A DNA stretch of 51,505 nt, taken from an uncultured Myxococcales bacterium. Lineage in GTDB: Bacteria > UBA10199 > 2-02-FULL-44-16 > JAAZCA01. The position numbers were made by a program, and so were the translations under genes. How positions within the stretch are numbered: the stretch's first letter is position 1; the number at the start of each line of letters is the position of its first letter. The DNA lies in assembly GCA_964410765.1 (NCBI GenBank), contig CAYPII010000003.1, forward strand, positions 1 to 51,505. The letters are read 5' to 3'. Below are positions 1-51,505 of the stretch, one piece after another. The notes under the pieces are model-generated. The model was not told the origin of the DNA and did no database searches. It saw only the letters and a program-made list of their open reading frames with translations.

Positions 1-52
1 CGATTGCATCGTCACTCCTCGCCTCTCCTGCACGATCATATCGTGACTACTA

Positions 53-131
53 CAGCTCAGGACATGCTTCGCTGCGGAATCCCCCTTTCGGAAGCGGGTC
101 GGGATATCCTTCGCTAGCGCTCAGGATGACA
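53..131. repeat. REP/MITE-like interspersed element, copy A (composite; core TTCGCTAGCGCTCAGGATGACA at 110-131)
   Basis: Core matches copy B (41195-41217) at about 22 of 25 positions, and both share a GATATCC block. The reverse complement fits the unit TGTCAT-hairpin-ATCC seen at three other loci. Confidence 0.5.
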
Positions 132-149
132 GTGTGTTACCGTTCCGCC

Positions 150-995
150 ATGGCCAAGGTGCGCATCAAGTTCTGGGGGGTGCGCGGATCGATGGCGGCC
201 CCCGGGTCGAAGACGGTGAAGATCGGTGGCAACACTGCCTGCGTCGAGATCGCGGCCGACGGCGCGCACATCATCTGCGACGCGGGCACCGGCATTCGCC
301 CTCTGGGGCAGGATCTACAGCGCCGGATGAAGGGGAAGCGCTGCGAGTCCTTCATCATGCTCTCGCACCTGCACTGGGATCATTATATAGGGCTCCCTTT
401 CTTCGTTCCGCTCTACAGCTCGAAGAACCGCTTCACGATCGCCGGCCCGCGCGCGGCGGGCGAGCCCTTCGGACGCGCCCTCTCGCGCGTGATGCATCCC
501 CCCTACTTCCCGATCCCGGTCAGCGCAATTCCCTCGAAGGTGCGCTTCCGCACGCTGGGCACGCGGCGCTTTCGCATCGGGCCGGTGACGGTGGTGCCGG
601 CGGAGGTCAATCATCCCGGCGGTGCGCTCGGCTGGCGCTTCCAGTTTCCGAATGGCAAGACGCTCGTCCACGTCACCGACGATGAGCCGGGGGATGCGAA
701 GAACCGCGCGCGACTGGTGCGCTGGATGCGCGAGGCCGACCTGCTCATCCACGACGCGCAGTACACGCCGACGACGTATGCCAAGCACATTGGCTGGGGG
801 CACAGCCCGTACACCTATCCGCTGGAACTCGCCGAGGCAGCGGGGATCCCGCGCGTCGTCTTCTTCCACTTCGACCCAGCCGACGACGACCGGCGTATCC
901 TCGGTGTGCAGCGCGACGCGCGCGCCTGGCTGCGCAAGCGGCGTTCGAAAGTGCGCTGCTCGGTCGCACGCGAGGGGGAGACGATCCTCCTCTGA
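150..995 (+). CDS. MBL-fold metallo-hydrolase
   Basis: HLHWDH (HxHxDH) motif and an N-terminal KFWGVRGS typical of this family. The track start at 126 lies inside the ATGACA of the repeat element, so ATG 150 (MAKVRIKFWG) is preferred. Confidence 0.75.
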   Translation: MAKVRIKFWGVRGSMAAPGSKTVKIGGNTACVEIAADGAHIICDAGTGIRPLGQDLQRRMKGKRCESFIMLSHLHWDHYIGLPFFVPLYSSKNRFTIAGPRAAGEPFGRALSRVMHPPYFPIPVSAIPSKVRFRTLGTRRFRIGPVTVVPAEVNHPGGALGWRFQFPNGKTLVHVTDDEPGDAKNRARLVRWMREADLLIHDAQYTPTTYAKHIGWGHSPYTYPLELAEAAGIPRVVFFHFDPADDDRRILGVQRDARAWLRKRRSKVRCSVAREGETILL

Positions 996-1012
996 GCTTT
1001 CTTCCTTCGTCC

Positions 1013-1600
1013 ATGTCCGATCAGATCGCACAGTACTTCGCCCTCCTCCAGAAATGGAATCGGCGGATGAACCTCACCGCAGTGCAGTCGTGGGAGGAGT
1101 TCGAAGGACGCCATCTGCGCGACGCGGAGGAGCTCGCACCGCTCCTGGGTGACGCGCAGACGCTCGTCGACCTGGGGTGCGGTGCGGGGCTGCCCGGCAT
1201 CCTGCTCAAGATACTCCAGCCGGAGTGCGACGTGGTCCTGCTCGATGCGACGCGCAAGAAGGTCGCCTTCTGCGAGGCGGCGATCCGCGATCTGGAACTC
1301 ACGGGAATTCTCGCCGAACAGGGGCGTGCGGAGGAGGTGGCGGTGCAGGAGCGCCTGGGGAGCTTCGATGCGATCGTCTCACGGGCGACCTGGTCGCTGC
1401 GAGACTATCTCACAGTTGCACGCCCCTACTGCCGGGCGGGGGGCGCGCTCTTTGCGCTGAAGGGCCCACGCTGTGAGGATGAGCTGGCGGCGGCAGACGA
1501 AATCATTGCAAGTGCTGGATATCAATTAAGAAAACGACACGACTACGCCATCGTCGGCGACGGGGGCGCACGCACGATCCTCTGCTTCGAAACCAAGTAA
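1013..1600 (+). CDS. rsmG: 16S rRNA (guanine527-N7)-methyltransferase RsmG/GidB
   Basis: N-terminus LLQKWNRRMNLTAV, SAM motif DLGCGAGLPGI, about 195 aa, and the classic position upstream of parAB. Confidence 0.85.
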   Translation: MSDQIAQYFALLQKWNRRMNLTAVQSWEEFEGRHLRDAEELAPLLGDAQTLVDLGCGAGLPGILLKILQPECDVVLLDATRKKVAFCEAAIRDLELTGILAEQGRAEEVAVQERLGSFDAIVSRATWSLRDYLTVARPYCRAGGALFALKGPRCEDELAAADEIIASAGYQLRKRHDYAIVGDGGARTILCFETK

Positions 1601-1640
1601 GTAATTGTAATTATTAATAAAAAACTAAAATCTCCCGAAA

Positions 1641-1656
1641 TTGTTTCACGTGAAAC
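1641..1656. promoter_or_regulatory. parS: parS site (perfect 16-bp palindrome TGTTTCACGTGAAACA)
   Basis: Exact match to the canonical parS consensus, located in the AT-rich rsmG-parA spacer. Confidence 0.85.
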
Positions 1657-1692
1657 ATTTCGAGAATGGCGGACGTTTCTCGCTGAGAAAAA

Positions 1693-1708
1693 TGTTTCAC
1701 GTGAAACA
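1693..1708. promoter_or_regulatory. parS: parS site (identical TGTTTCACGTGAAACA)
   Basis: Second identical copy, 52 bp after the first. Confidence 0.85.
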
Positions 1709-1816
1709 ATTCCCGATTCGTGAGCAAAAAGCGGGCCACTTTTGCTTCTGGTATTGCACAAATGACCTTGAATTTTTCCCATTCGGATTCTAAAACGAAC
1801 TCCACGTGGAGGTCCC

Positions 1817-2581
1817 ATGGCCGAAATCATCGCGATCTGCAATCAGAAGGGCGGCGTCGGAAAGACGACGACGGCGATCAATCTCTCGGCGGCGCTTGCG
1901 GCGGCCGAACGGCGGACCCTCCTCATCGACCTCGACGCCCAGGGAAACGCGACGACCGGGATGGGGATCGATAAACACACCGTCGAGCAGAGCATCTACC
2001 ACGCCCTCCTCGAAGAATCACAGCTTCCTGCGATCATGCGCGAGACAGAGCTCAAGCACCTACGCATCGTCCCCTCAAACACATCGCTCGTCGGGGCCGA
2101 GGTCGAGCTCGTCGGGAGTGTTTCACGTGAAACACGTCTGCAGCGTGCGCTCGAAACGGTCGCCGGCGATTTCGACTACATCATAATCGACTGTCCCCCA
2201 TCACTGGGGCTTCTGACCCTCAACGCGCTTGTGGCGGCGACTTCAGTCCTCATCCCCGTCCAGTGCGAGTACTACGCGATGGAGGGGATGGCCGACCTTC
2301 ATCGGACGATCGCTCTCGTGCGCAACCGCCTCAATCCGAACCTGGCCGTCCGCGGGATCGTCCTGACGATGTTCGATGCGCGAAACAACCTCGCGCGACA
2401 GGTCCAGCAGGAGATGCGCGAGCACTTCGAACGGGCGGTCTTCCAGGTCGTCATCCCGCGCAACGTCCGGTTGAGCGAGGCGCCGAGCCATGGCAAGCCG
2501 ATCCTCTTATACGACGTGACGTCGAAGGGGGCGCAGAGCTACTTCGAGCTCGCGCGCGAGGTCCTGGCGACGGCGGAATAG
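1817..2581 (+). CDS. parA: Chromosome partitioning ATPase ParA/Soj
   Basis: Deviant Walker A NQKGGVGKTTTAINL, 254 aa, followed by parB. SD GGAGG lies upstream. Confidence 0.93.
   Translation: MAEIIAICNQKGGVGKTTTAINLSAALAAAERRTLLIDLDAQGNATTGMGIDKHTVEQSIYHALLEESQLPAIMRETELKHLRIVPSNTSLVGAEVELVGSVSRETRLQRALETVAGDFDYIIIDCPPSLGLLTLNALVAATSVLIPVQCEYYAMEGMADLHRTIALVRNRLNPNLAVRGIVLTMFDARNNLARQVQQEMREHFERAVFQVVIPRNVRLSEAPSHGKPILLYDVTSKGAQSYFELAREVLATAE
2119..2134. promoter_or_regulatory. parS: parS site inside the parA coding sequence
   Basis: Third identical TGTTTCACGTGAAACA copy, read as codons VSRET within parA. Confidence 0.8.
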
Positions 2582-2618
2582 CATAATTATCTGATATCAT
2601 TAATCTATTGGAGGTTTC

Positions 2619-3485
2619 ATGCAACAGAAGAGAGGCCTGGGCCGTGGCATCGAGTCGCTCATTCCGCCGTCCGTCACGCAGACGAAGTCCGAGTCAGACG
2701 AGGGGAGCGGCTATCGCTTCGTGCCGATCGCTGCGGTCGTCCCCAATCGCCTGCAGCCGCGCACGGTCTTCGACGAGGAGAAGCTGCGCGAGCTCGCCGA
2801 TTCCATCCGTGAGCAGGGGGTCCTTCAGCCGCTGGCGGTGACAAAACGCGCAGACGGCCGCTATGAGCTGATCGCCGGCGAACGACGCCTGCGCGCCTCG
2901 CGGCTCGCCGAACTCGAGGAGGTGCCGGTCGTCGTCCGCAACGTCGACGACGAGCGGCTCCTCGCCCTCTCTATCATCGAGAACATCCAGCGCGAGGACC
3001 TCAACCCGATCGAGGAGGCGCGCGCCTTTCAGGAGCTCGTCGATCAATTCGACTGCTCGCAGGAGGAGGTCGCCCAGCGCGTCGGCCGCTCGCGCGCGGC
3101 GGTTGCCAACAGCCTGCGCCTGCTCACCCTCCCCCGCGTCGTGCAGGAGGATGTCGCCAACGGCCGCTACTCGGCGGGGCACGCGCGCGCGATCCTCGGC
3201 GTGAAGGGTCTTCACGAGCAGCTCAAGCTCCGCGAGCGCATCATTCGCGAGGTTCCGACGGTGCGCGACGTGGAAAAGATGGTGCAGTCGTTCCGGACGG
3301 GTGATAAGAAGAGCGTCCGCCGGGCGGCGCCGCTCTCGCCGCAGATGAACGCCGTCATCGAGGAGCTCAAGCGCACGCTCGGCACGAAGGTCGCCCTGGA
3401 GCAGAAGGGCAGCGGCGGCCGGCTGATCATCGAGTTCTATTCGGGCGAGGATCTCAACCGCGTCGTCCGGTGTATCACCGGGTGA
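2619..3485 (+). CDS. parB: Chromosome partitioning protein ParB/Spo0J
   Basis: N-terminal GLGRGIESLIP, the GERRLRAS CTP-binding box and an HTH region. 288 aa. Confidence 0.93.
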   Translation: MQQKRGLGRGIESLIPPSVTQTKSESDEGSGYRFVPIAAVVPNRLQPRTVFDEEKLRELADSIREQGVLQPLAVTKRADGRYELIAGERRLRASRLAELEEVPVVVRNVDDERLLALSIIENIQREDLNPIEEARAFQELVDQFDCSQEEVAQRVGRSRAAVANSLRLLTLPRVVQEDVANGRYSAGHARAILGVKGLHEQLKLRERIIREVPTVRDVEKMVQSFRTGDKKSVRRAAPLSPQMNAVIEELKRTLGTKVALEQKGSGGRLIIEFYSGEDLNRVVRCITG

Positions 3486-3510
3486 ACGGGCGATCCGCCG
3501 AGGAGGGGTG

Positions 3511-3930
3511 ATGAAACGTGACCGGGATACACAGCAGCTCAACGGCCTGATCGACCGCGGGTGCACGCTGGAGGGGAAGCTCACCTTCGACGGCGCCGTG
3601 CAGATCAACGGCAACTTCCAGGGGGAGATCCTCTCGGACGGGACGCTCGTCGTCGGCAACGAGGCGCAAATCGAGGGGCGCATCAACGTCCACGCCGTCA
3701 TCGTCGAGGGGAACATCTCCGGGACGATCGAGGCGAAGGGGCGCATCGAAATGCGCCGCGGCAGCCGCGTCGTTGCCGAGGTCGCCACGCCCTCGTTCGT
3801 CATCGACGAAGGGGCGATCTTCCACGGGCAGTGCCGGATGCTCGAGGAGGGGTGCGAGGGTATTGCGGGGCAGCCGACCGAGGGCGACGGGGTCTTCCTC
3901 CAGGAGGGGGATGACTCGCTGATGATGTGA
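3511..3930 (+). CDS. Bactofilin (polymer-forming cytoskeletal protein, DUF583)
   Basis: Repetitive beta-helix pattern G.L.V.G...G.I....V.V.G...G.I with a C-terminal FHGQC. ATG 3511 follows SD AGGAGGGG; the track start 3508 is a GTG. Confidence 0.8.
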   Translation: MKRDRDTQQLNGLIDRGCTLEGKLTFDGAVQINGNFQGEILSDGTLVVGNEAQIEGRINVHAVIVEGNISGTIEAKGRIEMRRGSRVVAEVATPSFVIDEGAIFHGQCRMLEEGCEGIAGQPTEGDGVFLQEGDDSLMM

Positions 3931-4382
3931 TGGAACACACGCTCCACATCGTCCCCGATTGGACGCTGGCGGTCGAGCTCGCCATCTTTCTCGCCTCCTT
4001 CGCGCTCCTGCACTACGGGGTCTTTCGTCCGGCGCTCAAGGTCCTCGACCGGCGGCGACGGATGACGACGGAGGCGACGGCGAAGGCCGAGGTGCTGACG
4101 GCCGAGGCGGACGCGCTGGAGGCCGGGCACGACGATGCCGTCTCCAAGGCGCTGATAAGCTTCCAGGCCGGTCGGGCTCGGCGCATTCACGACGCGCACC
4201 TGAAGGCGGAGGCGATGGTGGCGGAGTCGCGCCAGGAAGCGCAGTGGTTCATGGAGACGACGGATATGTTCATCGAGTCGTCGGAGGAGTCGATCATCGC
4301 CGAGATGAATGCTCGCGCCGAGGAGCTGGCGCAGGAGATCAAGCGGAGCATCGTCGAGGGGCGGCCTCTTGCGGCGCACTGA
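3930..4382 (+). CDS. F-type ATP synthase Fo subunit b' (b-like paralog)
   Basis: One N-terminal TM helix then a long charged helix, in the position before atpF. The ATG overlaps the bactofilin stop (TGATG). Confidence 0.7.
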   Translation: MEHTLHIVPDWTLAVELAIFLASFALLHYGVFRPALKVLDRRRRMTTEATAKAEVLTAEADALEAGHDDAVSKALISFQAGRARRIHDAHLKAEAMVAESRQEAQWFMETTDMFIESSEESIIAEMNARAEELAQEIKRSIVEGRPLAAH

Positions 4383-4404
4383 GTTCTGACGGGGGAATCC
4401 ATAC

Positions 4405-4923
4405 GTGGTGGGCAAGTCGAGCCTCCTCTACGGCTGGATCAACTTCCTGCTCCTCACCGGGGTGGTCTTCCTCCTGCTGCGTCCCATCGCACAGCACTTC
4501 TTCTTCGCCCGCCGCAACCAGATCAAACGCGAGATCGAGCGCTCGCTGGATGCGCTGAAACGGGCGAAGGCCCGCATGCGCCGTTGTCGCGAGCGCGACG
4601 AGACGCTCGAGCGTGACATCGACGGGCGCCGCCGCGCAATCGAGGCGGGGTGCGCAAAGGAGTGCGAGGCGATCCTCGTGGAGGCGCGCCGCAAACAGCA
4701 ACATGTTCTGGCGGGCGCCACCCGCCAGTCCGAGGACGAACGCGCGCGCGCTATGAAGCTGGTGAAGCGGCGCATCCTCATCGACGCCTTCCGCCGCGCG
4801 GAGGGTGAGCTGCGCGACGAGATGACACCGGAGCTCGCCGAGCGCCTTGTCACACAGGGGATCGAGGCGCTCGTGCGCGAGCGACCGTTCGCGGTGTCGG
4901 CGGGAACGGAGGGGGAGCGATAA
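4405..4923 (+). CDS. atpF: F-type ATP synthase Fo subunit b
   Basis: N-terminal TM (INFLLLTGVVFLLL) followed by a charged coiled coil. It directly precedes atpH. GTG start. Confidence 0.8.
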   Translation: MVGKSSLLYGWINFLLLTGVVFLLLRPIAQHFFFARRNQIKREIERSLDALKRAKARMRRCRERDETLERDIDGRRRAIEAGCAKECEAILVEARRKQQHVLAGATRQSEDERARAMKLVKRRILIDAFRRAEGELRDEMTPELAERLVTQGIEALVRERPFAVSAGTEGER

Positions 4924-5462
4924 TGCGCACACCGGCTGTCGCACAGCGCTACGGCAAGGCCGCCTTCGAGCTCGCGATCGAGGAGGGGGCGGTCGAGGCG
5001 CTCGCGTGCGATATCGCTGGTCTCGATGCCGCGCTGGAAGGGCTGCCGGCGATCGTCGCCGCGCTCTCCGACGAGCGAGTCGATCGCGTTCGCCGCGAAG
5101 CGGTCGCGCGCGCGATCGCCGACGATCTGGGGCTGGGGACGATCGGCCGCAACCTCGCGTTGGTACTTTTGCAGCGCGATCGCGCCGCACTCCTCCCCGC
5201 CGTCGTGCGCGATATCGCGGCGCGGTTGCGCGCGCGTGAGCGCCTCCTGTTGGCGCACGCGCAGGTGGCCGACGGGCGGTTTGCCCCGGAGTTGGCGCGT
5301 CATCTCGAGGAGACGCTCTCGGAGGCGCTCGCCGGCCGGGTGCGCTGCGAGGTGCGCGAGAAGCCCTCGCTCATCGGGGGCTTCACCGTCGCGATTGGCG
5401 ACGAACACTTCGACGCGAGCGTCAAGGGGCGCTTCGCCCGGATGAAGGAGCGACTCCTGTAG
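4923..5462 (+). CDS. atpH: F-type ATP synthase subunit delta (OSCP)
   Basis: N-terminal AQRYGKAAFELA and C-terminal LIGGF.V.IGD, typical of delta. TAATG overlap with atpF. Confidence 0.88.
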   Translation: MRTPAVAQRYGKAAFELAIEEGAVEALACDIAGLDAALEGLPAIVAALSDERVDRVRREAVARAIADDLGLGTIGRNLALVLLQRDRAALLPAVVRDIAARLRARERLLLAHAQVADGRFAPELARHLEETLSEALAGRVRCEVREKPSLIGGFTVAIGDEHFDASVKGRFARMKERLL

Positions 5463-5492
5463 GGGAAACCGTCGGGAGATCGGACACGCGCT

Positions 5493-7010
5493 ATGGAGAT
5501 ACGTCTGGACGAGATCAGCCGGATCATCAAGGAGCAGATCCGCGATTACGATTCCGCGCCGGTCGCCAGCGAGACCGGGCAGATCATCTCGGTGGGTGAC
5601 GGCATCGCGAACGTCTACGGCCTCTCCGGTGCGATGTCCGGCGAGCTCGTCGAATTCCCCGGCGAGATCGCCGGGATCGTCCTCAACCTCGAGGAGGACC
5701 TCGTCGGTATCGCGATCATGGGCGAGGATGCGACGCTGCGCGAGGGGGACGAGGTGCGCCGCACCGGGTGCATCGCCTCCGTTCCCGTCGGTGACGGTGT
5801 GGTCGGCCGCGTCCTCGACGCGCTCGGCAATCCGATCGACGGGGAAGGGTCGCTGGAAAACGTCCAGCTCGCGAAGATCGAACGCCGCGCGCCGGGGATC
5901 ATCGAGCGCCGCCCGGTGCACGAGGCGCTGATGACCGGCCTCAAGGCGATCGACTCGATGATCCCGATCGGTCGCGGCCAACGCGAGCTGATCATCGGCG
6001 ATCGGCAGACGGGCAAGACGGCGATCGCGATCGACACGATCCTCAATCAGAAGGGGAAGGGCGTGCACTGCCTCTACGTGGCGATTGGGCAGAAGGCCTC
6101 GACGGTGGCGCGCGTCGTCGACAAGCTTACCGCCGAGGAGGCGATGGCGTACACGACGGTGATCGTCGCCGGCGCGGCCGACCCGGCCACACTGCAGTAC
6201 CTCGCTCCCTACGCCGGCGTGACGATGGGGGAATACTTCCGCGACGGGGGGCGGCACGCGCTCATCGTCTACGACGATCTCTCGAAGCATGCCGTCGCCT
6301 ACCGCCAGCTCTCGCTCCTGCTCCGCCGGCCGCCGGGTCGCGAGGCCTATCCGGGAGACATCTTCTACCTGCATGCGCGCCTGCTCGAGCGCGCTGCGAA
6401 GCTCTCGGAGGCGCGCGGCGGTGGGTCGCTCACCGCGCTTCCAATCGTTGAGACGCAGGAGGGCGACGTCTCCGCGTACATTCCGACGAACATCATCTCG
6501 ATCACCGACGGGCAGATATACCTCGAGCCCGCGCTCTTCTACGCGGGTGTGCGCCCCGCGGTGAACGTCGGCCTCTCCGTCTCGCGCGTGGGCGGGGCGG
6601 CACAGCCGAAGGCAATGAAGCAGGTTGCCGCATCGCTGCGAATCGATTTGGCGCGCTACCGCGAGATCGCCTCCTTCGCGCAGTTCGGCGCGGAGCTCGA
6701 CGAGGCGACGCGTCAGCAGATCGTTCGCGGCGAGCGGCTGGTGGAAGTCCTCAAGCAGCGGCAGTACGACCCGCTGCCGATGGCGGTGCAGGTGGTGCAG
6801 CTCTACGCGGGCGTCTCCGGAAAGCTCGACGAGATCGAGCCGCGGATGGTCGTCCCCTTCCTGCAGGGTTTTTTGCATCACGTGGAGGAGCGGCACCCGG
6901 AGCTGTTCGGCCGCATCGAGCGCACCGACGAGCTGGGCGCACAGGAGGTGCGCGAGCTCAACTCGGCGCTCGACGAATTTCGCAAACAGTTTCTCCCCGG
7001 GGAGCGTTGA
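5493..7010 (+). CDS. atpA: F-type ATP synthase subunit alpha
   Basis: Walker A GDRQTGKT, 505 aa, and canonical alpha sequence throughout. Confidence 0.97.
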
Positions 7011-7015
7011 CAACG

Positions 7016-9323
<2,308 letters not shown>

Positions 9324-9329
9324 GGGGGG

Positions 9330-9608
9330 ATGGTGCACCTGCGGGTGATGACGAAAAAACAGCTGCTCGTCGACGCGGAGATCGCGGCGGTGACGCTCCC
9401 CTGCTGCGCGGGGGAGCGCACGGTGCTCCCGGGGCACGACCTGTTGCTCACCGAGCTCGTGCCGGGCGTCGTGCGCTATCGGACGGCAGACGACCCCGGC
9501 CGGCGGCACGCCCTGGAGGTGCGCATGGGATGCGCGGAGGTGACGCATGCCGCGATACAGGTCTTCGTCACCGCGGGCAAGGTGATCGATGCACACGAAG
9601 GAGGATGA
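9330..9608 (+). CDS. atpC: F-type ATP synthase subunit epsilon, short form (beta-sandwich only)
   Basis: Pattern L.V.T....L.....I..V.LP...GE..VLPGH..L...L.PG, but only 92 aa. It ends where the C-terminal helical hairpin normally begins. Confidence 0.8.
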   Translation: MVHLRVMTKKQLLVDAEIAAVTLPCCAGERTVLPGHDLLLTELVPGVVRYRTADDPGRRHALEVRMGCAEVTHAAIQVFVTAGKVIDAHEGG

Positions 9609-9609
9609 C

Positions 9610-10272
9610 GTGAACGGACGACAGGAGAAGACGACGGCGGAGCGCGGCGACCTGGATCGACTCATCGGGGCTCTGCGCGACGAGGGGGTGGAGAAGGGGC
9701 GACGTGAGGCGGAGCGCATCATCGAGGAGGCAAAGCGCCAGGCGGCATCGATCGTCGAAGAGGCGCGCACCGAATCGGAGGCGCTCGTCGCCGAGGCGCA
9801 CCGCAAGGCGCAGGAGACGAACGACCGACTCGAGCAGCAGCTCACGCTCGCACTCCGCGACTTCCTGCTCAAGGCGAAGGCGCAGCTCGAGGAGCTCATC
9901 GCGATCAAGCCGCTGCGGGAGAAGGCGAAGGAGGCCTTCGCCGATCCGCAGTTCATGAAGCAGCTCATCGCCGAGATCGTGCAGACGTATCTGAAGCGCG
10001 CCGACGCGCCGCAGTCACATCAGATCCAGATCACGATCCCGAAGGAGATGCGCGAGGATTTCGTCACGGAGTGGATCAAGCTCATGCGCGAGGAGCTGCA
10101 CCTGCACGCGGGGCTCCACACAGAGCGCGGGCTGCACGGCTTCAAGCTCTCCGCGGAGGGGGCGGGGGGCGAGCTGGTCGTCGATGACGAGTCGATCATC
10201 GAGCTGTTGCGCCCCTTCATCTCGGAGCGCTTTCACTATCTGCTGGATGAGGGAAAGCTGCCAAAGGACTGA
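9610..10272 (+). CDS. ntpE: V/A-type ATPase subunit E
   Basis: Long charged N-terminal helix (EAERIIEEAKRQAASIVEEA) plus a C-terminal globular part (GFKLSAEGAGGELVVDDESIIELL). GTG 9610 follows SD AAGGAGG (9597-9603) one nt after the atpC stop; alternative ATG at 9589. Confidence 0.75.
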   Translation: MNGRQEKTTAERGDLDRLIGALRDEGVEKGRREAERIIEEAKRQAASIVEEARTESEALVAEAHRKAQETNDRLEQQLTLALRDFLLKAKAQLEELIAIKPLREKAKEAFADPQFMKQLIAEIVQTYLKRADAPQSHQIQITIPKEMREDFVTEWIKLMREELHLHAGLHTERGLHGFKLSAEGAGGELVVDDESIIELLRPFISERFHYLLDEGKLPKD

Positions 10273-10330
10273 TGCTTGTCATCACCGAGTGATTCTATCG
10301 GGGCTTGTCCTCGAAGGCAAAAAAGAGATT

Positions 10331-11026
10331 ATGGCTTACGAATACCTCTTCGCAGCACTCCCTCCTTTGCCCGCGCGCCTCGGTGGCGACGTGTCGGTCG
10401 AGCCGCGCGCGCTCGCCGAGGCCTTCCGGCTCGAGGGGGGTGCGGCGGGGGTGCTCGGGCGCGAGCTGCTGATGCGCTTCGACCTCGCGGCGCTCGAGCG
10501 CATCGCGATGGGGGGCGAGCCGGGGGAGACCGCGCTCTTCTCGCCGGAGGCGATCGCCGATCGACAGGGGCTGCCGCACTGGCTCGCGGAGGCGCTCGCG
10601 GCAATCGAGCGCGAGGAGGGGGAGGGCTTCGCCTTCGACGCGATCTGGTCGGCGGCCTATCGCCACGCCCTCGACCGCGCGAGCGCGATCGGCTGTGCGT
10701 TCCTGATGCGCTGGATCCCGTGGGAGGGGGGGCTGCGTGCCGCGCTCGCCGTGCACCGCGCGCGCGCGATGGAGATCGATCCGGAGCAAGCTGTGCCGGC
10801 CGGCCTCCCCGCCTTGCCGGAGCGCGAGTACAAGACGGCGGTCGAGGGGCTGACCTCGATCGAGGAGCGCGACGGCGACTGGCGCGAGCGCGACCGATTC
10901 GTCGTCGGCCGGATGCTCGATCGCGCGCGCGACTGGGCGCCCCCCTATTCGTTCGACCTCGACGAGCTGATGGGCTACGTCGTGCAATTCATCATCCTGA
11001 AGCAGCACGCCTATCTGAAGGAATGA
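10331..11026 (+). CDS. DUF2764-like protein in the V-ATPase operon (possible C/d-subunit analogue)
   Basis: It occupies the slot between E and A, as in Bacteroidota/Chlamydia-type V-ATPase operons. The N-terminal Y.YLFAALPPLP resembles DUF2764 from memory. The track ORF start at 10184 overlaps ntpE and is rejected. Confidence 0.6.
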   Translation: MAYEYLFAALPPLPARLGGDVSVEPRALAEAFRLEGGAAGVLGRELLMRFDLAALERIAMGGEPGETALFSPEAIADRQGLPHWLAEALAAIEREEGEGFAFDAIWSAAYRHALDRASAIGCAFLMRWIPWEGGLRAALAVHRARAMEIDPEQAVPAGLPALPEREYKTAVEGLTSIEERDGDWRERDRFVVGRMLDRARDWAPPYSFDLDELMGYVVQFIILKQHAYLKE

Positions 11027-11029
11027 GCT

Positions 11030-12787
11030 ATGAAGGAACGCACCGCTAAAATCGTGATGATCGACGACAACCTGGTGGTCATCGACCTGCAGAGCGCCGG
11101 TTCCGGCGGCATCCCCTGCAAGATGAACGAGGAGGTATTCATCGGCCCGTTGCACCTGCGCGGCGAGGTGATCCGCGTGCGCGGCTCGCACGCCGACCTG
11201 CAGTGCTACGAGGACACGACGGGGCTCATGATCGGGCACGAGGCGACGCTCACCGGCAACCTCGTCCAGATCGAGCTGGGTCCCGGGCTGCTGGGCAACA
11301 CGCTCGACGGCCTGGGCAACTCGCTCGACGGCTTTGGCGATTTTCTCCCGCGTGGCAAGGTCGTTCCGTCGCTGGACCGCGAGAAAAAGTGGAAGTTCGC
11401 GCCGACGGTCGAGGAGGGGGCGCGCGTGGAACCCGGCGATATCATCGGGACGATCCAGGAGACCGAGCTCGTCGAGCACCGCATCATGGTTCCGCCTCAC
11501 CTCCCCGCCGGAACGATCGGCGCGATCGCCGAGGGGGAGTTCACGGTGACCGATCGCGTCGCGACGCTCGCCGACGAGGAGGGGAACGAGCACGAGGTCA
11601 CGCTCATGCAGCGCTGGCCGATCCGTCAGCCGCGCCCGACGCGCCGGCGCCTGAAACTCGATGAGGTGCTGCAGACCTCCATCCGGATAATCGACAGCTT
11701 CAACCCGGTAATGAAGGGGGGAACCGCCGCGGTGCCGGGCGATTTCGGCACCGGCAAGACGATGTGCCTGCATGACCTCTCCCGGCATTCCCGGGTCAAG
11801 ATCGTCATCTACGTCGGCTGCGGCGAGCGCGCCGGCGAGATGGTGGAGCTCATCAAGGAGTTTCCGAAGCTCACCGACCCGGAGACGGGGCGTCCGCTCT
11901 TCGAGCGCACGGTGCTCTTCGTCAACACCTCCGCGATGCCGGTAGCGGCGCGCGAGGGATCGATCCTCGTCGGTGCGACGGTGGGCGAGTACTTCCGCGA
12001 CATGGGCTACGACGTCCTGCTGCTGACCGACTCGCTCTCGCGCCAGGCGCAGGGGATGCGCGAGATGAGCGGGCGACTCGGCGAAATCCCGGGGCCGCAG
12101 GCCTTCCCCGCTTACATGAGCGCCTACCTCACGCGCTGGTTCGAGCGAGCCGGCAAGGTCATCTGCCGGGGGAACGACGGGCGCACCGGGAGCATGACGA
12201 CGATGGCGGCGCTCTCGCCGGACGGTGGCGACATCGCCGGCGACCCGCCGACGCAGGCGGCGATCCAGACGGCGAAGGTCGCGCTCATCCTCTCGCGCAA
12301 GCGGGCGAGCGCGCGCCTCTTTCCCGCCTTCGATCCGCTCGAGTGCCACTCGAAGTACCTCGACTCCTCGGTCGAATCGCTGCAGCGTTTCTTCGACGCA
12401 CAGGAGCTTCCGCTTTGGTTGAAATACGTCTCGCAGCTTCGAGACGCGGTGGTCGACGGCGAGCGCATCAAGGCGCAGATGGAGATCCTGGGCGAGAAGG
12501 GGATCGGCGATAAGGAGTACCGCCGGCTGTTGCTCGGCGACATCGTTCAGAAGGGATATCTCAACCAAAACACCTTCGATGAGAATGATCGCGCGACCTC
12601 GCTGGAGCGGCACTATAAGATGATGCACTTCCTCGTCCACCTGATGGATGTCTTCCCGCAGCAGGAGAAGCAGGCGATGCGACGGCTGCAGGAGGACGTC
12701 CTCTTCGATATCACGCAGGCGAATTTCTCGGCGGACTACGAGAAGGAGTACGGTGCGATCCTGGAGAAGCTGAAGAAAGGGGCATGA
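11030..12787 (+). CDS. ntpA: V/A-type ATPase catalytic subunit A
   Basis: Walker A GDFGTGKT, YVGCGERAGEM, and an N-terminal LGPGLLGNTLDGL. 585 aa. Confidence 0.92.
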   Translation: MKERTAKIVMIDDNLVVIDLQSAGSGGIPCKMNEEVFIGPLHLRGEVIRVRGSHADLQCYEDTTGLMIGHEATLTGNLVQIELGPGLLGNTLDGLGNSLDGFGDFLPRGKVVPSLDREKKWKFAPTVEEGARVEPGDIIGTIQETELVEHRIMVPPHLPAGTIGAIAEGEFTVTDRVATLADEEGNEHEVTLMQRWPIRQPRPTRRRLKLDEVLQTSIRIIDSFNPVMKGGTAAVPGDFGTGKTMCLHDLSRHSRVKIVIYVGCGERAGEMVELIKEFPKLTDPETGRPLFERTVLFVNTSAMPVAAREGSILVGATVGEYFRDMGYDVLLLTDSLSRQAQGMREMSGRLGEIPGPQAFPAYMSAYLTRWFERAGKVICRGNDGRTGSMTTMAALSPDGGDIAGDPPTQAAIQTAKVALILSRKRASARLFPAFDPLECHSKYLDSSVESLQRFFDAQELPLWLKYVSQLRDAVVDGERIKAQMEILGEKGIGDKEYRRLLLGDIVQKGYLNQNTFDENDRATSLERHYKMMHFLVHLMDVFPQQEKQAMRRLQEDVLFDITQANFSADYEKEYGAILEKLKKGA

Positions 12788-12788
12788 C

Positions 12789-14168
12789 GTGAAGGTCGTC
12801 TACTGCGACATCGTCAACATCGACGGACCGATCCTGCAGGTGCGCGGCGTGCACAACGTCGGCATGGGCGAGGAGGCGTTGCTCCCTGGCTACGGCCTGG
12901 CGAAGGTGGTCAAGCTCCAGGGGGATACCGCCTTCATGCAGTCACTCGAGGGGAGTCTGGGCGTGCTCACGACCCAGAAGACCGAGTTCACCGGCCACCC
13001 CTTCGAACTCCCCTTCGACCCGAAGCTCGTGATGGGGCGGGTCTTCGACGGCGTCGGCCGCCCGCGCGACGGGCGCCCCGAGATCACCGGCGAGGAGGTG
13101 CTGGTCGAAGGTCCCGTGGTCAACCCGTATCGTCGCGCGCTCGGGCAGGGCTACATCGAGACGGGGATTCCCTCGATCGACGGCGCGAATACGATCGTGC
13201 GCGGGCAGAAGATCCCGATCTACAAGTTGCCGGGCGAGGACATCAACCACGTCATCGCGCGCATCATCCGGCAGGCGCGCGTGGCGGGGCAGGAGCAGTT
13301 CAGCGTCGTCTTCGGCGGGCTGGGCCTGCTCAACGAGGAGTACCTCTACTTCCGCGACGTCCTGGAGGAGTCGGCGGAGCGCACCGTGATGTGCGTGAAC
13401 CTCGGCAGTGAGTCGCCGATCGAGCGATTGAACGTCCCGCACATCTGCTGTGCGATCGCCGAGCAACTCGCCCTCGTCGGTCAGCACGTGCTGGTGATCA
13501 TCACCGACATGCTCCGCTACGCCGATGCGCTCATGGAGGTCTCCAACGCGCAGGGCAAGATACCCAGCCGCGACGGCTACCCGGGCGACCTCTACTCGCG
13601 GCTCGCGCGCATCTATGAGCGCGCCGTCAACTTCGGCGAGCCGCGCGGGTCGGTGACGATCATCGGGGTCAACTCCGTTCCCGACAACGACCTCTCGCAC
13701 ATCGTGGCGAACCTCACCGGCTACATCACCGAGGGTCAGCTGCCGATCGAGCACGGCCGCTTCGAGATTATGAAGTGCCTCTCGCGCCTCAAGGGCCTCG
13801 TGGTCGGCAAGGAGACGCGCAAGGACCACGGGCCGATCATGGATGCCTGCGTCTCGGCGTACGCCAACGCCCTCTCGTTGCGTGAGCAGCGGGAGATGGG
13901 CTTCTCCATCACCGACGAGGTCGACCTGGCCTACCTGCGCTTCGCCGACGAGTTCGAGGAGCGCTTCCTCCCGGCGAACCAGGATCGGTCGATGGACGAG
14001 ACGCTCGATCTCGGCTGGGAGCTCATCGGACTCCTGCCGCGGCGCGTATTGCGCATTAAGAAGGAGATGCTCGATGAGCGCTACAAGGCGCGCACCGAGC
14101 ACGCGGTCGATCGCAGCGAGGAGGCGCGGGAGAAGGGCGAGCGCGAGGGGGAGGGAGTCGACGCATGA
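12789..14168 (+). CDS. ntpB: V/A-type ATPase subunit B
   Basis: Typical B sequence (GYPGDLYSRLARIYERA, TEGQL). GTG start one nt after the ntpA stop. Confidence 0.92.
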   Translation: MKVVYCDIVNIDGPILQVRGVHNVGMGEEALLPGYGLAKVVKLQGDTAFMQSLEGSLGVLTTQKTEFTGHPFELPFDPKLVMGRVFDGVGRPRDGRPEITGEEVLVEGPVVNPYRRALGQGYIETGIPSIDGANTIVRGQKIPIYKLPGEDINHVIARIIRQARVAGQEQFSVVFGGLGLLNEEYLYFRDVLEESAERTVMCVNLGSESPIERLNVPHICCAIAEQLALVGQHVLVIITDMLRYADALMEVSNAQGKIPSRDGYPGDLYSRLARIYERAVNFGEPRGSVTIIGVNSVPDNDLSHIVANLTGYITEGQLPIEHGRFEIMKCLSRLKGLVVGKETRKDHGPIMDACVSAYANALSLREQREMGFSITDEVDLAYLRFADEFEERFLPANQDRSMDETLDLGWELIGLLPRRVLRIKKEMLDERYKARTEHAVDRSEEAREKGEREGEGVDA

Positions 14169-14758
14169 CGACCGTCTCGAAGGGAGCGCTGCGGACCGCA
14201 AAGCTCAAGGCCGGGCGCCTGATGCGCGCCGTGCCGACGCTCGATTTGCGCCGCAAGCAGCTCAACCGCGAGATCCTCACCTGGGAGGAGGAGGTCGAGC
14301 GAGCGGCGCAGTCCGCCCAGGAGCTGGAGCGCCGCTTCGGGGAGAACCCGCATGCGGTGATCGAGAAGATCGTCTCCGTCGAAGGGGTGGAGACGAAGAC
14401 GACGAACGTCGCGGGCGTCCTACTCGAGGAAGTGGAGCGCGTGCGCTTCGCGCCGATCCGCTTCTCGCTCATCAGCACCCCGCCCTCCTTCGACCTCTTC
14501 GTCTCGCTGCGCCGCGAGTTGCTCGAGGAGCAGGAGCGCCTGGCGTACAAGCGGCGTGCCCTGGAGATACTTCTCGAGGAGCTGATGGTGACGACCCAGC
14601 GGATCAACCTCTTCGAGAAGCGGCTGATCCCGCAATACGAGGGGGAGATTCGCTACATCAAGGGGCGCCTGGAGGACAACGAGCGCGCGAGCGTGATGGT
14701 GGCGAAGATCGCGCAGCGCGAGCGCCTCGCCGAACACGGCGCCTTCGAGTCGGCATAG
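14165..14758 (+). CDS. ntpD: V/A-type ATPase subunit D
   Basis: Coiled-coil protein with PTLDLRRKQL near the N-terminus and a C-terminal LEDNERA. ATGA overlap with ntpB. Confidence 0.85.
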   Translation: MTTVSKGALRTAKLKAGRLMRAVPTLDLRRKQLNREILTWEEEVERAAQSAQELERRFGENPHAVIEKIVSVEGVETKTTNVAGVLLEEVERVRFAPIRFSLISTPPSFDLFVSLRRELLEEQERLAYKRRALEILLEELMVTTQRINLFEKRLIPQYEGEIRYIKGRLEDNERASVMVAKIAQRERLAEHGAFESA

Positions 14759-14779
14759 CCGAATGCGGAGTGCGGAATT

Positions 14780-14810
14780 CAGAATAGAAAATCAGAAGGA
14801 TTTTATTCTG
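14780..14810 (+). other. AT-rich imperfect hairpin between ntpD and ntpI
   Basis: CAGAAT-AG-AAAATC, loop AGAAG, then GATTTT-ATTCTG. It sits in an unusually AT-rich 83-nt spacer inside the operon. Confidence 0.35.
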
Positions 14811-14841
14811 CATGCCGCGGTCCACATTCCGGATTGAAGAT

Positions 14842-16605
14842 ATGGCCATCGTGAAGATGCAGCGCGTGACGGTCGCGACCCTCGCCAAGGAGGGGGAGGC
14901 CCTGCTGCGCCGTCTGCAAGATATCGGCGTCCTCCATCCCGAGCCGGTCGAGGCGGTGGACGAGAACGAGCTCGTCGATCACCTCGAGCACGAGCTGCAC
15001 GTCCAGCGCCAGGTGATCCACGCGCTGGAGGCGGAGAAACCGCGGCATGATGAGCTCCCCTGCCCGACGGTCAGCAACGAGACCTCCTTCGCGAGCGTGG
15101 AGGGGTGGCTCGCCGAGCGGCGCACGCTCGAGGAGCGCATCGCGCGCATTACCGCGGCGGTCCGGCGCCAGGCGATCTACGGCTCCTTCGAACCGCAACA
15201 GGTGGCGTACCTCGCCGAGCGCGGCGTGCAGATCCAGCTCTGGGAGGCCGACGAGGGCGCGGTGGCGCAGGACGCCCTCCCCGACGGCGCGGTCGTACGC
15301 GAGCTCTCCCGTGAGGGGAAGCGGCGCTTCTTCGCGACCGCCGGCGAGGGCGAGCGCATCGCGATCGAGGGGGCGACGGAGGTGGACATCCCCGAGCGGA
15401 GTTTGATTTCGCTCGAGGAGGAGCGTGCGATCTTCGAACGCGAGGCCGACGAGCTCTCACGGCGCATTCGCTGCGCGGCGCTTCAGCTCCCGCGCTTTCG
15501 CCACGAGCACGAGCAGCTGGTCAAGGAACACGACTTCCGCGTCGCGCTCGCCGGTGCCTTCGACGATGAAGCGGTGGCGGCATTCGGCGGCTGGATCCCC
15601 GTCGACGAACTCCCGGAGGCGCGCGACAAACTCGTGCGCTTCTGGGCGCCGGTCGTCGTCGAGGATCGCGACGTGCTCCCCGACGAGGAGCCGCCGGTGA
15701 AGACGCGAAACACTTGGATCGCGCGCATGTTCGAGCCGCTCCTGCACCTGCTCGGCCGCCCCGACTACCGCGGCATCGACCCGGCGCTCTTCTTCGCCCC
15801 CTTCATGATGCTCTTCTTCGGCATCTGCCTGGGCGATGCCGGCTACGGCCTGATGCTGCTGGTCGCCTCGTGGGTGATGCGTCGGCACTTCCTCGCCCGC
15901 GTTCCCGGAATGCGCTTCGTCGCAAACATGACGCTGCTCTTCGGCATCGCGACGACGATCTGGGGGCTTGTCACCGGGTCGATCTTCGGGATCGTTTTCA
16001 AGGAGCGCGACTGGATCCCGCTGGACGTCTCCTCCGATGGCGGCGATCCGATGCTCCTCTTCAAGATCTCGATTGGCCTCGGCGTTGTGCACCTGAGCAT
16101 CGCGCTGCTGATGGCGTGCTTCGCCGCGCACCACTGGCACCGGCGCTTCGAGCGGCTGGGCGTGCTCACCGTCATGTGGGGGGGCGTCTTCGGACTGCTG
16201 CACCTCCCGTACTGGTGGCTGGTGTTGGGCGCGGGGCTGGCGCTCATCCTCTTCTTCAGCTCGAACGCGCGCAACCCCTTCGCGCGCATCGGACTGGGGC
16301 TGTGGGGAATCTACGGCCTCACGGGGCTCTTGGGCGACGTGATGTCGTACGCGCGCCTCTTTGGCCTGGGCATCGCCACCGGCGCGATCGCCTCGGTCGT
16401 CAACATGCTCGCTGGGCAGGTGCGCGAGGCGGTGCCGGTCGCGGGGATCGTCCTGGCGGTTTTGGTGCTGCTCGCGGGGCACGCCTTCAACCTGACGATG
16501 GGGATTATCAGCGCGCTCGTGCACCCGGCGCGCCTGCATGCGGTGGAGGCCTTTCCGAAATGTGTCGAGCTCACCGGCCGTCCGTATGAGCCGCTGTGCC
16601 GATAA
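14842..16605 (+). CDS. ntpI: V/A-type ATPase subunit I (a)
   Basis: N-terminal MAIVKMQRVTV, typical of I subunits, then a cytoplasmic coiled-coil half and a polytopic membrane half with the conserved Arg region (SYARLFGLGIA). The track start 14812 is probably too early. Confidence 0.88.
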   Translation: MAIVKMQRVTVATLAKEGEALLRRLQDIGVLHPEPVEAVDENELVDHLEHELHVQRQVIHALEAEKPRHDELPCPTVSNETSFASVEGWLAERRTLEERIARITAAVRRQAIYGSFEPQQVAYLAERGVQIQLWEADEGAVAQDALPDGAVVRELSREGKRRFFATAGEGERIAIEGATEVDIPERSLISLEEERAIFEREADELSRRIRCAALQLPRFRHEHEQLVKEHDFRVALAGAFDDEAVAAFGGWIPVDELPEARDKLVRFWAPVVVEDRDVLPDEEPPVKTRNTWIARMFEPLLHLLGRPDYRGIDPALFFAPFMMLFFGICLGDAGYGLMLLVASWVMRRHFLARVPGMRFVANMTLLFGIATTIWGLVTGSIFGIVFKERDWIPLDVSSDGGDPMLLFKISIGLGVVHLSIALLMACFAAHHWHRRFERLGVLTVMWGGVFGLLHLPYWWLVLGAGLALILFFSSNARNPFARIGLGLWGIYGLTGLLGDVMSYARLFGLGIATGAIASVVNMLAGQVREAVPVAGIVLAVLVLLAGHAFNLTMGIISALVHPARLHAVEAFPKCVELTGRPYEPLCR

Positions 16606-16630
16606 CGAACGTCTTCGATAAGGAGGAACG

Positions 16631-17038
16631 ATGGATATGAACGTGCTCAATCAGTTGGCCTTCTACATCGGTGTGGGGCTTGGCCTCGCCGGCTCCGCAT
16701 GGGGGCTCTCGATCGCCTTCCAAGCGGCGCTCGGCGTGGGACAACGGCAGTTCTTCGGCGTCCTGCCGCTGGCGGTGCTCCCCTCCACGCAGGGGATCTA
16801 CGCGCTGCTGGGTGGAATCCTCAAGAAGGAGGACTTCGCGACGAACCCGACGATCGGCGGGCTGCTCCTGCTCGTCGGCATCGCGTGTCTCATCAGCGGC
16901 GTCTACCAGGGGAAGGTCTGCGCTGCCGGCGTGCGGGCGATCGGCGAGGAGCGCAACACGCTCGGCAACGGCATCGTGGCGGCGGCCATGCCGGAGACGT
17001 ATGCGGTCTTCAGCTTCGTCTGCCTCTTCCTCCTGTAA
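16631..17038 (+). CDS. ntpK: V/A-type ATPase proteolipid subunit K (c), four-helix type with a Na+-site signature
   Basis: LPSTQGIY, YQGKVCAAG and PETYAV align with E. hirae NtpK LPGTQGLY, AQGKVAAAG and VETYAI. Confidence 0.88.
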   Translation: MDMNVLNQLAFYIGVGLGLAGSAWGLSIAFQAALGVGQRQFFGVLPLAVLPSTQGIYALLGGILKKEDFATNPTIGGLLLLVGIACLISGVYQGKVCAAGVRAIGEERNTLGNGIVAAAMPETYAVFSFVCLFLL

Positions 17039-17056
17039 GCTTGCATTTTCGCTTCA

Positions 17057-17079
17057 TTCGGGCGATGGAGCCGCCCGAA
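17057..17079 (+). other. Intercistronic GC hairpin between ntpK and hppA
   Basis: TTCGGGCG, loop ATGGAGC, then CGCCCGAA. No T-run follows. Confidence 0.3.
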
Positions 17080-17113
17080 CAATGGATTCTCTTCAGAGGG
17101 AAGGAGTCTTCGT

Positions 17114-19189
17114 ATGGGTATGAATATGCTGGTGGTCTGGTTGGCACTCGGGGGCGCGGCGCTCGCACTCATCTACGCGGCGATTCTCGCTAGCTCGGTC
17201 TCGCGTCAGGATCCGGGGACGGAGCGGATGCGCGAGGTGGCGAAGGCGATCCGCGAGGGAGCGATGGCCTTCATCGCGCGCGAATACAAGGTGCTCGCGA
17301 TCTTCGTCGTCATCGTCGCCGTGATCTTCGCGCTGGTAAACCAGGGGGCCGTGCGGCTCATCGCCGTCGCCTTCGTTGCCGGGGCCTTCTGTTCCGCGCT
17401 CGCAGGATACCTGGGCATGCGCGTCGCCACGAAGGCGAACGTGCGCACCGCCAACGCCGCGCGCACCTCGCTCAACCGCGCGCTCGGCATCGCTTTCCAC
17501 GGAGGCGCGGTGATGGGGCTCTCGGTCGTGGGGCTGGGCGTATTGGGGCTCGGTGGCCTCTTCCTCCTCTTCTCCGCGATGCACGGCCTCGACACAGCGG
17601 CGCTCAAGAGCACCGTGCTGCCGATCCTCGCCGGCTTTTCGTTCGGCGCCTCCTCCATAGCGCTCTTCGCGCGCGTGGGTGGTGGCATCTACACGAAGGC
17701 GGCAGATGTCGGAGCGGATCTGGTCGGCAAGGTCGAGCAGAACATTCCGGAGGATGACCCGCGCAACCCAGCCACGATCGCCGACAACGTCGGCGACAAC
17801 GTGGGCGATGTCTGCGGCATGGGCGCGGACCTCTTCGAGTCCTACGTCGGCGCGCTCGTCTCGGCCATGGTGCTGGGCACCGTTGCGGGGCTCACCGCGG
17901 TGACGCTGCCGCTGGCCTTCGCCGCCGTCGGCATCATCGCCTCGATCATCGGGACCTTCTTCGTGCGCACGAAGGAGGGGGGCAACCCGCAGAACGCGCT
18001 CAACCTCGGTACATTTCTCGCGGCGATCCTCTTCGTCATCGGCGCCTATTTCGTGGTGAACTGGCTCGCGCCAAACGGGTTTGCGATGGGCGGGCGCTTC
18101 GTCACGCCGCTGCACATCTGGGGCGCGGTCGCCTCAGGGCTCGCGGCGGGCGTCGCGGTGGGACTGCTCACCGAACACTACTGCGCGAAGAACAAGCGCC
18201 CGGTGAACGAGATCGTCGAAGCGACGAAGACGGGGGCTGCCACCGACATCATCGCGGGGCTCGCGGTCGGCATGCGTTCCACTGCGCTTCCGCTCATCGC
18301 GATCGCCATCGCGATCCTGGTGAGCTACCAGCTCGCCGGCCTCTACGGCATCGCGATCGCCGCGCTTGGCATGCTCTCGACCACCGGCATCCAGTTGGCG
18401 GTCGACGCCTACGGCCCGGTCGCCGACAACGCCGGCGGGATTACGGAGATGAGCGAGCTGGGCGAGCAGGTGCGCCAGCGCACCGATTCGCTCGACTCGG
18501 TCGGCAACACGACCGCCGCGATCGGCAAGGGCTTCGCGATTGGCTCGGCCGCACTCACCGCGCTCTCGCTCTTCGCGGCCTTCCGCGAGCAGGCGGGGAT
18601 TCACGAGATCGACCTCACGCGCCCCGATGTGATGGCGGGGCTGCTCGTCGGCGGGATGCTCCCCTTCCTCTTCAGCTCGATGGCGATGCGCGCGGTGGGG
18701 CGCGCGGCCAACAGCATGATCGAGGAGGTGCGCCGCCAGTTCCGCGAGATCACGGGGCTGATGGAGGGCAACGCGCGTGCCGACTATGCGCGCTGCGTCG
18801 ACATCTCTACCGCGGCGGCGATCAAGCAGATGATTCGGCCGGGGTTGCTCGCGATCCTCACGCCGGTGGTCGTCGGCTTCGGGTCGAAGTGGCTCTGGGG
18901 CGATGCCTCCGCACTCGGCGGCCTCCTCGCCGGTGTGACCGTCTCGGGCGTGATGATGGCGATCTTCATGGCCAACGCCGGCGGGGCGTGGGACAACGCG
19001 AAGAAGCAGATTGAGGAGGAACCGAAGGACCCGGCCGCCGGCAAGGGCAAGGGGAGCGCGCGTCATGCCGCAGCGGTGATCGGCGACACGGTCGGCGATC
19101 CGTTCAAGGACACCGCCGGCCCGTCGCTCAATATCCTGATCAAATTGATGAGTGTTCTTTCGTTGGTTATCGCACCGTTGTTGATCTAG
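17114..19189 (+). CDS. hppA: Membrane-integral ion-translocating pyrophosphatase (K+-dependent type, Na+-PPase-like signature)
   Basis: [36 protein letters not shown] and [16 protein letters not shown]. 691 aa. Confidence 0.95.
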
Positions 19190-19209
19190 CGTTTCTCTCT
19201 CCGGATACA

Positions 19210-19244
19210 AAAACGGCGCTCCTTTCGGAGCGCCGTTTTCTTTG
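19210..19244. terminator. Bidirectional rho-independent terminator
   Basis: AAAACGGCGCTCC, loop TTTC, then GGAGCGCCGTTTT followed by TTTCTTT. It lies between the convergent hppA and the 161-aa gene. Confidence 0.85.
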
Positions 19245-19258
19245 CCGTGACCGAACAA

Positions 19259-19744
19259 CTACTCCTTCACCGTCGTCACCGCGCGGCCCTGCATCATGCC
19301 GTGCAGCGCATCGTAGGTGACCGCCTGCAGGGCGATCGCGTTGCCCTGTTTGACCAGGCGGAAGAAGGCGGTACCCCCCTGCGGAATCGTGTGCGAGAGA
19401 TCGAGCGCCTGATAGAGGGCGTCGTCGGTGATCGCCACCCAGTGGTGCGAGGGCTTGCCCTTCCCCTTTTTGAAGATCGCGCACCAGAGATAGGCGTATT
19501 CGCCGTCGTCGATGTACTTTCCCCCGTTGGGGTTCCAGTAGGCGATGTCCTTGTCGCGGAGCTTCTTCAAGCGAATCGCATTGCGGTAGGTCTTGGAGAC
19601 CTGGACGGTCGGTCCGAGAACGGGGCTGGTGATCGTGTGTTCGACCGCCCCCTTCCCCTGCAACACGACCGTGCGCGCTTGTGCCTGATAGACGATGGCG
19701 ACCGTAGCGACGAGAACGACGACGATGAAGAGCGTGCGTTTCAT
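19259..19744 (-). CDS. Secreted hypothetical protein (signal peptide)
   Basis: N-terminal MKRTLFIVVVLVATVAIVYQAQA, SD GAAGGAGGG, and high GC3. No family recognised. Confidence 0.7.
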   Translation of the reverse strand: MKRTLFIVVVLVATVAIVYQAQARTVVLQGKGAVEHTITSPVLGPTVQVSKTYRNAIRLKKLRDKDIAYWNPNGGKYIDDGEYAYLWCAIFKKGKGKPSHHWVAITDDALYQALDLSHTIPQGGTAFFRLVKQGNAIALQAVTYDALHGMMQGRAVTTVKE

Positions 19745-19758
19745 GTCCCCCTCCTTCT

Positions 19759-20943
19759 TTATGAGTGTGGATGTGGCATAACTCGTTTCATATAATCACC
19801 AAACAGCGGCACAGTAAAATGATTATCCCCATGGGATGGGCTGTAGATCATACCTTTGCTGATGAGTTTTGCGCGAATAGGAGCTACCGTCTGCACTTCT
19901 TTCCCCATCTCAGCAGCGATATCTCCAGAGCGATGAGGCCCCTCGCCGAGCTCCGCCATAGCGCGAAGATACTTCTTTTCGGTAGGGGTTAACCGATCGA
20001 AACGGACACGAAAGAAATTGCTGTCCAGCTCTGAAATGGCCAATTCAGTTGCTACTTTAACATCATCGAAAGTGATAGGAGATTTCTTTGCGCACTGCCA
20101 GCTGTGTTTTCCCCATTCCTGCAAGAAATATGGATATCGTTGCGTCCGGTAGAGGATTTCTTCCAGGGCCCTTTCTTGGAAAAAGACACTCTCTTTTTCT
20201 GCGGGGGCCTCAAGCGCTTTCTTCGCCGCAGGGGCCTCAAGCGGACCGATGTTTGGATATTCGAAGAGTCTTTCCGCATAGGACTTTGCGCGTCCCGCCT
20301 GACCAACAAGCTGAGGGAGACCAGCACCGATCAGTATAACGGGAAGTTGTTTCTGAGAGCATTTGTGTAGAGCCATGATCAGCGCAGCGAATTGTTCTTC
20401 TTCGATGTATTGAATTTCATCGATAAAAAGTGTTAGGGCCGTTTTCTTTTGTTTTGCGGCATTCCCGATTTCGACGAAGAGTGCGATGAGGTCCTGTTCG
20501 AGATCGCCCGAATCGGCGATTCCCAGTTCACTTCCCAAATCCATGCTGAATTCGATGTCCTGGTATTTGAGTTTCATGGCATTGATGAAACCACCCAATA
20601 CGCGCAGCGCTCGTTTCCCAAGGTCGCCGAGCGCGGATATCCGATCGAATTTTAACAAGGCGGTTCTTAAAGCGGGGATGAGAAGTGCTGGCAAGGAACG
20701 ATTCTCCGGAGTTTCAATGGAGACGACCATGAAGTTATCTGCCTCGGCGTTTTGAGAGATGCGCGTGAGGAGGACGGTTTTCCCAACGCCGCGCAGTCCG
20801 ACGAGGCAGAGTCCGCGCGATGCGAGTCCGTTGCGACATCGATCCAGGGCAATGGATGCCCTTTCGATGATGCCATCACGTCCTGCGAGTTCAGGGGGGA
20901 TTGTGCCAGCGCCCGGTGCATATGGATTGGTGCGCGGATCCAT
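19759..20943 (-). CDS. AAA ATPase with C-terminal winged helix (ORC/Cdc6-like, archaeal-ATPase/AAA_16-type)
   Basis: N-terminal NPYAPGAGTIPPELAGRD, Walker A GLRGVGKTVLL, Walker B LFIDEIQY, and a C-terminal wHTH-like YLRAMAELG...SGDIAAEMG. The codon usage is strikingly AT-rich. Confidence 0.85.
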   Translation of the reverse strand: MDPRTNPYAPGAGTIPPELAGRDGIIERASIALDRCRNGLASRGLCLVGLRGVGKTVLLTRISQNAEADNFMVVSIETPENRSLPALLIPALRTALLKFDRISALGDLGKRALRVLGGFINAMKLKYQDIEFSMDLGSELGIADSGDLEQDLIALFVEIGNAAKQKKTALTLFIDEIQYIEEEQFAALIMALHKCSQKQLPVILIGAGLPQLVGQAGRAKSYAERLFEYPNIGPLEAPAAKKALEAPAEKESVFFQERALEEILYRTQRYPYFLQEWGKHSWQCAKKSPITFDDVKVATELAISELDSNFFRVRFDRLTPTEKKYLRAMAELGEGPHRSGDIAAEMGKEVQTVAPIRAKLISKGMIYSPSHGDNHFTVPLFGDYMKRVMPHPHS

Positions 20944-21058
20944 TATGAACTGAAGTTAACACAGTTTATCTAAAATCACTAAATATTAATAAGACAGATA
21001 TAATTTTCCTCCCTATTCCAGGAAATCATATAAATCATGTGATTACATGAGGTTACTG

Positions 21059-21244
21059 TTAAACCAGGTCGATTTCGATGACGCGGCGGGATTCGGTGCG
21101 CTCCTCCTCATCCCATGCGCGGGGGTCCATCTCGGGGGCCGGCAGGGGGATCTGCAGGGCGGGGCGATTGCGCTCCTCGCGCTCCTGGCGCTCGCGTCTG
21201 ATCCGCTCGATGATCTCCGGTGCCAACATGGGTTCTCCCTCCAT
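21059..21244 (-). CDS. Small highly charged hypothetical protein (61 aa)
   Basis: High GC3 in frame, located downstream of the nitrilase-family gene on the same strand. No family recognised. Confidence 0.45.
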   Translation of the reverse strand: MEGEPMLAPEIIERIRRERQEREERNRPALQIPLPAPEMDPRAWDEEERTESRRVIEIDLV

Positions 21245-21304
21245 CCTTATTATCGGCAGGAATCCGAGGAAGTTGTCCGAAATATATTGAACGATTCTGG
21301 GCGG

Positions 21305-22207
21305 TTAACGCGAAATGACCTTACAGCGGCGGAGTGGATAGGTGCGGTGGATCTTGCGCAGCGCCGGGAGCTGGCGGCGGATCCGGTCGACGAGCGAGAG
21401 GTCGATAGTCGCGGTGACGAGCGCGTTGCCCTTCGGGGGCGCTTCGACGAGCACCTTCCCCCACGGGTCGACCGCGCAGCTGGCCCCAAAGAAGCGCACG
21501 CCGTCGGCGTTCTTCCCGCTCTGGTTGACCGCACAGACGAAGCACTGGTTCTCGATCGCGCGCACGCGGATGAGCGAGAGCCAGTGGTCACGTCCGGTGA
21601 ACTTCGTGAACGCCGCGGGGAGGAAGACGAGCTTGGCGCCCGCCAGCGCCATCTTGCGAAAGAGCTCCGGGTAGCGCAGGTCGTTGCAGATGCCGAGGCC
21701 GATCGTCGTGCGCCTCTGCGTTCCATCCTTCAGGCGAATCGGCATCTCCGCGACGGTGACATGCTTGCCAGGCCGCATATACTCCGACTCGCGAAAGCGA
21801 ATCTTTCCCGGGACCTCGATGTCGAAGAGGTGCATCTTCGCGTAGCGCGCGGCGAAGTCCCCATTGGGGTCGATCAGATAGCAGGCGTTTGCAGGGAGGT
21901 CGTGCGGGTTCTTCTCCAGGATCGACCCGGCGACAATATACAGGCCGTGTTTTTCCGCCGCCTCGCGCAGGGCGGTCATCGCCTCTCCCCGGCGTGTCTC
22001 CGCGATCTCCTTGGGCTTCTTGAACGACCCCATGTAATCGAAGAGCTCCGGGAGGCAGACGATCGCGGCCTTCTCCTTCGCTGCGTCGGCAACCAACCGT
22101 AGGGCGCGGCGCAGATTCTTCTTCCGATCCGGCCCCACGTTCATCTGCGCGAGCGCGATCGTGACCTTCTGAGAAGCGGCCTTCTTCTGCGGTGGCTTCT
22201 TTGGCAT
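21305..22207 (-). CDS. Carbon-nitrogen hydrolase (nitrilase/Nit superfamily amidohydrolase)
   Basis: IALAQMN, CLPELF (catalytic Glu), and GLGICNDLRYPELF (catalytic Cys in the ICND context). Confidence 0.88.
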   Translation of the reverse strand: MPKKPPQKKAASQKVTIALAQMNVGPDRKKNLRRALRLVADAAKEKAAIVCLPELFDYMGSFKKPKEIAETRRGEAMTALREAAEKHGLYIVAGSILEKNPHDLPANACYLIDPNGDFAARYAKMHLFDIEVPGKIRFRESEYMRPGKHVTVAEMPIRLKDGTQRRTTIGLGICNDLRYPELFRKMALAGAKLVFLPAAFTKFTGRDHWLSLIRVRAIENQCFVCAVNQSGKNADGVRFFGASCAVDPWGKVLVEAPPKGNALVTATIDLSLVDRIRRQLPALRKIHRTYPLRRCKVISR

Positions 22208-22357
22208 GGCGCGAATCTATAGTCCGATGGCGCGGGGGAGTAAAGGCCTCCGTTTGGAGGGGAGGGCAAGAAATTTCGTCCCCTGACAGAATTTGGAGTT
22301 GATTTTATCCCACCCGATGCCGCATCTTGTTGCCTCACCCATGAGCGGAGGTCATCG

Positions 22358-22897
22358 ATGAAGTTGGGCGTGATGAGCGATACCCATGGAAATCATTTGT
22401 ATATGCAGCGCGCGGCGAAGCGGATGGTGGAGGAGTTCGGATGCGAGGTCCTCATCCACCTTGGGGATGAATACGCGGATGCGCAGAAGATACAGACGCC
22501 AGGGGCGCCGGTCTACGCCGTCCCCGGGATGTTCGAGCCCGCCTGGGAGCGGGAGGATATTCCCCACCGCCTGATCACCCAGTTCGACGGGACGACCTTC
22601 CTGCTCTCGCACACCCCCACGCGCGATCCGCACGATCGCGCGGGCGATATCGATCCGACCGCGGCCTGCTCCCGCCGTGAGATCGAGGTCCTCCTGCACG
22701 GCCACACCCACCAGCGCCATGCGCGCGAATCGCAGGAGGGGTGCATCATCATCAGCCCCGGACACCTCAAGGCGGCAGAGGACCGCGGGAACACGGCCTC
22801 GTTTGCGATCCTCGACATCGATCGCCCGCAGCTCGCCGTCACCTTCGTCGAGCTCGAGGGAGGCATCATCGAGCAGCAGCGCTTTACCCTCGACTGA
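22358..22897 (+). CDS. Metallophosphoesterase, YfcE/MJ0936-like
   Basis: Motifs SDTHGN, HLGD and LLHGHTHQ. Confidence 0.85.
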   Translation: MKLGVMSDTHGNHLYMQRAAKRMVEEFGCEVLIHLGDEYADAQKIQTPGAPVYAVPGMFEPAWEREDIPHRLITQFDGTTFLLSHTPTRDPHDRAGDIDPTAACSRREIEVLLHGHTHQRHARESQEGCIIISPGHLKAAEDRGNTASFAILDIDRPQLAVTFVELEGGIIEQQRFTLD

Positions 22898-22900
22898 TCG

Positions 22901-23815
22901 CTATCGCACATCTTCGATCGGGCGCTTCACGTAGAACTCGTTGGAGAAGGCGGGGGGGCACTCCTTTGTGCCGGTGCGGAGGATGAGACGGTACTTCCCG
23001 TAGGGCTGGTCGTCGGGGATCGTCCAGGAGAAGGCGGTGGATTCCCCGGCGCCGAGGGCGAATCGCCGACCCCCCTTGGCGAGCTCGTCGGGTTCCTGCC
23101 AGTCGCCGCGTCGGAAGCGCTGGATATACAGGCGCTTGCGCAGGCGTTGTCGTTCATAGGCCTCGTTGATGATCGCGAGCGAGAGCTCCTCCCCCCGTTC
23201 GTAGAGGTTCTTGTCGGTCGTCATCCGCCAGACGGGGTTGGGATTGTTCTTCGTCCCCACCAGGACGCGGCGCTTCGGCGCGGGCTCGTCCCAGTTGCGT
23301 ACCGGGCCGACGTCGACGTGGACGAAGGCGTAGCGCGGATAGAGCCCCACCCCCCCGGCGCCCAGCTTTCGGGCATAGGCGGCGACGGCCTCCTCGCGGA
23401 CCTCGTCGAGGTGGATGTCGGCGGCCACCCCCTTCGTGTGCAAACTCTCGCTCGCCGCCCCGCGGCCGCTCATGCGCAGTGCCCGATTGTACTTCGGGCT
23501 GCGATAGCTCGAGATGATCTCCACCGTCTCGGCCTCGAAGTGGTCCTGGAGGTGGTCGATGAGGTCGATCAGACGGATGTCGATGGGGTGCGTCTTTCCG
23601 TCGCGGGAGCGCATCGCCCGGGCGATGCGTTTGAGCGCTGCCGGATCGAGCTTCCCGTTGCGCCGGAAGACGATCTCGGCGAACTCGCGCTCATGATAGT
23701 TATAGAGGGCGATCGTCCCGTCGCCACGCGGAGAGGCCCCCTTTTCGGCGGTCTTTGCGACGCTGGCCGCAAAAAAAAGCAAAAAAACAGCAACGATTCC
23801 CGCTATTTTTGGCAT
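22901..23815 (-). CDS. DUF882 / peptidase M15A (YcbK/MepK-like) with signal peptide and an extra C-terminal domain
   Basis: ISSYRSPKYN, SLHTKGVAADI and GVGLYPRYAFVHVDVGPVRNW. ATG 23815 (MPKIAGIV...) follows SD GAGGGG; the track start 23893 is rejected. Confidence 0.85.
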   Translation of the reverse strand: MPKIAGIVAVFLLFFAASVAKTAEKGASPRGDGTIALYNYHEREFAEIVFRRNGKLDPAALKRIARAMRSRDGKTHPIDIRLIDLIDHLQDHFEAETVEIISSYRSPKYNRALRMSGRGAASESLHTKGVAADIHLDEVREEAVAAYARKLGAGGVGLYPRYAFVHVDVGPVRNWDEPAPKRRVLVGTKNNPNPVWRMTTDKNLYERGEELSLAIINEAYERQRLRKRLYIQRFRRGDWQEPDELAKGGRRFALGAGESTAFSWTIPDDQPYGKYRLILRTGTKECPPAFSNEFYVKRPIEDVR

Positions 23816-23879
23816 TTTCCCCTCTTTTTCGGCAAAAAACCGGAAACTTGCCCCCCCGCCTGCCGATAATAACCATGAT

Positions 23880-24434
23880 ATGATGCGGCGCACAACAGCG
23901 GCGGCAGCACTCCTCTTTCTGGGCCTGCTCCTCCTCCCGGCGGAGCGGCTGGAGACGGCGGTCCAGCACGAGTCGCTCTTCCGCGTCGGCGGCGACGGCC
24001 AGCTTGTCCTCTCCGATCCGCGTACGCAGGAGCGGATCGCGGTCGTCTACCGCGACCGGCAAGGGAGCTATGACGACGCCGCGCTCGCAGCGATCGACCG
24101 GACGCTGCGCTGCCACGGGCGCGACGAGGTCTTTCCGATCTCGCTCAAGCTCATAGAACTCGTCGACCACCTCCAGGATCACTTTGGCGCGGAGGAGATT
24201 CGCGTCATCTCCGGCTATCGCAGCCCCGAGTACAACGCGCAGCTGCGCCGACGCTCGCGGCGTGTGGCGCACGACAGCTTGCATATGAAGGGGATGGCGA
24301 TGGATATCCGCATGCCGGGCGTGAGCAAGTTCAAGATCGGACGCTATGCGCGGGAGATCGCGATCGGTGGCGTCGGCGTCTATCCCCGCAGTGGCTTCGT
24401 CCACGTTGATGTCGGCCCCGTCCGCACCTGGTAG
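23880..24434 (+). CDS. DUF882 / peptidase M15A paralog (short form, RR-containing signal peptide)
   Basis: ISGYRSPEYN, SLHMKGMAMDI and GVGVYPRSGFVHVDVGPVRTW. It is divergent from the longer paralog. Confidence 0.85.
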   Translation: MMRRTTAAAALLFLGLLLLPAERLETAVQHESLFRVGGDGQLVLSDPRTQERIAVVYRDRQGSYDDAALAAIDRTLRCHGRDEVFPISLKLIELVDHLQDHFGAEEIRVISGYRSPEYNAQLRRRSRRVAHDSLHMKGMAMDIRMPGVSKFKIGRYAREIAIGGVGVYPRSGFVHVDVGPVRTW

Positions 24435-24440
24435 GATTTC

Positions 24441-25901
24441 CTAGACGACCATCCGTTCGGCAAAGATATTTCCCCGTCCCAGGATATTCTTCGGATCGTA
24501 TTCGCGCTTCCACGTGCGCATCCGTTCGATCGTCGCCGCATCGTGCTGGAGCGGGAGCTGGTCGGCATGGAGCTTGCCGATGCCGTGCTCGCCCGCCACG
24601 CCGCCCCCGAGCGCGACCGCCTTTCGGCAGCAGTCGGCGAGGATCTCCAGCGCGCGGCGCTTCTCGTCGGCGTTGCGTGCGAGCAGGTTCGTGTGCGGAT
24701 GGCCGTTGCCGATGTGCGCGTAGGCCATGAAGGGCATCCCCGACGCTCCCGCAACTTCGTAGAAGTGTTCGAGCATCTCGTGAATTTTTGGCAACGGCAC
24801 CCACCAGTCGCTCCCCACCTTGCCGCCCCCCTCCGCCCAGGCGGCGCGCCCGACCTCGTTGGCCGCCTCGGGGATGCGATGGCGCCAGAGGCGAAACTCC
24901 TCCTGCTGCGTCGGCGTCGTCGCGATGAGGATCTGTTCGGCGAGTTCCGCTCCGGCGGCTGAAGAGGCCGCCTCATACCAGCGTTCGAAATGCGCGTTCA
25001 TTTCGCCGTCGTCCGCATACTCCTGCTTGATGTAGAGCAGCGCCGCGACCTCGTCGGGAATTGTCGGAAAACCGGCGGCGCTCTTCATCCGTTCGAGCGC
25101 GCCGGAGTCGACCAGTTCGAGCGTGCGCGGATTGAGGTCGTCGCGCGCGAGTGAAACGTCGACGACGAAGTCGAGCGCCGCTCGGTTCGAGGGAAAGGGG
25201 AGGAGTGCGGCGAAGAAGCGCGGAATCCCCTCGAGGCAGCTCAGCCAGATGCGATCGACGTATGCGAGCGTTCCCTCCGAGCCGATGATCAGATCGATGG
25301 GGTTTGTCCAATCGACGAAATAGCCGGCGCGGTTGCGCTCATCGGATATGCATTCGTTTGCGGTGCGCTCGAGCGTGCGGCGTTCGCCCGTGGGCAGGAC
25401 GATCTCCAGGCGACGGACGTAGCGGCGCACCGGTCCGTACTTGTAGGAATCCTCGCCGGTGGCATTCGTCGCCACGTTCGCGCCGATACGGCACTCGTCG
25501 CGCGAGGTCGGCGCCACCGGGTAGAAGAGCTCATGCTCGGCGAGGGTGCGCTGCAGGTCGGCGACGACCATTCCGGGGCGCACGCAGGCGATGCGCTCAC
25601 CATGCTCCTCGGCGATGTCGACGATCCCCTCGAGCTTTTCAGTGGAGACGAGCAACCCCCCGTCGGCGACGGAGGCGCCGGTCATCGAGGTCTGTGAGCC
25701 GCAGATCGTGATCGGTACGCCCCGTTCGTGACAGGAGCGAAGCGCCTCGGCGATCTCCGCCTCGTCGCGCGCCACGAGCACCGCATCGGGCTCGGCGCGC
25801 ATCATCGTGTCCTCGCGATAGCTCTCCATCCGATCGTCGTCGGCGAAGATCAGCCGATCGGCCGAAGAGAGCCCCTCCAGTGTTTTTTGGATTGCGGTCA
25901 T
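24441..25901 (-). CDS. FAD-binding oxidoreductase (GlcD/D-lactate dehydrogenase-like)
   Basis: FAD_binding_4-type N-terminal half (ICGSQTSMTGASV) and a C-terminal GGVAGEHGIGKL motif. Confidence 0.85.
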   Translation of the reverse strand: MTAIQKTLEGLSSADRLIFADDDRMESYREDTMMRAEPDAVLVARDEAEIAEALRSCHERGVPITICGSQTSMTGASVADGGLLVSTEKLEGIVDIAEEHGERIACVRPGMVVADLQRTLAEHELFYPVAPTSRDECRIGANVATNATGEDSYKYGPVRRYVRRLEIVLPTGERRTLERTANECISDERNRAGYFVDWTNPIDLIIGSEGTLAYVDRIWLSCLEGIPRFFAALLPFPSNRAALDFVVDVSLARDDLNPRTLELVDSGALERMKSAAGFPTIPDEVAALLYIKQEYADDGEMNAHFERWYEAASSAAGAELAEQILIATTPTQQEEFRLWRHRIPEAANEVGRAAWAEGGGKVGSDWWVPLPKIHEMLEHFYEVAGASGMPFMAYAHIGNGHPHTNLLARNADEKRRALEILADCCRKAVALGGGVAGEHGIGKLHADQLPLQHDAATIERMRTWKREYDPKNILGRGNIFAERMVV

Positions 25902-26041
25902 GAGGCCTCCTCAAACACAGGGCGGGGACGGTGTCAAAATCTCGCCCCCCCAAAATGAGACCGTTCTCATTCTGAGAGGGGGACGGCGCGGGATTGATAA
26001 ATATTTCTTAATAAAATCATGCCTTTCAGAATTTATCCACC

Positions 26042-26057
26042 TGGCATGCGACTTGCT
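26042..26057 (+). promoter_or_regulatory. Sigma-54 (-24/-12) type promoter TGGCATgcgacTTGCT
   Basis: GG and GC are spaced exactly as in the TGGCAC-N5-TTGC consensus. It lies about 36 nt upstream of the lipoprotein start, which has its own SD GGGAGG. Confidence 0.55.
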
Positions 26058-26092
26058 ATTTAGAGCCCTGCTCACGGAAGAGGGAGGTCCTA

Positions 26093-27574
26093 ATGATGCG
26101 TTCACGACACTGGAGGATGATCGGCGTGCCGGTTGCATTTCTCATGCTGGCACTCCTGACGAACTGTGCCGGAGGACAGGTGCGTATGGGAGGTGCCGGG
26201 GAGGAGGGAGAGGGTGTACAACTCGAACAGCTCATCGATACCTCCAAGATTCCCCAGGTTGACGTCGGCATGGGAACTCCGGAGGTGACCGATGCGGTTC
26301 TGAAGAAGAACTTCTGCGAGGCGCGTCCGCCGGATCCCGGATTGGAATGCCCCTCCTGCAATCGACTCCTCCCGCCGAGTGATCGGGATGTGGAGATCAC
26401 CATCGATATGTCGAAGGTGGTGATGACGGAAAAGGCGGCGGCAGGAGAGGTCGAAGGGGAAGAGGTCTCTTCGACCAAGACGGTGACCGTTCGTCCGCCG
26501 GACATCGTCGTGGCCTTCGACGCCGATCGATTCTACGCGGCCCTGGACAACGATGCCTTTGGGGTTGGGATGGGGCTCTTGGGAATGCAATTGGGTAAGC
26601 TCGATGAGATGCTTCAGCAGTTTTTGGGTGTCGAAAATCCCATCGCCGATCGGAAGCTCACGAAAGTCTGCTTTGCCTGTCGGTGGTGGATTCATATGGA
26701 GGATATGGAGCAAAAAGCGGCAAAAGAAACGGAGTACGATGTCTCCAAGGAAGTCAAGAGCGCCGACGTGCCGAAACGGCGTGACGGGATGTTGCCCGAT
26801 TGTGCCGAATTCGTCGTCATTCTGGAGTTCGCGGATGGGACGATCGACAGCGCATTGCTCGATGAACATCTCTCCAAACTGCCGGCGATCGAATCCGAAT
26901 TCGGCAAGATCTATCCGATGGACAAGGAGGGGCTCGGACTCATCTCGGTCGGTGCAGATCGTGTCGCGATGGGAACGCCCGGATACGCCCTCTATGCGGC
27001 GAAGGATACACAGGCGAAGCTCGCTACGGACTCCTGCCCGTATCGGAAGGAGTGGCTCTCCTTCGACCCCTCCATCCTGGAGGCCTTGGCATGCCTACAA
27101 GCGGCGCCGCTCGAAGGGAGTGAGGCCAGCGAGGATCAGTTGCTCTGCGAGATCGATCGCCTTCTGGAACGCGAGGGAGATGACTGGCCCTTCGGCGTCC
27201 AGCCGGCGACCGCGATCAACTATATGACCAGCGTCGAGATCGAAGAGGCGATCCTCGTGGCGGCGCTCGATATCGCCGCGACGGAGGAAGCAAAGCTGTT
27301 GGCCTTTGCCGGCTTTAACACATTTGCCGCCGGCGAGTTGGCGCTGGAGTCGCTGGTCAAACTGCGCCTCGATATCTTTGATCCGATGCGCATCCAGCGG
27401 TTTCTTTTGGAACGGGACGATGCCTGCGAGGAGAAGGAAAAATCGATGATCGAGATGGAATCGTCCATGAAGGATTATGGTTTCAATACGGTCTTCAAGG
27501 ATGCGGAAGTGGAGATGAAGATGGAGTATCAGGAAGAGAGCGTTCCCTCCGAAGCGCCGTTCCCAAAAGAATGA
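26093..27574 (+). CDS. Acidic lipoprotein of unknown function
   Basis: Lipobox LLTNC after a positively charged N-terminus. 493 aa, Asp/Glu-rich, and somewhat lower GC than its neighbours. No family recognised. Confidence 0.75.
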   Translation: MMRSRHWRMIGVPVAFLMLALLTNCAGGQVRMGGAGEEGEGVQLEQLIDTSKIPQVDVGMGTPEVTDAVLKKNFCEARPPDPGLECPSCNRLLPPSDRDVEITIDMSKVVMTEKAAAGEVEGEEVSSTKTVTVRPPDIVVAFDADRFYAALDNDAFGVGMGLLGMQLGKLDEMLQQFLGVENPIADRKLTKVCFACRWWIHMEDMEQKAAKETEYDVSKEVKSADVPKRRDGMLPDCAEFVVILEFADGTIDSALLDEHLSKLPAIESEFGKIYPMDKEGLGLISVGADRVAMGTPGYALYAAKDTQAKLATDSCPYRKEWLSFDPSILEALACLQAAPLEGSEASEDQLLCEIDRLLEREGDDWPFGVQPATAINYMTSVEIEEAILVAALDIAATEEAKLLAFAGFNTFAAGELALESLVKLRLDIFDPMRIQRFLLERDDACEEKEKSMIEMESSMKDYGFNTVFKDAEVEMKMEYQEESVPSEAPFPKE

Positions 27575-27601
27575 CGCGCATATCCACGTGCTGTATGCCC
27601 C

Positions 27602-27633
27602 GAGCGGCCTGGATGATTCAGGCCGCTCGTTTC
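27602..27633. terminator. Hairpin terminator between convergent genes
   Basis: GAGCGGCCTG, loop GATGATT, then CAGGCCGCTC followed by GTTTC. Confidence 0.7.
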
Positions 27634-28084
27634 ATCCGCCGAGCTCCTGCGTGTCGAGCAGGATCGTCACCGGGCCGTCGTTGGTGAGCCGCACCTGCAT
27701 GAACGCTGCGAATTCACCGGTGGCGACGTGCACGCCGCGCAGGCGGCAGGCCTCGCAGAAGTGTTCGTAGAGGGAGCGCGCTGCCTCCGGATCGGCGGCG
27801 CCGGTAAACGAGGGGCGCCGCCCCTTCCGGCAATCGGCGGCGAGCGTGAACTGCGAGACGACGAGGAGCTCCCCGTCCACATCCAGGAGCGAGCGGTTCA
27901 TCCGTCCGTCATCGTCGGCGAAGATGCGCAGCTCGCAGCACTTCTTCGCCAGTGCCTCCGCCTCGCGCTCGCCATCGCCGGCGACGACGCCCAGGAGGAC
28001 GACGAGCCCCCGGTCGATCTTTCCGACCGGACGTCCCTCGACCGTCACCCGGGCCTCCTTCGCGCGCTGGAGCACCGCCTTCAT
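27632..28084 (-). CDS. dtd: D-aminoacyl-tRNA deacylase
   Basis: MKAVLQRA....V, SQFTL and a C-terminal NDGPVT. 150 aa from ATG 28084; the 275-aa track ORF extension is an artefact. Confidence 0.92.
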
Positions 28085-28144
28085 ACCCCCTGCATCGCAA
28101 AGAAATTCGTGTGATGACAAGCCCTTTTTCGGTATAGTCCCGCC

Positions 28145-29326
28145 ATGTCCGGATGGATGCGACGAGCCCTCCCGCTCCTCCTCCTCGCGGCACTCCTCCT
28201 GCTGCCCGCACAGCTTCGAGCGACGGTCGTTCCCGCAAACGAGGCGCTCCTCTCCGCGGTCCCCGGCGCGCATCGCTTCGAGCACATCCTGCGGCCGGTC
28301 GATCACTACGTGCTCTTCGACGCGGCGGGCGCGCGCATCGGCGTCGCCTTCGTCACCACCAGCGTTCCGCCGCAGATCACCGCGTATCGCGGGGAGATCG
28401 ACCTGCTCGTCGGCATCGACCGCGAGGGGCGGGTCGCCTCCGTGCAGCTCCTGGATCATGAGGAGTCACCCGACTACGTCGACCGAATCGTCGCGAGCGG
28501 TCTGTTGGGCGCCTTCGTCGGCCGGAATGCGGCGGAGCATGCGCAGGTCGAGGCGATCACCGGTGCCACGATCACCTCGCGGGCGATGATCGACGATATC
28601 GCGAGCGCGCACGAGCGCGTGATGGCGATGCTCTCCGGCGAGGAGTTCGAAGGGCCGAGCCCGCGCACGAGCATCCCCTGGCTCCCGAGCGTCGCGGTCC
28701 TGTTGGTCCTGGCGCTTGCGTTCATGCGCCTGCGCCGTCCGCGTGACCGGATCCTGCGCGTCGTCACGATGATTGCCGCAGTCGCCGTCGTCGGCGTCTG
28801 GTTCAATACCCCGATCACGATCGGCGATCTCGTCGACCTTCGAAACGGGTCCCTCCCCTCGCTCGCGCGCCTGCCGCTGCTGCTCCTCCTCTTTGCCGTC
28901 GTTGCCGCATTCCTACGTGGCAACCTCTACTGCTGCTTCGTCTGCCCTTTCGGGGCGCTCCAGGAGGGGGCGGCCGCCGTCGGGTTGCCGAAGTGCGCGC
29001 CCTCCGATCGCGCGATACGCGCGCTGCGTTGGCTGCGTTGGATCGTGGCGATCGCCACGATCTACGCCATCGCGGTCATCGGCAGCAGCGCCTTCCGGAC
29101 GATCGAACCCTTCGCCCTTCTCTTCTCGCGTTGGCCGGGGGTGACGACGATCGTTCAGACGGCGGTGATTCTGTTGCTGGCTCTCTTTTTCCGACGCATC
29201 TGGTGCCGTTTCTTCTGTCCGACGGGGCTCATTCTCGATCTGATCGCGATGTTCGGGGCGAAGATCCGTCACCTCCTCTTTCGCCGGAGGAAAGGGAAGA
29301 ATTGTGAACCGAACGAGGCACCATAA
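28145..29326 (+). CDS. Membrane redox protein: signal peptide + FMN-binding domain + NapH/NosR-type CX3CP polyferredoxin-like TM domain
   Basis: Flavinylation-type motif [11 protein letters not shown], multiple TM helices, and two CxxCP motifs ([21 protein letters not shown]). Confidence 0.8.
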
Positions 29327-29624
29327 CGCGCTCCTGGCGCTCGCGGTCGGGGCGGTGCTGGGCGTCACCGGCTGGGCGCTGGCCGTCCGCGAACCGGCCC
29401 TCTTTCGGATCGCGCCGGTCGTCCGCGAGCTCCCCGTCCCGGCGCCGGTCATCGAGGAGGAGGTCACGGAGCCGGTCGAGATCCTTCGCCGACAGCGGCG
29501 TGAACGCCGTCGCGAGCAGCGCCGCGAGCGCCGAGGAAATTCGCGGACCGAACGGATGATCGAATCGGGCGCGCTCTCCGACCATCGCGCCGATTACTGG
29601 GAGCCGGTCGAGGAGGGACGATGA
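29304..29624 (+). CDS. Small single-pass membrane protein with an Arg/Glu-rich tail
   Basis: GTG start after [14 protein letters not shown] and high GC3. It overlaps the upstream gene by 23 nt and the downstream gene by ATGA. Confidence 0.6.
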   Translation: MNRTRHHNALLALAVGAVLGVTGWALAVREPALFRIAPVVRELPVPAPVIEEEVTEPVEILRRQRRERRREQRRERRGNSRTERMIESGALSDHRADYWEPVEEGR

Positions 29625-30595
29625 CGCGGGATGTGCGCTGCGAGCTCTGCTTCCGCTTCTGCCGCATTCCGCCCGGGGGGCGCGGCGACTGCCGCGTGCG
29701 CTACAACCGCGACGGCGAGCTCGTTTCCCTCGTCTACGGCAAGCCCTGCGCCGTGCACGTCGACCCGATCGAGAAGAAGCCGCTCTATCATGTCCTCCCC
29801 GGTTCGCGCGCCTTCTCGATCGCCACCGCCGGCTGCAACGGACACTGCCGCTACTGCCAGAACTGGGAGATCAGCCAGCGCCCGCCGGAGGAGACCGACA
29901 ACGTCGACCTCCCCCCGCAGGCGGTCGTCGCCGGCGCGCGCGAGAGCCGCTCGGCCTCGATCGCCTATACCTACACCGACCCCAACATCTTCTACGAATA
30001 CGCGTACGATACGGCGGCGATCGCACGCGAGCGGGGCTTCAAGAACCTGCTCGTCACAGCGGGGTTCCTCAACGAAAAACCACTGCGCCGGCTCTGTCGC
30101 GTCATCGATGCGGCCAACCTCGACGTCAAGGGCAACGCCGCATTCTACCGCGAGATCGTGCGCGCCGAGCTCAAACCGGTGGAGCGCTTTCTTCGCGTCT
30201 GTCGGGAGGAGGGGGTCTTTGTCGAACTCACGAACCTCATCGTCCCGACGCTCAACGACGCGGAGGCCGACATCCGCTGGCTCGTCGAGCGGGTGCTTCA
30301 GCTCGCCGGACCCGATACGCCGCTGCACTTCTCGCGCTTTCATCCGACCTATCAGCTCGCGCACCTCTATCCGACGCCGGCGGAGACGCTCCTCGGCGCG
30401 GCGGAAGCGGCGCAGGCGATGGGGATGCACTACGTCTACGTGGGGAACCTGCGCACCGATCGCTTTCAGCACACGATCTGTCCTGCGTGCGGCGAGGTCG
30501 TCATCCGGCGGCGCGGCTATCTCCGGCCAACGGTGACGCTGCGCGACGGACGCTGTCCCGCATGTGGCGAGCGTATTCCGGGGATATGGAAATGA
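29621..30595 (+). CDS. AmmeMemoRadiSam system radical SAM enzyme
   Basis: N-terminal Cys cluster C.LC..C.I..G..G.C, DPIEKKPLYH, and the radical SAM motif GCNGHCRYCQNWEIS. Confidence 0.88.
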   Translation: MTRDVRCELCFRFCRIPPGGRGDCRVRYNRDGELVSLVYGKPCAVHVDPIEKKPLYHVLPGSRAFSIATAGCNGHCRYCQNWEISQRPPEETDNVDLPPQAVVAGARESRSASIAYTYTDPNIFYEYAYDTAAIARERGFKNLLVTAGFLNEKPLRRLCRVIDAANLDVKGNAAFYREIVRAELKPVERFLRVCREEGVFVELTNLIVPTLNDAEADIRWLVERVLQLAGPDTPLHFSRFHPTYQLAHLYPTPAETLLGAAEAAQAMGMHYVYVGNLRTDRFQHTICPACGEVVIRRRGYLRPTVTLRDGRCPACGERIPGIWK

Positions 30596-30606
30596 AGGGG
30601 GACGAT

Positions 30607-30768
30607 ATGCGGATGACACGACGGCAGTTCGGCCTGGGGCTTCTGGGGACGATCGCGTCCTTCCTCCTCGGCGGGTGGTGGCTCCGGCGTCGAGGGGAGG
30701 AGCCGCGCGTACCGGCCTCATCCAATCGCGCGCGCTTCTGGCGACGCGCCGATCACCTGGCGGGATAG
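30607..30768 (+). CDS. Mini-ORF consisting essentially of a twin-arginine signal peptide (53 aa)
   Basis: MRMTRRQFGLGLLGTIASFLLGGWW, then a short basic tail. SD AGGGGG lies 5 nt upstream, GC3 is high, and it fills the gap between the rSAM and Memo genes. Confidence 0.5.
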   Translation: MRMTRRQFGLGLLGTIASFLLGGWWLRRRGEEPRVPASSNRARFWRRADHLAG

Positions 30769-30775
30769 GAGGTGT

Positions 30776-32215
30776 ATGATGAAGAGACTCCTTTTGATGT
30801 GCGCGACGGCAGTGCTTATCGTTTTCCTCATCGCCGCTCCGCTCATTGCGAAATCGAAGCGGGTACAGAAACCCGTCGTCGCCGGGACCTTCTACCCGGC
30901 ATCGAAGAGGGAGCTGCGCGCGCAGGTGCGTCGCTTCCTAGCCGAAGCCCCGCGGCGCTCCTATGACGGGCGCGTGATCGGCGTCATCTCGCCGCATGCG
31001 GGGTATCGCTATTCGGGCGTCGTGGCGGGGGCGGCCTTTCGCCAGCTCCAGGACCGCGGCTTTACGCGCGCCATCGTCATCGCCCCGGCGCACCGCGCCC
31101 CGATCGCCGGGATGGCCCTCCTCGATGCGGATGCCTACGAGACGCCGCTCGGGAAGATCCCGATCGACCGAAAGGCGGTGCAGTCCTTTGCGAAAAAACA
31201 CGCGTGGGCATCGATCGATGCGAAGCCCTTTCAGAAGGAGCACGCCCTCGAGGTGGAGTTCCCCTTTCTGCAGGAGGCGCTGGGCGCTTTTACGCTCGTG
31301 CCGATCCTCGCCGGTCGAGCGGAGAAGGAGACGCTCGACGCAATCGCCGAGGCGATTCGTGCCGAGCTGCTCGATGAACGGACCGCGCTCGTGATCTCCA
31401 GCGACCTCTCGCACTATCATTCCTACGCGCAGGCGCGAAAGCGCGACCGCGCCACGCTCGAACTCATCTGTGAAAAGAAGGCAGCGCCTTATCTGACGGC
31501 AGTCCAGACCGACAAGGTGGAGCTCTGCGGTGCGTTGCCGGTCTATCTGATGAAGCGCATCGTCGAGGCGGAGGGGGGATCGCTGGAGCTGATCGAGTAT
31601 GCGAATTCCGGCGATACGGCGGGTGATCGCTCACGCGTCGTGGGCTATGCGGCGCTCGCCGCCGTCGTCCCGGGCGGGATGCTCACGACGAAGCAAAAGG
31701 GGAAGCTGCTCGCACTCGCGCGTGGGAGCGTCGAGGCCCACGTGCGCGGCAAGAAACTCCCGCCCCTGCCGAAGGATGCAGTGCTCAAGCGTGAGGGGGC
31801 GGCCTTCGTCACGCTTCGGAAAAAAGGAGAGCTGCGCGGCTGCATCGGGCAGATCATCGCGACCGGACCACTCGATCAAGCCGTACAGAAGATGGCAGTC
31901 GCCGCGTCGTCGAACGACCCGCGCTTTTCGCCGGTGCGCCTCGACGAGCTGGGCGATCTCTCGGTGGAGGTCTCCGTCCTCACCCCGCCGGAGCCGCTGC
32001 CCGATCCTCGTGCAGTACGCCTGGGTACCGACGGGCTCATCGTCGAGAAGCGAATGCATCGCGGTGTCCTGCTCCCACAGGTGCCGACCGAACAGGGGTG
32101 GACCAAGCACGAGTACCTTGCAGGGATCTGTCGCAAGGCGGGGCTCCCCCCGGCCTGCTGGAAGGACGCACGGCTCGAGCGCTTTCAGGCGATCGTCTTC
32201 GGGGAGCACGAATAA
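30776..32215 (+). CDS. Memo (AmmeMemoRadiSam protein B) - AMMECR1 (protein A) fusion with an N-terminal signal peptide or anchor
   Basis: N-terminal hydrophobic LLLMCATAVLIVFLIAAPLIA. Memo motifs VAGTFYP, SPHAGYRYSG and SSDLSHYH. AMMECR1 motifs GAAFVTLRKKGELRGCIGQI and DPRFSPV. Confidence 0.88.
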   Translation: MMKRLLLMCATAVLIVFLIAAPLIAKSKRVQKPVVAGTFYPASKRELRAQVRRFLAEAPRRSYDGRVIGVISPHAGYRYSGVVAGAAFRQLQDRGFTRAIVIAPAHRAPIAGMALLDADAYETPLGKIPIDRKAVQSFAKKHAWASIDAKPFQKEHALEVEFPFLQEALGAFTLVPILAGRAEKETLDAIAEAIRAELLDERTALVISSDLSHYHSYAQARKRDRATLELICEKKAAPYLTAVQTDKVELCGALPVYLMKRIVEAEGGSLELIEYANSGDTAGDRSRVVGYAALAAVVPGGMLTTKQKGKLLALARGSVEAHVRGKKLPPLPKDAVLKREGAAFVTLRKKGELRGCIGQIIATGPLDQAVQKMAVAASSNDPRFSPVRLDELGDLSVEVSVLTPPEPLPDPRAVRLGTDGLIVEKRMHRGVLLPQVPTEQGWTKHEYLAGICRKAGLPPACWKDARLERFQAIVFGEHE

Positions 32216-32223
32216 GAGATGAA

Positions 32224-32290
32224 TGTCATCCCCGAGAGTTTTCATCGGGGATCCAGTCTGGATTCCCGACTACACCACTCGGGAATGACA
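32224..32290. repeat. REP/MITE-like element copy D: two inverted TGTCAT-hairpin-ATCC units
   Basis: Left unit TGTCATCCCCGA..TCGGGGATCC (32224-32254) and right unit GGATTCCCGA..TCGGGAATGACA (32260-32290). Each has a perfect 8-bp stem, and the termini match as inverted repeats at 11 of 12 positions. It overlaps the last 7 codons of tatC. Confidence 0.6.
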
Positions 32291-33010
32291 ATCTTTTCGC
32301 CACACCCTTCCCACCAGCAGGCCGAGTTCAAAGAGCAGGATGAGCGGCAACGCCAGGGCGATCTGTGTGAAGACGTCGGGTGGGGTGAGAAGTGCAGCGA
32401 GGACGAAGGCGCCGACGACCGCGTAGGGGCGCGCACGCGTGACGCGTACAGACGTCACGAGCCCCAAGCGGATGGCGAGCGCGAGCGCGACGGGGAGCTC
32501 GAAGGCGATGCCGAAGGCGAGGGTGAGGCGCAGAACGATCGCGACGCTCTCGCTCATGCGCGGCAGATAGCTGACCCCCGACGCGGCCATGAGCTCCACC
32601 CCCCAGGCAGCGGCGCGCGGGATGATGAACGCGAAGCAAAAGGCCGCGCCACCGACGAAGAGCAGTCCCGTGACGATGCCGCCCGCGATTGCACGACGAC
32701 GCACGCTGTGTGGCAGCGCGGGGGCGGCGAAGGCGAAGAGCTGCGCGGCCCAGATGGGGGCGGCGAGTATCACACCGCCGACGCAGGCGATCTGGAAGAG
32801 GACAATCCACGACTCGAAGGGGGTGAAGGCGACGAAGGACTGCCCTGGCTGAAGCAAACGGGCGAGCGGTGCGGTGATCAGCCGAAAGAGCGTGGGTGCC
32901 AGGGGGAGCAGCGCCGCGGCGCCGACAAGGATAGCGGCGAGTGAGACGACGAGGCGGCGGCGCAGCTCCGCGAGGTGCGCGGAGAGCGGGAGGGGACGGT
33001 CATCCGACAT
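32270..33010 (-). CDS. tatC: Twin-arginine translocase subunit TatC
   Basis: N-terminal LSAHLAELRRRL and six TM segments. 246 aa. Confidence 0.9.
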   Translation of the reverse strand: MSDDRPLPLSAHLAELRRRLVVSLAAILVGAAALLPLAPTLFRLITAPLARLLQPGQSFVAFTPFESWIVLFQIACVGGVILAAPIWAAQLFAFAAPALPHSVRRRAIAGGIVTGLLFVGGAAFCFAFIIPRAAAWGVELMAASGVSYLPRMSESVAIVLRLTLAFGIAFELPVALALAIRLGLVTSVRVTRARPYAVVGAFVLAALLTPPDVFTQIALALPLILLFELGLLVGRVWRKDCHSRVV

Positions 33011-33167
33011 CGGCGCGCTCCGTCAGGATTCCTCGCTCTGGATCGAGCGGCGCAGCGTGCCCCACGGTGCGCGCGAGGTCGGGGAGGCGCTTCGCGCCGA
33101 AGAGCAGGACGACGACGAGCGCCACGACAGCGATCTCCCAAAAACCAGGTCGAAGGAAGGCGATCAT
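33000..33167 (-). CDS. tatA: Twin-arginine translocase subunit TatA/E (atypical C-terminus)
   Basis: WEIAVVALVVVLLFGAKRLPDLARTVG, with SD AAGGAGG upstream of ATG 33167. The region after the hinge does not look like the usual amphipathic helix. Confidence 0.75.
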   Translation of the reverse strand: MIAFLRPGFWEIAVVALVVVLLFGAKRLPDLARTVGHAAPLDPERGILTERADVG

Positions 33168-33231
33168 GGAGACCTCCTTGCAAAAGATGTCCTCGCATAC
33201 CATAGGGAGAAGGACCTGTCACGGGAGGGAT

Positions 33232-33669
33232 ATGGCCCACCTGATCGTCGATGGCTACAACGCGATACGACGCATTCCGCGCCTGCGGACAGCGGAGCGC
33301 GCGTCGCTCGCGGAGGGGCGCGAGGCGCTGCTGCTGGAGCTGGAGGCCTTTGGCGCGGCGAGCGGCCACCACATCGTCTGCGTCTTCGACGGCGCGGGCT
33401 TTCCCGGGCCCGCCGAGGAGCGCGACGAACTGGAGCGCTTCGCTGGCGTCGACGTCGTCTTCTCGCGGCCAGGACGACCGGCCGACGACCTCGTCGTGGA
33501 GTGGGTGCGGCGCGGACAGAACGGCGCGCTCACCGGCGGGGTGCCGGAGGAGGTCATCGTCGTCAGCGCCGATGGGGAGATTCGCCGCGAGGCGATGGGA
33601 CTCGGGGCCTTCGTGATCGATCCGATGACACTGGCCGCCGCCTTCGACGGCGAGCCGCTCACCTTCTAA
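33232..33669 (+). CDS. NYN-domain / YacP-like (Rae1-type) putative RNase
   Basis: LIVDGYN near the N-terminus and ADDLVVEW...VVSAD later. SD GGGAGGGA lies before ATG 33232. Confidence 0.7.
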   Translation: MAHLIVDGYNAIRRIPRLRTAERASLAEGREALLLELEAFGAASGHHIVCVFDGAGFPGPAEERDELERFAGVDVVFSRPGRPADDLVVEWVRRGQNGALTGGVPEEVIVVSADGEIRREAMGLGAFVIDPMTLAAAFDGEPLTF

Positions 33670-33673
33670 CGGT

Positions 33674-34090
33674 CTATTTCTTCGAAGAGCTCTTCGTCGA
33701 CTTCGATGTCGTGGAGCGCTTCTTCGCCGCCTTCTTCGCTGTCCGCTTCTGCTCCTTCTCCTGATTCACGACGGTGAACGTGGAGAGCTCCTTCTCGGCG
33801 CGCTCCGCTGCTTCTTCCAGCTCAGAGATGCGGGTGATGAGCGTGGCCATGGAGGGGGTGATTGCCACCGTCTTTCCGCCGTTGCGTGCGGCGGTGTGGA
33901 CCATTTCGCCCAGGTCGTGCAGCGCGCGGTAGACGTCGTAGCGGTTGCGCTTGAGCGTCATGTGGAGTCGCGCCGCGCTCGCGGTGGTGTTGGCGATGTG
34001 CTCCGCCTCGTTCGCGCCGGTGCGCAGGAGCATCAGCCCCTCTTCGATCAGCTTCTTTGCGCGCGTCTGAACGTCTTCCCAGTGCGGCAT
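33674..34090 (-). CDS. Hypothetical helical protein with a Lys/Ser-rich basic tail
   Basis: 138 aa with C-terminal KRTAKKAAKKRSTTSKSTKSSSKK (histone-H1-like). SD AAAGGAGG lies upstream. Confidence 0.65.
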   Translation of the reverse strand: MPHWEDVQTRAKKLIEEGLMLLRTGANEAEHIANTTASAARLHMTLKRNRYDVYRALHDLGEMVHTAARNGGKTVAITPSMATLITRISELEEAAERAEKELSTFTVVNQEKEQKRTAKKAAKKRSTTSKSTKSSSKK

Positions 34091-34156
34091 GCGGTGCCTC
34101 CTTTGCGAGCGGCTACTATACCCGTCGGCGATGGAAATTCAAATGGATCGATCTGC

Positions 34157-35044
34157 TCAGTGCAGCTTCTTGATCAGACAGCACTGCGCGTAGGGGCGAC
34201 CGCTTCCGCAGGGGCAGGTCATGTGGCGCGCGGCCGCCGCGAGTGCGCGCGCAGAGCCAGCCGCGCCGGGTCCCCCCTTCGCGCGGCCGTCTTCGCTCTC
34301 CCAGCGCATCTGGCGGCGGCGGATCTCCGCCGGTTCGTAGAAGATGAACCAGTCCTGCGTATAGAGCTCCATGCCGCGGCGCGGGCTGGCGAGCTCCCCC
34401 TCGATGCCGTCGGGGGTGAAGGCGGGGCGGTAGTCCTCCTGTTGCTGCATCCGCTCCAGCTCCTCGCGCGCGAGCTCCATCAGCCAGGGCTTGGCGTCGG
34501 CGCGGCGAAAGTCGAGCAGGACGTAGGCGGCGCTCCGGCGCGCGCCGTACTCTTCGCTGCAATCCTTCAGGATGGAGAGGAGCAGGGCCATCACCTCCTC
34601 CTCGCGGTCCGAATCGCGCACGGCATGGCCGCCCAGCGCATCCATGGCGATGGAGCGCGCCGACCAGCCAGCACTCCGGTCCAAGGCGACGGCGAAGAGC
34701 GGGCGGGAGGATATCTCGCCCAGCGAGCTGAGGATCGAGGGGAGGTCTTCGGTCACCCATTCGTTGTCGTAGGCGTCCGACCAGCGTAGCGCTGACAGGA
34801 GCGGGACCAGTGCGCGTTCGCCCCCGATGGCGCCGACGAGATAGGTGGCGTGCACGGTCGCCCACCAGTCGGGGAGCTCGGCGGTCCAGGTGGTGCGGTC
34901 GAGGAGGATATCGCCGAGTGGCTCGATGAGCTCCTCGCCGCGACGGACGATCTCGTCGACGGCCGCGTGCGGCAGGCGGTCCTCCTCGGTGAAGAGGAGG
35001 TCGATGAGCTCGTCGTTCGTTGCCTTGCGATAATCCTTCGCCAT
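34157..35044 (-). CDS. DUF1186-like protein with a C-terminal SEC-C metal-binding motif
   Basis: C-terminal CPCGSGRPYAQCC. Confidence 0.75.
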   Translation of the reverse strand: MAKDYRKATNDELIDLLFTEEDRLPHAAVDEIVRRGEELIEPLGDILLDRTTWTAELPDWWATVHATYLVGAIGGERALVPLLSALRWSDAYDNEWVTEDLPSILSSLGEISSRPLFAVALDRSAGWSARSIAMDALGGHAVRDSDREEEVMALLLSILKDCSEEYGARRSAAYVLLDFRRADAKPWLMELAREELERMQQQEDYRPAFTPDGIEGELASPRRGMELYTQDWFIFYEPAEIRRRQMRWESEDGRAKGGPGAAGSARALAAAARHMTCPCGSGRPYAQCCLIKKLH

Positions 35045-35131
35045 GGCGCTCCCGGGGCGCGATCGCCCATGCAGAGGGCTTCTAACGCCCCCCTTCGGCT
35101 GGAAGCAAGCGAAATATGGGCGTTCTTCGGT

Positions 35132-35551
35132 ATGAAAAGGGTTGCGGGGGGTGATGGCGGCGCTATCATGGCGGCCATGTGGCGGCTGCTGACCATGCCA
35201 AAGCTCCTGGGGCGGCCGCTCGGCGCCTGGATCGCGCTGGGGGCGCTGCTCTTCGCGAGCGTGCGCGTCGGCGGCGGTCTGCTTGCGTTGGCAGGGGGGT
35301 GCGGCTGTGGGGTGCTGGTAACGCGCGCGATGCTCATAGTCGAAGCGCCGGTGCTGATTATCGCGATTGTCGCCCTGATTCGGCGGTGGCTGATGGCGCG
35401 CCTCTTCGGGGGGATGGCGATGGCGCTCCTGGCGGCGCGATCGGTCGAATTCCTCGATATCGTTGGGATCTTCGTTGCCGTCGCGGGACTGCTCTCGCTC
35501 ATCGCGATCCGCCGTTGGTACGACGAGCGCCTCCCGCGGATGGGCTGGTAA
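35132..35551 (+). CDS. Small polytopic membrane protein (start uncertain: 35132, 35168 or 35177)
   Basis: Several hydrophobic segments and high GC3 in this frame. The overlapping minus-strand ORF is Ser/Arg/Ala-rich junk. Confidence 0.5.
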   Translation: MKRVAGGDGGAIMAAMWRLLTMPKLLGRPLGAWIALGALLFASVRVGGGLLALAGGCGCGVLVTRAMLIVEAPVLIIAIVALIRRWLMARLFGGMAMALLAARSVEFLDIVGIFVAVAGLLSLIAIRRWYDERLPRMGW

Positions 35552-35613
35552 CCCCGTCCCGAGGGACTTTACAGGAAAACCGAAGGGTGCTAGGGAGTGC
35601 CGGCTTTCGCGGA

Positions 35614-35645
35614 TGTCATTGCGAGTCCGCAGGGCGAAGCAATCC
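35614..35645. repeat. REP-like unit copy C (TGTCATTGCGAGTCCGCAGGGCGAAGCAATCC)
   Basis: Same TGTCAT...ATCC architecture as the units at 32224, 32260 (reverse complement), 41189 (reverse complement) and 101 (reverse complement). Confidence 0.5.
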
Positions 35646-35675
35646 AGATGTAGCGGCTCTTTGAAGATATGATAC

Positions 35676-35752
35676 TCCGGAGTAGCTCAGTTGGTTAGAG
35701 CGGCTGACTGTTAATCAGTAGGTCGCCGGTTCGAGTCCGGCCTCCGGAGCCA
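35676..35752 (+). tRNA. tRNA-Asn (anticodon GTT), CCA encoded
   Basis: Cloverleaf read by hand: acceptor TCCGGAG/CTCCGGA, D-arm GCTCAGTTGGTTAGAGC, anticodon loop CTGTTAA, T-arm GCCGGTTCGAGTCCGGC. Confidence 0.93.
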
Positions 35753-35760
35753 AAAGAAAA

Positions 35761-35798
35761 AGGGGACATGTACTTGTTACGTGTCCCCTTTTTCTTTT
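35761..35798 (+). terminator. Rho-independent terminator after tRNA-Asn
   Basis: AGGGGACA...TGTCCCCT stem followed by TTTTTCTTTT. Confidence 0.75.
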
Positions 35799-35959
35799 GG
35801 TTTTGGGTGCCGAGGCGAGAACAGCAGCCCGCAGGGCTGCTGTTCGCACGCCGATGTTGAGCTGCGGGCGTGGTGTTTACGGCTGCAGCGATTACAGCGG
35901 CGGGTCCTTGGAGTGCTCGAGAAATTCCGCAGGAATTTCGAAGAGCGTTTACGGAGAGG

Positions 35960-35979
35960 GAGTCCGGCCTCCGGAGCCA
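35960..35979 (+). repeat. Direct repeat of the tRNA-Asn 3' end (att-like scar)
   Basis: GAGTCCGGCCTCCGGAGCCA is identical to 35733-35752. Similarity continues imperfectly for about 15 nt (AAAGAAAAAGGGGAC versus CGAAGAAAGGGAC). Confidence 0.7.
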
Positions 35980-36011
35980 CGAAGAAAGGGACCCTGCGGC
36001 TGCGCCCGATC

Positions 36012-36092
36012 CTAGGCACGGGCCGCAGTGCCGGGGAGGAGCGCGAAGAGGAGGGGGAGGACGAGCGAGAGGGCAAGGATGGCTTGACGCAT
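36012..36092 (-). CDS. 26-codon ORF encoding only a signal-peptide-like segment (MRQAILALSLVLPLLFALLPGTAARA)
   Basis: Strong SD GAAGGAGG 5 nt upstream of the ATG, which starts 10 nt after the HAD gene stop. It ends next to the att-like repeat. Confidence 0.4.
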   Translation of the reverse strand: MRQAILALSLVLPLLFALLPGTAARA

Positions 36093-36102
36093 GATACCTC
36101 CT

Positions 36103-36756
36103 TCAGCCGATGAGGGCGAGCAGCCCGTCGGGCCGTTCGATGAGCTCCGCGGCGCCCGCGGCGGTGAGCTCATCGGCACCGCGAAAGCCCCACAGCGCCC
36201 CGACCGGATACATCCCGGCGGCTGCGGCGGTCTGCATGTCGACGCCCGAATCGCCGAGATAGAGGAAGCGCTTCGGCGGAAGCGCCATGCGCTCCGCGAT
36301 GGCGAGGGCACCGGCGGGATCGGGTTTGATCGGATAATCACCCGCGCCGACGACGGCGGCAAATAGCCAGCGCTTCAGAAAATGCGCGACCGCCTCTTCG
36401 GTGAAGTCGTGCGGTTTGTTCGAGAGGACGGCGAGACGGATCCCGCGCTCCACGAGCGCGTCGAGCATCTTTGCGATTTCGGGATAGGGGCGCGTTTTTC
36501 TCCTCCAGCAGCGACCGTATTCCGCGCGCACCGCGAGCCCCGTCGTCGCCAGCGTCGTGGCGTCACGGCGATCGGCGGGGAGGGCCTGTTCGACGAGGCG
36601 CACGACCCCCTCGCCGACGAAGCGTTTGTAGGCCTCCGTTTCGTGCGTCGGAAGGCCCGCGCGTGTGAGGACCGCGTTGACCGCATCGGCGATGTCCGCC
36701 AGCGTGTCGAGCAGCGTCCCATCGAGATCGAAGAGGACGGCGTCGAATCGTGCCAT
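36103..36756 (-). CDS. HAD-superfamily hydrolase (phosphoglycolate phosphatase-like)
   Basis: Motif I FDLDGTLLDT, motif SNK, and GDSGVDMQTA. Confidence 0.88.
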   Translation of the reverse strand: MARFDAVLFDLDGTLLDTLADIADAVNAVLTRAGLPTHETEAYKRFVGEGVVRLVEQALPADRRDATTLATTGLAVRAEYGRCWRRKTRPYPEIAKMLDALVERGIRLAVLSNKPHDFTEEAVAHFLKRWLFAAVVGAGDYPIKPDPAGALAIAERMALPPKRFLYLGDSGVDMQTAAAAGMYPVGALWGFRGADELTAAGAAELIERPDGLLALIG

Positions 36757-36851
36757 GCCGCGACATTTGCGGATAGACGCGCACTTTGCAAGCGCCGCCG
36801 TGCATGTGCGAAAGGGCTGGCCCGAAGAGCCCGGTGTGCTATAGGAGGATC

Positions 36852-38462
36852 ATGGTCGAAATCGTCCCGCACTGGACGAGCCTGATTCCGCCGATCGTCG
36901 CCATCGGGTTGGCGCTGACCACGCGCCAGGTCATCCTCTCGCTTTTCCTCGGCGTCTTCGCTGGTTCGCTCATCATCTTCGGCTGGAATCCGCTGACGGC
37001 CTTTCTCATGCTCATCGACCGCTTCGTCCTGCCGGCGCTCGCCGATCGCGATCACGCGGCGATCATCATCTTCTCGATGATGCTGGGTGGCATGGTTGGC
37101 ATCGTGCAGAAGAGCGGCGGGGCGGCGGGGATCGTCGCGCAGGTCGAGCGCATCGCGCGAAGCGCGCGCATGGGGCAGCTCGCCACGTGGATCATGGGAA
37201 TTGCGATATTCTTCGACGATTACGCGAACACGCTCATCGTCGGCAACACGATGCGGCCGATCACCGACCGCTTCCGCATCTCGCGCGAGAAGCTCTCCTA
37301 TATCGTCGATTCGACGGCGGCACCCATCGCCGGCCTCTTCCTCTCCACCTGGATCGGCTACGAGATCGGCGTCATCGGCGATTCGATGCAGGGCGTGGGC
37401 TTCACCGCCGATCCCTTCTCGGTCTTCGTGATGAGTATCCCCTATCGTTTCTATGCGATCCTGGCGATCCTCTTCGTCGCTATGGTGGCGGTGGTGGGCC
37501 GCGACTTCGGACCGATGCTCCATGCGGAGCGCCGCGCGCGTACGACCGGCGAGCTGCTCGCACCCGGGGCGGAGCCGGCGATGGATCTCACCGAGACGAC
37601 CGGCCTCTCCGAAAGCGGCTCAAAGGTCCCGCCGCGCTGGATCAACGGGGTCCTGCCGATCGTCGCCGTCATCGTCGTGACGATCCTGGGCATCTGGCAG
37701 ACGGGGGCAAAGGGCGCCGCCGCTGCCGGCGTCGAGCCGACGGTGCGTACGATCATGGCGCATGCGAATTCGTCGACCGCACTCTTCTGGGGCTCGCTCT
37801 CCGGCTGCGCGGTGGGAATCGTGCTCGTCCTCATGCAGCGCATCCTCTCGCTCCACCAGGCATTCGACGCATGGTTTCACGGGGTCAAGTCGATGCTGCT
37901 GGCGATGATCATCCTCATTCTCGCCTGGTCGATCGGTTCCGTGACGCGGGAGCTGAGGACCGCGGAGTACATCGTGCAGGTCGTCACCGGTTCACTCCCG
38001 CTCTGGGCGCTTCCGGTGATCACCTTCGCGATCGCGGGCTTTGTGAGCTTCGCCACGGGGACGAGCTGGGGGACGATGGCGATCCTGATGCCGCTCGTCG
38101 TGCCGCTCGTCTGGAATATGGCGCAGGAGGAGGGGTTGGCGATGCAGGCGGCGCACGGCCAGCTCTTCATCGCGGTGAGTGCCGTGCTCGCCGGGGCGAT
38201 CTGGGGCGATCACTGCTCCCCGATCTCCGACACGACGGTGATGAGCTCGATGGCCTCCGGCTGTGACCACGTCGATCATGTGCGCACGCAGCTCCCCTAT
38301 GCGATGGCCGTCGGCGTCGTCTCGATGGCCGCACTCATCGGGGCGGGGCGGGGCTTTTCGCCATGGATTCTGTTGGGCGCTGCTGTCGTCGTCCTGATCA
38401 TTCTTCTCCTCCTCCTCGGCCGCCGGCCGGAGTCGCAGGGCCGGCAAACGGCCGCCAGATAA
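36852..38462 (+). CDS. nhaC: Na+/H+ antiporter, NhaC family
   Basis: Polytopic protein, N-terminal SLIPPIVAIGLALTTRQV, and FFDDYANTLIVGNTMRP. SD AGGAGG lies before ATG 36852. Confidence 0.85.
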   Translation: MVEIVPHWTSLIPPIVAIGLALTTRQVILSLFLGVFAGSLIIFGWNPLTAFLMLIDRFVLPALADRDHAAIIIFSMMLGGMVGIVQKSGGAAGIVAQVERIARSARMGQLATWIMGIAIFFDDYANTLIVGNTMRPITDRFRISREKLSYIVDSTAAPIAGLFLSTWIGYEIGVIGDSMQGVGFTADPFSVFVMSIPYRFYAILAILFVAMVAVVGRDFGPMLHAERRARTTGELLAPGAEPAMDLTETTGLSESGSKVPPRWINGVLPIVAVIVVTILGIWQTGAKGAAAAGVEPTVRTIMAHANSSTALFWGSLSGCAVGIVLVLMQRILSLHQAFDAWFHGVKSMLLAMIILILAWSIGSVTRELRTAEYIVQVVTGSLPLWALPVITFAIAGFVSFATGTSWGTMAILMPLVVPLVWNMAQEEGLAMQAAHGQLFIAVSAVLAGAIWGDHCSPISDTTVMSSMASGCDHVDHVRTQLPYAMAVGVVSMAALIGAGRGFSPWILLGAAVVVLIILLLLLGRRPESQGRQTAAR

Positions 38463-38524
38463 AAAGAGCATTTTCCCCGCAACTCTTTTCGCGCGAAGCC
38501 GAAATGGGGAGGGGAGGGGACAAT

Positions 38525-39040
38525 ATGCATCCGATACTCATCCTGGGGGCGTTTATGGGCCTCTCTGCATTTCTGAAGGCCTGTACACACGCGCAGCCAC
38601 GCAAAGAAGATCGAAAGCCGACGAACGAAGAGGCCCTGATGGCCGCCGGCGGCATCGATGCTTTCGTTGCCGAGGGGGCGCATCCCGATTCGCGTTTCCA
38701 TATCTATTCTTACCGAGCCGACTGGTGTCGGGCGAGTCGTCTCCACGACGCATCGATCGCGGAGGTGGCGACGGTGCGCGGCGACCTCGATTACACGCCG
38801 CTGGATGTCGAGAAAATCGAGGGTATCTGGACGCCGGATCGCCTCCCCTACACGATCGTGCAGTACAGCGATTGTCCAGCGGTCGCGACCTTCCTGGGCG
38901 CGGCCCCGCCGCTGATCGTCGATATGCTGCTTCAGGGCCTGCGACAGGCCTGCGAGGAGGCGGAGCGCAGTATCCCGGAGAAGTCGCCCGAAGGGCCAAA
39001 GGAGCGCCCCTCGAAGTCGAAGGACGAGATTTGGATCTAG
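38525..39040 (+). CDS. Hypothetical lipoprotein
   Basis: MHPILILGAFMGLSAFLKAC lipobox-like N-terminus. A G-rich SD lies upstream. Confidence 0.6.
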   Translation: MHPILILGAFMGLSAFLKACTHAQPRKEDRKPTNEEALMAAGGIDAFVAEGAHPDSRFHIYSYRADWCRASRLHDASIAEVATVRGDLDYTPLDVEKIEGIWTPDRLPYTIVQYSDCPAVATFLGAAPPLIVDMLLQGLRQACEEAERSIPEKSPEGPKERPSKSKDEIWI

Positions 39041-39570
39041 CTCCTTCGTTCCTTCCCTTTTCCTGAATTCCCCAACAGCAGGCGCGCCAGGGCGGCCTCG
39101 CGTTTGAAGAACCCCTCGGTGTGGAAGGAATCCTCGAGACCCAGCAGCGTATAATCCAGGTGGTGCATCAGCTCGTGCAGGAGCGTGCGCAGGAAGGTGC
39201 GGAAGGCGACGACATCCTTGCGCTTGGCAGTCCGCATCCAGACGGTAATCATCGATCGCCTCCCCTCCTCCGCTTCATAGAGGCCGTGGAGCTCCCCCCA
39301 GCGCCGGGAGGGGCGAACCGCGAGCACCTTCACCCGCAGCGGCGGGACCTTGAAGACATTGGTGAGCCCCGTGATGAACTTCTGTGCAACCTCCTGCGTG
39401 CGCGCCTTGTCGTCGGCCGCCAGCGCCTTCTGGAGCGCGGCGACGTAGGGGGCGAAGCGCTCGGGGCCCGGCAGGCGCACCTTCGTGATCCGATCGCTGT
39501 GGTCGTAGATGCGCTTCTCGGCCGCGGAGAGCGATTTGTAGTAGCCGAAGCGGGCGCCGGCACTCTGCAT
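39037..39570 (-). CDS. Putative zinc metalloprotease-like protein (HExxH: LLHELMHHL)
   Basis: 177 aa from ATG 39570. The HExxH motif is in a SprT/DUF45-like context. The upstream part of the 312-aa track ORF is rejected. Confidence 0.6.
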   Translation of the reverse strand: MQSAGARFGYYKSLSAAEKRIYDHSDRITKVRLPGPERFAPYVAALQKALAADDKARTQEVAQKFITGLTNVFKVPPLRVKVLAVRPSRRWGELHGLYEAEEGRRSMITVWMRTAKRKDVVAFRTFLRTLLHELMHHLDYTLLGLEDSFHTEGFFKREAALARLLLGNSGKGKERRS

Positions 39571-39684
39571 AGCGCAGGCATAGCCGATCGCCCTCTCCCC
39601 GGCAAGGGCGCTGTGGCGGGGGCCAGGTGCCGTTTGACCCCCGTCCGGAAATGGCCTACACACTCGGGGAAACGGGAGGTGACG

Positions 39685-40071
39685 ATGCTCGGAGGCGACG
39701 GAGAGGTCGGCAGTCTCGTACGGCGTGCGCTCGTGATGGCGGCGGTGCTGGCCCTGGCGGCGGGGGGGATCGCCTACGTCGCCTATGGCGCGCAGACCGC
39801 GCTCTCGATCGTCGCCGGCGGCGGCGTCGCCATGGCCAGCTTCCTCGTTCTCGTGGCGGTCGTCGTGCGCGGGACCGCCGAGTCCGGCCGCGGGATGCTC
39901 CTGGTGGCGGTCATCGGCATCGGAAAGCTCCTGTTGCTGGGCGCGCTGCTCTGGTGGCTGATTACGCGCGGGCACGTGGCACCGCTCGCGTTTCTCGGCG
40001 GCTTTTCGACGATGGTCGCAGCGCTGCTGATCGAGGCGCTGCGCCTCTCGCGCTCGAAGGCGATGGCGTAA
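39685..40071 (+). CDS. atpI: ATP synthase protein I (AtpI-like small membrane protein)
   Basis: 128 aa with hydrophobic helices, directly preceding atpB with a TAATG overlap. SD GGGAGG. Confidence 0.65.
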   Translation: MLGGDGEVGSLVRRALVMAAVLALAAGGIAYVAYGAQTALSIVAGGGVAMASFLVLVAVVVRGTAESGRGMLLVAVIGIGKLLLLGALLWWLITRGHVAPLAFLGGFSTMVAALLIEALRLSRSKAMA

Positions 40072-40781
40072 TGGAGCGAGTCACCTTCATCGGCTGGGCG
40101 GTCAATGCAGCAGGGCTCCCCCCCTCCTGGAAGGGGCCCTACCTGCACGTCTGCACATCGGTCGTCGTCCTCGCGCTCATCGCGCTGATCGCCGTCGTCG
40201 TCTTCCGGCGGCTCAAACGCATCGACGTGCATCTCGTGCCGAAGGGGAGTACGTCGCTTGTCAACGTCATCGAGATCATCATCGAGGCGCTGCTGCGCAT
40301 CATGACCGACGTGATGGGAAAGGACGCGCGACGTCATTTTCCGATCATCGGCGCGGTCTTCTTCTACATCCTCATCAGCGATCTGGTGGGGGTTATCCCC
40401 GGCTTCTCTCCGTCGACCGACAACATCAACACGAACCTGGCGGTCGCGATCGTCGTCTTTTGCTACTACAACATCGCCGGCATTCGGGCGCACGGCTTGA
40501 GCGGCTATCTGAAGGAGTTCTCCGGGCCGATCATCTGGCTCGCCCCGCTGCTCTTCGTCGTCGAGATCATCAGCCACATCGTTCGGCCGCTCTCGCTCTC
40601 CGTTCGTCTTCTCGGCAACATGTATGGCGATCACCTCGTGGTGGGCATCTTCTCGAACATCGCGCCGATCATCGTCCCAACCGCCTTCATGGCGATGGCC
40701 ATTTTTGTTGCGTTCATCCAGGCCTTCGTGTTTACGCTGCTCTCCGTCATCTACATCGCTTTGGCGACGCGGACGGAGTGA
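40071..40781 (+). CDS. atpB: F-type ATP synthase Fo subunit a
   Basis: Conserved RPLSLSVRLLGNMYGDH (essential Arg) and FIQAFVFTLL. Confidence 0.92.
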   Translation: MERVTFIGWAVNAAGLPPSWKGPYLHVCTSVVVLALIALIAVVVFRRLKRIDVHLVPKGSTSLVNVIEIIIEALLRIMTDVMGKDARRHFPIIGAVFFYILISDLVGVIPGFSPSTDNINTNLAVAIVVFCYYNIAGIRAHGLSGYLKEFSGPIIWLAPLLFVVEIISHIVRPLSLSVRLLGNMYGDHLVVGIFSNIAPIIVPTAFMAMAIFVAFIQAFVFTLLSVIYIALATRTE

Positions 40782-40799
40782 GCGGAAAGGGAGCGCACT

Positions 40800-41132
40800 A
40801 TGAAGAGAATCATGACCGGGTGTTTGGTCTGCACTGCGGCGTTGCTGCCGGCCGTGGCCGCGGCGCAGGAGACGATGGTGCTGGAGAGTGTTGGGCGCGG
40901 AAGGTGGGGCGTGGCTGCCATCGCCCTCTCGGCGGGCATCGCCATCGCCGTCGCCGCCCTGGGTGGCGCGATCGGTCAGGGGCGCGTGGCCGCCGCCGCC
41001 ATGGAGGGGATCTCGCGCAACCCCGAGGCGGCCAGCAAGGTGATGACGCCGATGATCATCGCCCTGGCGTTGATCGAATCGCTCGTGATCTACGCCCTCG
41101 TCGTCGCCTTCCTCCTGCAGGGGAAGATCTAA
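40800..41132 (+). CDS. atpE: F-type ATP synthase Fo subunit c (possible signal-peptide-like N-terminal extension; alternative start 40875)
   Basis: GQGRVAAAAMEGISRNPE loop and the ion-binding helix IIALALIESLVIYALVV. Confidence 0.88.
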   Translation: MKRIMTGCLVCTAALLPAVAAAQETMVLESVGRGRWGVAAIALSAGIAIAVAALGGAIGQGRVAAAAMEGISRNPEAASKVMTPMIIALALIESLVIYALVVAFLLQGKI

Positions 41133-41137
41133 GCGCT

Positions 41138-41218
41138 TGTCCTGAGTCCTTCGACGTTGCTCAGGGCGGGCTTCCGAAGGATATCCGGGGATTCTTCGCT
41201 TGCGGCTCAGAATGACAA
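41138..41218. repeat. REP/MITE-like element copy B between convergent atpE and the RNHCP gene
   Basis: Left TTGTCCTGAG..CTCAGG hairpin, central GATATCC, right GGATTCTTCGCTTGCGGCTCAGAATGACAA. The termini are imperfect inverted repeats. Confidence 0.55.
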
Positions 41219-41221
41219 ACT

Positions 41222-41644
41222 TCAGCGTTTCTTCTTCCGTCGCATGTGCGGGGGGATCGGTCGTTTCTCGTTGATCGGTTTCCCCGCCAGTTCGATGATC
41301 CGGTCGAAGTCGTCCGCCGCGTTTTCATCCGCCAGGATTGCTTTTGAGCGCACGCGTGCAGCACAGCGCTGGCACTGGAAGAGGATGACGTACTCCTTCT
41401 TGGTGTCGGTGTAGACGCCGATGGGCCGCAGCGATCCACGGCAGGGGTTGGCGCGGTCTCCGGGATCGATGTCGACGTGCTTCGACCAGAGGCAGAAGGG
41501 GCAGTGGTCGCGCGGCGTCGTCTGTGCCGTCGGCGGCACCTCCCGCCCGCACTGCTCGCAGAGAAATCCCTCGTTGACCACCCGGAATCGTTTTTCCTGA
41601 AGTTCAGCCATTGATCTATACGATCGGGCCATCGGACAAATCAC
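41222..41644 (-). CDS. RNHCP-domain zinc-ribbon protein (start uncertain: GTG 41644, ATG 41632 or ATG 41611)
   Basis: CEQCG...PRDHCPFCLWSKHVD...CRG...FQCQRC pattern. The GTGA overlap with the upstream gene's stop suggests translational coupling. Confidence 0.75.
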   Translation of the reverse strand: MICPMARSYRSMAELQEKRFRVVNEGFLCEQCGREVPPTAQTTPRDHCPFCLWSKHVDIDPGDRANPCRGSLRPIGVYTDTKKEYVILFQCQRCAARVRSKAILADENAADDFDRIIELAGKPINEKRPIPPHMRRKKKR

Positions 41645-43383
41645 GCCTTCATCCGCTCGCCCTCATCCTCGTGGATGAATATCCAGCTCGCGAGCTTCGC
41701 CTCCTCGATCGCCGTCCCCTCCGCGGAGCGCTGCCAGTAGTGCGATGATTTTGCGCTGTGGCTGCTCGTGTCGTTCGGGTCGAGCGCAGCGATTCCCTCC
41801 GCGATGAGCGTGAGCCGCTCGCGCCAGCGCCCGAGATTTTCCGGGCGCAGGTCGACCCACCCATCGTGCGCCCACTTGTCGATCGATTCCGGCGTGACGG
41901 CGAAGGCCGCGGTGGGCTTGCCGGGAACATCCGCCGGGATGGCGATGCGGTTGCCGCGCATCAGTCGCGTCCCGTCGCGCGAGAGCACCGGGATGCCGAT
42001 GGAGGCGATGCGGCTGAGCATTTCACAATCGTGCGTGAGCGTGTGTTCGATCTCTTCGGCCATCGCTTCCGGCTTTTGCCCGAGGACGCGCTCGAAGGTG
42101 CCGTAGTGCTTGCGCAGCAGATACGCTTCGTAGAGGAGCTTCGAGAGGCGCGGCGGACCGAGGATCTCGAAGGCGACGGAGTCGGTTCCGGTCTCCGCGA
42201 CGAGCGCCCGCAGCTGATCGAGCGCCTGGTCGCGCATGTAGCCGGCGCGATAGGTCGGCCCCATCGTCGAGTTGTCGAGCGCGGCGACGATGTCGAAGCC
42301 GGAGTTGCGCCCGCGGATCTCCCAGATTGCGGCCTGCGCGATCTCCTCGGGGGTGATGAACTCCATCTGCCCCTCGTCGGTGATCGTCTCGAACTCGCCC
42401 AGCGAGAAAACGCCGTTTTCGCCCGTGTCGACGAAGGGGGCGGTCAGCTGCTTCTGCTCGCCGTTTTCCATCAGCGGGGGGATTTGTCGCGGCGGCTCCT
42501 TCGCCAGCTGCGTGCCGAGCAGCACTGAGTTTTCCGGATCGACCGCTTCGAGCAGGCCCGGCTGCCCCTTCTTGAGGACCGGGCCGCTGGCGATTCGCTT
42601 CCAGGCGATTGCCGCCGCGGGCTTGAGCTCCTTGATCACCGGGCCGCCCGGGGTGCGCCCCATCAGGAAGAGGAGCAGCGACTGCGCGCCGGCCATGGAG
42701 GACTTCGCCAACAGCATCTGCGAGGGTTTGTCCTCGCTGTGCGTGTAGGGGATGTTGAGCCCCATCCCGCCGGTGCCGCACGTGCCGATCTTGAGATAGA
42801 GTTCGCTCTTCGCCTCGACCATCGACGAGAGGAATATCTGCACGTGGCGAATCAGCTGCGGGACATACTGCGTGACCAGCAGCTTCTCAACGCTCTCCAG
42901 GGCGCCGTCGGTCAACGTCCCTTCATGTGCCGCGCGGTGCAACGCGTCGTAGGTCTCCTTCGCGGCGCCGAAGACGTTCTGGTAGGAGATAGCGGTGGCC
43001 GTGTTGATGGCGTCGATCACCAGATGCGGCTTGTAGCGTTCGCAGAGTTGGAACATCGTCGAATCGGCGAGGATGTCGCGGTTGAGCGGATGGAGCAGGT
43101 CGTCGATGAGCGCGCGACGATGCTCCGGCGTTCCCAACAGTTCGCCGCGACCGAGGTCCTTGAAGGTGGCACGCACGAAGACGTTGCCCCATTCGGCGTG
43201 GAGCGACGGGCAGCGCTCGCCGTACTCCTTTTGCAGTTGATCGATGAACGAACGCACCTCGGCTTCGAAGAGCGAGGAGACGACGATTTCGCCGACCCCC
43301 TCATCGATCAGCTGGCGGCAGATCGCCTGCCCCACCAGTCCCGCTCCCCCCAGCACCAATGCGCGCTTGCCACGGATCTCCAT
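41641..43383 (-). CDS. Large Rossmann-fold (GGAGLVG) protein of unknown function
   Basis: MEIRGKRALVLGGAGLVGQAI dinucleotide-binding N-terminus after SD GGGAGG, and a conserved-looking IGTCGTGGMGLNIPYTHSE. About 580 aa, with no family I can name. The track start 43458 is a TTG. Confidence 0.75.
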   Translation of the reverse strand: MEIRGKRALVLGGAGLVGQAICRQLIDEGVGEIVVSSLFEAEVRSFIDQLQKEYGERCPSLHAEWGNVFVRATFKDLGRGELLGTPEHRRALIDDLLHPLNRDILADSTMFQLCERYKPHLVIDAINTATAISYQNVFGAAKETYDALHRAAHEGTLTDGALESVEKLLVTQYVPQLIRHVQIFLSSMVEAKSELYLKIGTCGTGGMGLNIPYTHSEDKPSQMLLAKSSMAGAQSLLLFLMGRTPGGPVIKELKPAAAIAWKRIASGPVLKKGQPGLLEAVDPENSVLLGTQLAKEPPRQIPPLMENGEQKQLTAPFVDTGENGVFSLGEFETITDEGQMEFITPEEIAQAAIWEIRGRNSGFDIVAALDNSTMGPTYRAGYMRDQALDQLRALVAETGTDSVAFEILGPPRLSKLLYEAYLLRKHYGTFERVLGQKPEAMAEEIEHTLTHDCEMLSRIASIGIPVLSRDGTRLMRGNRIAIPADVPGKPTAAFAVTPESIDKWAHDGWVDLRPENLGRWRERLTLIAEGIAALDPNDTSSHSAKSSHYWQRSAEGTAIEEAKLASWIFIHEDEGERMKA

Positions 43384-43484
43384 ACGGCCTCCCGTCATCG
43401 GTTGAACGCGTTCCTGCACCCGCGGCGACAGCAGATCACAGCCGGTGGCCATTTGCAACTGGAAGCTCCCGATGGAGCCGATCT

Positions 43485-44606
43485 TTACTGATCCGCCTGC
43501 GAGGTGCCGGGGGTGCTCCGGATATGGAGGGGGGGGCCACCCTGGAGCTTGTGGGGGTCGTTAAAGGTGAAGGATTTCCGTTCGATATCCTGCCAGATGC
43601 CGATGCTATAGCCGCCGCGGAAGGTGAGCTCCACCCGGCGGATGTGGGCTGGCAGCGGTCCCTTGATGACGAGGTCCTCGTTGAGCCGCTTGGCGAAGTT
43701 GGCGAGATAGCCCTTCTCTTTGAGCTCGAAGAAATTATCGGTGAAGATGCTGACGAAGAGGGTGTGCGAATCGCCAATGCCGAAAGGATAGCGGCCGATA
43801 TGCAGGCGCGGATGTTCGACGTTCGGCTGCGAGTCGAGCAGGTACCAGCTGCGCGCCAGAAAGCGCTGCAAGATCGAGGAGCCGATCGTCGAACGCCAGG
43901 TGATGAAGCCGGTGCAGAGTAGCGCCGATATGATGAGGAAGAGGATGAGCGGCTGCTGGATCGACATCGGCGCGAGGTCGTACTGCTCCTCGCTGCGAAC
44001 GACGATGGCATCGAGGAGCAGATCGATTCCGGTGCGGTGTTGCGGATGAAAGAGGCCGAAGATGAGGATCGAGAGCGCGATGACGATTCCGAAGAGCTCC
44101 AGGCCCAGGATGATCGGAGAGGAGGGGTCGGAATTGCGACCGACGAAGATCACGGCGGCGATCAGGGCGAAGGGGGCTGCATGCAACAGCGCGTCGATCG
44201 CTGAGAGCATGCCGCCGGAGATGTGTTCGACGTGAATGCCCGTGATGCGCTTGCCCAGCGTCCGACCGCCGCCGAGGCCGCTGTCGAAGAGGGAAAAATA
44301 GGCGAGGGCGACGAGGAGGCCGATCCACCAACCGTTCTCATGAAAGCGTGCCAGAAAGCTGCCCGCGAAGAGCGTGATGAGGCGCCCGACGGCCACCAAC
44401 AGCGCGATGTCGATGAGGAAGGCGATGGTGCGTCGGATGGTCACCTTGAAGGCGACCTGCGAGGTGACCGCCGATCCGATGTCGCGCTGCAGCTTGAGCT
44501 GGCGCTGCAGCTCCTCGTTGAGGTCGCGCGCCTTCTCCCGTGCGGCGACCTCATCGAGGTCATCGAATTGTTGCGGAGGGGTGTCGTGCACGGGCGAATA
44601 GTACAC
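43485..44606 (-). CDS. RDD-family membrane protein with a C-terminal soluble domain
   Basis: RRTIAFLIDIALL...GRTLGKRITGIHV (RDD-type) and multiple TM helices. GTG start. Confidence 0.7.
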   Translation of the reverse strand: MYYSPVHDTPPQQFDDLDEVAAREKARDLNEELQRQLKLQRDIGSAVTSQVAFKVTIRRTIAFLIDIALLVAVGRLITLFAGSFLARFHENGWWIGLLVALAYFSLFDSGLGGGRTLGKRITGIHVEHISGGMLSAIDALLHAAPFALIAAVIFVGRNSDPSSPIILGLELFGIVIALSILIFGLFHPQHRTGIDLLLDAIVVRSEEQYDLAPMSIQQPLILFLIISALLCTGFITWRSTIGSSILQRFLARSWYLLDSQPNVEHPRLHIGRYPFGIGDSHTLFVSIFTDNFFELKEKGYLANFAKRLNEDLVIKGPLPAHIRRVELTFRGGYSIGIWQDIERKSFTFNDPHKLQGGPPLHIRSTPGTSQADQ

Positions 44607-44645
44607 AGGGATTTCGGCAAATGCAAAATGGTTGCGACCCGTGCG

Positions 44646-44675
44646 TTGACGGCCGGCGCGGCTTTGGGCTATAGC
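44646..44675 (+). promoter_or_regulatory. Possible sigma-70-type promoter (TTGACG-N18-TATAGC) with an embedded 12-bp palindrome GGGCTATAGCCC
   Basis: Read by eye, about 40 nt upstream of the iorA start. Confidence 0.35.
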
Positions 44676-44712
44676 CCAAGCTCCACGTGGGGGTATCGGA
44701 AAGGGGTCTGCG

Positions 44713-46317
44713 ATGACGGTGAGCTCGATGGCGCTGCTGGGCGACGAAGCGGTGGCGATGGGCGCGATTCATGCAGGGATATCAAGTAGTTATGCGTATC
44801 CCGGTACCCCGGCCACCGAGATCCAGGAGGCGGTCCAGAGGTACGTGGCCGCTACCCCGGACGCGGATATTCGCGCGGCCTGGTCGATCAACGAGAAGGT
44901 GGCGATGGAGGAGGCGATGGGGGTCTCCCTCATCGGGCGGCGCGCGCTGGTCGACATGAAGCACGTCGGCCTCAACGTGGCGGCCGATCCCTTCATGAAC
45001 GCCGCGGTCACCGGCTGCGGGGGCGGGGTGGTGGTGGCGGTCGCGGATGATCCCTCCATGCACTCCTCGCAGAACGAGCAGGACAGCCGCTTCTATGCCG
45101 ACTTCGCGCAGATCCCCTGCTTCGAGCCGGCGAATCAGCAGGAGGCCTACGACATGACCCGTGCGGCCTTCGAATTCTCCGAGCGCTTCGAGGTCCCGGT
45201 CGTGATCCGCCTCGTCACGCGGCTTTCGCACACACGCGCGCGCGTCGCTTTCGAGAAGCCGACGGCGCAGAAGCCGGTTGCGCTCCCCGACGACTTCAAG
45301 CGCTGGACGTTGCTGCCGACCAACGCCCGTCCGCAGTACGAGAAGCTCCTGGCCAAGCAACCCGCCTTTATCACCGCCGCGAACGAGAGTGACTCCAATA
45401 TGCTCACGATGACGAAGGGGACGCGGCTGGGCGTCATCGCGTCGGGCGTCGGCTTCAACTACTTCCGGGAGAACGCGCGCGACGGCGGGGTGGAGTGCTC
45501 CTGGCTCAAGGTCGGACAGTACCCCCTGCCGGAGGCGAAGATCGCCGAGCTCGCCGATGGCGTCGAGGAGATCCTTGTCGTCGAGGAGGGCTATCCCGTG
45601 ATCGAACGTCAGCTCGCGGCGCTCCTCCATCGGATGGGAAAGGGCGCGCGCGTTCACGGTAAGCTCGATGGCGTGCTCCCGCGTTCGGGAGAGCTCAACG
45701 CCGACATCGTGCGCGCGGCACTCAAGCTCGGCGCGCTCTCCGATGGCGGCGCCATGCCCCCGGCCGAGCTCGTGCGTTCGCGTCCGCCCGCGCTCTGCCG
45801 CGGCTGTCCGCACCACGACACCTACAACGCCCTCAACGTGGCACTCGAGGGAAAGGAACGCGAGCGCGTCGTCTTCTCCGATATCGGCTGCTACACGCTC
45901 GGCGCCTATCCCCCCTACGAGTCGATCCACTCCTGCCTCTGCATGGGGGCGTCGGTCTCGATGGCGAAGGCGGCGGGAGAGAACGGCCTGCGCTACGCGG
46001 TGGCGGTGCTCGGCGACTCCACCTTCGACCACTCCGGCATCACGCCGCTCGTCGAAGGGATCAAGCGCGGGACGAACTTCACGACGATCATCCTCGACAA
46101 CTCCACCACCGGGATGACCGGTGGCCAGGAGACGATCTGCGGGCTCGATGCGCTGGAGCAGCTCATCCTCGGCATGGGAATCGCGCGGGAACACCTGCGC
46201 GTCATCACGCCGTTGCCGAAGCAGCACGAGGAGAACGTGCGCGTCCTGCGCGAGGAGATCGACTACGCCGGACCGAGCGTCGTCATCGCGAAACGCAAAT
46301 GCATCCAGGTGAAATGA
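44713..46317 (+). CDS. iorA: Indolepyruvate:ferredoxin oxidoreductase alpha subunit (TPP-dependent 2-oxoacid:ferredoxin oxidoreductase)
   Basis: N-terminal LLGDEAVAMGAIHAGISSSYAYPGTPATEI, TPP region GDSTFDHSGITPL, and a cognate beta subunit following. Confidence 0.85.
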   Translation: MTVSSMALLGDEAVAMGAIHAGISSSYAYPGTPATEIQEAVQRYVAATPDADIRAAWSINEKVAMEEAMGVSLIGRRALVDMKHVGLNVAADPFMNAAVTGCGGGVVVAVADDPSMHSSQNEQDSRFYADFAQIPCFEPANQQEAYDMTRAAFEFSERFEVPVVIRLVTRLSHTRARVAFEKPTAQKPVALPDDFKRWTLLPTNARPQYEKLLAKQPAFITAANESDSNMLTMTKGTRLGVIASGVGFNYFRENARDGGVECSWLKVGQYPLPEAKIAELADGVEEILVVEEGYPVIERQLAALLHRMGKGARVHGKLDGVLPRSGELNADIVRAALKLGALSDGGAMPPAELVRSRPPALCRGCPHHDTYNALNVALEGKERERVVFSDIGCYTLGAYPPYESIHSCLCMGASVSMAKAAGENGLRYAVAVLGDSTFDHSGITPLVEGIKRGTNFTTIILDNSTTGMTGGQETICGLDALEQLILGMGIAREHLRVITPLPKQHEENVRVLREEIDYAGPSVVIAKRKCIQVK

Positions 46318-46324
46318 GGCGCAT

Positions 46325-46900
46325 ATGAAATACGATATCATCTTTGCGGGCGTTGGTGGACAGGGGGTTGTCTCGGCGTCGTCGATGCTGGTGGCGCAGG
46401 CCGACCGCCTGGGGCTTATGTGCAAACAAAACGAGGTCCACGGGATGGCCCAGCGGGGCGGGGCGGTCGTCTGCCACGTGCGCCTCTCCGACGAGGAGAT
46501 CTACAGCGACATCATCCCGAAGGGGGGCGCCGACGTCATCCTCGGCATGGAGCCGATGGAGGCGCTGCGCTACGTCGATTACCTCTCCCGAAATGGGACG
46601 GTGATCACGAGCAACCGGCCGATCAAGAACATCGCCTATCCCGACGAGGGGGAACTGCTGAAGGCCGTCCGCAAACAGCCCTCCGCCATCGTCGTCGACA
46701 CAAATGCCCTGGTCGAGGAATTGAAGAACGAACGCGTCATCAATGTCGCCATGCTTGGTGCGCTTGCGAAGCGGCTCGGCATCGAGGGGCTCAAGGAAGG
46801 AATCCTCAAGGACGTGGAGCAGCGCTTCGCGAAGAAGGGGGAGGCGATCGTGAAGCTCAACCACGAGGCCTTTGCCTTCGGCGAGGCCGCGGCGTCCTGA
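46325..46900 (+). CDS. iorB: Indolepyruvate:ferredoxin oxidoreductase beta subunit
   Basis: MKYDIIFAGVGGQGVVSAS N-terminus. 191 aa. Confidence 0.85.
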   Translation: MKYDIIFAGVGGQGVVSASSMLVAQADRLGLMCKQNEVHGMAQRGGAVVCHVRLSDEEIYSDIIPKGGADVILGMEPMEALRYVDYLSRNGTVITSNRPIKNIAYPDEGELLKAVRKQPSAIVVDTNALVEELKNERVINVAMLGALAKRLGIEGLKEGILKDVEQRFAKKGEAIVKLNHEAFAFGEAAAS

Positions 46901-46921
46901 GTGTGCTGCGACACGAAAATG

Positions 46922-46950
46922 AAAACGCCGGTTTGCGCCGGCGTTTTTTT
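46922..46950. terminator. Bidirectional rho-independent terminator
   Basis: AAAACGCCGG, loop TTTGCG, then CCGGCGTTTT plus a T-run. It lies between the convergent iorB and the nuclease-domain gene. Confidence 0.85.
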
Positions 46951-48653
46951 CACTGTGCGTGCGTGCAATCGGGCGGCATGACAAAGGGCTCGAAGCGCCG
47001 CGTCTGCTTGTTCACGACCCGAATATTCGGATCGAGGATGTCCATCGTCGCCTCTCCCCAGAGCCCCAGGTTTTGCTGTCGCACGACTCCGCTCACCTCG
47101 AGATAGGCGTCGCTCAGGTTGTTGCGGTATTTCGTGTAGGCGTAGGAGGCGCCGATCGCGACTATCCAGGCGTTGATGTCGCCCGCGCGGTCGGGGTGGT
47201 TGAGCAGAAAGACGCGGTAGATCTTGCCGAGCTGTTCCACGACCGGCGGCGCATAGAGCTGCGCCGGATGTGGGATCTTCGCGGGGTCGAGGAGGTCTGC
47301 GAGCTGATGGCGCCCTTCGCGCCGCAGCTGAGCGAGCTTGGCCTTCGCGGCGCCTGCCGCCTGTTTCTGCTTTGCGCTGCCGTGCGCGATCTGCCAGTCG
47401 AGCTGGTACTGATGCCAGAGCTGATTGCCGTTGATGATCGCATGTCCATCGTCCGCATAATCAAACCAGATACGCCGCGCGTCCGTTCCCGACGGGGAGC
47501 CGGACATCATCGGCGTGCGGCCCAGACGCGCACCGGGCCGCTCCCACCAGAGATTTCCGCCGTTGCCCATGACCTGCGCCAGGCGCGTGTCGATGTAGCG
47601 CGTGAGCAGCTCCGGCTGCAGGGTGCGCAGTACCCAGATGCCGCGCAGGTAGTTGCCGTAGAGGGAAACCATGTCGCAGGCCGGCGCGCCGTCACCCTGT
47701 TTACGCACGCGGTTGAAGGTCTCCTCCACCGCAAAGTGTGCGTTCTGTTCGGCCGCCCAGAGGAGGAAGTCGCGCATGACGAGCGAGCTGACCTGTCCCG
47801 CGAATTCCATCCGGTTGGCCAGCAGCGTCTCCACCGGCCCGCCGCGCTGCAGCTCGTCCGGGCGGATGAGTTTTTGTTGTTTCCACTCGTTCATGATGGC
47901 GCCGACCTGTGGCCAGAACTTTGCCGCGGAGCGAAACTTCTCCGGCGTGTCGATGCCGGCGAAGCGGATGGTCATCGCTTCGTCCTCGCAGTTCGAGCGC
48001 TCGACGATCACCTTCACCGTATCGCCGTCGCTCACGCCGGTGATCGCCGCCGGCAAGAGCCGGTTGCGCAGCACGGCACGCCGCGCGGCACCCGCCATCG
48101 GCGCCTCGGGAAAGAAGATCGACTCGAGGATCGGGCGCCGTTGTCCTTCCGGCACGAAGGTCATCAGCGCCGAGGCGAGTGCGGTGTGTGCAACGTCGTA
48201 CTGGCCGTTTCCGCGAAAGGTGTGATACCCCGCGATAAAGCGAAAGGCCTCCGCCCGCGTGATGTGCTCCCAGTCCGTGATATTCTTCGTCGTGTATCGC
48301 TGCTCGCGCGGGTTGTAGACGCGCGTGCGCGTGCGCTGGTTTCGGGAGTTGAGCCCGCCGCGGCTGTGTTCCGCGCCGAGATCCCAGGCGAGGAGCTCCA
48401 GCGCCGGTTTGTGCTTCGTCTTCTCCAGGGCCACATAGTGGTCGCGCAGCGATTGCGGCAGCAGCGGCAGGACCCGGCGCGCGAGTTCGCGCTTCTCCAG
48501 GGCCAGCGGCTCGCAGCGCGCCGCCTGCGGGAGAGGGTGCACCTGCGTCTCCTCCTGCGGGATCGGACGCGGGGCGCTGCCGTTTGTGGTAGGTGAGGAG
48601 GAGAGGGGGGCTGTGGTCTCGGACATGGTTCGCTCCTGTAAACGCCGCAGCAT
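46950..48653 (-). CDS. Large protein with a central staphylococcal-nuclease (SNase/thermonuclease)-like core
   Basis: VSDGDTVKV...IRFAGIDTPE (Ca2+/catalytic signature) at about residues 200-235 of 567, with flanking regions unrecognised. The opposite-strand 545-aa ORF is Arg/Ala/Leu-rich junk. Confidence 0.75.
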   Translation of the reverse strand: MLRRLQERTMSETTAPLSSSPTTNGSAPRPIPQEETQVHPLPQAARCEPLALEKRELARRVLPLLPQSLRDHYVALEKTKHKPALELLAWDLGAEHSRGGLNSRNQRTRTRVYNPREQRYTTKNITDWEHITRAEAFRFIAGYHTFRGNGQYDVAHTALASALMTFVPEGQRRPILESIFFPEAPMAGAARRAVLRNRLLPAAITGVSDGDTVKVIVERSNCEDEAMTIRFAGIDTPEKFRSAAKFWPQVGAIMNEWKQQKLIRPDELQRGGPVETLLANRMEFAGQVSSLVMRDFLLWAAEQNAHFAVEETFNRVRKQGDGAPACDMVSLYGNYLRGIWVLRTLQPELLTRYIDTRLAQVMGNGGNLWWERPGARLGRTPMMSGSPSGTDARRIWFDYADDGHAIINGNQLWHQYQLDWQIAHGSAKQKQAAGAAKAKLAQLRREGRHQLADLLDPAKIPHPAQLYAPPVVEQLGKIYRVFLLNHPDRAGDINAWIVAIGASYAYTKYRNNLSDAYLEVSGVVRQQNLGLWGEATMDILDPNIRVVNKQTRRFEPFVMPPDCTHAQ

Positions 48654-48771
48654 CCGGCGCCCTGTCGCTCCCCCTCGAAAGACTATAGTGCCTCCCCAGC
48701 GTCGGATAAAGGTTTTTTTTGAAAAGGGAAGAGTGCGAAATAGTGAATAATTTTAAGCAGATCCCGCGAAA

Positions 48772-51114
48772 TCAGGGTTTCACATCCCTTCGAATCGCAT
48801 CGATGGCCGTGGCCACCGCGCGGGCGGCGTCATCGACGTGGGCATAGCAGGGGATCCCCGCCGCGATCAGCGCCCGACGAAAGCCGTCGTACTTCCACCC
48901 CGACTCCATCGAGACGACGAAGGGTTTCTGCGCGTCGCGGTGCACGGCGATGAGACGTCCGAGCAGCGCCCCCTCCGCATGCATATCCTCGCGGTGCCCC
49001 TCGCCCTTCTCGCAGGTGGTGAGCATCACCGTCTCCGGGACGACCGCGAAGACGCCGACGTGCGTGTTCGGGTCGGCCAGCACCGTTCGCACGATCGCCT
49101 CGAAGCCGGCGTCGTTCGTCATCGGCGAGAGGTCGAGCACATCCCCCTGATCGACGATGCCGGCAACGCCGTGTTCGGTGAGTATCTCGCGCAGGCGCTC
49201 CCGCGTCTCTTCCGTATAGCGCGCGAGTTCGAAGGTCTTCGGATCGTTCGCCATCAGGTGGTCGGCGAGCGCGCACTTCTCGAATCCGGCGTTGGAGAGC
49301 GCCGCGACGCCGAGCCGCCCCGCCGGAAGGTCGCGGAGTGTCGCGAGTCCTTCGCAGTGGGTCGCGAGCAGCATCAGCTGCTGGAAGTCCTCGGAGCTCT
49401 CGGCGACCATCGCGCCCGCGCGCCAGGCCAGGTGCGCGAACATGTGGTAATCGCCGGCCATCGCGGCGGTGTGCCCCTTGGCCGCCTCCATCCCCGCCTC
49501 GGTCCGCCCGGTCTTGTAGACGATCACGAATTTTCCGCGCCGCGCCGCTTCATCGGTCAGCCGCATCAGCCGCGCGCCGTCGCCGGGCCCGAGCCCCTCG
49601 ATGTAGAGGCCGTAGACGTCGATGCGCTCGTCGTCGATGAGCGCCTCCAAAAAATCGACGACGGTGAGGTCCATCTGGTTGCCGACCGAGACGGCGACCT
49701 CCGGCGCGATGACGCCGGCCATGTCCGAGATGCGCGTGATCATGAACGCGCCGCTTTGGCAGATGAGCGCGGCGTTGCGTTTGCCCTCCCCGGTGCCCGA
49801 TGACTTGTAGTTGGGCGTGAAGAGCGTGTTCACGTCGTGGAAGATGTTGCCGAGCGTGTTCGGGCCGTTGACGACCGGGCGGTGCTCCGGCGTGGCGTCG
49901 AGCGCGTGGAGTTTGCGCGTGAGCTCCTCCTGCATCCCGCGCCCGCGCTCCGTCTCGCCGAAGCCCGACGAGATGATCATGAGCGAACGCGCGGCATATC
50001 GGTCGAAGCATTCGGCGATGAGCCCCCCGGCGATCTTCGCGGGGACGCCGACGACCAGGCAGTCGACCGGTTCGCCGCCGCGTCGTTCGAGCAGCGCGGC
50101 GAGGTCGGGGACGCAGGGGACCCCTTCGACCTCCTCCTCCTTCGGATGGACGACGAAGAGCTCCTTCGGATCGATCCCGGAGGAGCGAAACTTGCGCAGG
50201 ATGATGTTCGAGGGGTTTGCCGGATTCTTGCCGCTGGCGCCCGCGATGGCGACCGAGCGCGGGTGGAGCAGCGCGCTGACCTTTTCCAGCGGCTTGTGCG
50301 TGCAGCGCGGGTTGTCGTTACGCCGCGCGCGCACCACGCCGTCGAGTGCCAACACCCGCCCCTCGTGCGCGACCGCCGGATTGCTCTCCAGCTCCTCGAT
50401 GACGAAGGGGGCCTTCGCGTTTTCCGCGGAATAGGAGCGCCCGAGCGTCTGGAGGATGCGCAGCGGTTTTTCGAGTTCCGCAAAGGCGAGCTGCTGCGAT
50501 GCGCCGCGCACGCGCCCTTCGACCAGCTCCACCACCGGCATCGTGCGAAGGACGTGATCGATCGAATCGAGCTTGACCGCCGCCGGGATCATCACCGTGG
50601 AACGATTGGGCGGGAGGATTGCCTGGTAGTGTTCCGCGCGCGTGCCGCCGAAGCCGAGCGCCACGCAGGGGCCGAAGAAGGGATCCTGGTAGAGGCCCAG
50701 GAGCATCTCGCCGGCGAGTGTGGCGTCGTGCGCGATCTGCTCGGCGAAGAGGACGCCGCGAAAGTTCGCGTTGGAGGCGAAGCGTTCGCGGAGCTTCTCG
50801 ACGGCGTCGGCGGCGTGCTCCTTCGTCACGTTGAAGAGCAGTCCGCCGTGCTCGGTCTTGTGCGTCACCCCCTCCAGGACGACCTTCGCCACGAAGGGGC
50901 CGGCGTGCGGCAGCGCGCGCTCCAGCCCGTCGGTCTCCGCGTGCGCCTCGTGGGAGTGCCAGGCCGGCACCGCGATGCCGGCGAGCGCGAAGAGCTCGTA
51001 GGCCTCGTGCTCGAAGAGCGTGCCGTGTTCGCGCGACGCAGCGCGTTCCAGCAGGGCTTCTATTTTTTCCGCATTGCGGGGTCGCTCGAAGGTGTCGTCG
51101 GACAAAAAGCGCAT
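48772..51114 (-). CDS. ADP-forming acyl-CoA synthetase (fused ATP-grasp + CoA-binding/ligase domains)
   Basis: ATP-grasp N-terminal part, CoA-binding SVAIAGASGK, and the phosphohistidine loop GHTAAMAG. 780 aa. Confidence 0.85.
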   Translation of the reverse strand: MRFLSDDTFERPRNAEKIEALLERAASREHGTLFEHEAYELFALAGIAVPAWHSHEAHAETDGLERALPHAGPFVAKVVLEGVTHKTEHGGLLFNVTKEHAADAVEKLRERFASNANFRGVLFAEQIAHDATLAGEMLLGLYQDPFFGPCVALGFGGTRAEHYQAILPPNRSTVMIPAAVKLDSIDHVLRTMPVVELVEGRVRGASQQLAFAELEKPLRILQTLGRSYSAENAKAPFVIEELESNPAVAHEGRVLALDGVVRARRNDNPRCTHKPLEKVSALLHPRSVAIAGASGKNPANPSNIILRKFRSSGIDPKELFVVHPKEEEVEGVPCVPDLAALLERRGGEPVDCLVVGVPAKIAGGLIAECFDRYAARSLMIISSGFGETERGRGMQEELTRKLHALDATPEHRPVVNGPNTLGNIFHDVNTLFTPNYKSSGTGEGKRNAALICQSGAFMITRISDMAGVIAPEVAVSVGNQMDLTVVDFLEALIDDERIDVYGLYIEGLGPGDGARLMRLTDEAARRGKFVIVYKTGRTEAGMEAAKGHTAAMAGDYHMFAHLAWRAGAMVAESSEDFQQLMLLATHCEGLATLRDLPAGRLGVAALSNAGFEKCALADHLMANDPKTFELARYTEETRERLREILTEHGVAGIVDQGDVLDLSPMTNDAGFEAIVRTVLADPNTHVGVFAVVPETVMLTTCEKGEGHREDMHAEGALLGRLIAVHRDAQKPFVVSMESGWKYDGFRRALIAAGIPCYAHVDDAARAVATAIDAIRRDVKP

Positions 51115-51260
51115 GCATCCTCCTCATCGGCAGAGGCCCTCTCTACTATCAAATCCGGGCCGCTGTAAAGCGGGGCGCGTGCGCGGCCGATCTGGACAAA
51201 TGGACGCGCATTGCCTAGGATGACGGCCGTTTCCCGCCGAGAGCGGACAAGGGGGTGTCG

Positions 51261-51505
51261 ATGACCGCGAAGAAGATCGAGCCGGGGATGCTGCGCTGGT
51301 CGCCGGACAAGAAGATGGCAAAGCTCTTCGAGACGCCGGGGAAGATTCCGACGACGGAGGCGATCGTCGGTCAGGAGCGCGCGATCGACGCGCTCGACAT
51401 GGGCATCAAGCTGCTGCGCCCCGGCTATAACATCTACGTGGCCGGCATGGCCGGCAGCGGGCGCATCTCGACGATCCGCCGCGCGCTGGAGCAGGATGCC
51501 ACGCC
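51261..51505 (+). CDS. Lon-like (LonB/YcbZ-type) protease, 5' partial
   Basis: Hand translation gives MTAKKIEPG...IVGQERAIDALDMGIKLLRPGYNIYVAGMAGSGRISTI. The ORF runs off the window and is absent from the ORF track. Confidence 0.55.
   Translation, partial: MTAKKIEPGMLRWSPDKKMAKLFETPGKIPTTEAIVGQERAIDALDMGIKLLRPGYNIYVAGMAGSGRISTIRRALEQDAT

Follow-up and report, generated by a model that had tools for sequence, protein, structure and literature searches.

The proteins of the AmmeMemoRadiSam system are represented by three protein families (TIGR04335, TIGR04336 and TIGR04337), and the genomic contexts of Memo, AMMECR1 and radical SAM were described by Burroughs et al. 2019 (as cited in PMC7159879). 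All three defining proteins score above the family cut-offs and are co-located in the window, that is, the whole 51.5-kb stretch of DNA from an uncultured Myxococcales bacterium analyzed here, and the fold of the radical SAM enzyme (rSAM) is nearest to that of PFL activase, as in the described system. The window locus differs from that system in that the rSAM is divided, with a core encoded by one gene and its first strand encoded twice in trans, that its components carry predicted export signals, and that the module includes a flavin/Fe-S membrane conduit, joined in relatives by a SpeE-like membrane protein.

The conduit protein, g1, has the majority architecture of the 'NapH-like' flavinylated extracytosolic systems, in which a signal peptide and an N-terminal FMN_bind domain bearing an ApbE-type motif are combined with a PF12801 membrane domain (Meheust et al. 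2021, eLife, PMC8238504). Most of these systems serve unknown reactions and the module is used modularly, the described partners being NosZ, reductive dehalogenase, NirS and ExaA (PMC8238504); radical SAM, Memo and AMMECR1 are mentioned neither in the main text of that paper nor in the supplements covered here. The client in the present case would be an rSAM docked via a split-off strand. As in NosR, the FMN domain of g1 is predicted to lie outside, and, as in NosR and NapH, two cytoplasm-side CX3CP motifs are located within a polytopic membrane domain; the C-terminal 2x[4Fe-4S] domain is also shared by the g1 relatives of loci L008 and L009. However, window g1 contains no ferredoxin domain, no nos or nap genes are found nearby, and the protein falls far below the cut-offs of the NosR and NapH families (45 versus 1000 and 42 versus 213). 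With RnfG and NqrC, to which the g1 model is structurally closest (9eri_G, 7zc6_G and 4xhf), it shares a membrane-anchored, outward-facing domain for covalent FMN, but in g1 this domain is joined to a NapH-like membrane portion, its sequence score is far below the cut-off (48 versus 102), and no other rnf or nqr subunits are present.

PFL activase is reduced by the FMN protein flavodoxin, which acts as a one-electron donor to the [4Fe-4S] cluster. The FMN considered here would differ in being covalent, membrane-tethered and outside the cytoplasm, and the rSAM of the window, g3, is below the PFL-AE family models (39 versus 232 bits). [quoted passage not shown] Here, however, the partner would be a ~50-residue peptide made of a signal and one passenger beta-strand, and this protein, g4, would act as a split signal peptide and not as a folded subunit in its own right.

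A five-gene operon with a predicted flavinylated membrane protein

The five + strand ORFs of the operon (g1-g5, 28145-32215) are present at the positions given by the earlier note and, as it had claimed, overlap or are tightly spaced: g1 and g2 overlap by 23 nt and g2 and g3 by ATGA, whereas g3 and g4 are separated by 11 nt and g4 and g5 by 7 nt, with the g4 stop codon falling within the GGAGG site of g5. Profile searches matched FMN_bind and Fer4_5 in g1, TIGR04337 in g3, and Memo and AMMECR1 in g5. Convergent with the operon, on the - strand, lie tatC (32270-33010; Pfam TatC, 171 bits) and tatA (33000-33203; Pfam TatA_B_E, 43.3 bits), which we treat as context rather than as part of the module; TatC was not a recurrent neighbor in 25 related loci. 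A Pfam scan of 25 window ORFs revealed no ApbE gene.

The first gene, g1 (28145-29326, + strand; 393 aa), encodes an FMN-binding NapH-like membrane protein, with matches to Pfam FMN_bind (48.5 bits) and, in two stretches, Fer4_5 (54.9 bits). It is predicted to comprise a signal or anchor at the N-terminus, an FMN_bind domain in the periplasm and five transmembrane (TM) helices; topologies are based here on hydropathy and the counting of charges rather than on a dedicated predictor, and the loop charges are consistent with a NosR-type topology. In the AF2 model of g1 (pLDDT 71), the FMN part resembles RnfG and NqrC. The flavinylation-type motif ITGATITS, already recognized in the earlier note, spans residues 138-145 (28556-28579, + strand) and is of the type described for ApbE targets (PMC8238504); G140, A141 and T142, the last being the predicted FMN attachment site, are invariant across 22 homologues. 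Equally invariant, in alignment A1, are the two cysteine motifs, C263...C267-P268 (28931-28948, + strand) and C354...C358-P359 (29204-29221, + strand). Their spacing is CX3CP, as in NapH and NosR, and has to be corrected from the CxxCP given previously; likewise, the label 'polyferredoxin' does not suit a protein without a ferredoxin domain.

The last gene, g5 (30776-32215, + strand; 479 aa), encodes the expected Memo-AMMECR1 fusion (AmmeMemoRadiSam proteins B and A; Pfam Memo 194.8 bits, AMMECR1 181 bits), which is above the curated cut-offs of TIGR04336 (266 bits) and TIGR04335 (173 bits). Residues 1-25 are predicted to form a Sec-type signal or anchor, a segment absent from the earlier note. 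Hydrophobic N-terminal segments were found in 58 of 61 homologous Memo ORFs, 15 of these 58 with a lipobox-like Cys.

A first strand apparently supplied in trans

The product of g3 (29621-30595, + strand; 324 aa) is, as had been proposed, the AmmeMemoRadiSam rSAM (TIGR04337, 317.1 bits versus a cut-off of 220), with the CX3CX2C motif at residues 72-79. It is a core-only enzyme, with neither a signal nor the first strand of the family (TIGR04337 positions 2-11), so that its alignment begins at model position 12. The ORF begins at the first start codon following a stop codon, and a similar length, 299-341 aa, is seen in 118 of the 120 nearest database clusters. In most family members, the first-strand motif is present in cis at a fixed spacing, and natural fused homologues align from position 2. 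Joining the tail of g2 or g4 to g3 also extended the alignment to position 2, with gains of 4.7 and 2.5 bits, respectively. AF2 modelled the fused homologue P0377 (pLDDT 88.5) with residues 1-46 disordered and with the motif as an ordered strand (residues 56-58), after which comes a strand at 64-66 (block pLDDT 88 and 95); among solved folds, PFL activase is nearest to the rSAM (3cb8, TM 0.81). Judging from these alignments, the missing first beta-strand of g3 is carried twice in trans, by g2 and by g4. The 'at least two extra components' of the earlier note are indeed two conserved families, but g2 and g4 represent fragments detached from the N-terminus of the rSAM and not unrelated subunits.

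The anchor-type copy is found in g2 (29304-29624, + strand; 106 aa), a single-pass membrane protein with a TM segment at residues 9-28 and no match in profile searches, the motif GALSDHRADYWEPV being located in its tail (29568-29609, + strand). Homologues of g2 occur in L001-L003. The tail motif, G-x-L-S-x-H-x-A-x-[YFW]-[YW], was seen in 22 loci, either in a small protein or fused at the end of g1-like or FMN_bind proteins.

The mini-protein g4 (ATG at 30607, stop at 30768, + strand; 53 aa) has its own ribosome-binding site (AAGGGGGA) and begins MRMTRRQFGLGLL. Along with its twin-arginine-type signal (TRRQFGL) and hydrophobic stretch, it has a first-strand motif at the C-terminus (NRARFWRRADHLAG), and is not 'Tat-signal-only' as first described. 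The curated Tat-signal models gave no score for window g4, and its Tat assignment is drawn from the TRRQFGL motif and homology. With 65.5 bits against the family HMM, g4 belongs to an unannotated family of ~50-residue proteins with a predicted Tat-type signal and first strand, comprising at least 190 clusters (129 in the 90% database and 190 in the 50% library, all of 40-100 aa). Its members are named 'hypothetical' where named at all, no Pfam domain was found in the family clusters, and in all 3 cases looked up the gene is directly 3' of an rSAM gene. A mini-ORF is located 3-181 nt downstream of 16 of the 22 rSAMs without an N-terminal extension, versus 0 of the 58 with an extension (p = 3e-12, shared ancestry ignored), and the mini-ORF HMM also matches the N-termini of fused rSAMs. 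The mini-ORF is clearly under selection.

Most other relatives carry the Tat signal on the rSAM itself, in canonical form in ~45, and 6 of 7 fused N-termini tested were at or above the TIGR01409 Tat-signal cut-off. In L028 and L046, by contrast, the TM anchor fused to the rSAM lacks a twin-arginine motif, and there is no mini-ORF.

Neighborhoods and gene fusions

The comparison set included ~170 related loci, with one sample of 80 species-level genomes picked by rSAM similarity and another of 80 metagenome loci selected for their resemblance to g1. The order FMN/NapH-like protein, small TM protein, rSAM, mini-ORF and Memo-AMMECR1 was found in L001, L002, L003, L090 and, partially, L092, and is kept in every window-clade contig with enough flank, g1 being 42-54% identical. 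More broadly, an FMN_bind or FMN_bind+Fer4_5 gene is directly 5' of the rSAM gene in 10 of the 80 genomes (L008, L009, L012, L020, L022, L023, L028, L044, L046 and L080), and in an eleventh the FMN module is fused to a nearby partner. Genomes with an FMN gene by the rSAM span at least five phylum-level labels, the link recurring in Elusimicrobia, Planctomycetota, Omnitrophota, Chlamydiae-labelled and Auribacterota MAGs; among the 80 metagenome loci, the rSAM adjoins a g1-like gene in 31. The link frequently takes the form of a gene fusion. Such conservation, in independent contigs and several phyla, is more than chance. The FMN/CX3CP gene thus accompanies the rSAM well beyond this genome, which bears out the connection of a NosR/NapH-type protein to the AmmeMemoRadiSam trio drawn in the earlier note. 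The putative membrane conduit suggested there tracks the rSAM and the SpeE-like protein, not Memo-AMMECR1 as such, and g1 follows the rSAM even with no Memo-AMMECR1 gene within 10 kb.

Gene fusions of three types, g1 with the g2 tail, FMN_bind with the g2 tail, and SpeE-like with FMN_bind and NapH-like, link the FMN module to the system physically. In L008 and L009, FMN_bind is followed by TM helices with CX3CP, then by the 2x[4Fe-4S] domain, a further TM and the strand tail, which would place the tail and the FMN on one side of the membrane; in L020, L022 and L023, the tail comes after FMN_bind with no TM between. The DsbD_2, FMN_bind and Fer4_5 fusions of L028, L046 and L080 are consistent with outward reducing electron flow. 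The SpeE-like membrane protein (~730 residues, polytopic, spermidine-synthase-like) is an even commoner partner, adjoining in ~47 of 84 loci, and is often fused to the FMN/NapH module (L039 and 25 metagenome loci); these fusion loci almost always also contain the rSAM.

Discussion

We tentatively favor the explanation that the operon encodes an AmmeMemoRadiSam system assembled on the periplasmic face of the cytoplasmic membrane, with its own electron supply. The g3 core would fold and receive its Fe-S clusters in the cytoplasm, bind the g4 tail by strand addition and cross via Tat as a hitchhiker. The g2 tail would then hold exported g3 at the membrane beside the FMN domain of g1, a tether paralleled in other phyla by the tail fused directly to a g1 homologue or a bare FMN_bind protein. 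Electrons from a cytoplasmic or membrane donor would pass via the CX3CP-bound Fe-S site of g1 to its covalent FMN, which, in flavodoxin's role, would reduce the [4Fe-4S] cluster of g3; this analogy follows from the proximity of the rSAM fold to the flavodoxin-reduced PFL activase, and electron supply to the rSAM cluster is our inference for the conduit's mechanism. Exported Memo-AMMECR1 and, in most relatives, the SpeE-like protein would act on the same substrate, which is probably membrane-bound and isoprenoid-related. Several observations count against the periplasmic explanation. There are two strand donors, g2 and g4, for one core; we know of no SAM source outside the cytoplasm; the very arginine-rich g2 tail (18 Arg+Lys) is favored to be cytoplasmic by the positive-inside rule; window g4 gave no score with the curated Tat models; the ORFs scanned include no ApbE gene; and the L028 and L046 rSAMs have no obvious export route for a periplasmic Fe-S domain.

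Some of these observations would fit an rSAM that stays in the cytoplasm tethered by g2, an alternative that we consider unlikely. The cytoplasm-side CX3CP Fe-S site of g1 would reduce it or exchange electrons with it, and the outward FMN would serve exported Memo-AMMECR1 as a redox enzyme, leaving g4 as either a small membrane subunit or a relic. Besides the g2 tail charges and the L028/L046 anchors, g3 has no signal of its own whereas g5 clearly bears one, SAM and Fe-S assembly are cytoplasmic, and g4 fails the curated Tat models. However, the fusions of the tail to g1 (L008, L009 and L012) and to FMN_bind (L020, L022 and L023) put the strand motif on the FMN side, ~45 relatives have canonical Tat signals on the rSAM itself, the selected mini-ORF is strictly tied to signal-less rSAMs, and g1 accompanies the rSAM even with Memo-AMMECR1 absent from the surrounding 10 kb.

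Somewhat less probable still is that the SpeE-like protein is the true partner of the FMN/NapH-like module, with the conduit driving a redox step of this protein or of the whole pathway and the rSAM adjacent solely through a shared pathway. Its frequency, its fusions and the nearly constant presence of the rSAM in the fusion loci agree with this, but the window has g1 and no SpeE-like gene within its 51.5 kb, aminopropyl-transferase-type folds are not redox enzymes, and the strand tail on g1-like and FMN_bind proteins, a piece of the rSAM, argues for direct rSAM docking. It is highly improbable that g2 and g4 are RiPP-like precursor peptides and that the rSAM modifies their aromatic C-terminal motif. 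The rSAM gene is indeed flanked by two small ORFs sharing a conserved C-terminal motif, conservation is stronger in the terminal LAG of the mini-proteins than in the corresponding residues of fused enzymes, and peptide-processing systems include rSAM domains related to those found with Memo-AMMECR1 (PMC7159879); yet the motif lies within the curated TIGR04337 model and is in cis in most members, AF2 builds it as an ordered enzyme strand, and the mini-ORF and the cis segment are complementary in their occurrence. Inherited synteny without functional meaning has hardly any plausibility: the flanking dtd and FAD-oxidase genes are conserved too within the window clade, but outside it the module persists in several phyla with wholly different flanks, at least three independent fusion architectures exist, and the closest unlinked g1 relatives (P0024-like) have different neighbors.

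The five-gene operon joins the Memo/AMMECR1/rSAM trio to a flavin-carrying membrane conduit and to two previously unnoticed mini-proteins. If the periplasmic explanation is true, an rSAM enzyme working outside the cytoplasm would be unprecedented.

Organization of the AmmeMemoRadiSam operon

The operon comprises five forward-strand ORFs, all present and spaced as an earlier note on this stretch had described them, and family models assign the products of g1, g3 and g5. The first gene, g1 (28145-29326), encodes a 393-aa membrane protein with a Pfam FMN_bind domain (residues 81-154, 48.5 bits) and two Fer4_5 stretches (54.9 bits). Its cysteine motifs, previously read as CxxCP, are in fact CX3CP, and the label 'polyferredoxin' is not appropriate, as Pfam finds no ferredoxin domain in g1. 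A 23-nt overlap joins it to g2 (29304-29624), whose 106-aa product has one transmembrane (TM) segment and no family match, and an ATGA overlap joins g2 to g3 (29621-30595), the 324-aa radical SAM (rSAM) enzyme (TIGR04337, 317.1 bits; cut-off 220). The 181 nt between the end of g3 and the start of g5 accommodate g4 (30607-30768), a 53-codon ORF nested in a longer stop-to-stop frame, with AAGGGGGA as its ribosome-binding site, an 11-nt gap to g3 and a 7-nt gap to g5; its stop codon falls within the GGAGG site of g5. The last gene, g5 (30776-32215), encodes a 479-aa Memo-AMMECR1 fusion (TIGR04336, 266.2 bits, cut-off 26; TIGR04335, 173.1 bits, cut-off 99), which had been recognized correctly except that its N-terminal signal-like segment had been omitted. 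All curated models place the trio in the AmmeMemoRadiSam system, the rSAM and proteins B and A being co-located and above their cut-offs, save that the rSAM is not complete: the g3 polypeptide starts at TIGR04337 position 12.

A divergent dtd gene flanks the operon upstream, and tatC/tatA (32270-33203, reverse strand) lie directly downstream and convergent with it. Although suggestive beside a Tat-type mini-protein, tatC/tatA do not recur in 25 related loci and are not considered part of the module. Promoter and terminator scans were uninformative, with the same counts as in shuffled sequence. The closest named relatives of the window sequences come from MAGs labelled 'Proteobacteria bacterium' and 'Desulfobacteraceae bacterium'. 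Several other genes in the surroundings were recorded. A 493-aa ORF (26093-27574, forward strand) matches no Pfam family and lies in a stretch of lower GC content (0.59 versus ~0.66); a 500-aa ORF without Pfam match, between an FAD oxidase gene and dtd in the related locus L001, resembles it in size and position. A YacP-like NYN-domain gene (Pfam; 32941-33669, forward strand) lies near the module, as do, by eye, similar genes in the Omnitrophota loci L020 (6590-7093) and L022 (6711-7202), which may be coincidence. ATP-synt_A was confirmed at 39627-40781, and the window seems to contain parts of an F-type ATP synthase and, by N-terminal sequence only, a V/A-type ATPase operon and a membrane pyrophosphatase; the ATPase- and pyrophosphatase-like genes lie at 7007-9608, 11030-17038, 17114-19189 and 39627-40781.

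The FMN-binding membrane protein belongs to the NapH-like class

By the operational definition of Meheust et al. 2021 (PMC8238504), which asks for a PF12801 membrane protein plus an FMN_bind domain bearing a signal, g1 falls into the NapH-like class of flavinylated extracytosolic electron-transfer systems, since it combines Fer4_5 and FMN_bind in one protein with an N-terminal hydrophobic segment. The ApbE-type motif [S/T]GA[S/T] is present as TGAT at residues 139-142, with G, A and T invariant in 22 homologues. FMN_bind domains with such motifs are extracytosolic as a class (PMC8238504), and the charge distribution among the loops of g1 is consistent with a NosR/NapH topology in which the two CX3CP motifs and the C-terminus face inward. 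The ApbE flavin transferase itself was found in none of the 25 window ORFs scanned against Pfam (51.5 kb) and a single time when 98 neighbours at 25 related loci were surveyed. We found no mention of rSAM, Memo or AMMECR1 in Meheust et al. 2021 (PMC8238504).

Orthology of g1 with NosR, NapH or RnfG is ruled out by score cut-offs. Unlike NosR (NF046105, 45.1 bits; cut-off 1000), g1 lacks a C-terminal 2x[4Fe-4S] domain and has no nos genes nearby; it likewise lacks the ferredoxin domains and nap context of NapH (TIGR02163, 42.1 bits; cut-off 213). RnfG and NqrC are the best structural matches of the g1 model, but only the fold of the FMN part is alike (TIGR01947, 48.4 bits; cut-off 102), and other rnf or nqr subunits are lacking nearby.

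The FMN module is recurrently linked to the radical SAM gene

Close relatives of g1 number only ~22 among 5.8 billion proteins; one is 89% identical and the others 42-54%, and every one comes from a metagenome or MAG. Among the window-clade loci with flanks long enough for a judgement, of which L001, L002 and L003 were looked up and L090 and, in part, L092 came from a metagenome scan, the order dtd (opposite strand), FMN-NapH-like gene, small TM protein, rSAM, mini-ORF and Memo-AMMECR1 is shared by all (partially in L092), and the downstream neighbours vary.

To assess the linkage more widely, we surveyed 80 rSAM loci from many phyla, one genome per species, using HMMs built from the two halves of g1. 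An FMN_bind or FMN_bind + Fer4_5 gene lies immediately upstream of the rSAM gene on the same strand in 10 of the 80, namely in Elusimicrobia (L008), Planctomycetota (L009, L080), Omnitrophota (L012, L044, L020, L022, L023), a MAG labelled Chlamydiae (L028) and Auribacterota (L046); in L039 the FMN module is fused to a neighbouring gene. The architectures differ: FMN_bind + Fer4_5 in L012 and L044, the same with a C-terminal 2x[4Fe-4S] domain in L008 and L009 (Pfam), and FMN_bind alone in L020 (Pfam), L022 and L023 (g1-derived HMM). Three proteins (L028, 5585-7252; L046, 1744-3435; L080, 3370-5148) are DsbD_2 + FMN_bind + Fer4_5 fusions (Pfam), with DsbD_2 being a CcdA-like thiol-disulfide membrane domain, and are encoded directly upstream of TM-anchored rSAM genes. 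Conversely, a metagenome scan with the g1 alignment yielded 80 loci, 31 of which have an adjacent rSAM gene. In a rough neighbour-joining tree, the rSAM-linked g1-like proteins fall into several clades interspersed with unlinked ones, the latter consisting of P0024-like proteins next to priA and generic forms of 380-420 aa; the distant homologues P0025 and P0027 and the P0024-like clade show no link to AmmeMemoRadiSam.

The linkage thus recurs in several clades and in surveys from both the rSAM side and the g1 side, and is therefore not peculiar to this genome; adjacency in this genome alone was the outcome that the earlier note had named as fatal to its proposal. The association of an FMN/NapH-type gene with AmmeMemoRadiSam is confirmed as an observation, and its interpretation as a dedicated electron conduit is supported. 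The products of g1 and the rSAM gene are very probably coupled directly in function. The Memo-AMMECR1 gene is less constant, being absent within 10 kb from 35 of the 80 genome loci, several g1-linked ones among them. Beyond lineage synteny, no further family recurred when the 98 other neighbours at 25 linked loci were examined with Pfam.

Two small proteins carry the missing strand of the radical SAM enzyme

An N-terminal extension is found in approximately 45 of the 80 rSAM homologues; it consists of S/T-R-R-x-F-L-K, a hydrophobic stretch, a linker and an E-A-x-[YF]-[YW]-x-x-L segment, which directly precedes the conserved V-x-C-x-L-C core start. In 22 homologues, as in g3, there is no extension; a mini-ORF follows 3-181 nt after the stop codon in 16 of these 22 genes and after none of 58 extended ones (family HMM). 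The mini-proteins (43-60 aa) contain T-R-[RK]-x-F-L-K and a hydrophobic stretch and end in K-E-A-[RK]-[YF]-[YW]-x-x-L-A-G, immediately before the stop; the C-terminus of g4 is NRARFWRRADHLAG, so that this gene is not the signal-only ORF it had been taken for. The mini-ORF HMM also matches the first ~50 residues of the fused rSAMs.

A second flavour of the strand motif, G-x-L-S-x-H-x-A-x-[YFW]-[YW], forms the tail of g2 (GALSDHRADYWEPV). This tail ends small single-TM proteins in the window clade, L044, L066, L151 and many loci with SpeE fusions (see below); in L008 and L012 it follows one extra TM segment at the end of the g1-like protein, and in L020, L022 and L023 it ends FMN_bind-only proteins with no TM segment between. 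In L009, the ORF calls instead assign it to a small ORF of its own that closely precedes the rSAM gene, and in L028, L038, L046 and L080 it is fused ahead of the rSAM behind a TM anchor. g3 aligns to TIGR04337 from position 12; prefixed with the tail of g4 or g2, it aligns from position 2, gaining 2.5 and 4.7 bits, respectively, and the naturally fused rSAMs of L040 and L028 also align from position 2. In the AF2 model of P0377, an rSAM homologue with a fused N-terminus (pLDDT 88.5, pTM 0.84), residues 1-46 are disordered and the motif forms an ordered strand (56-58) followed by another (64-66). The g2 and g4 tails are, on the sequence evidence, pieces of the rSAM. The 'extra components' previously noted are indeed conserved families, but not unrelated subunits. 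The solved structure closest to the P0377 model is PFL activase (3cb8, TM 0.81); only the fold is similar, g3 scoring 39.4 bits with the glycyl-radical activating enzyme model TIGR02493 (cut-off 231.75). A PDB sequence search with g3 returned only a spurious designed-repeat match.

Two trivial explanations can be dismissed. A sequencing frameshift between g2 and g3 is rejected, since the split recurs in other phyla and is kept with different junctions: the window and L002 have an ATGA overlap, L090 a gap of 9 nt, and both L001 and L003 a wider gap (~140-190 nt). Nor is g4 a chance ORF in GC-rich DNA, given its own ribosome-binding site and a family of 129 to 190 database clusters. A 90% database holds 129 clusters of the mini-protein (40-98 aa, no Pfam domain), called 'hypothetical' in the sources that name them, apart from two evidently mistaken JGI labels; an exhaustive search of 1.84 billion proteins returned 190 representatives, nearly all 40-100 aa and matched through the C-terminus. 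Three mini-proteins picked from long contigs are all encoded directly after a Radical_SAM gene. The family is real and unannotated.

In L003, a GIY-YIG gene and repeated ARFFAALRMTSK-coding units (10377-10800) lie between the mini-ORF and the Memo-AMMECR1 gene, whose ORF is lengthened to 599 aa; the arrangement resembles a mobile insertion.

Recurrent partners hint at an isoprenoid substrate

The rSAM gene has a commoner partner than the FMN/NapH module. In ~47 of 84 loci it adjoins a gene for a ~730-aa membrane protein, here called SpeE-like, in which a soluble central Spermine_synth-like domain of ~315 aa lies between two TM bundles (L001, 12346-14547, reverse strand; also L002, L008, L009, L012, L013, L017, L019-L021, L023, L027, L028 and many others); the window has no such gene. 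In L039 and 25 metagenome loci, the SpeE-like protein is fused to FMN_bind and NapH-like parts. These triple fusions, 1170-1590 aa in length, occur in L039 (16414-20259), L096 (807-4322), L100, L107-L109, L113, L115, L119, L120, L122, L124, L128, L130, L133, L136-L138, L144, L150, L152, L158 and L159, and adjoin rSAM and Memo-AMMECR1 in almost all cases, one exception being L122, with no rSAM in 6-kb flanks. In L168 (6162-7145) and L170 (6180-7163), the gene next after the mini-ORF encodes polyprenyl synthase, as it probably does in L017 and L019 (by eye), and a convergent SpeE-like gene lies behind it. This arrangement hints at an isoprenoid substrate, and as recurrent partners the SpeE-like protein and polyprenyl synthase point to one in the membrane.

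By eye, an ORF resembling Lgt (prolipoprotein diacylglyceryl transferase) lies just upstream of the FMN or g2-type gene in Omnitrophota (L022, 8750-9490; L023, 8664-9428; L044, 5240-6004; L066, 4509-5237), preceded in L022 and L044 by a signal-bearing ORF of ~215-227 aa.

Export signals and a possible periplasmic radical SAM system

Several independent indicators point outward. In most relatives a Tat signal is part of the rSAM, and the TIGR01409 Tat-signal cut-off (16.7 bits) is reached or exceeded by 6 of 7 fused rSAM N-termini tested (range 14.3-25.1 bits); 58 of 61 Memo-AMMECR1 partners have a hydrophobic N-terminus, 15 of these with a lipobox-like Cys; the tail follows the extracytosolic FMN_bind domain in L020, L022 and L023; and in L008 and L009 one TM helix separates it from the cytoplasmic ferredoxin domain. 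Topologies throughout rest on simple hydropathy.

Electron entry shows a complementary pattern. Of 32 loci whose rSAM is signal-less or TM-anchored, 11 have a g1-type gene, versus 0 of 47 Tat-type loci, so that by plain locus counts, which ignore shared ancestry, the FMN module and a fused Tat signal are mutually exclusive. Some 20 Tat-type rSAMs have a CxxCH motif in the extension (L011, L016, L018, L025, L043, L055, L058-L060, L062, L067, L071, L073-L075, L081, L082, L085, L086), and no FMN/NapH gene was found at any of these loci. This conserved haem-c-type motif and further His residues belong to an insert of ~30 aa that separates the first-strand motif from the core; the insert may be an alternative electron-entry site. 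The exclusion and the CxxCH motifs suggest that FMN conduit and CxxCH extension are alternative electron-entry modules, echoing the flavin/cytochrome modularity noted by Meheust et al. (PMC8238504).

From what can be read in the sequences (domain content, the rSAM split, signals, fusions and co-occurrence), we infer a mechanism in which g4 would bind the folded Fe-S enzyme through the shared strand and carry it through Tat, the signal-less g3 and signal-bearing g4 forming a putative hitchhiker pair, as gene arrangement and strand homology suggest. g2 would hold the rSAM beside g1, which would pass electrons outward to its own covalent FMN, and this FMN would reduce the radical SAM cluster, a part that flavodoxin plays in the cytoplasm; the exported Memo-AMMECR1 protein would act on the same substrate as the rSAM. 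The DsbD_2 fusions fit an outward reducing flow.

Other observations do not fit. Window g4 matches neither TIGR01409 nor PF10518, though it has TRRQFGL followed by a hydrophobic stretch, and other mini-proteins score 11.7 and 14.7 bits (TIGR01409 cut-off 16.7). A single core is served by two strand donors in each split system, and the tail of g2 is rich in arginine. In L028 and L046 the rSAM anchor lacks a twin-arginine motif and no mini-ORF is present, which leaves the crossing of the Fe-S domain unexplained. We know of no periplasmic source of SAM. For these reasons, and given locus statistics that ignore shared ancestry and topologies drawn from simple hydropathy, we hold the full model of a periplasmic rSAM served by a conduit tentatively, as falling a little short of probable. 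A shade more doubtful is the broader proposal that this may be the first rSAM family outside the cytoplasm, exported folded by Tat, with the signal supplied in trans, in a large sub-branch, by a strand-donating mini-protein of ~50 residues, reduced by a covalent-FMN conduit, and placing the chemistry of Memo and AMMECR1 at the membrane surface, with an isoprenoid lipid as its probable substrate. We found no paper on Tat-exported rSAM enzymes, and the name 'AmmeMemoRadiSam' occurs, only in passing, in six papers. Novelty is claimed with a reservation: Burroughs et al. 2019 reportedly extended the Memo-AMMECR1-rSAM contexts and linked them to isoprenoid and base modification, and part of the present context may be mentioned there.

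Implications for Memo and AMMECR1

Conserved from archaea to humans, Memo and AMMECR1 are linked to disease; to our knowledge, neither their biochemical function nor their bacterial rSAM partner has been explained. The locus and its relatives provide a probable location for this chemistry, the membrane and periplasm, and a probable reductant, covalent FMN fed by a NapH-like conduit. The recurrent SpeE-like and polyprenyl synthase partners offer a handle on the substrate, and g2 and g4 are two small proteins directly testable for binding and export. If true, the location would mean abandoning the working assumption of a purely cytoplasmic radical SAM chemistry, the mini-protein would represent a new mode of Tat-signal delivery, and the rSAM would be the first client for a considerable fraction of the 'NapH-like' flavinylated systems of unknown function.
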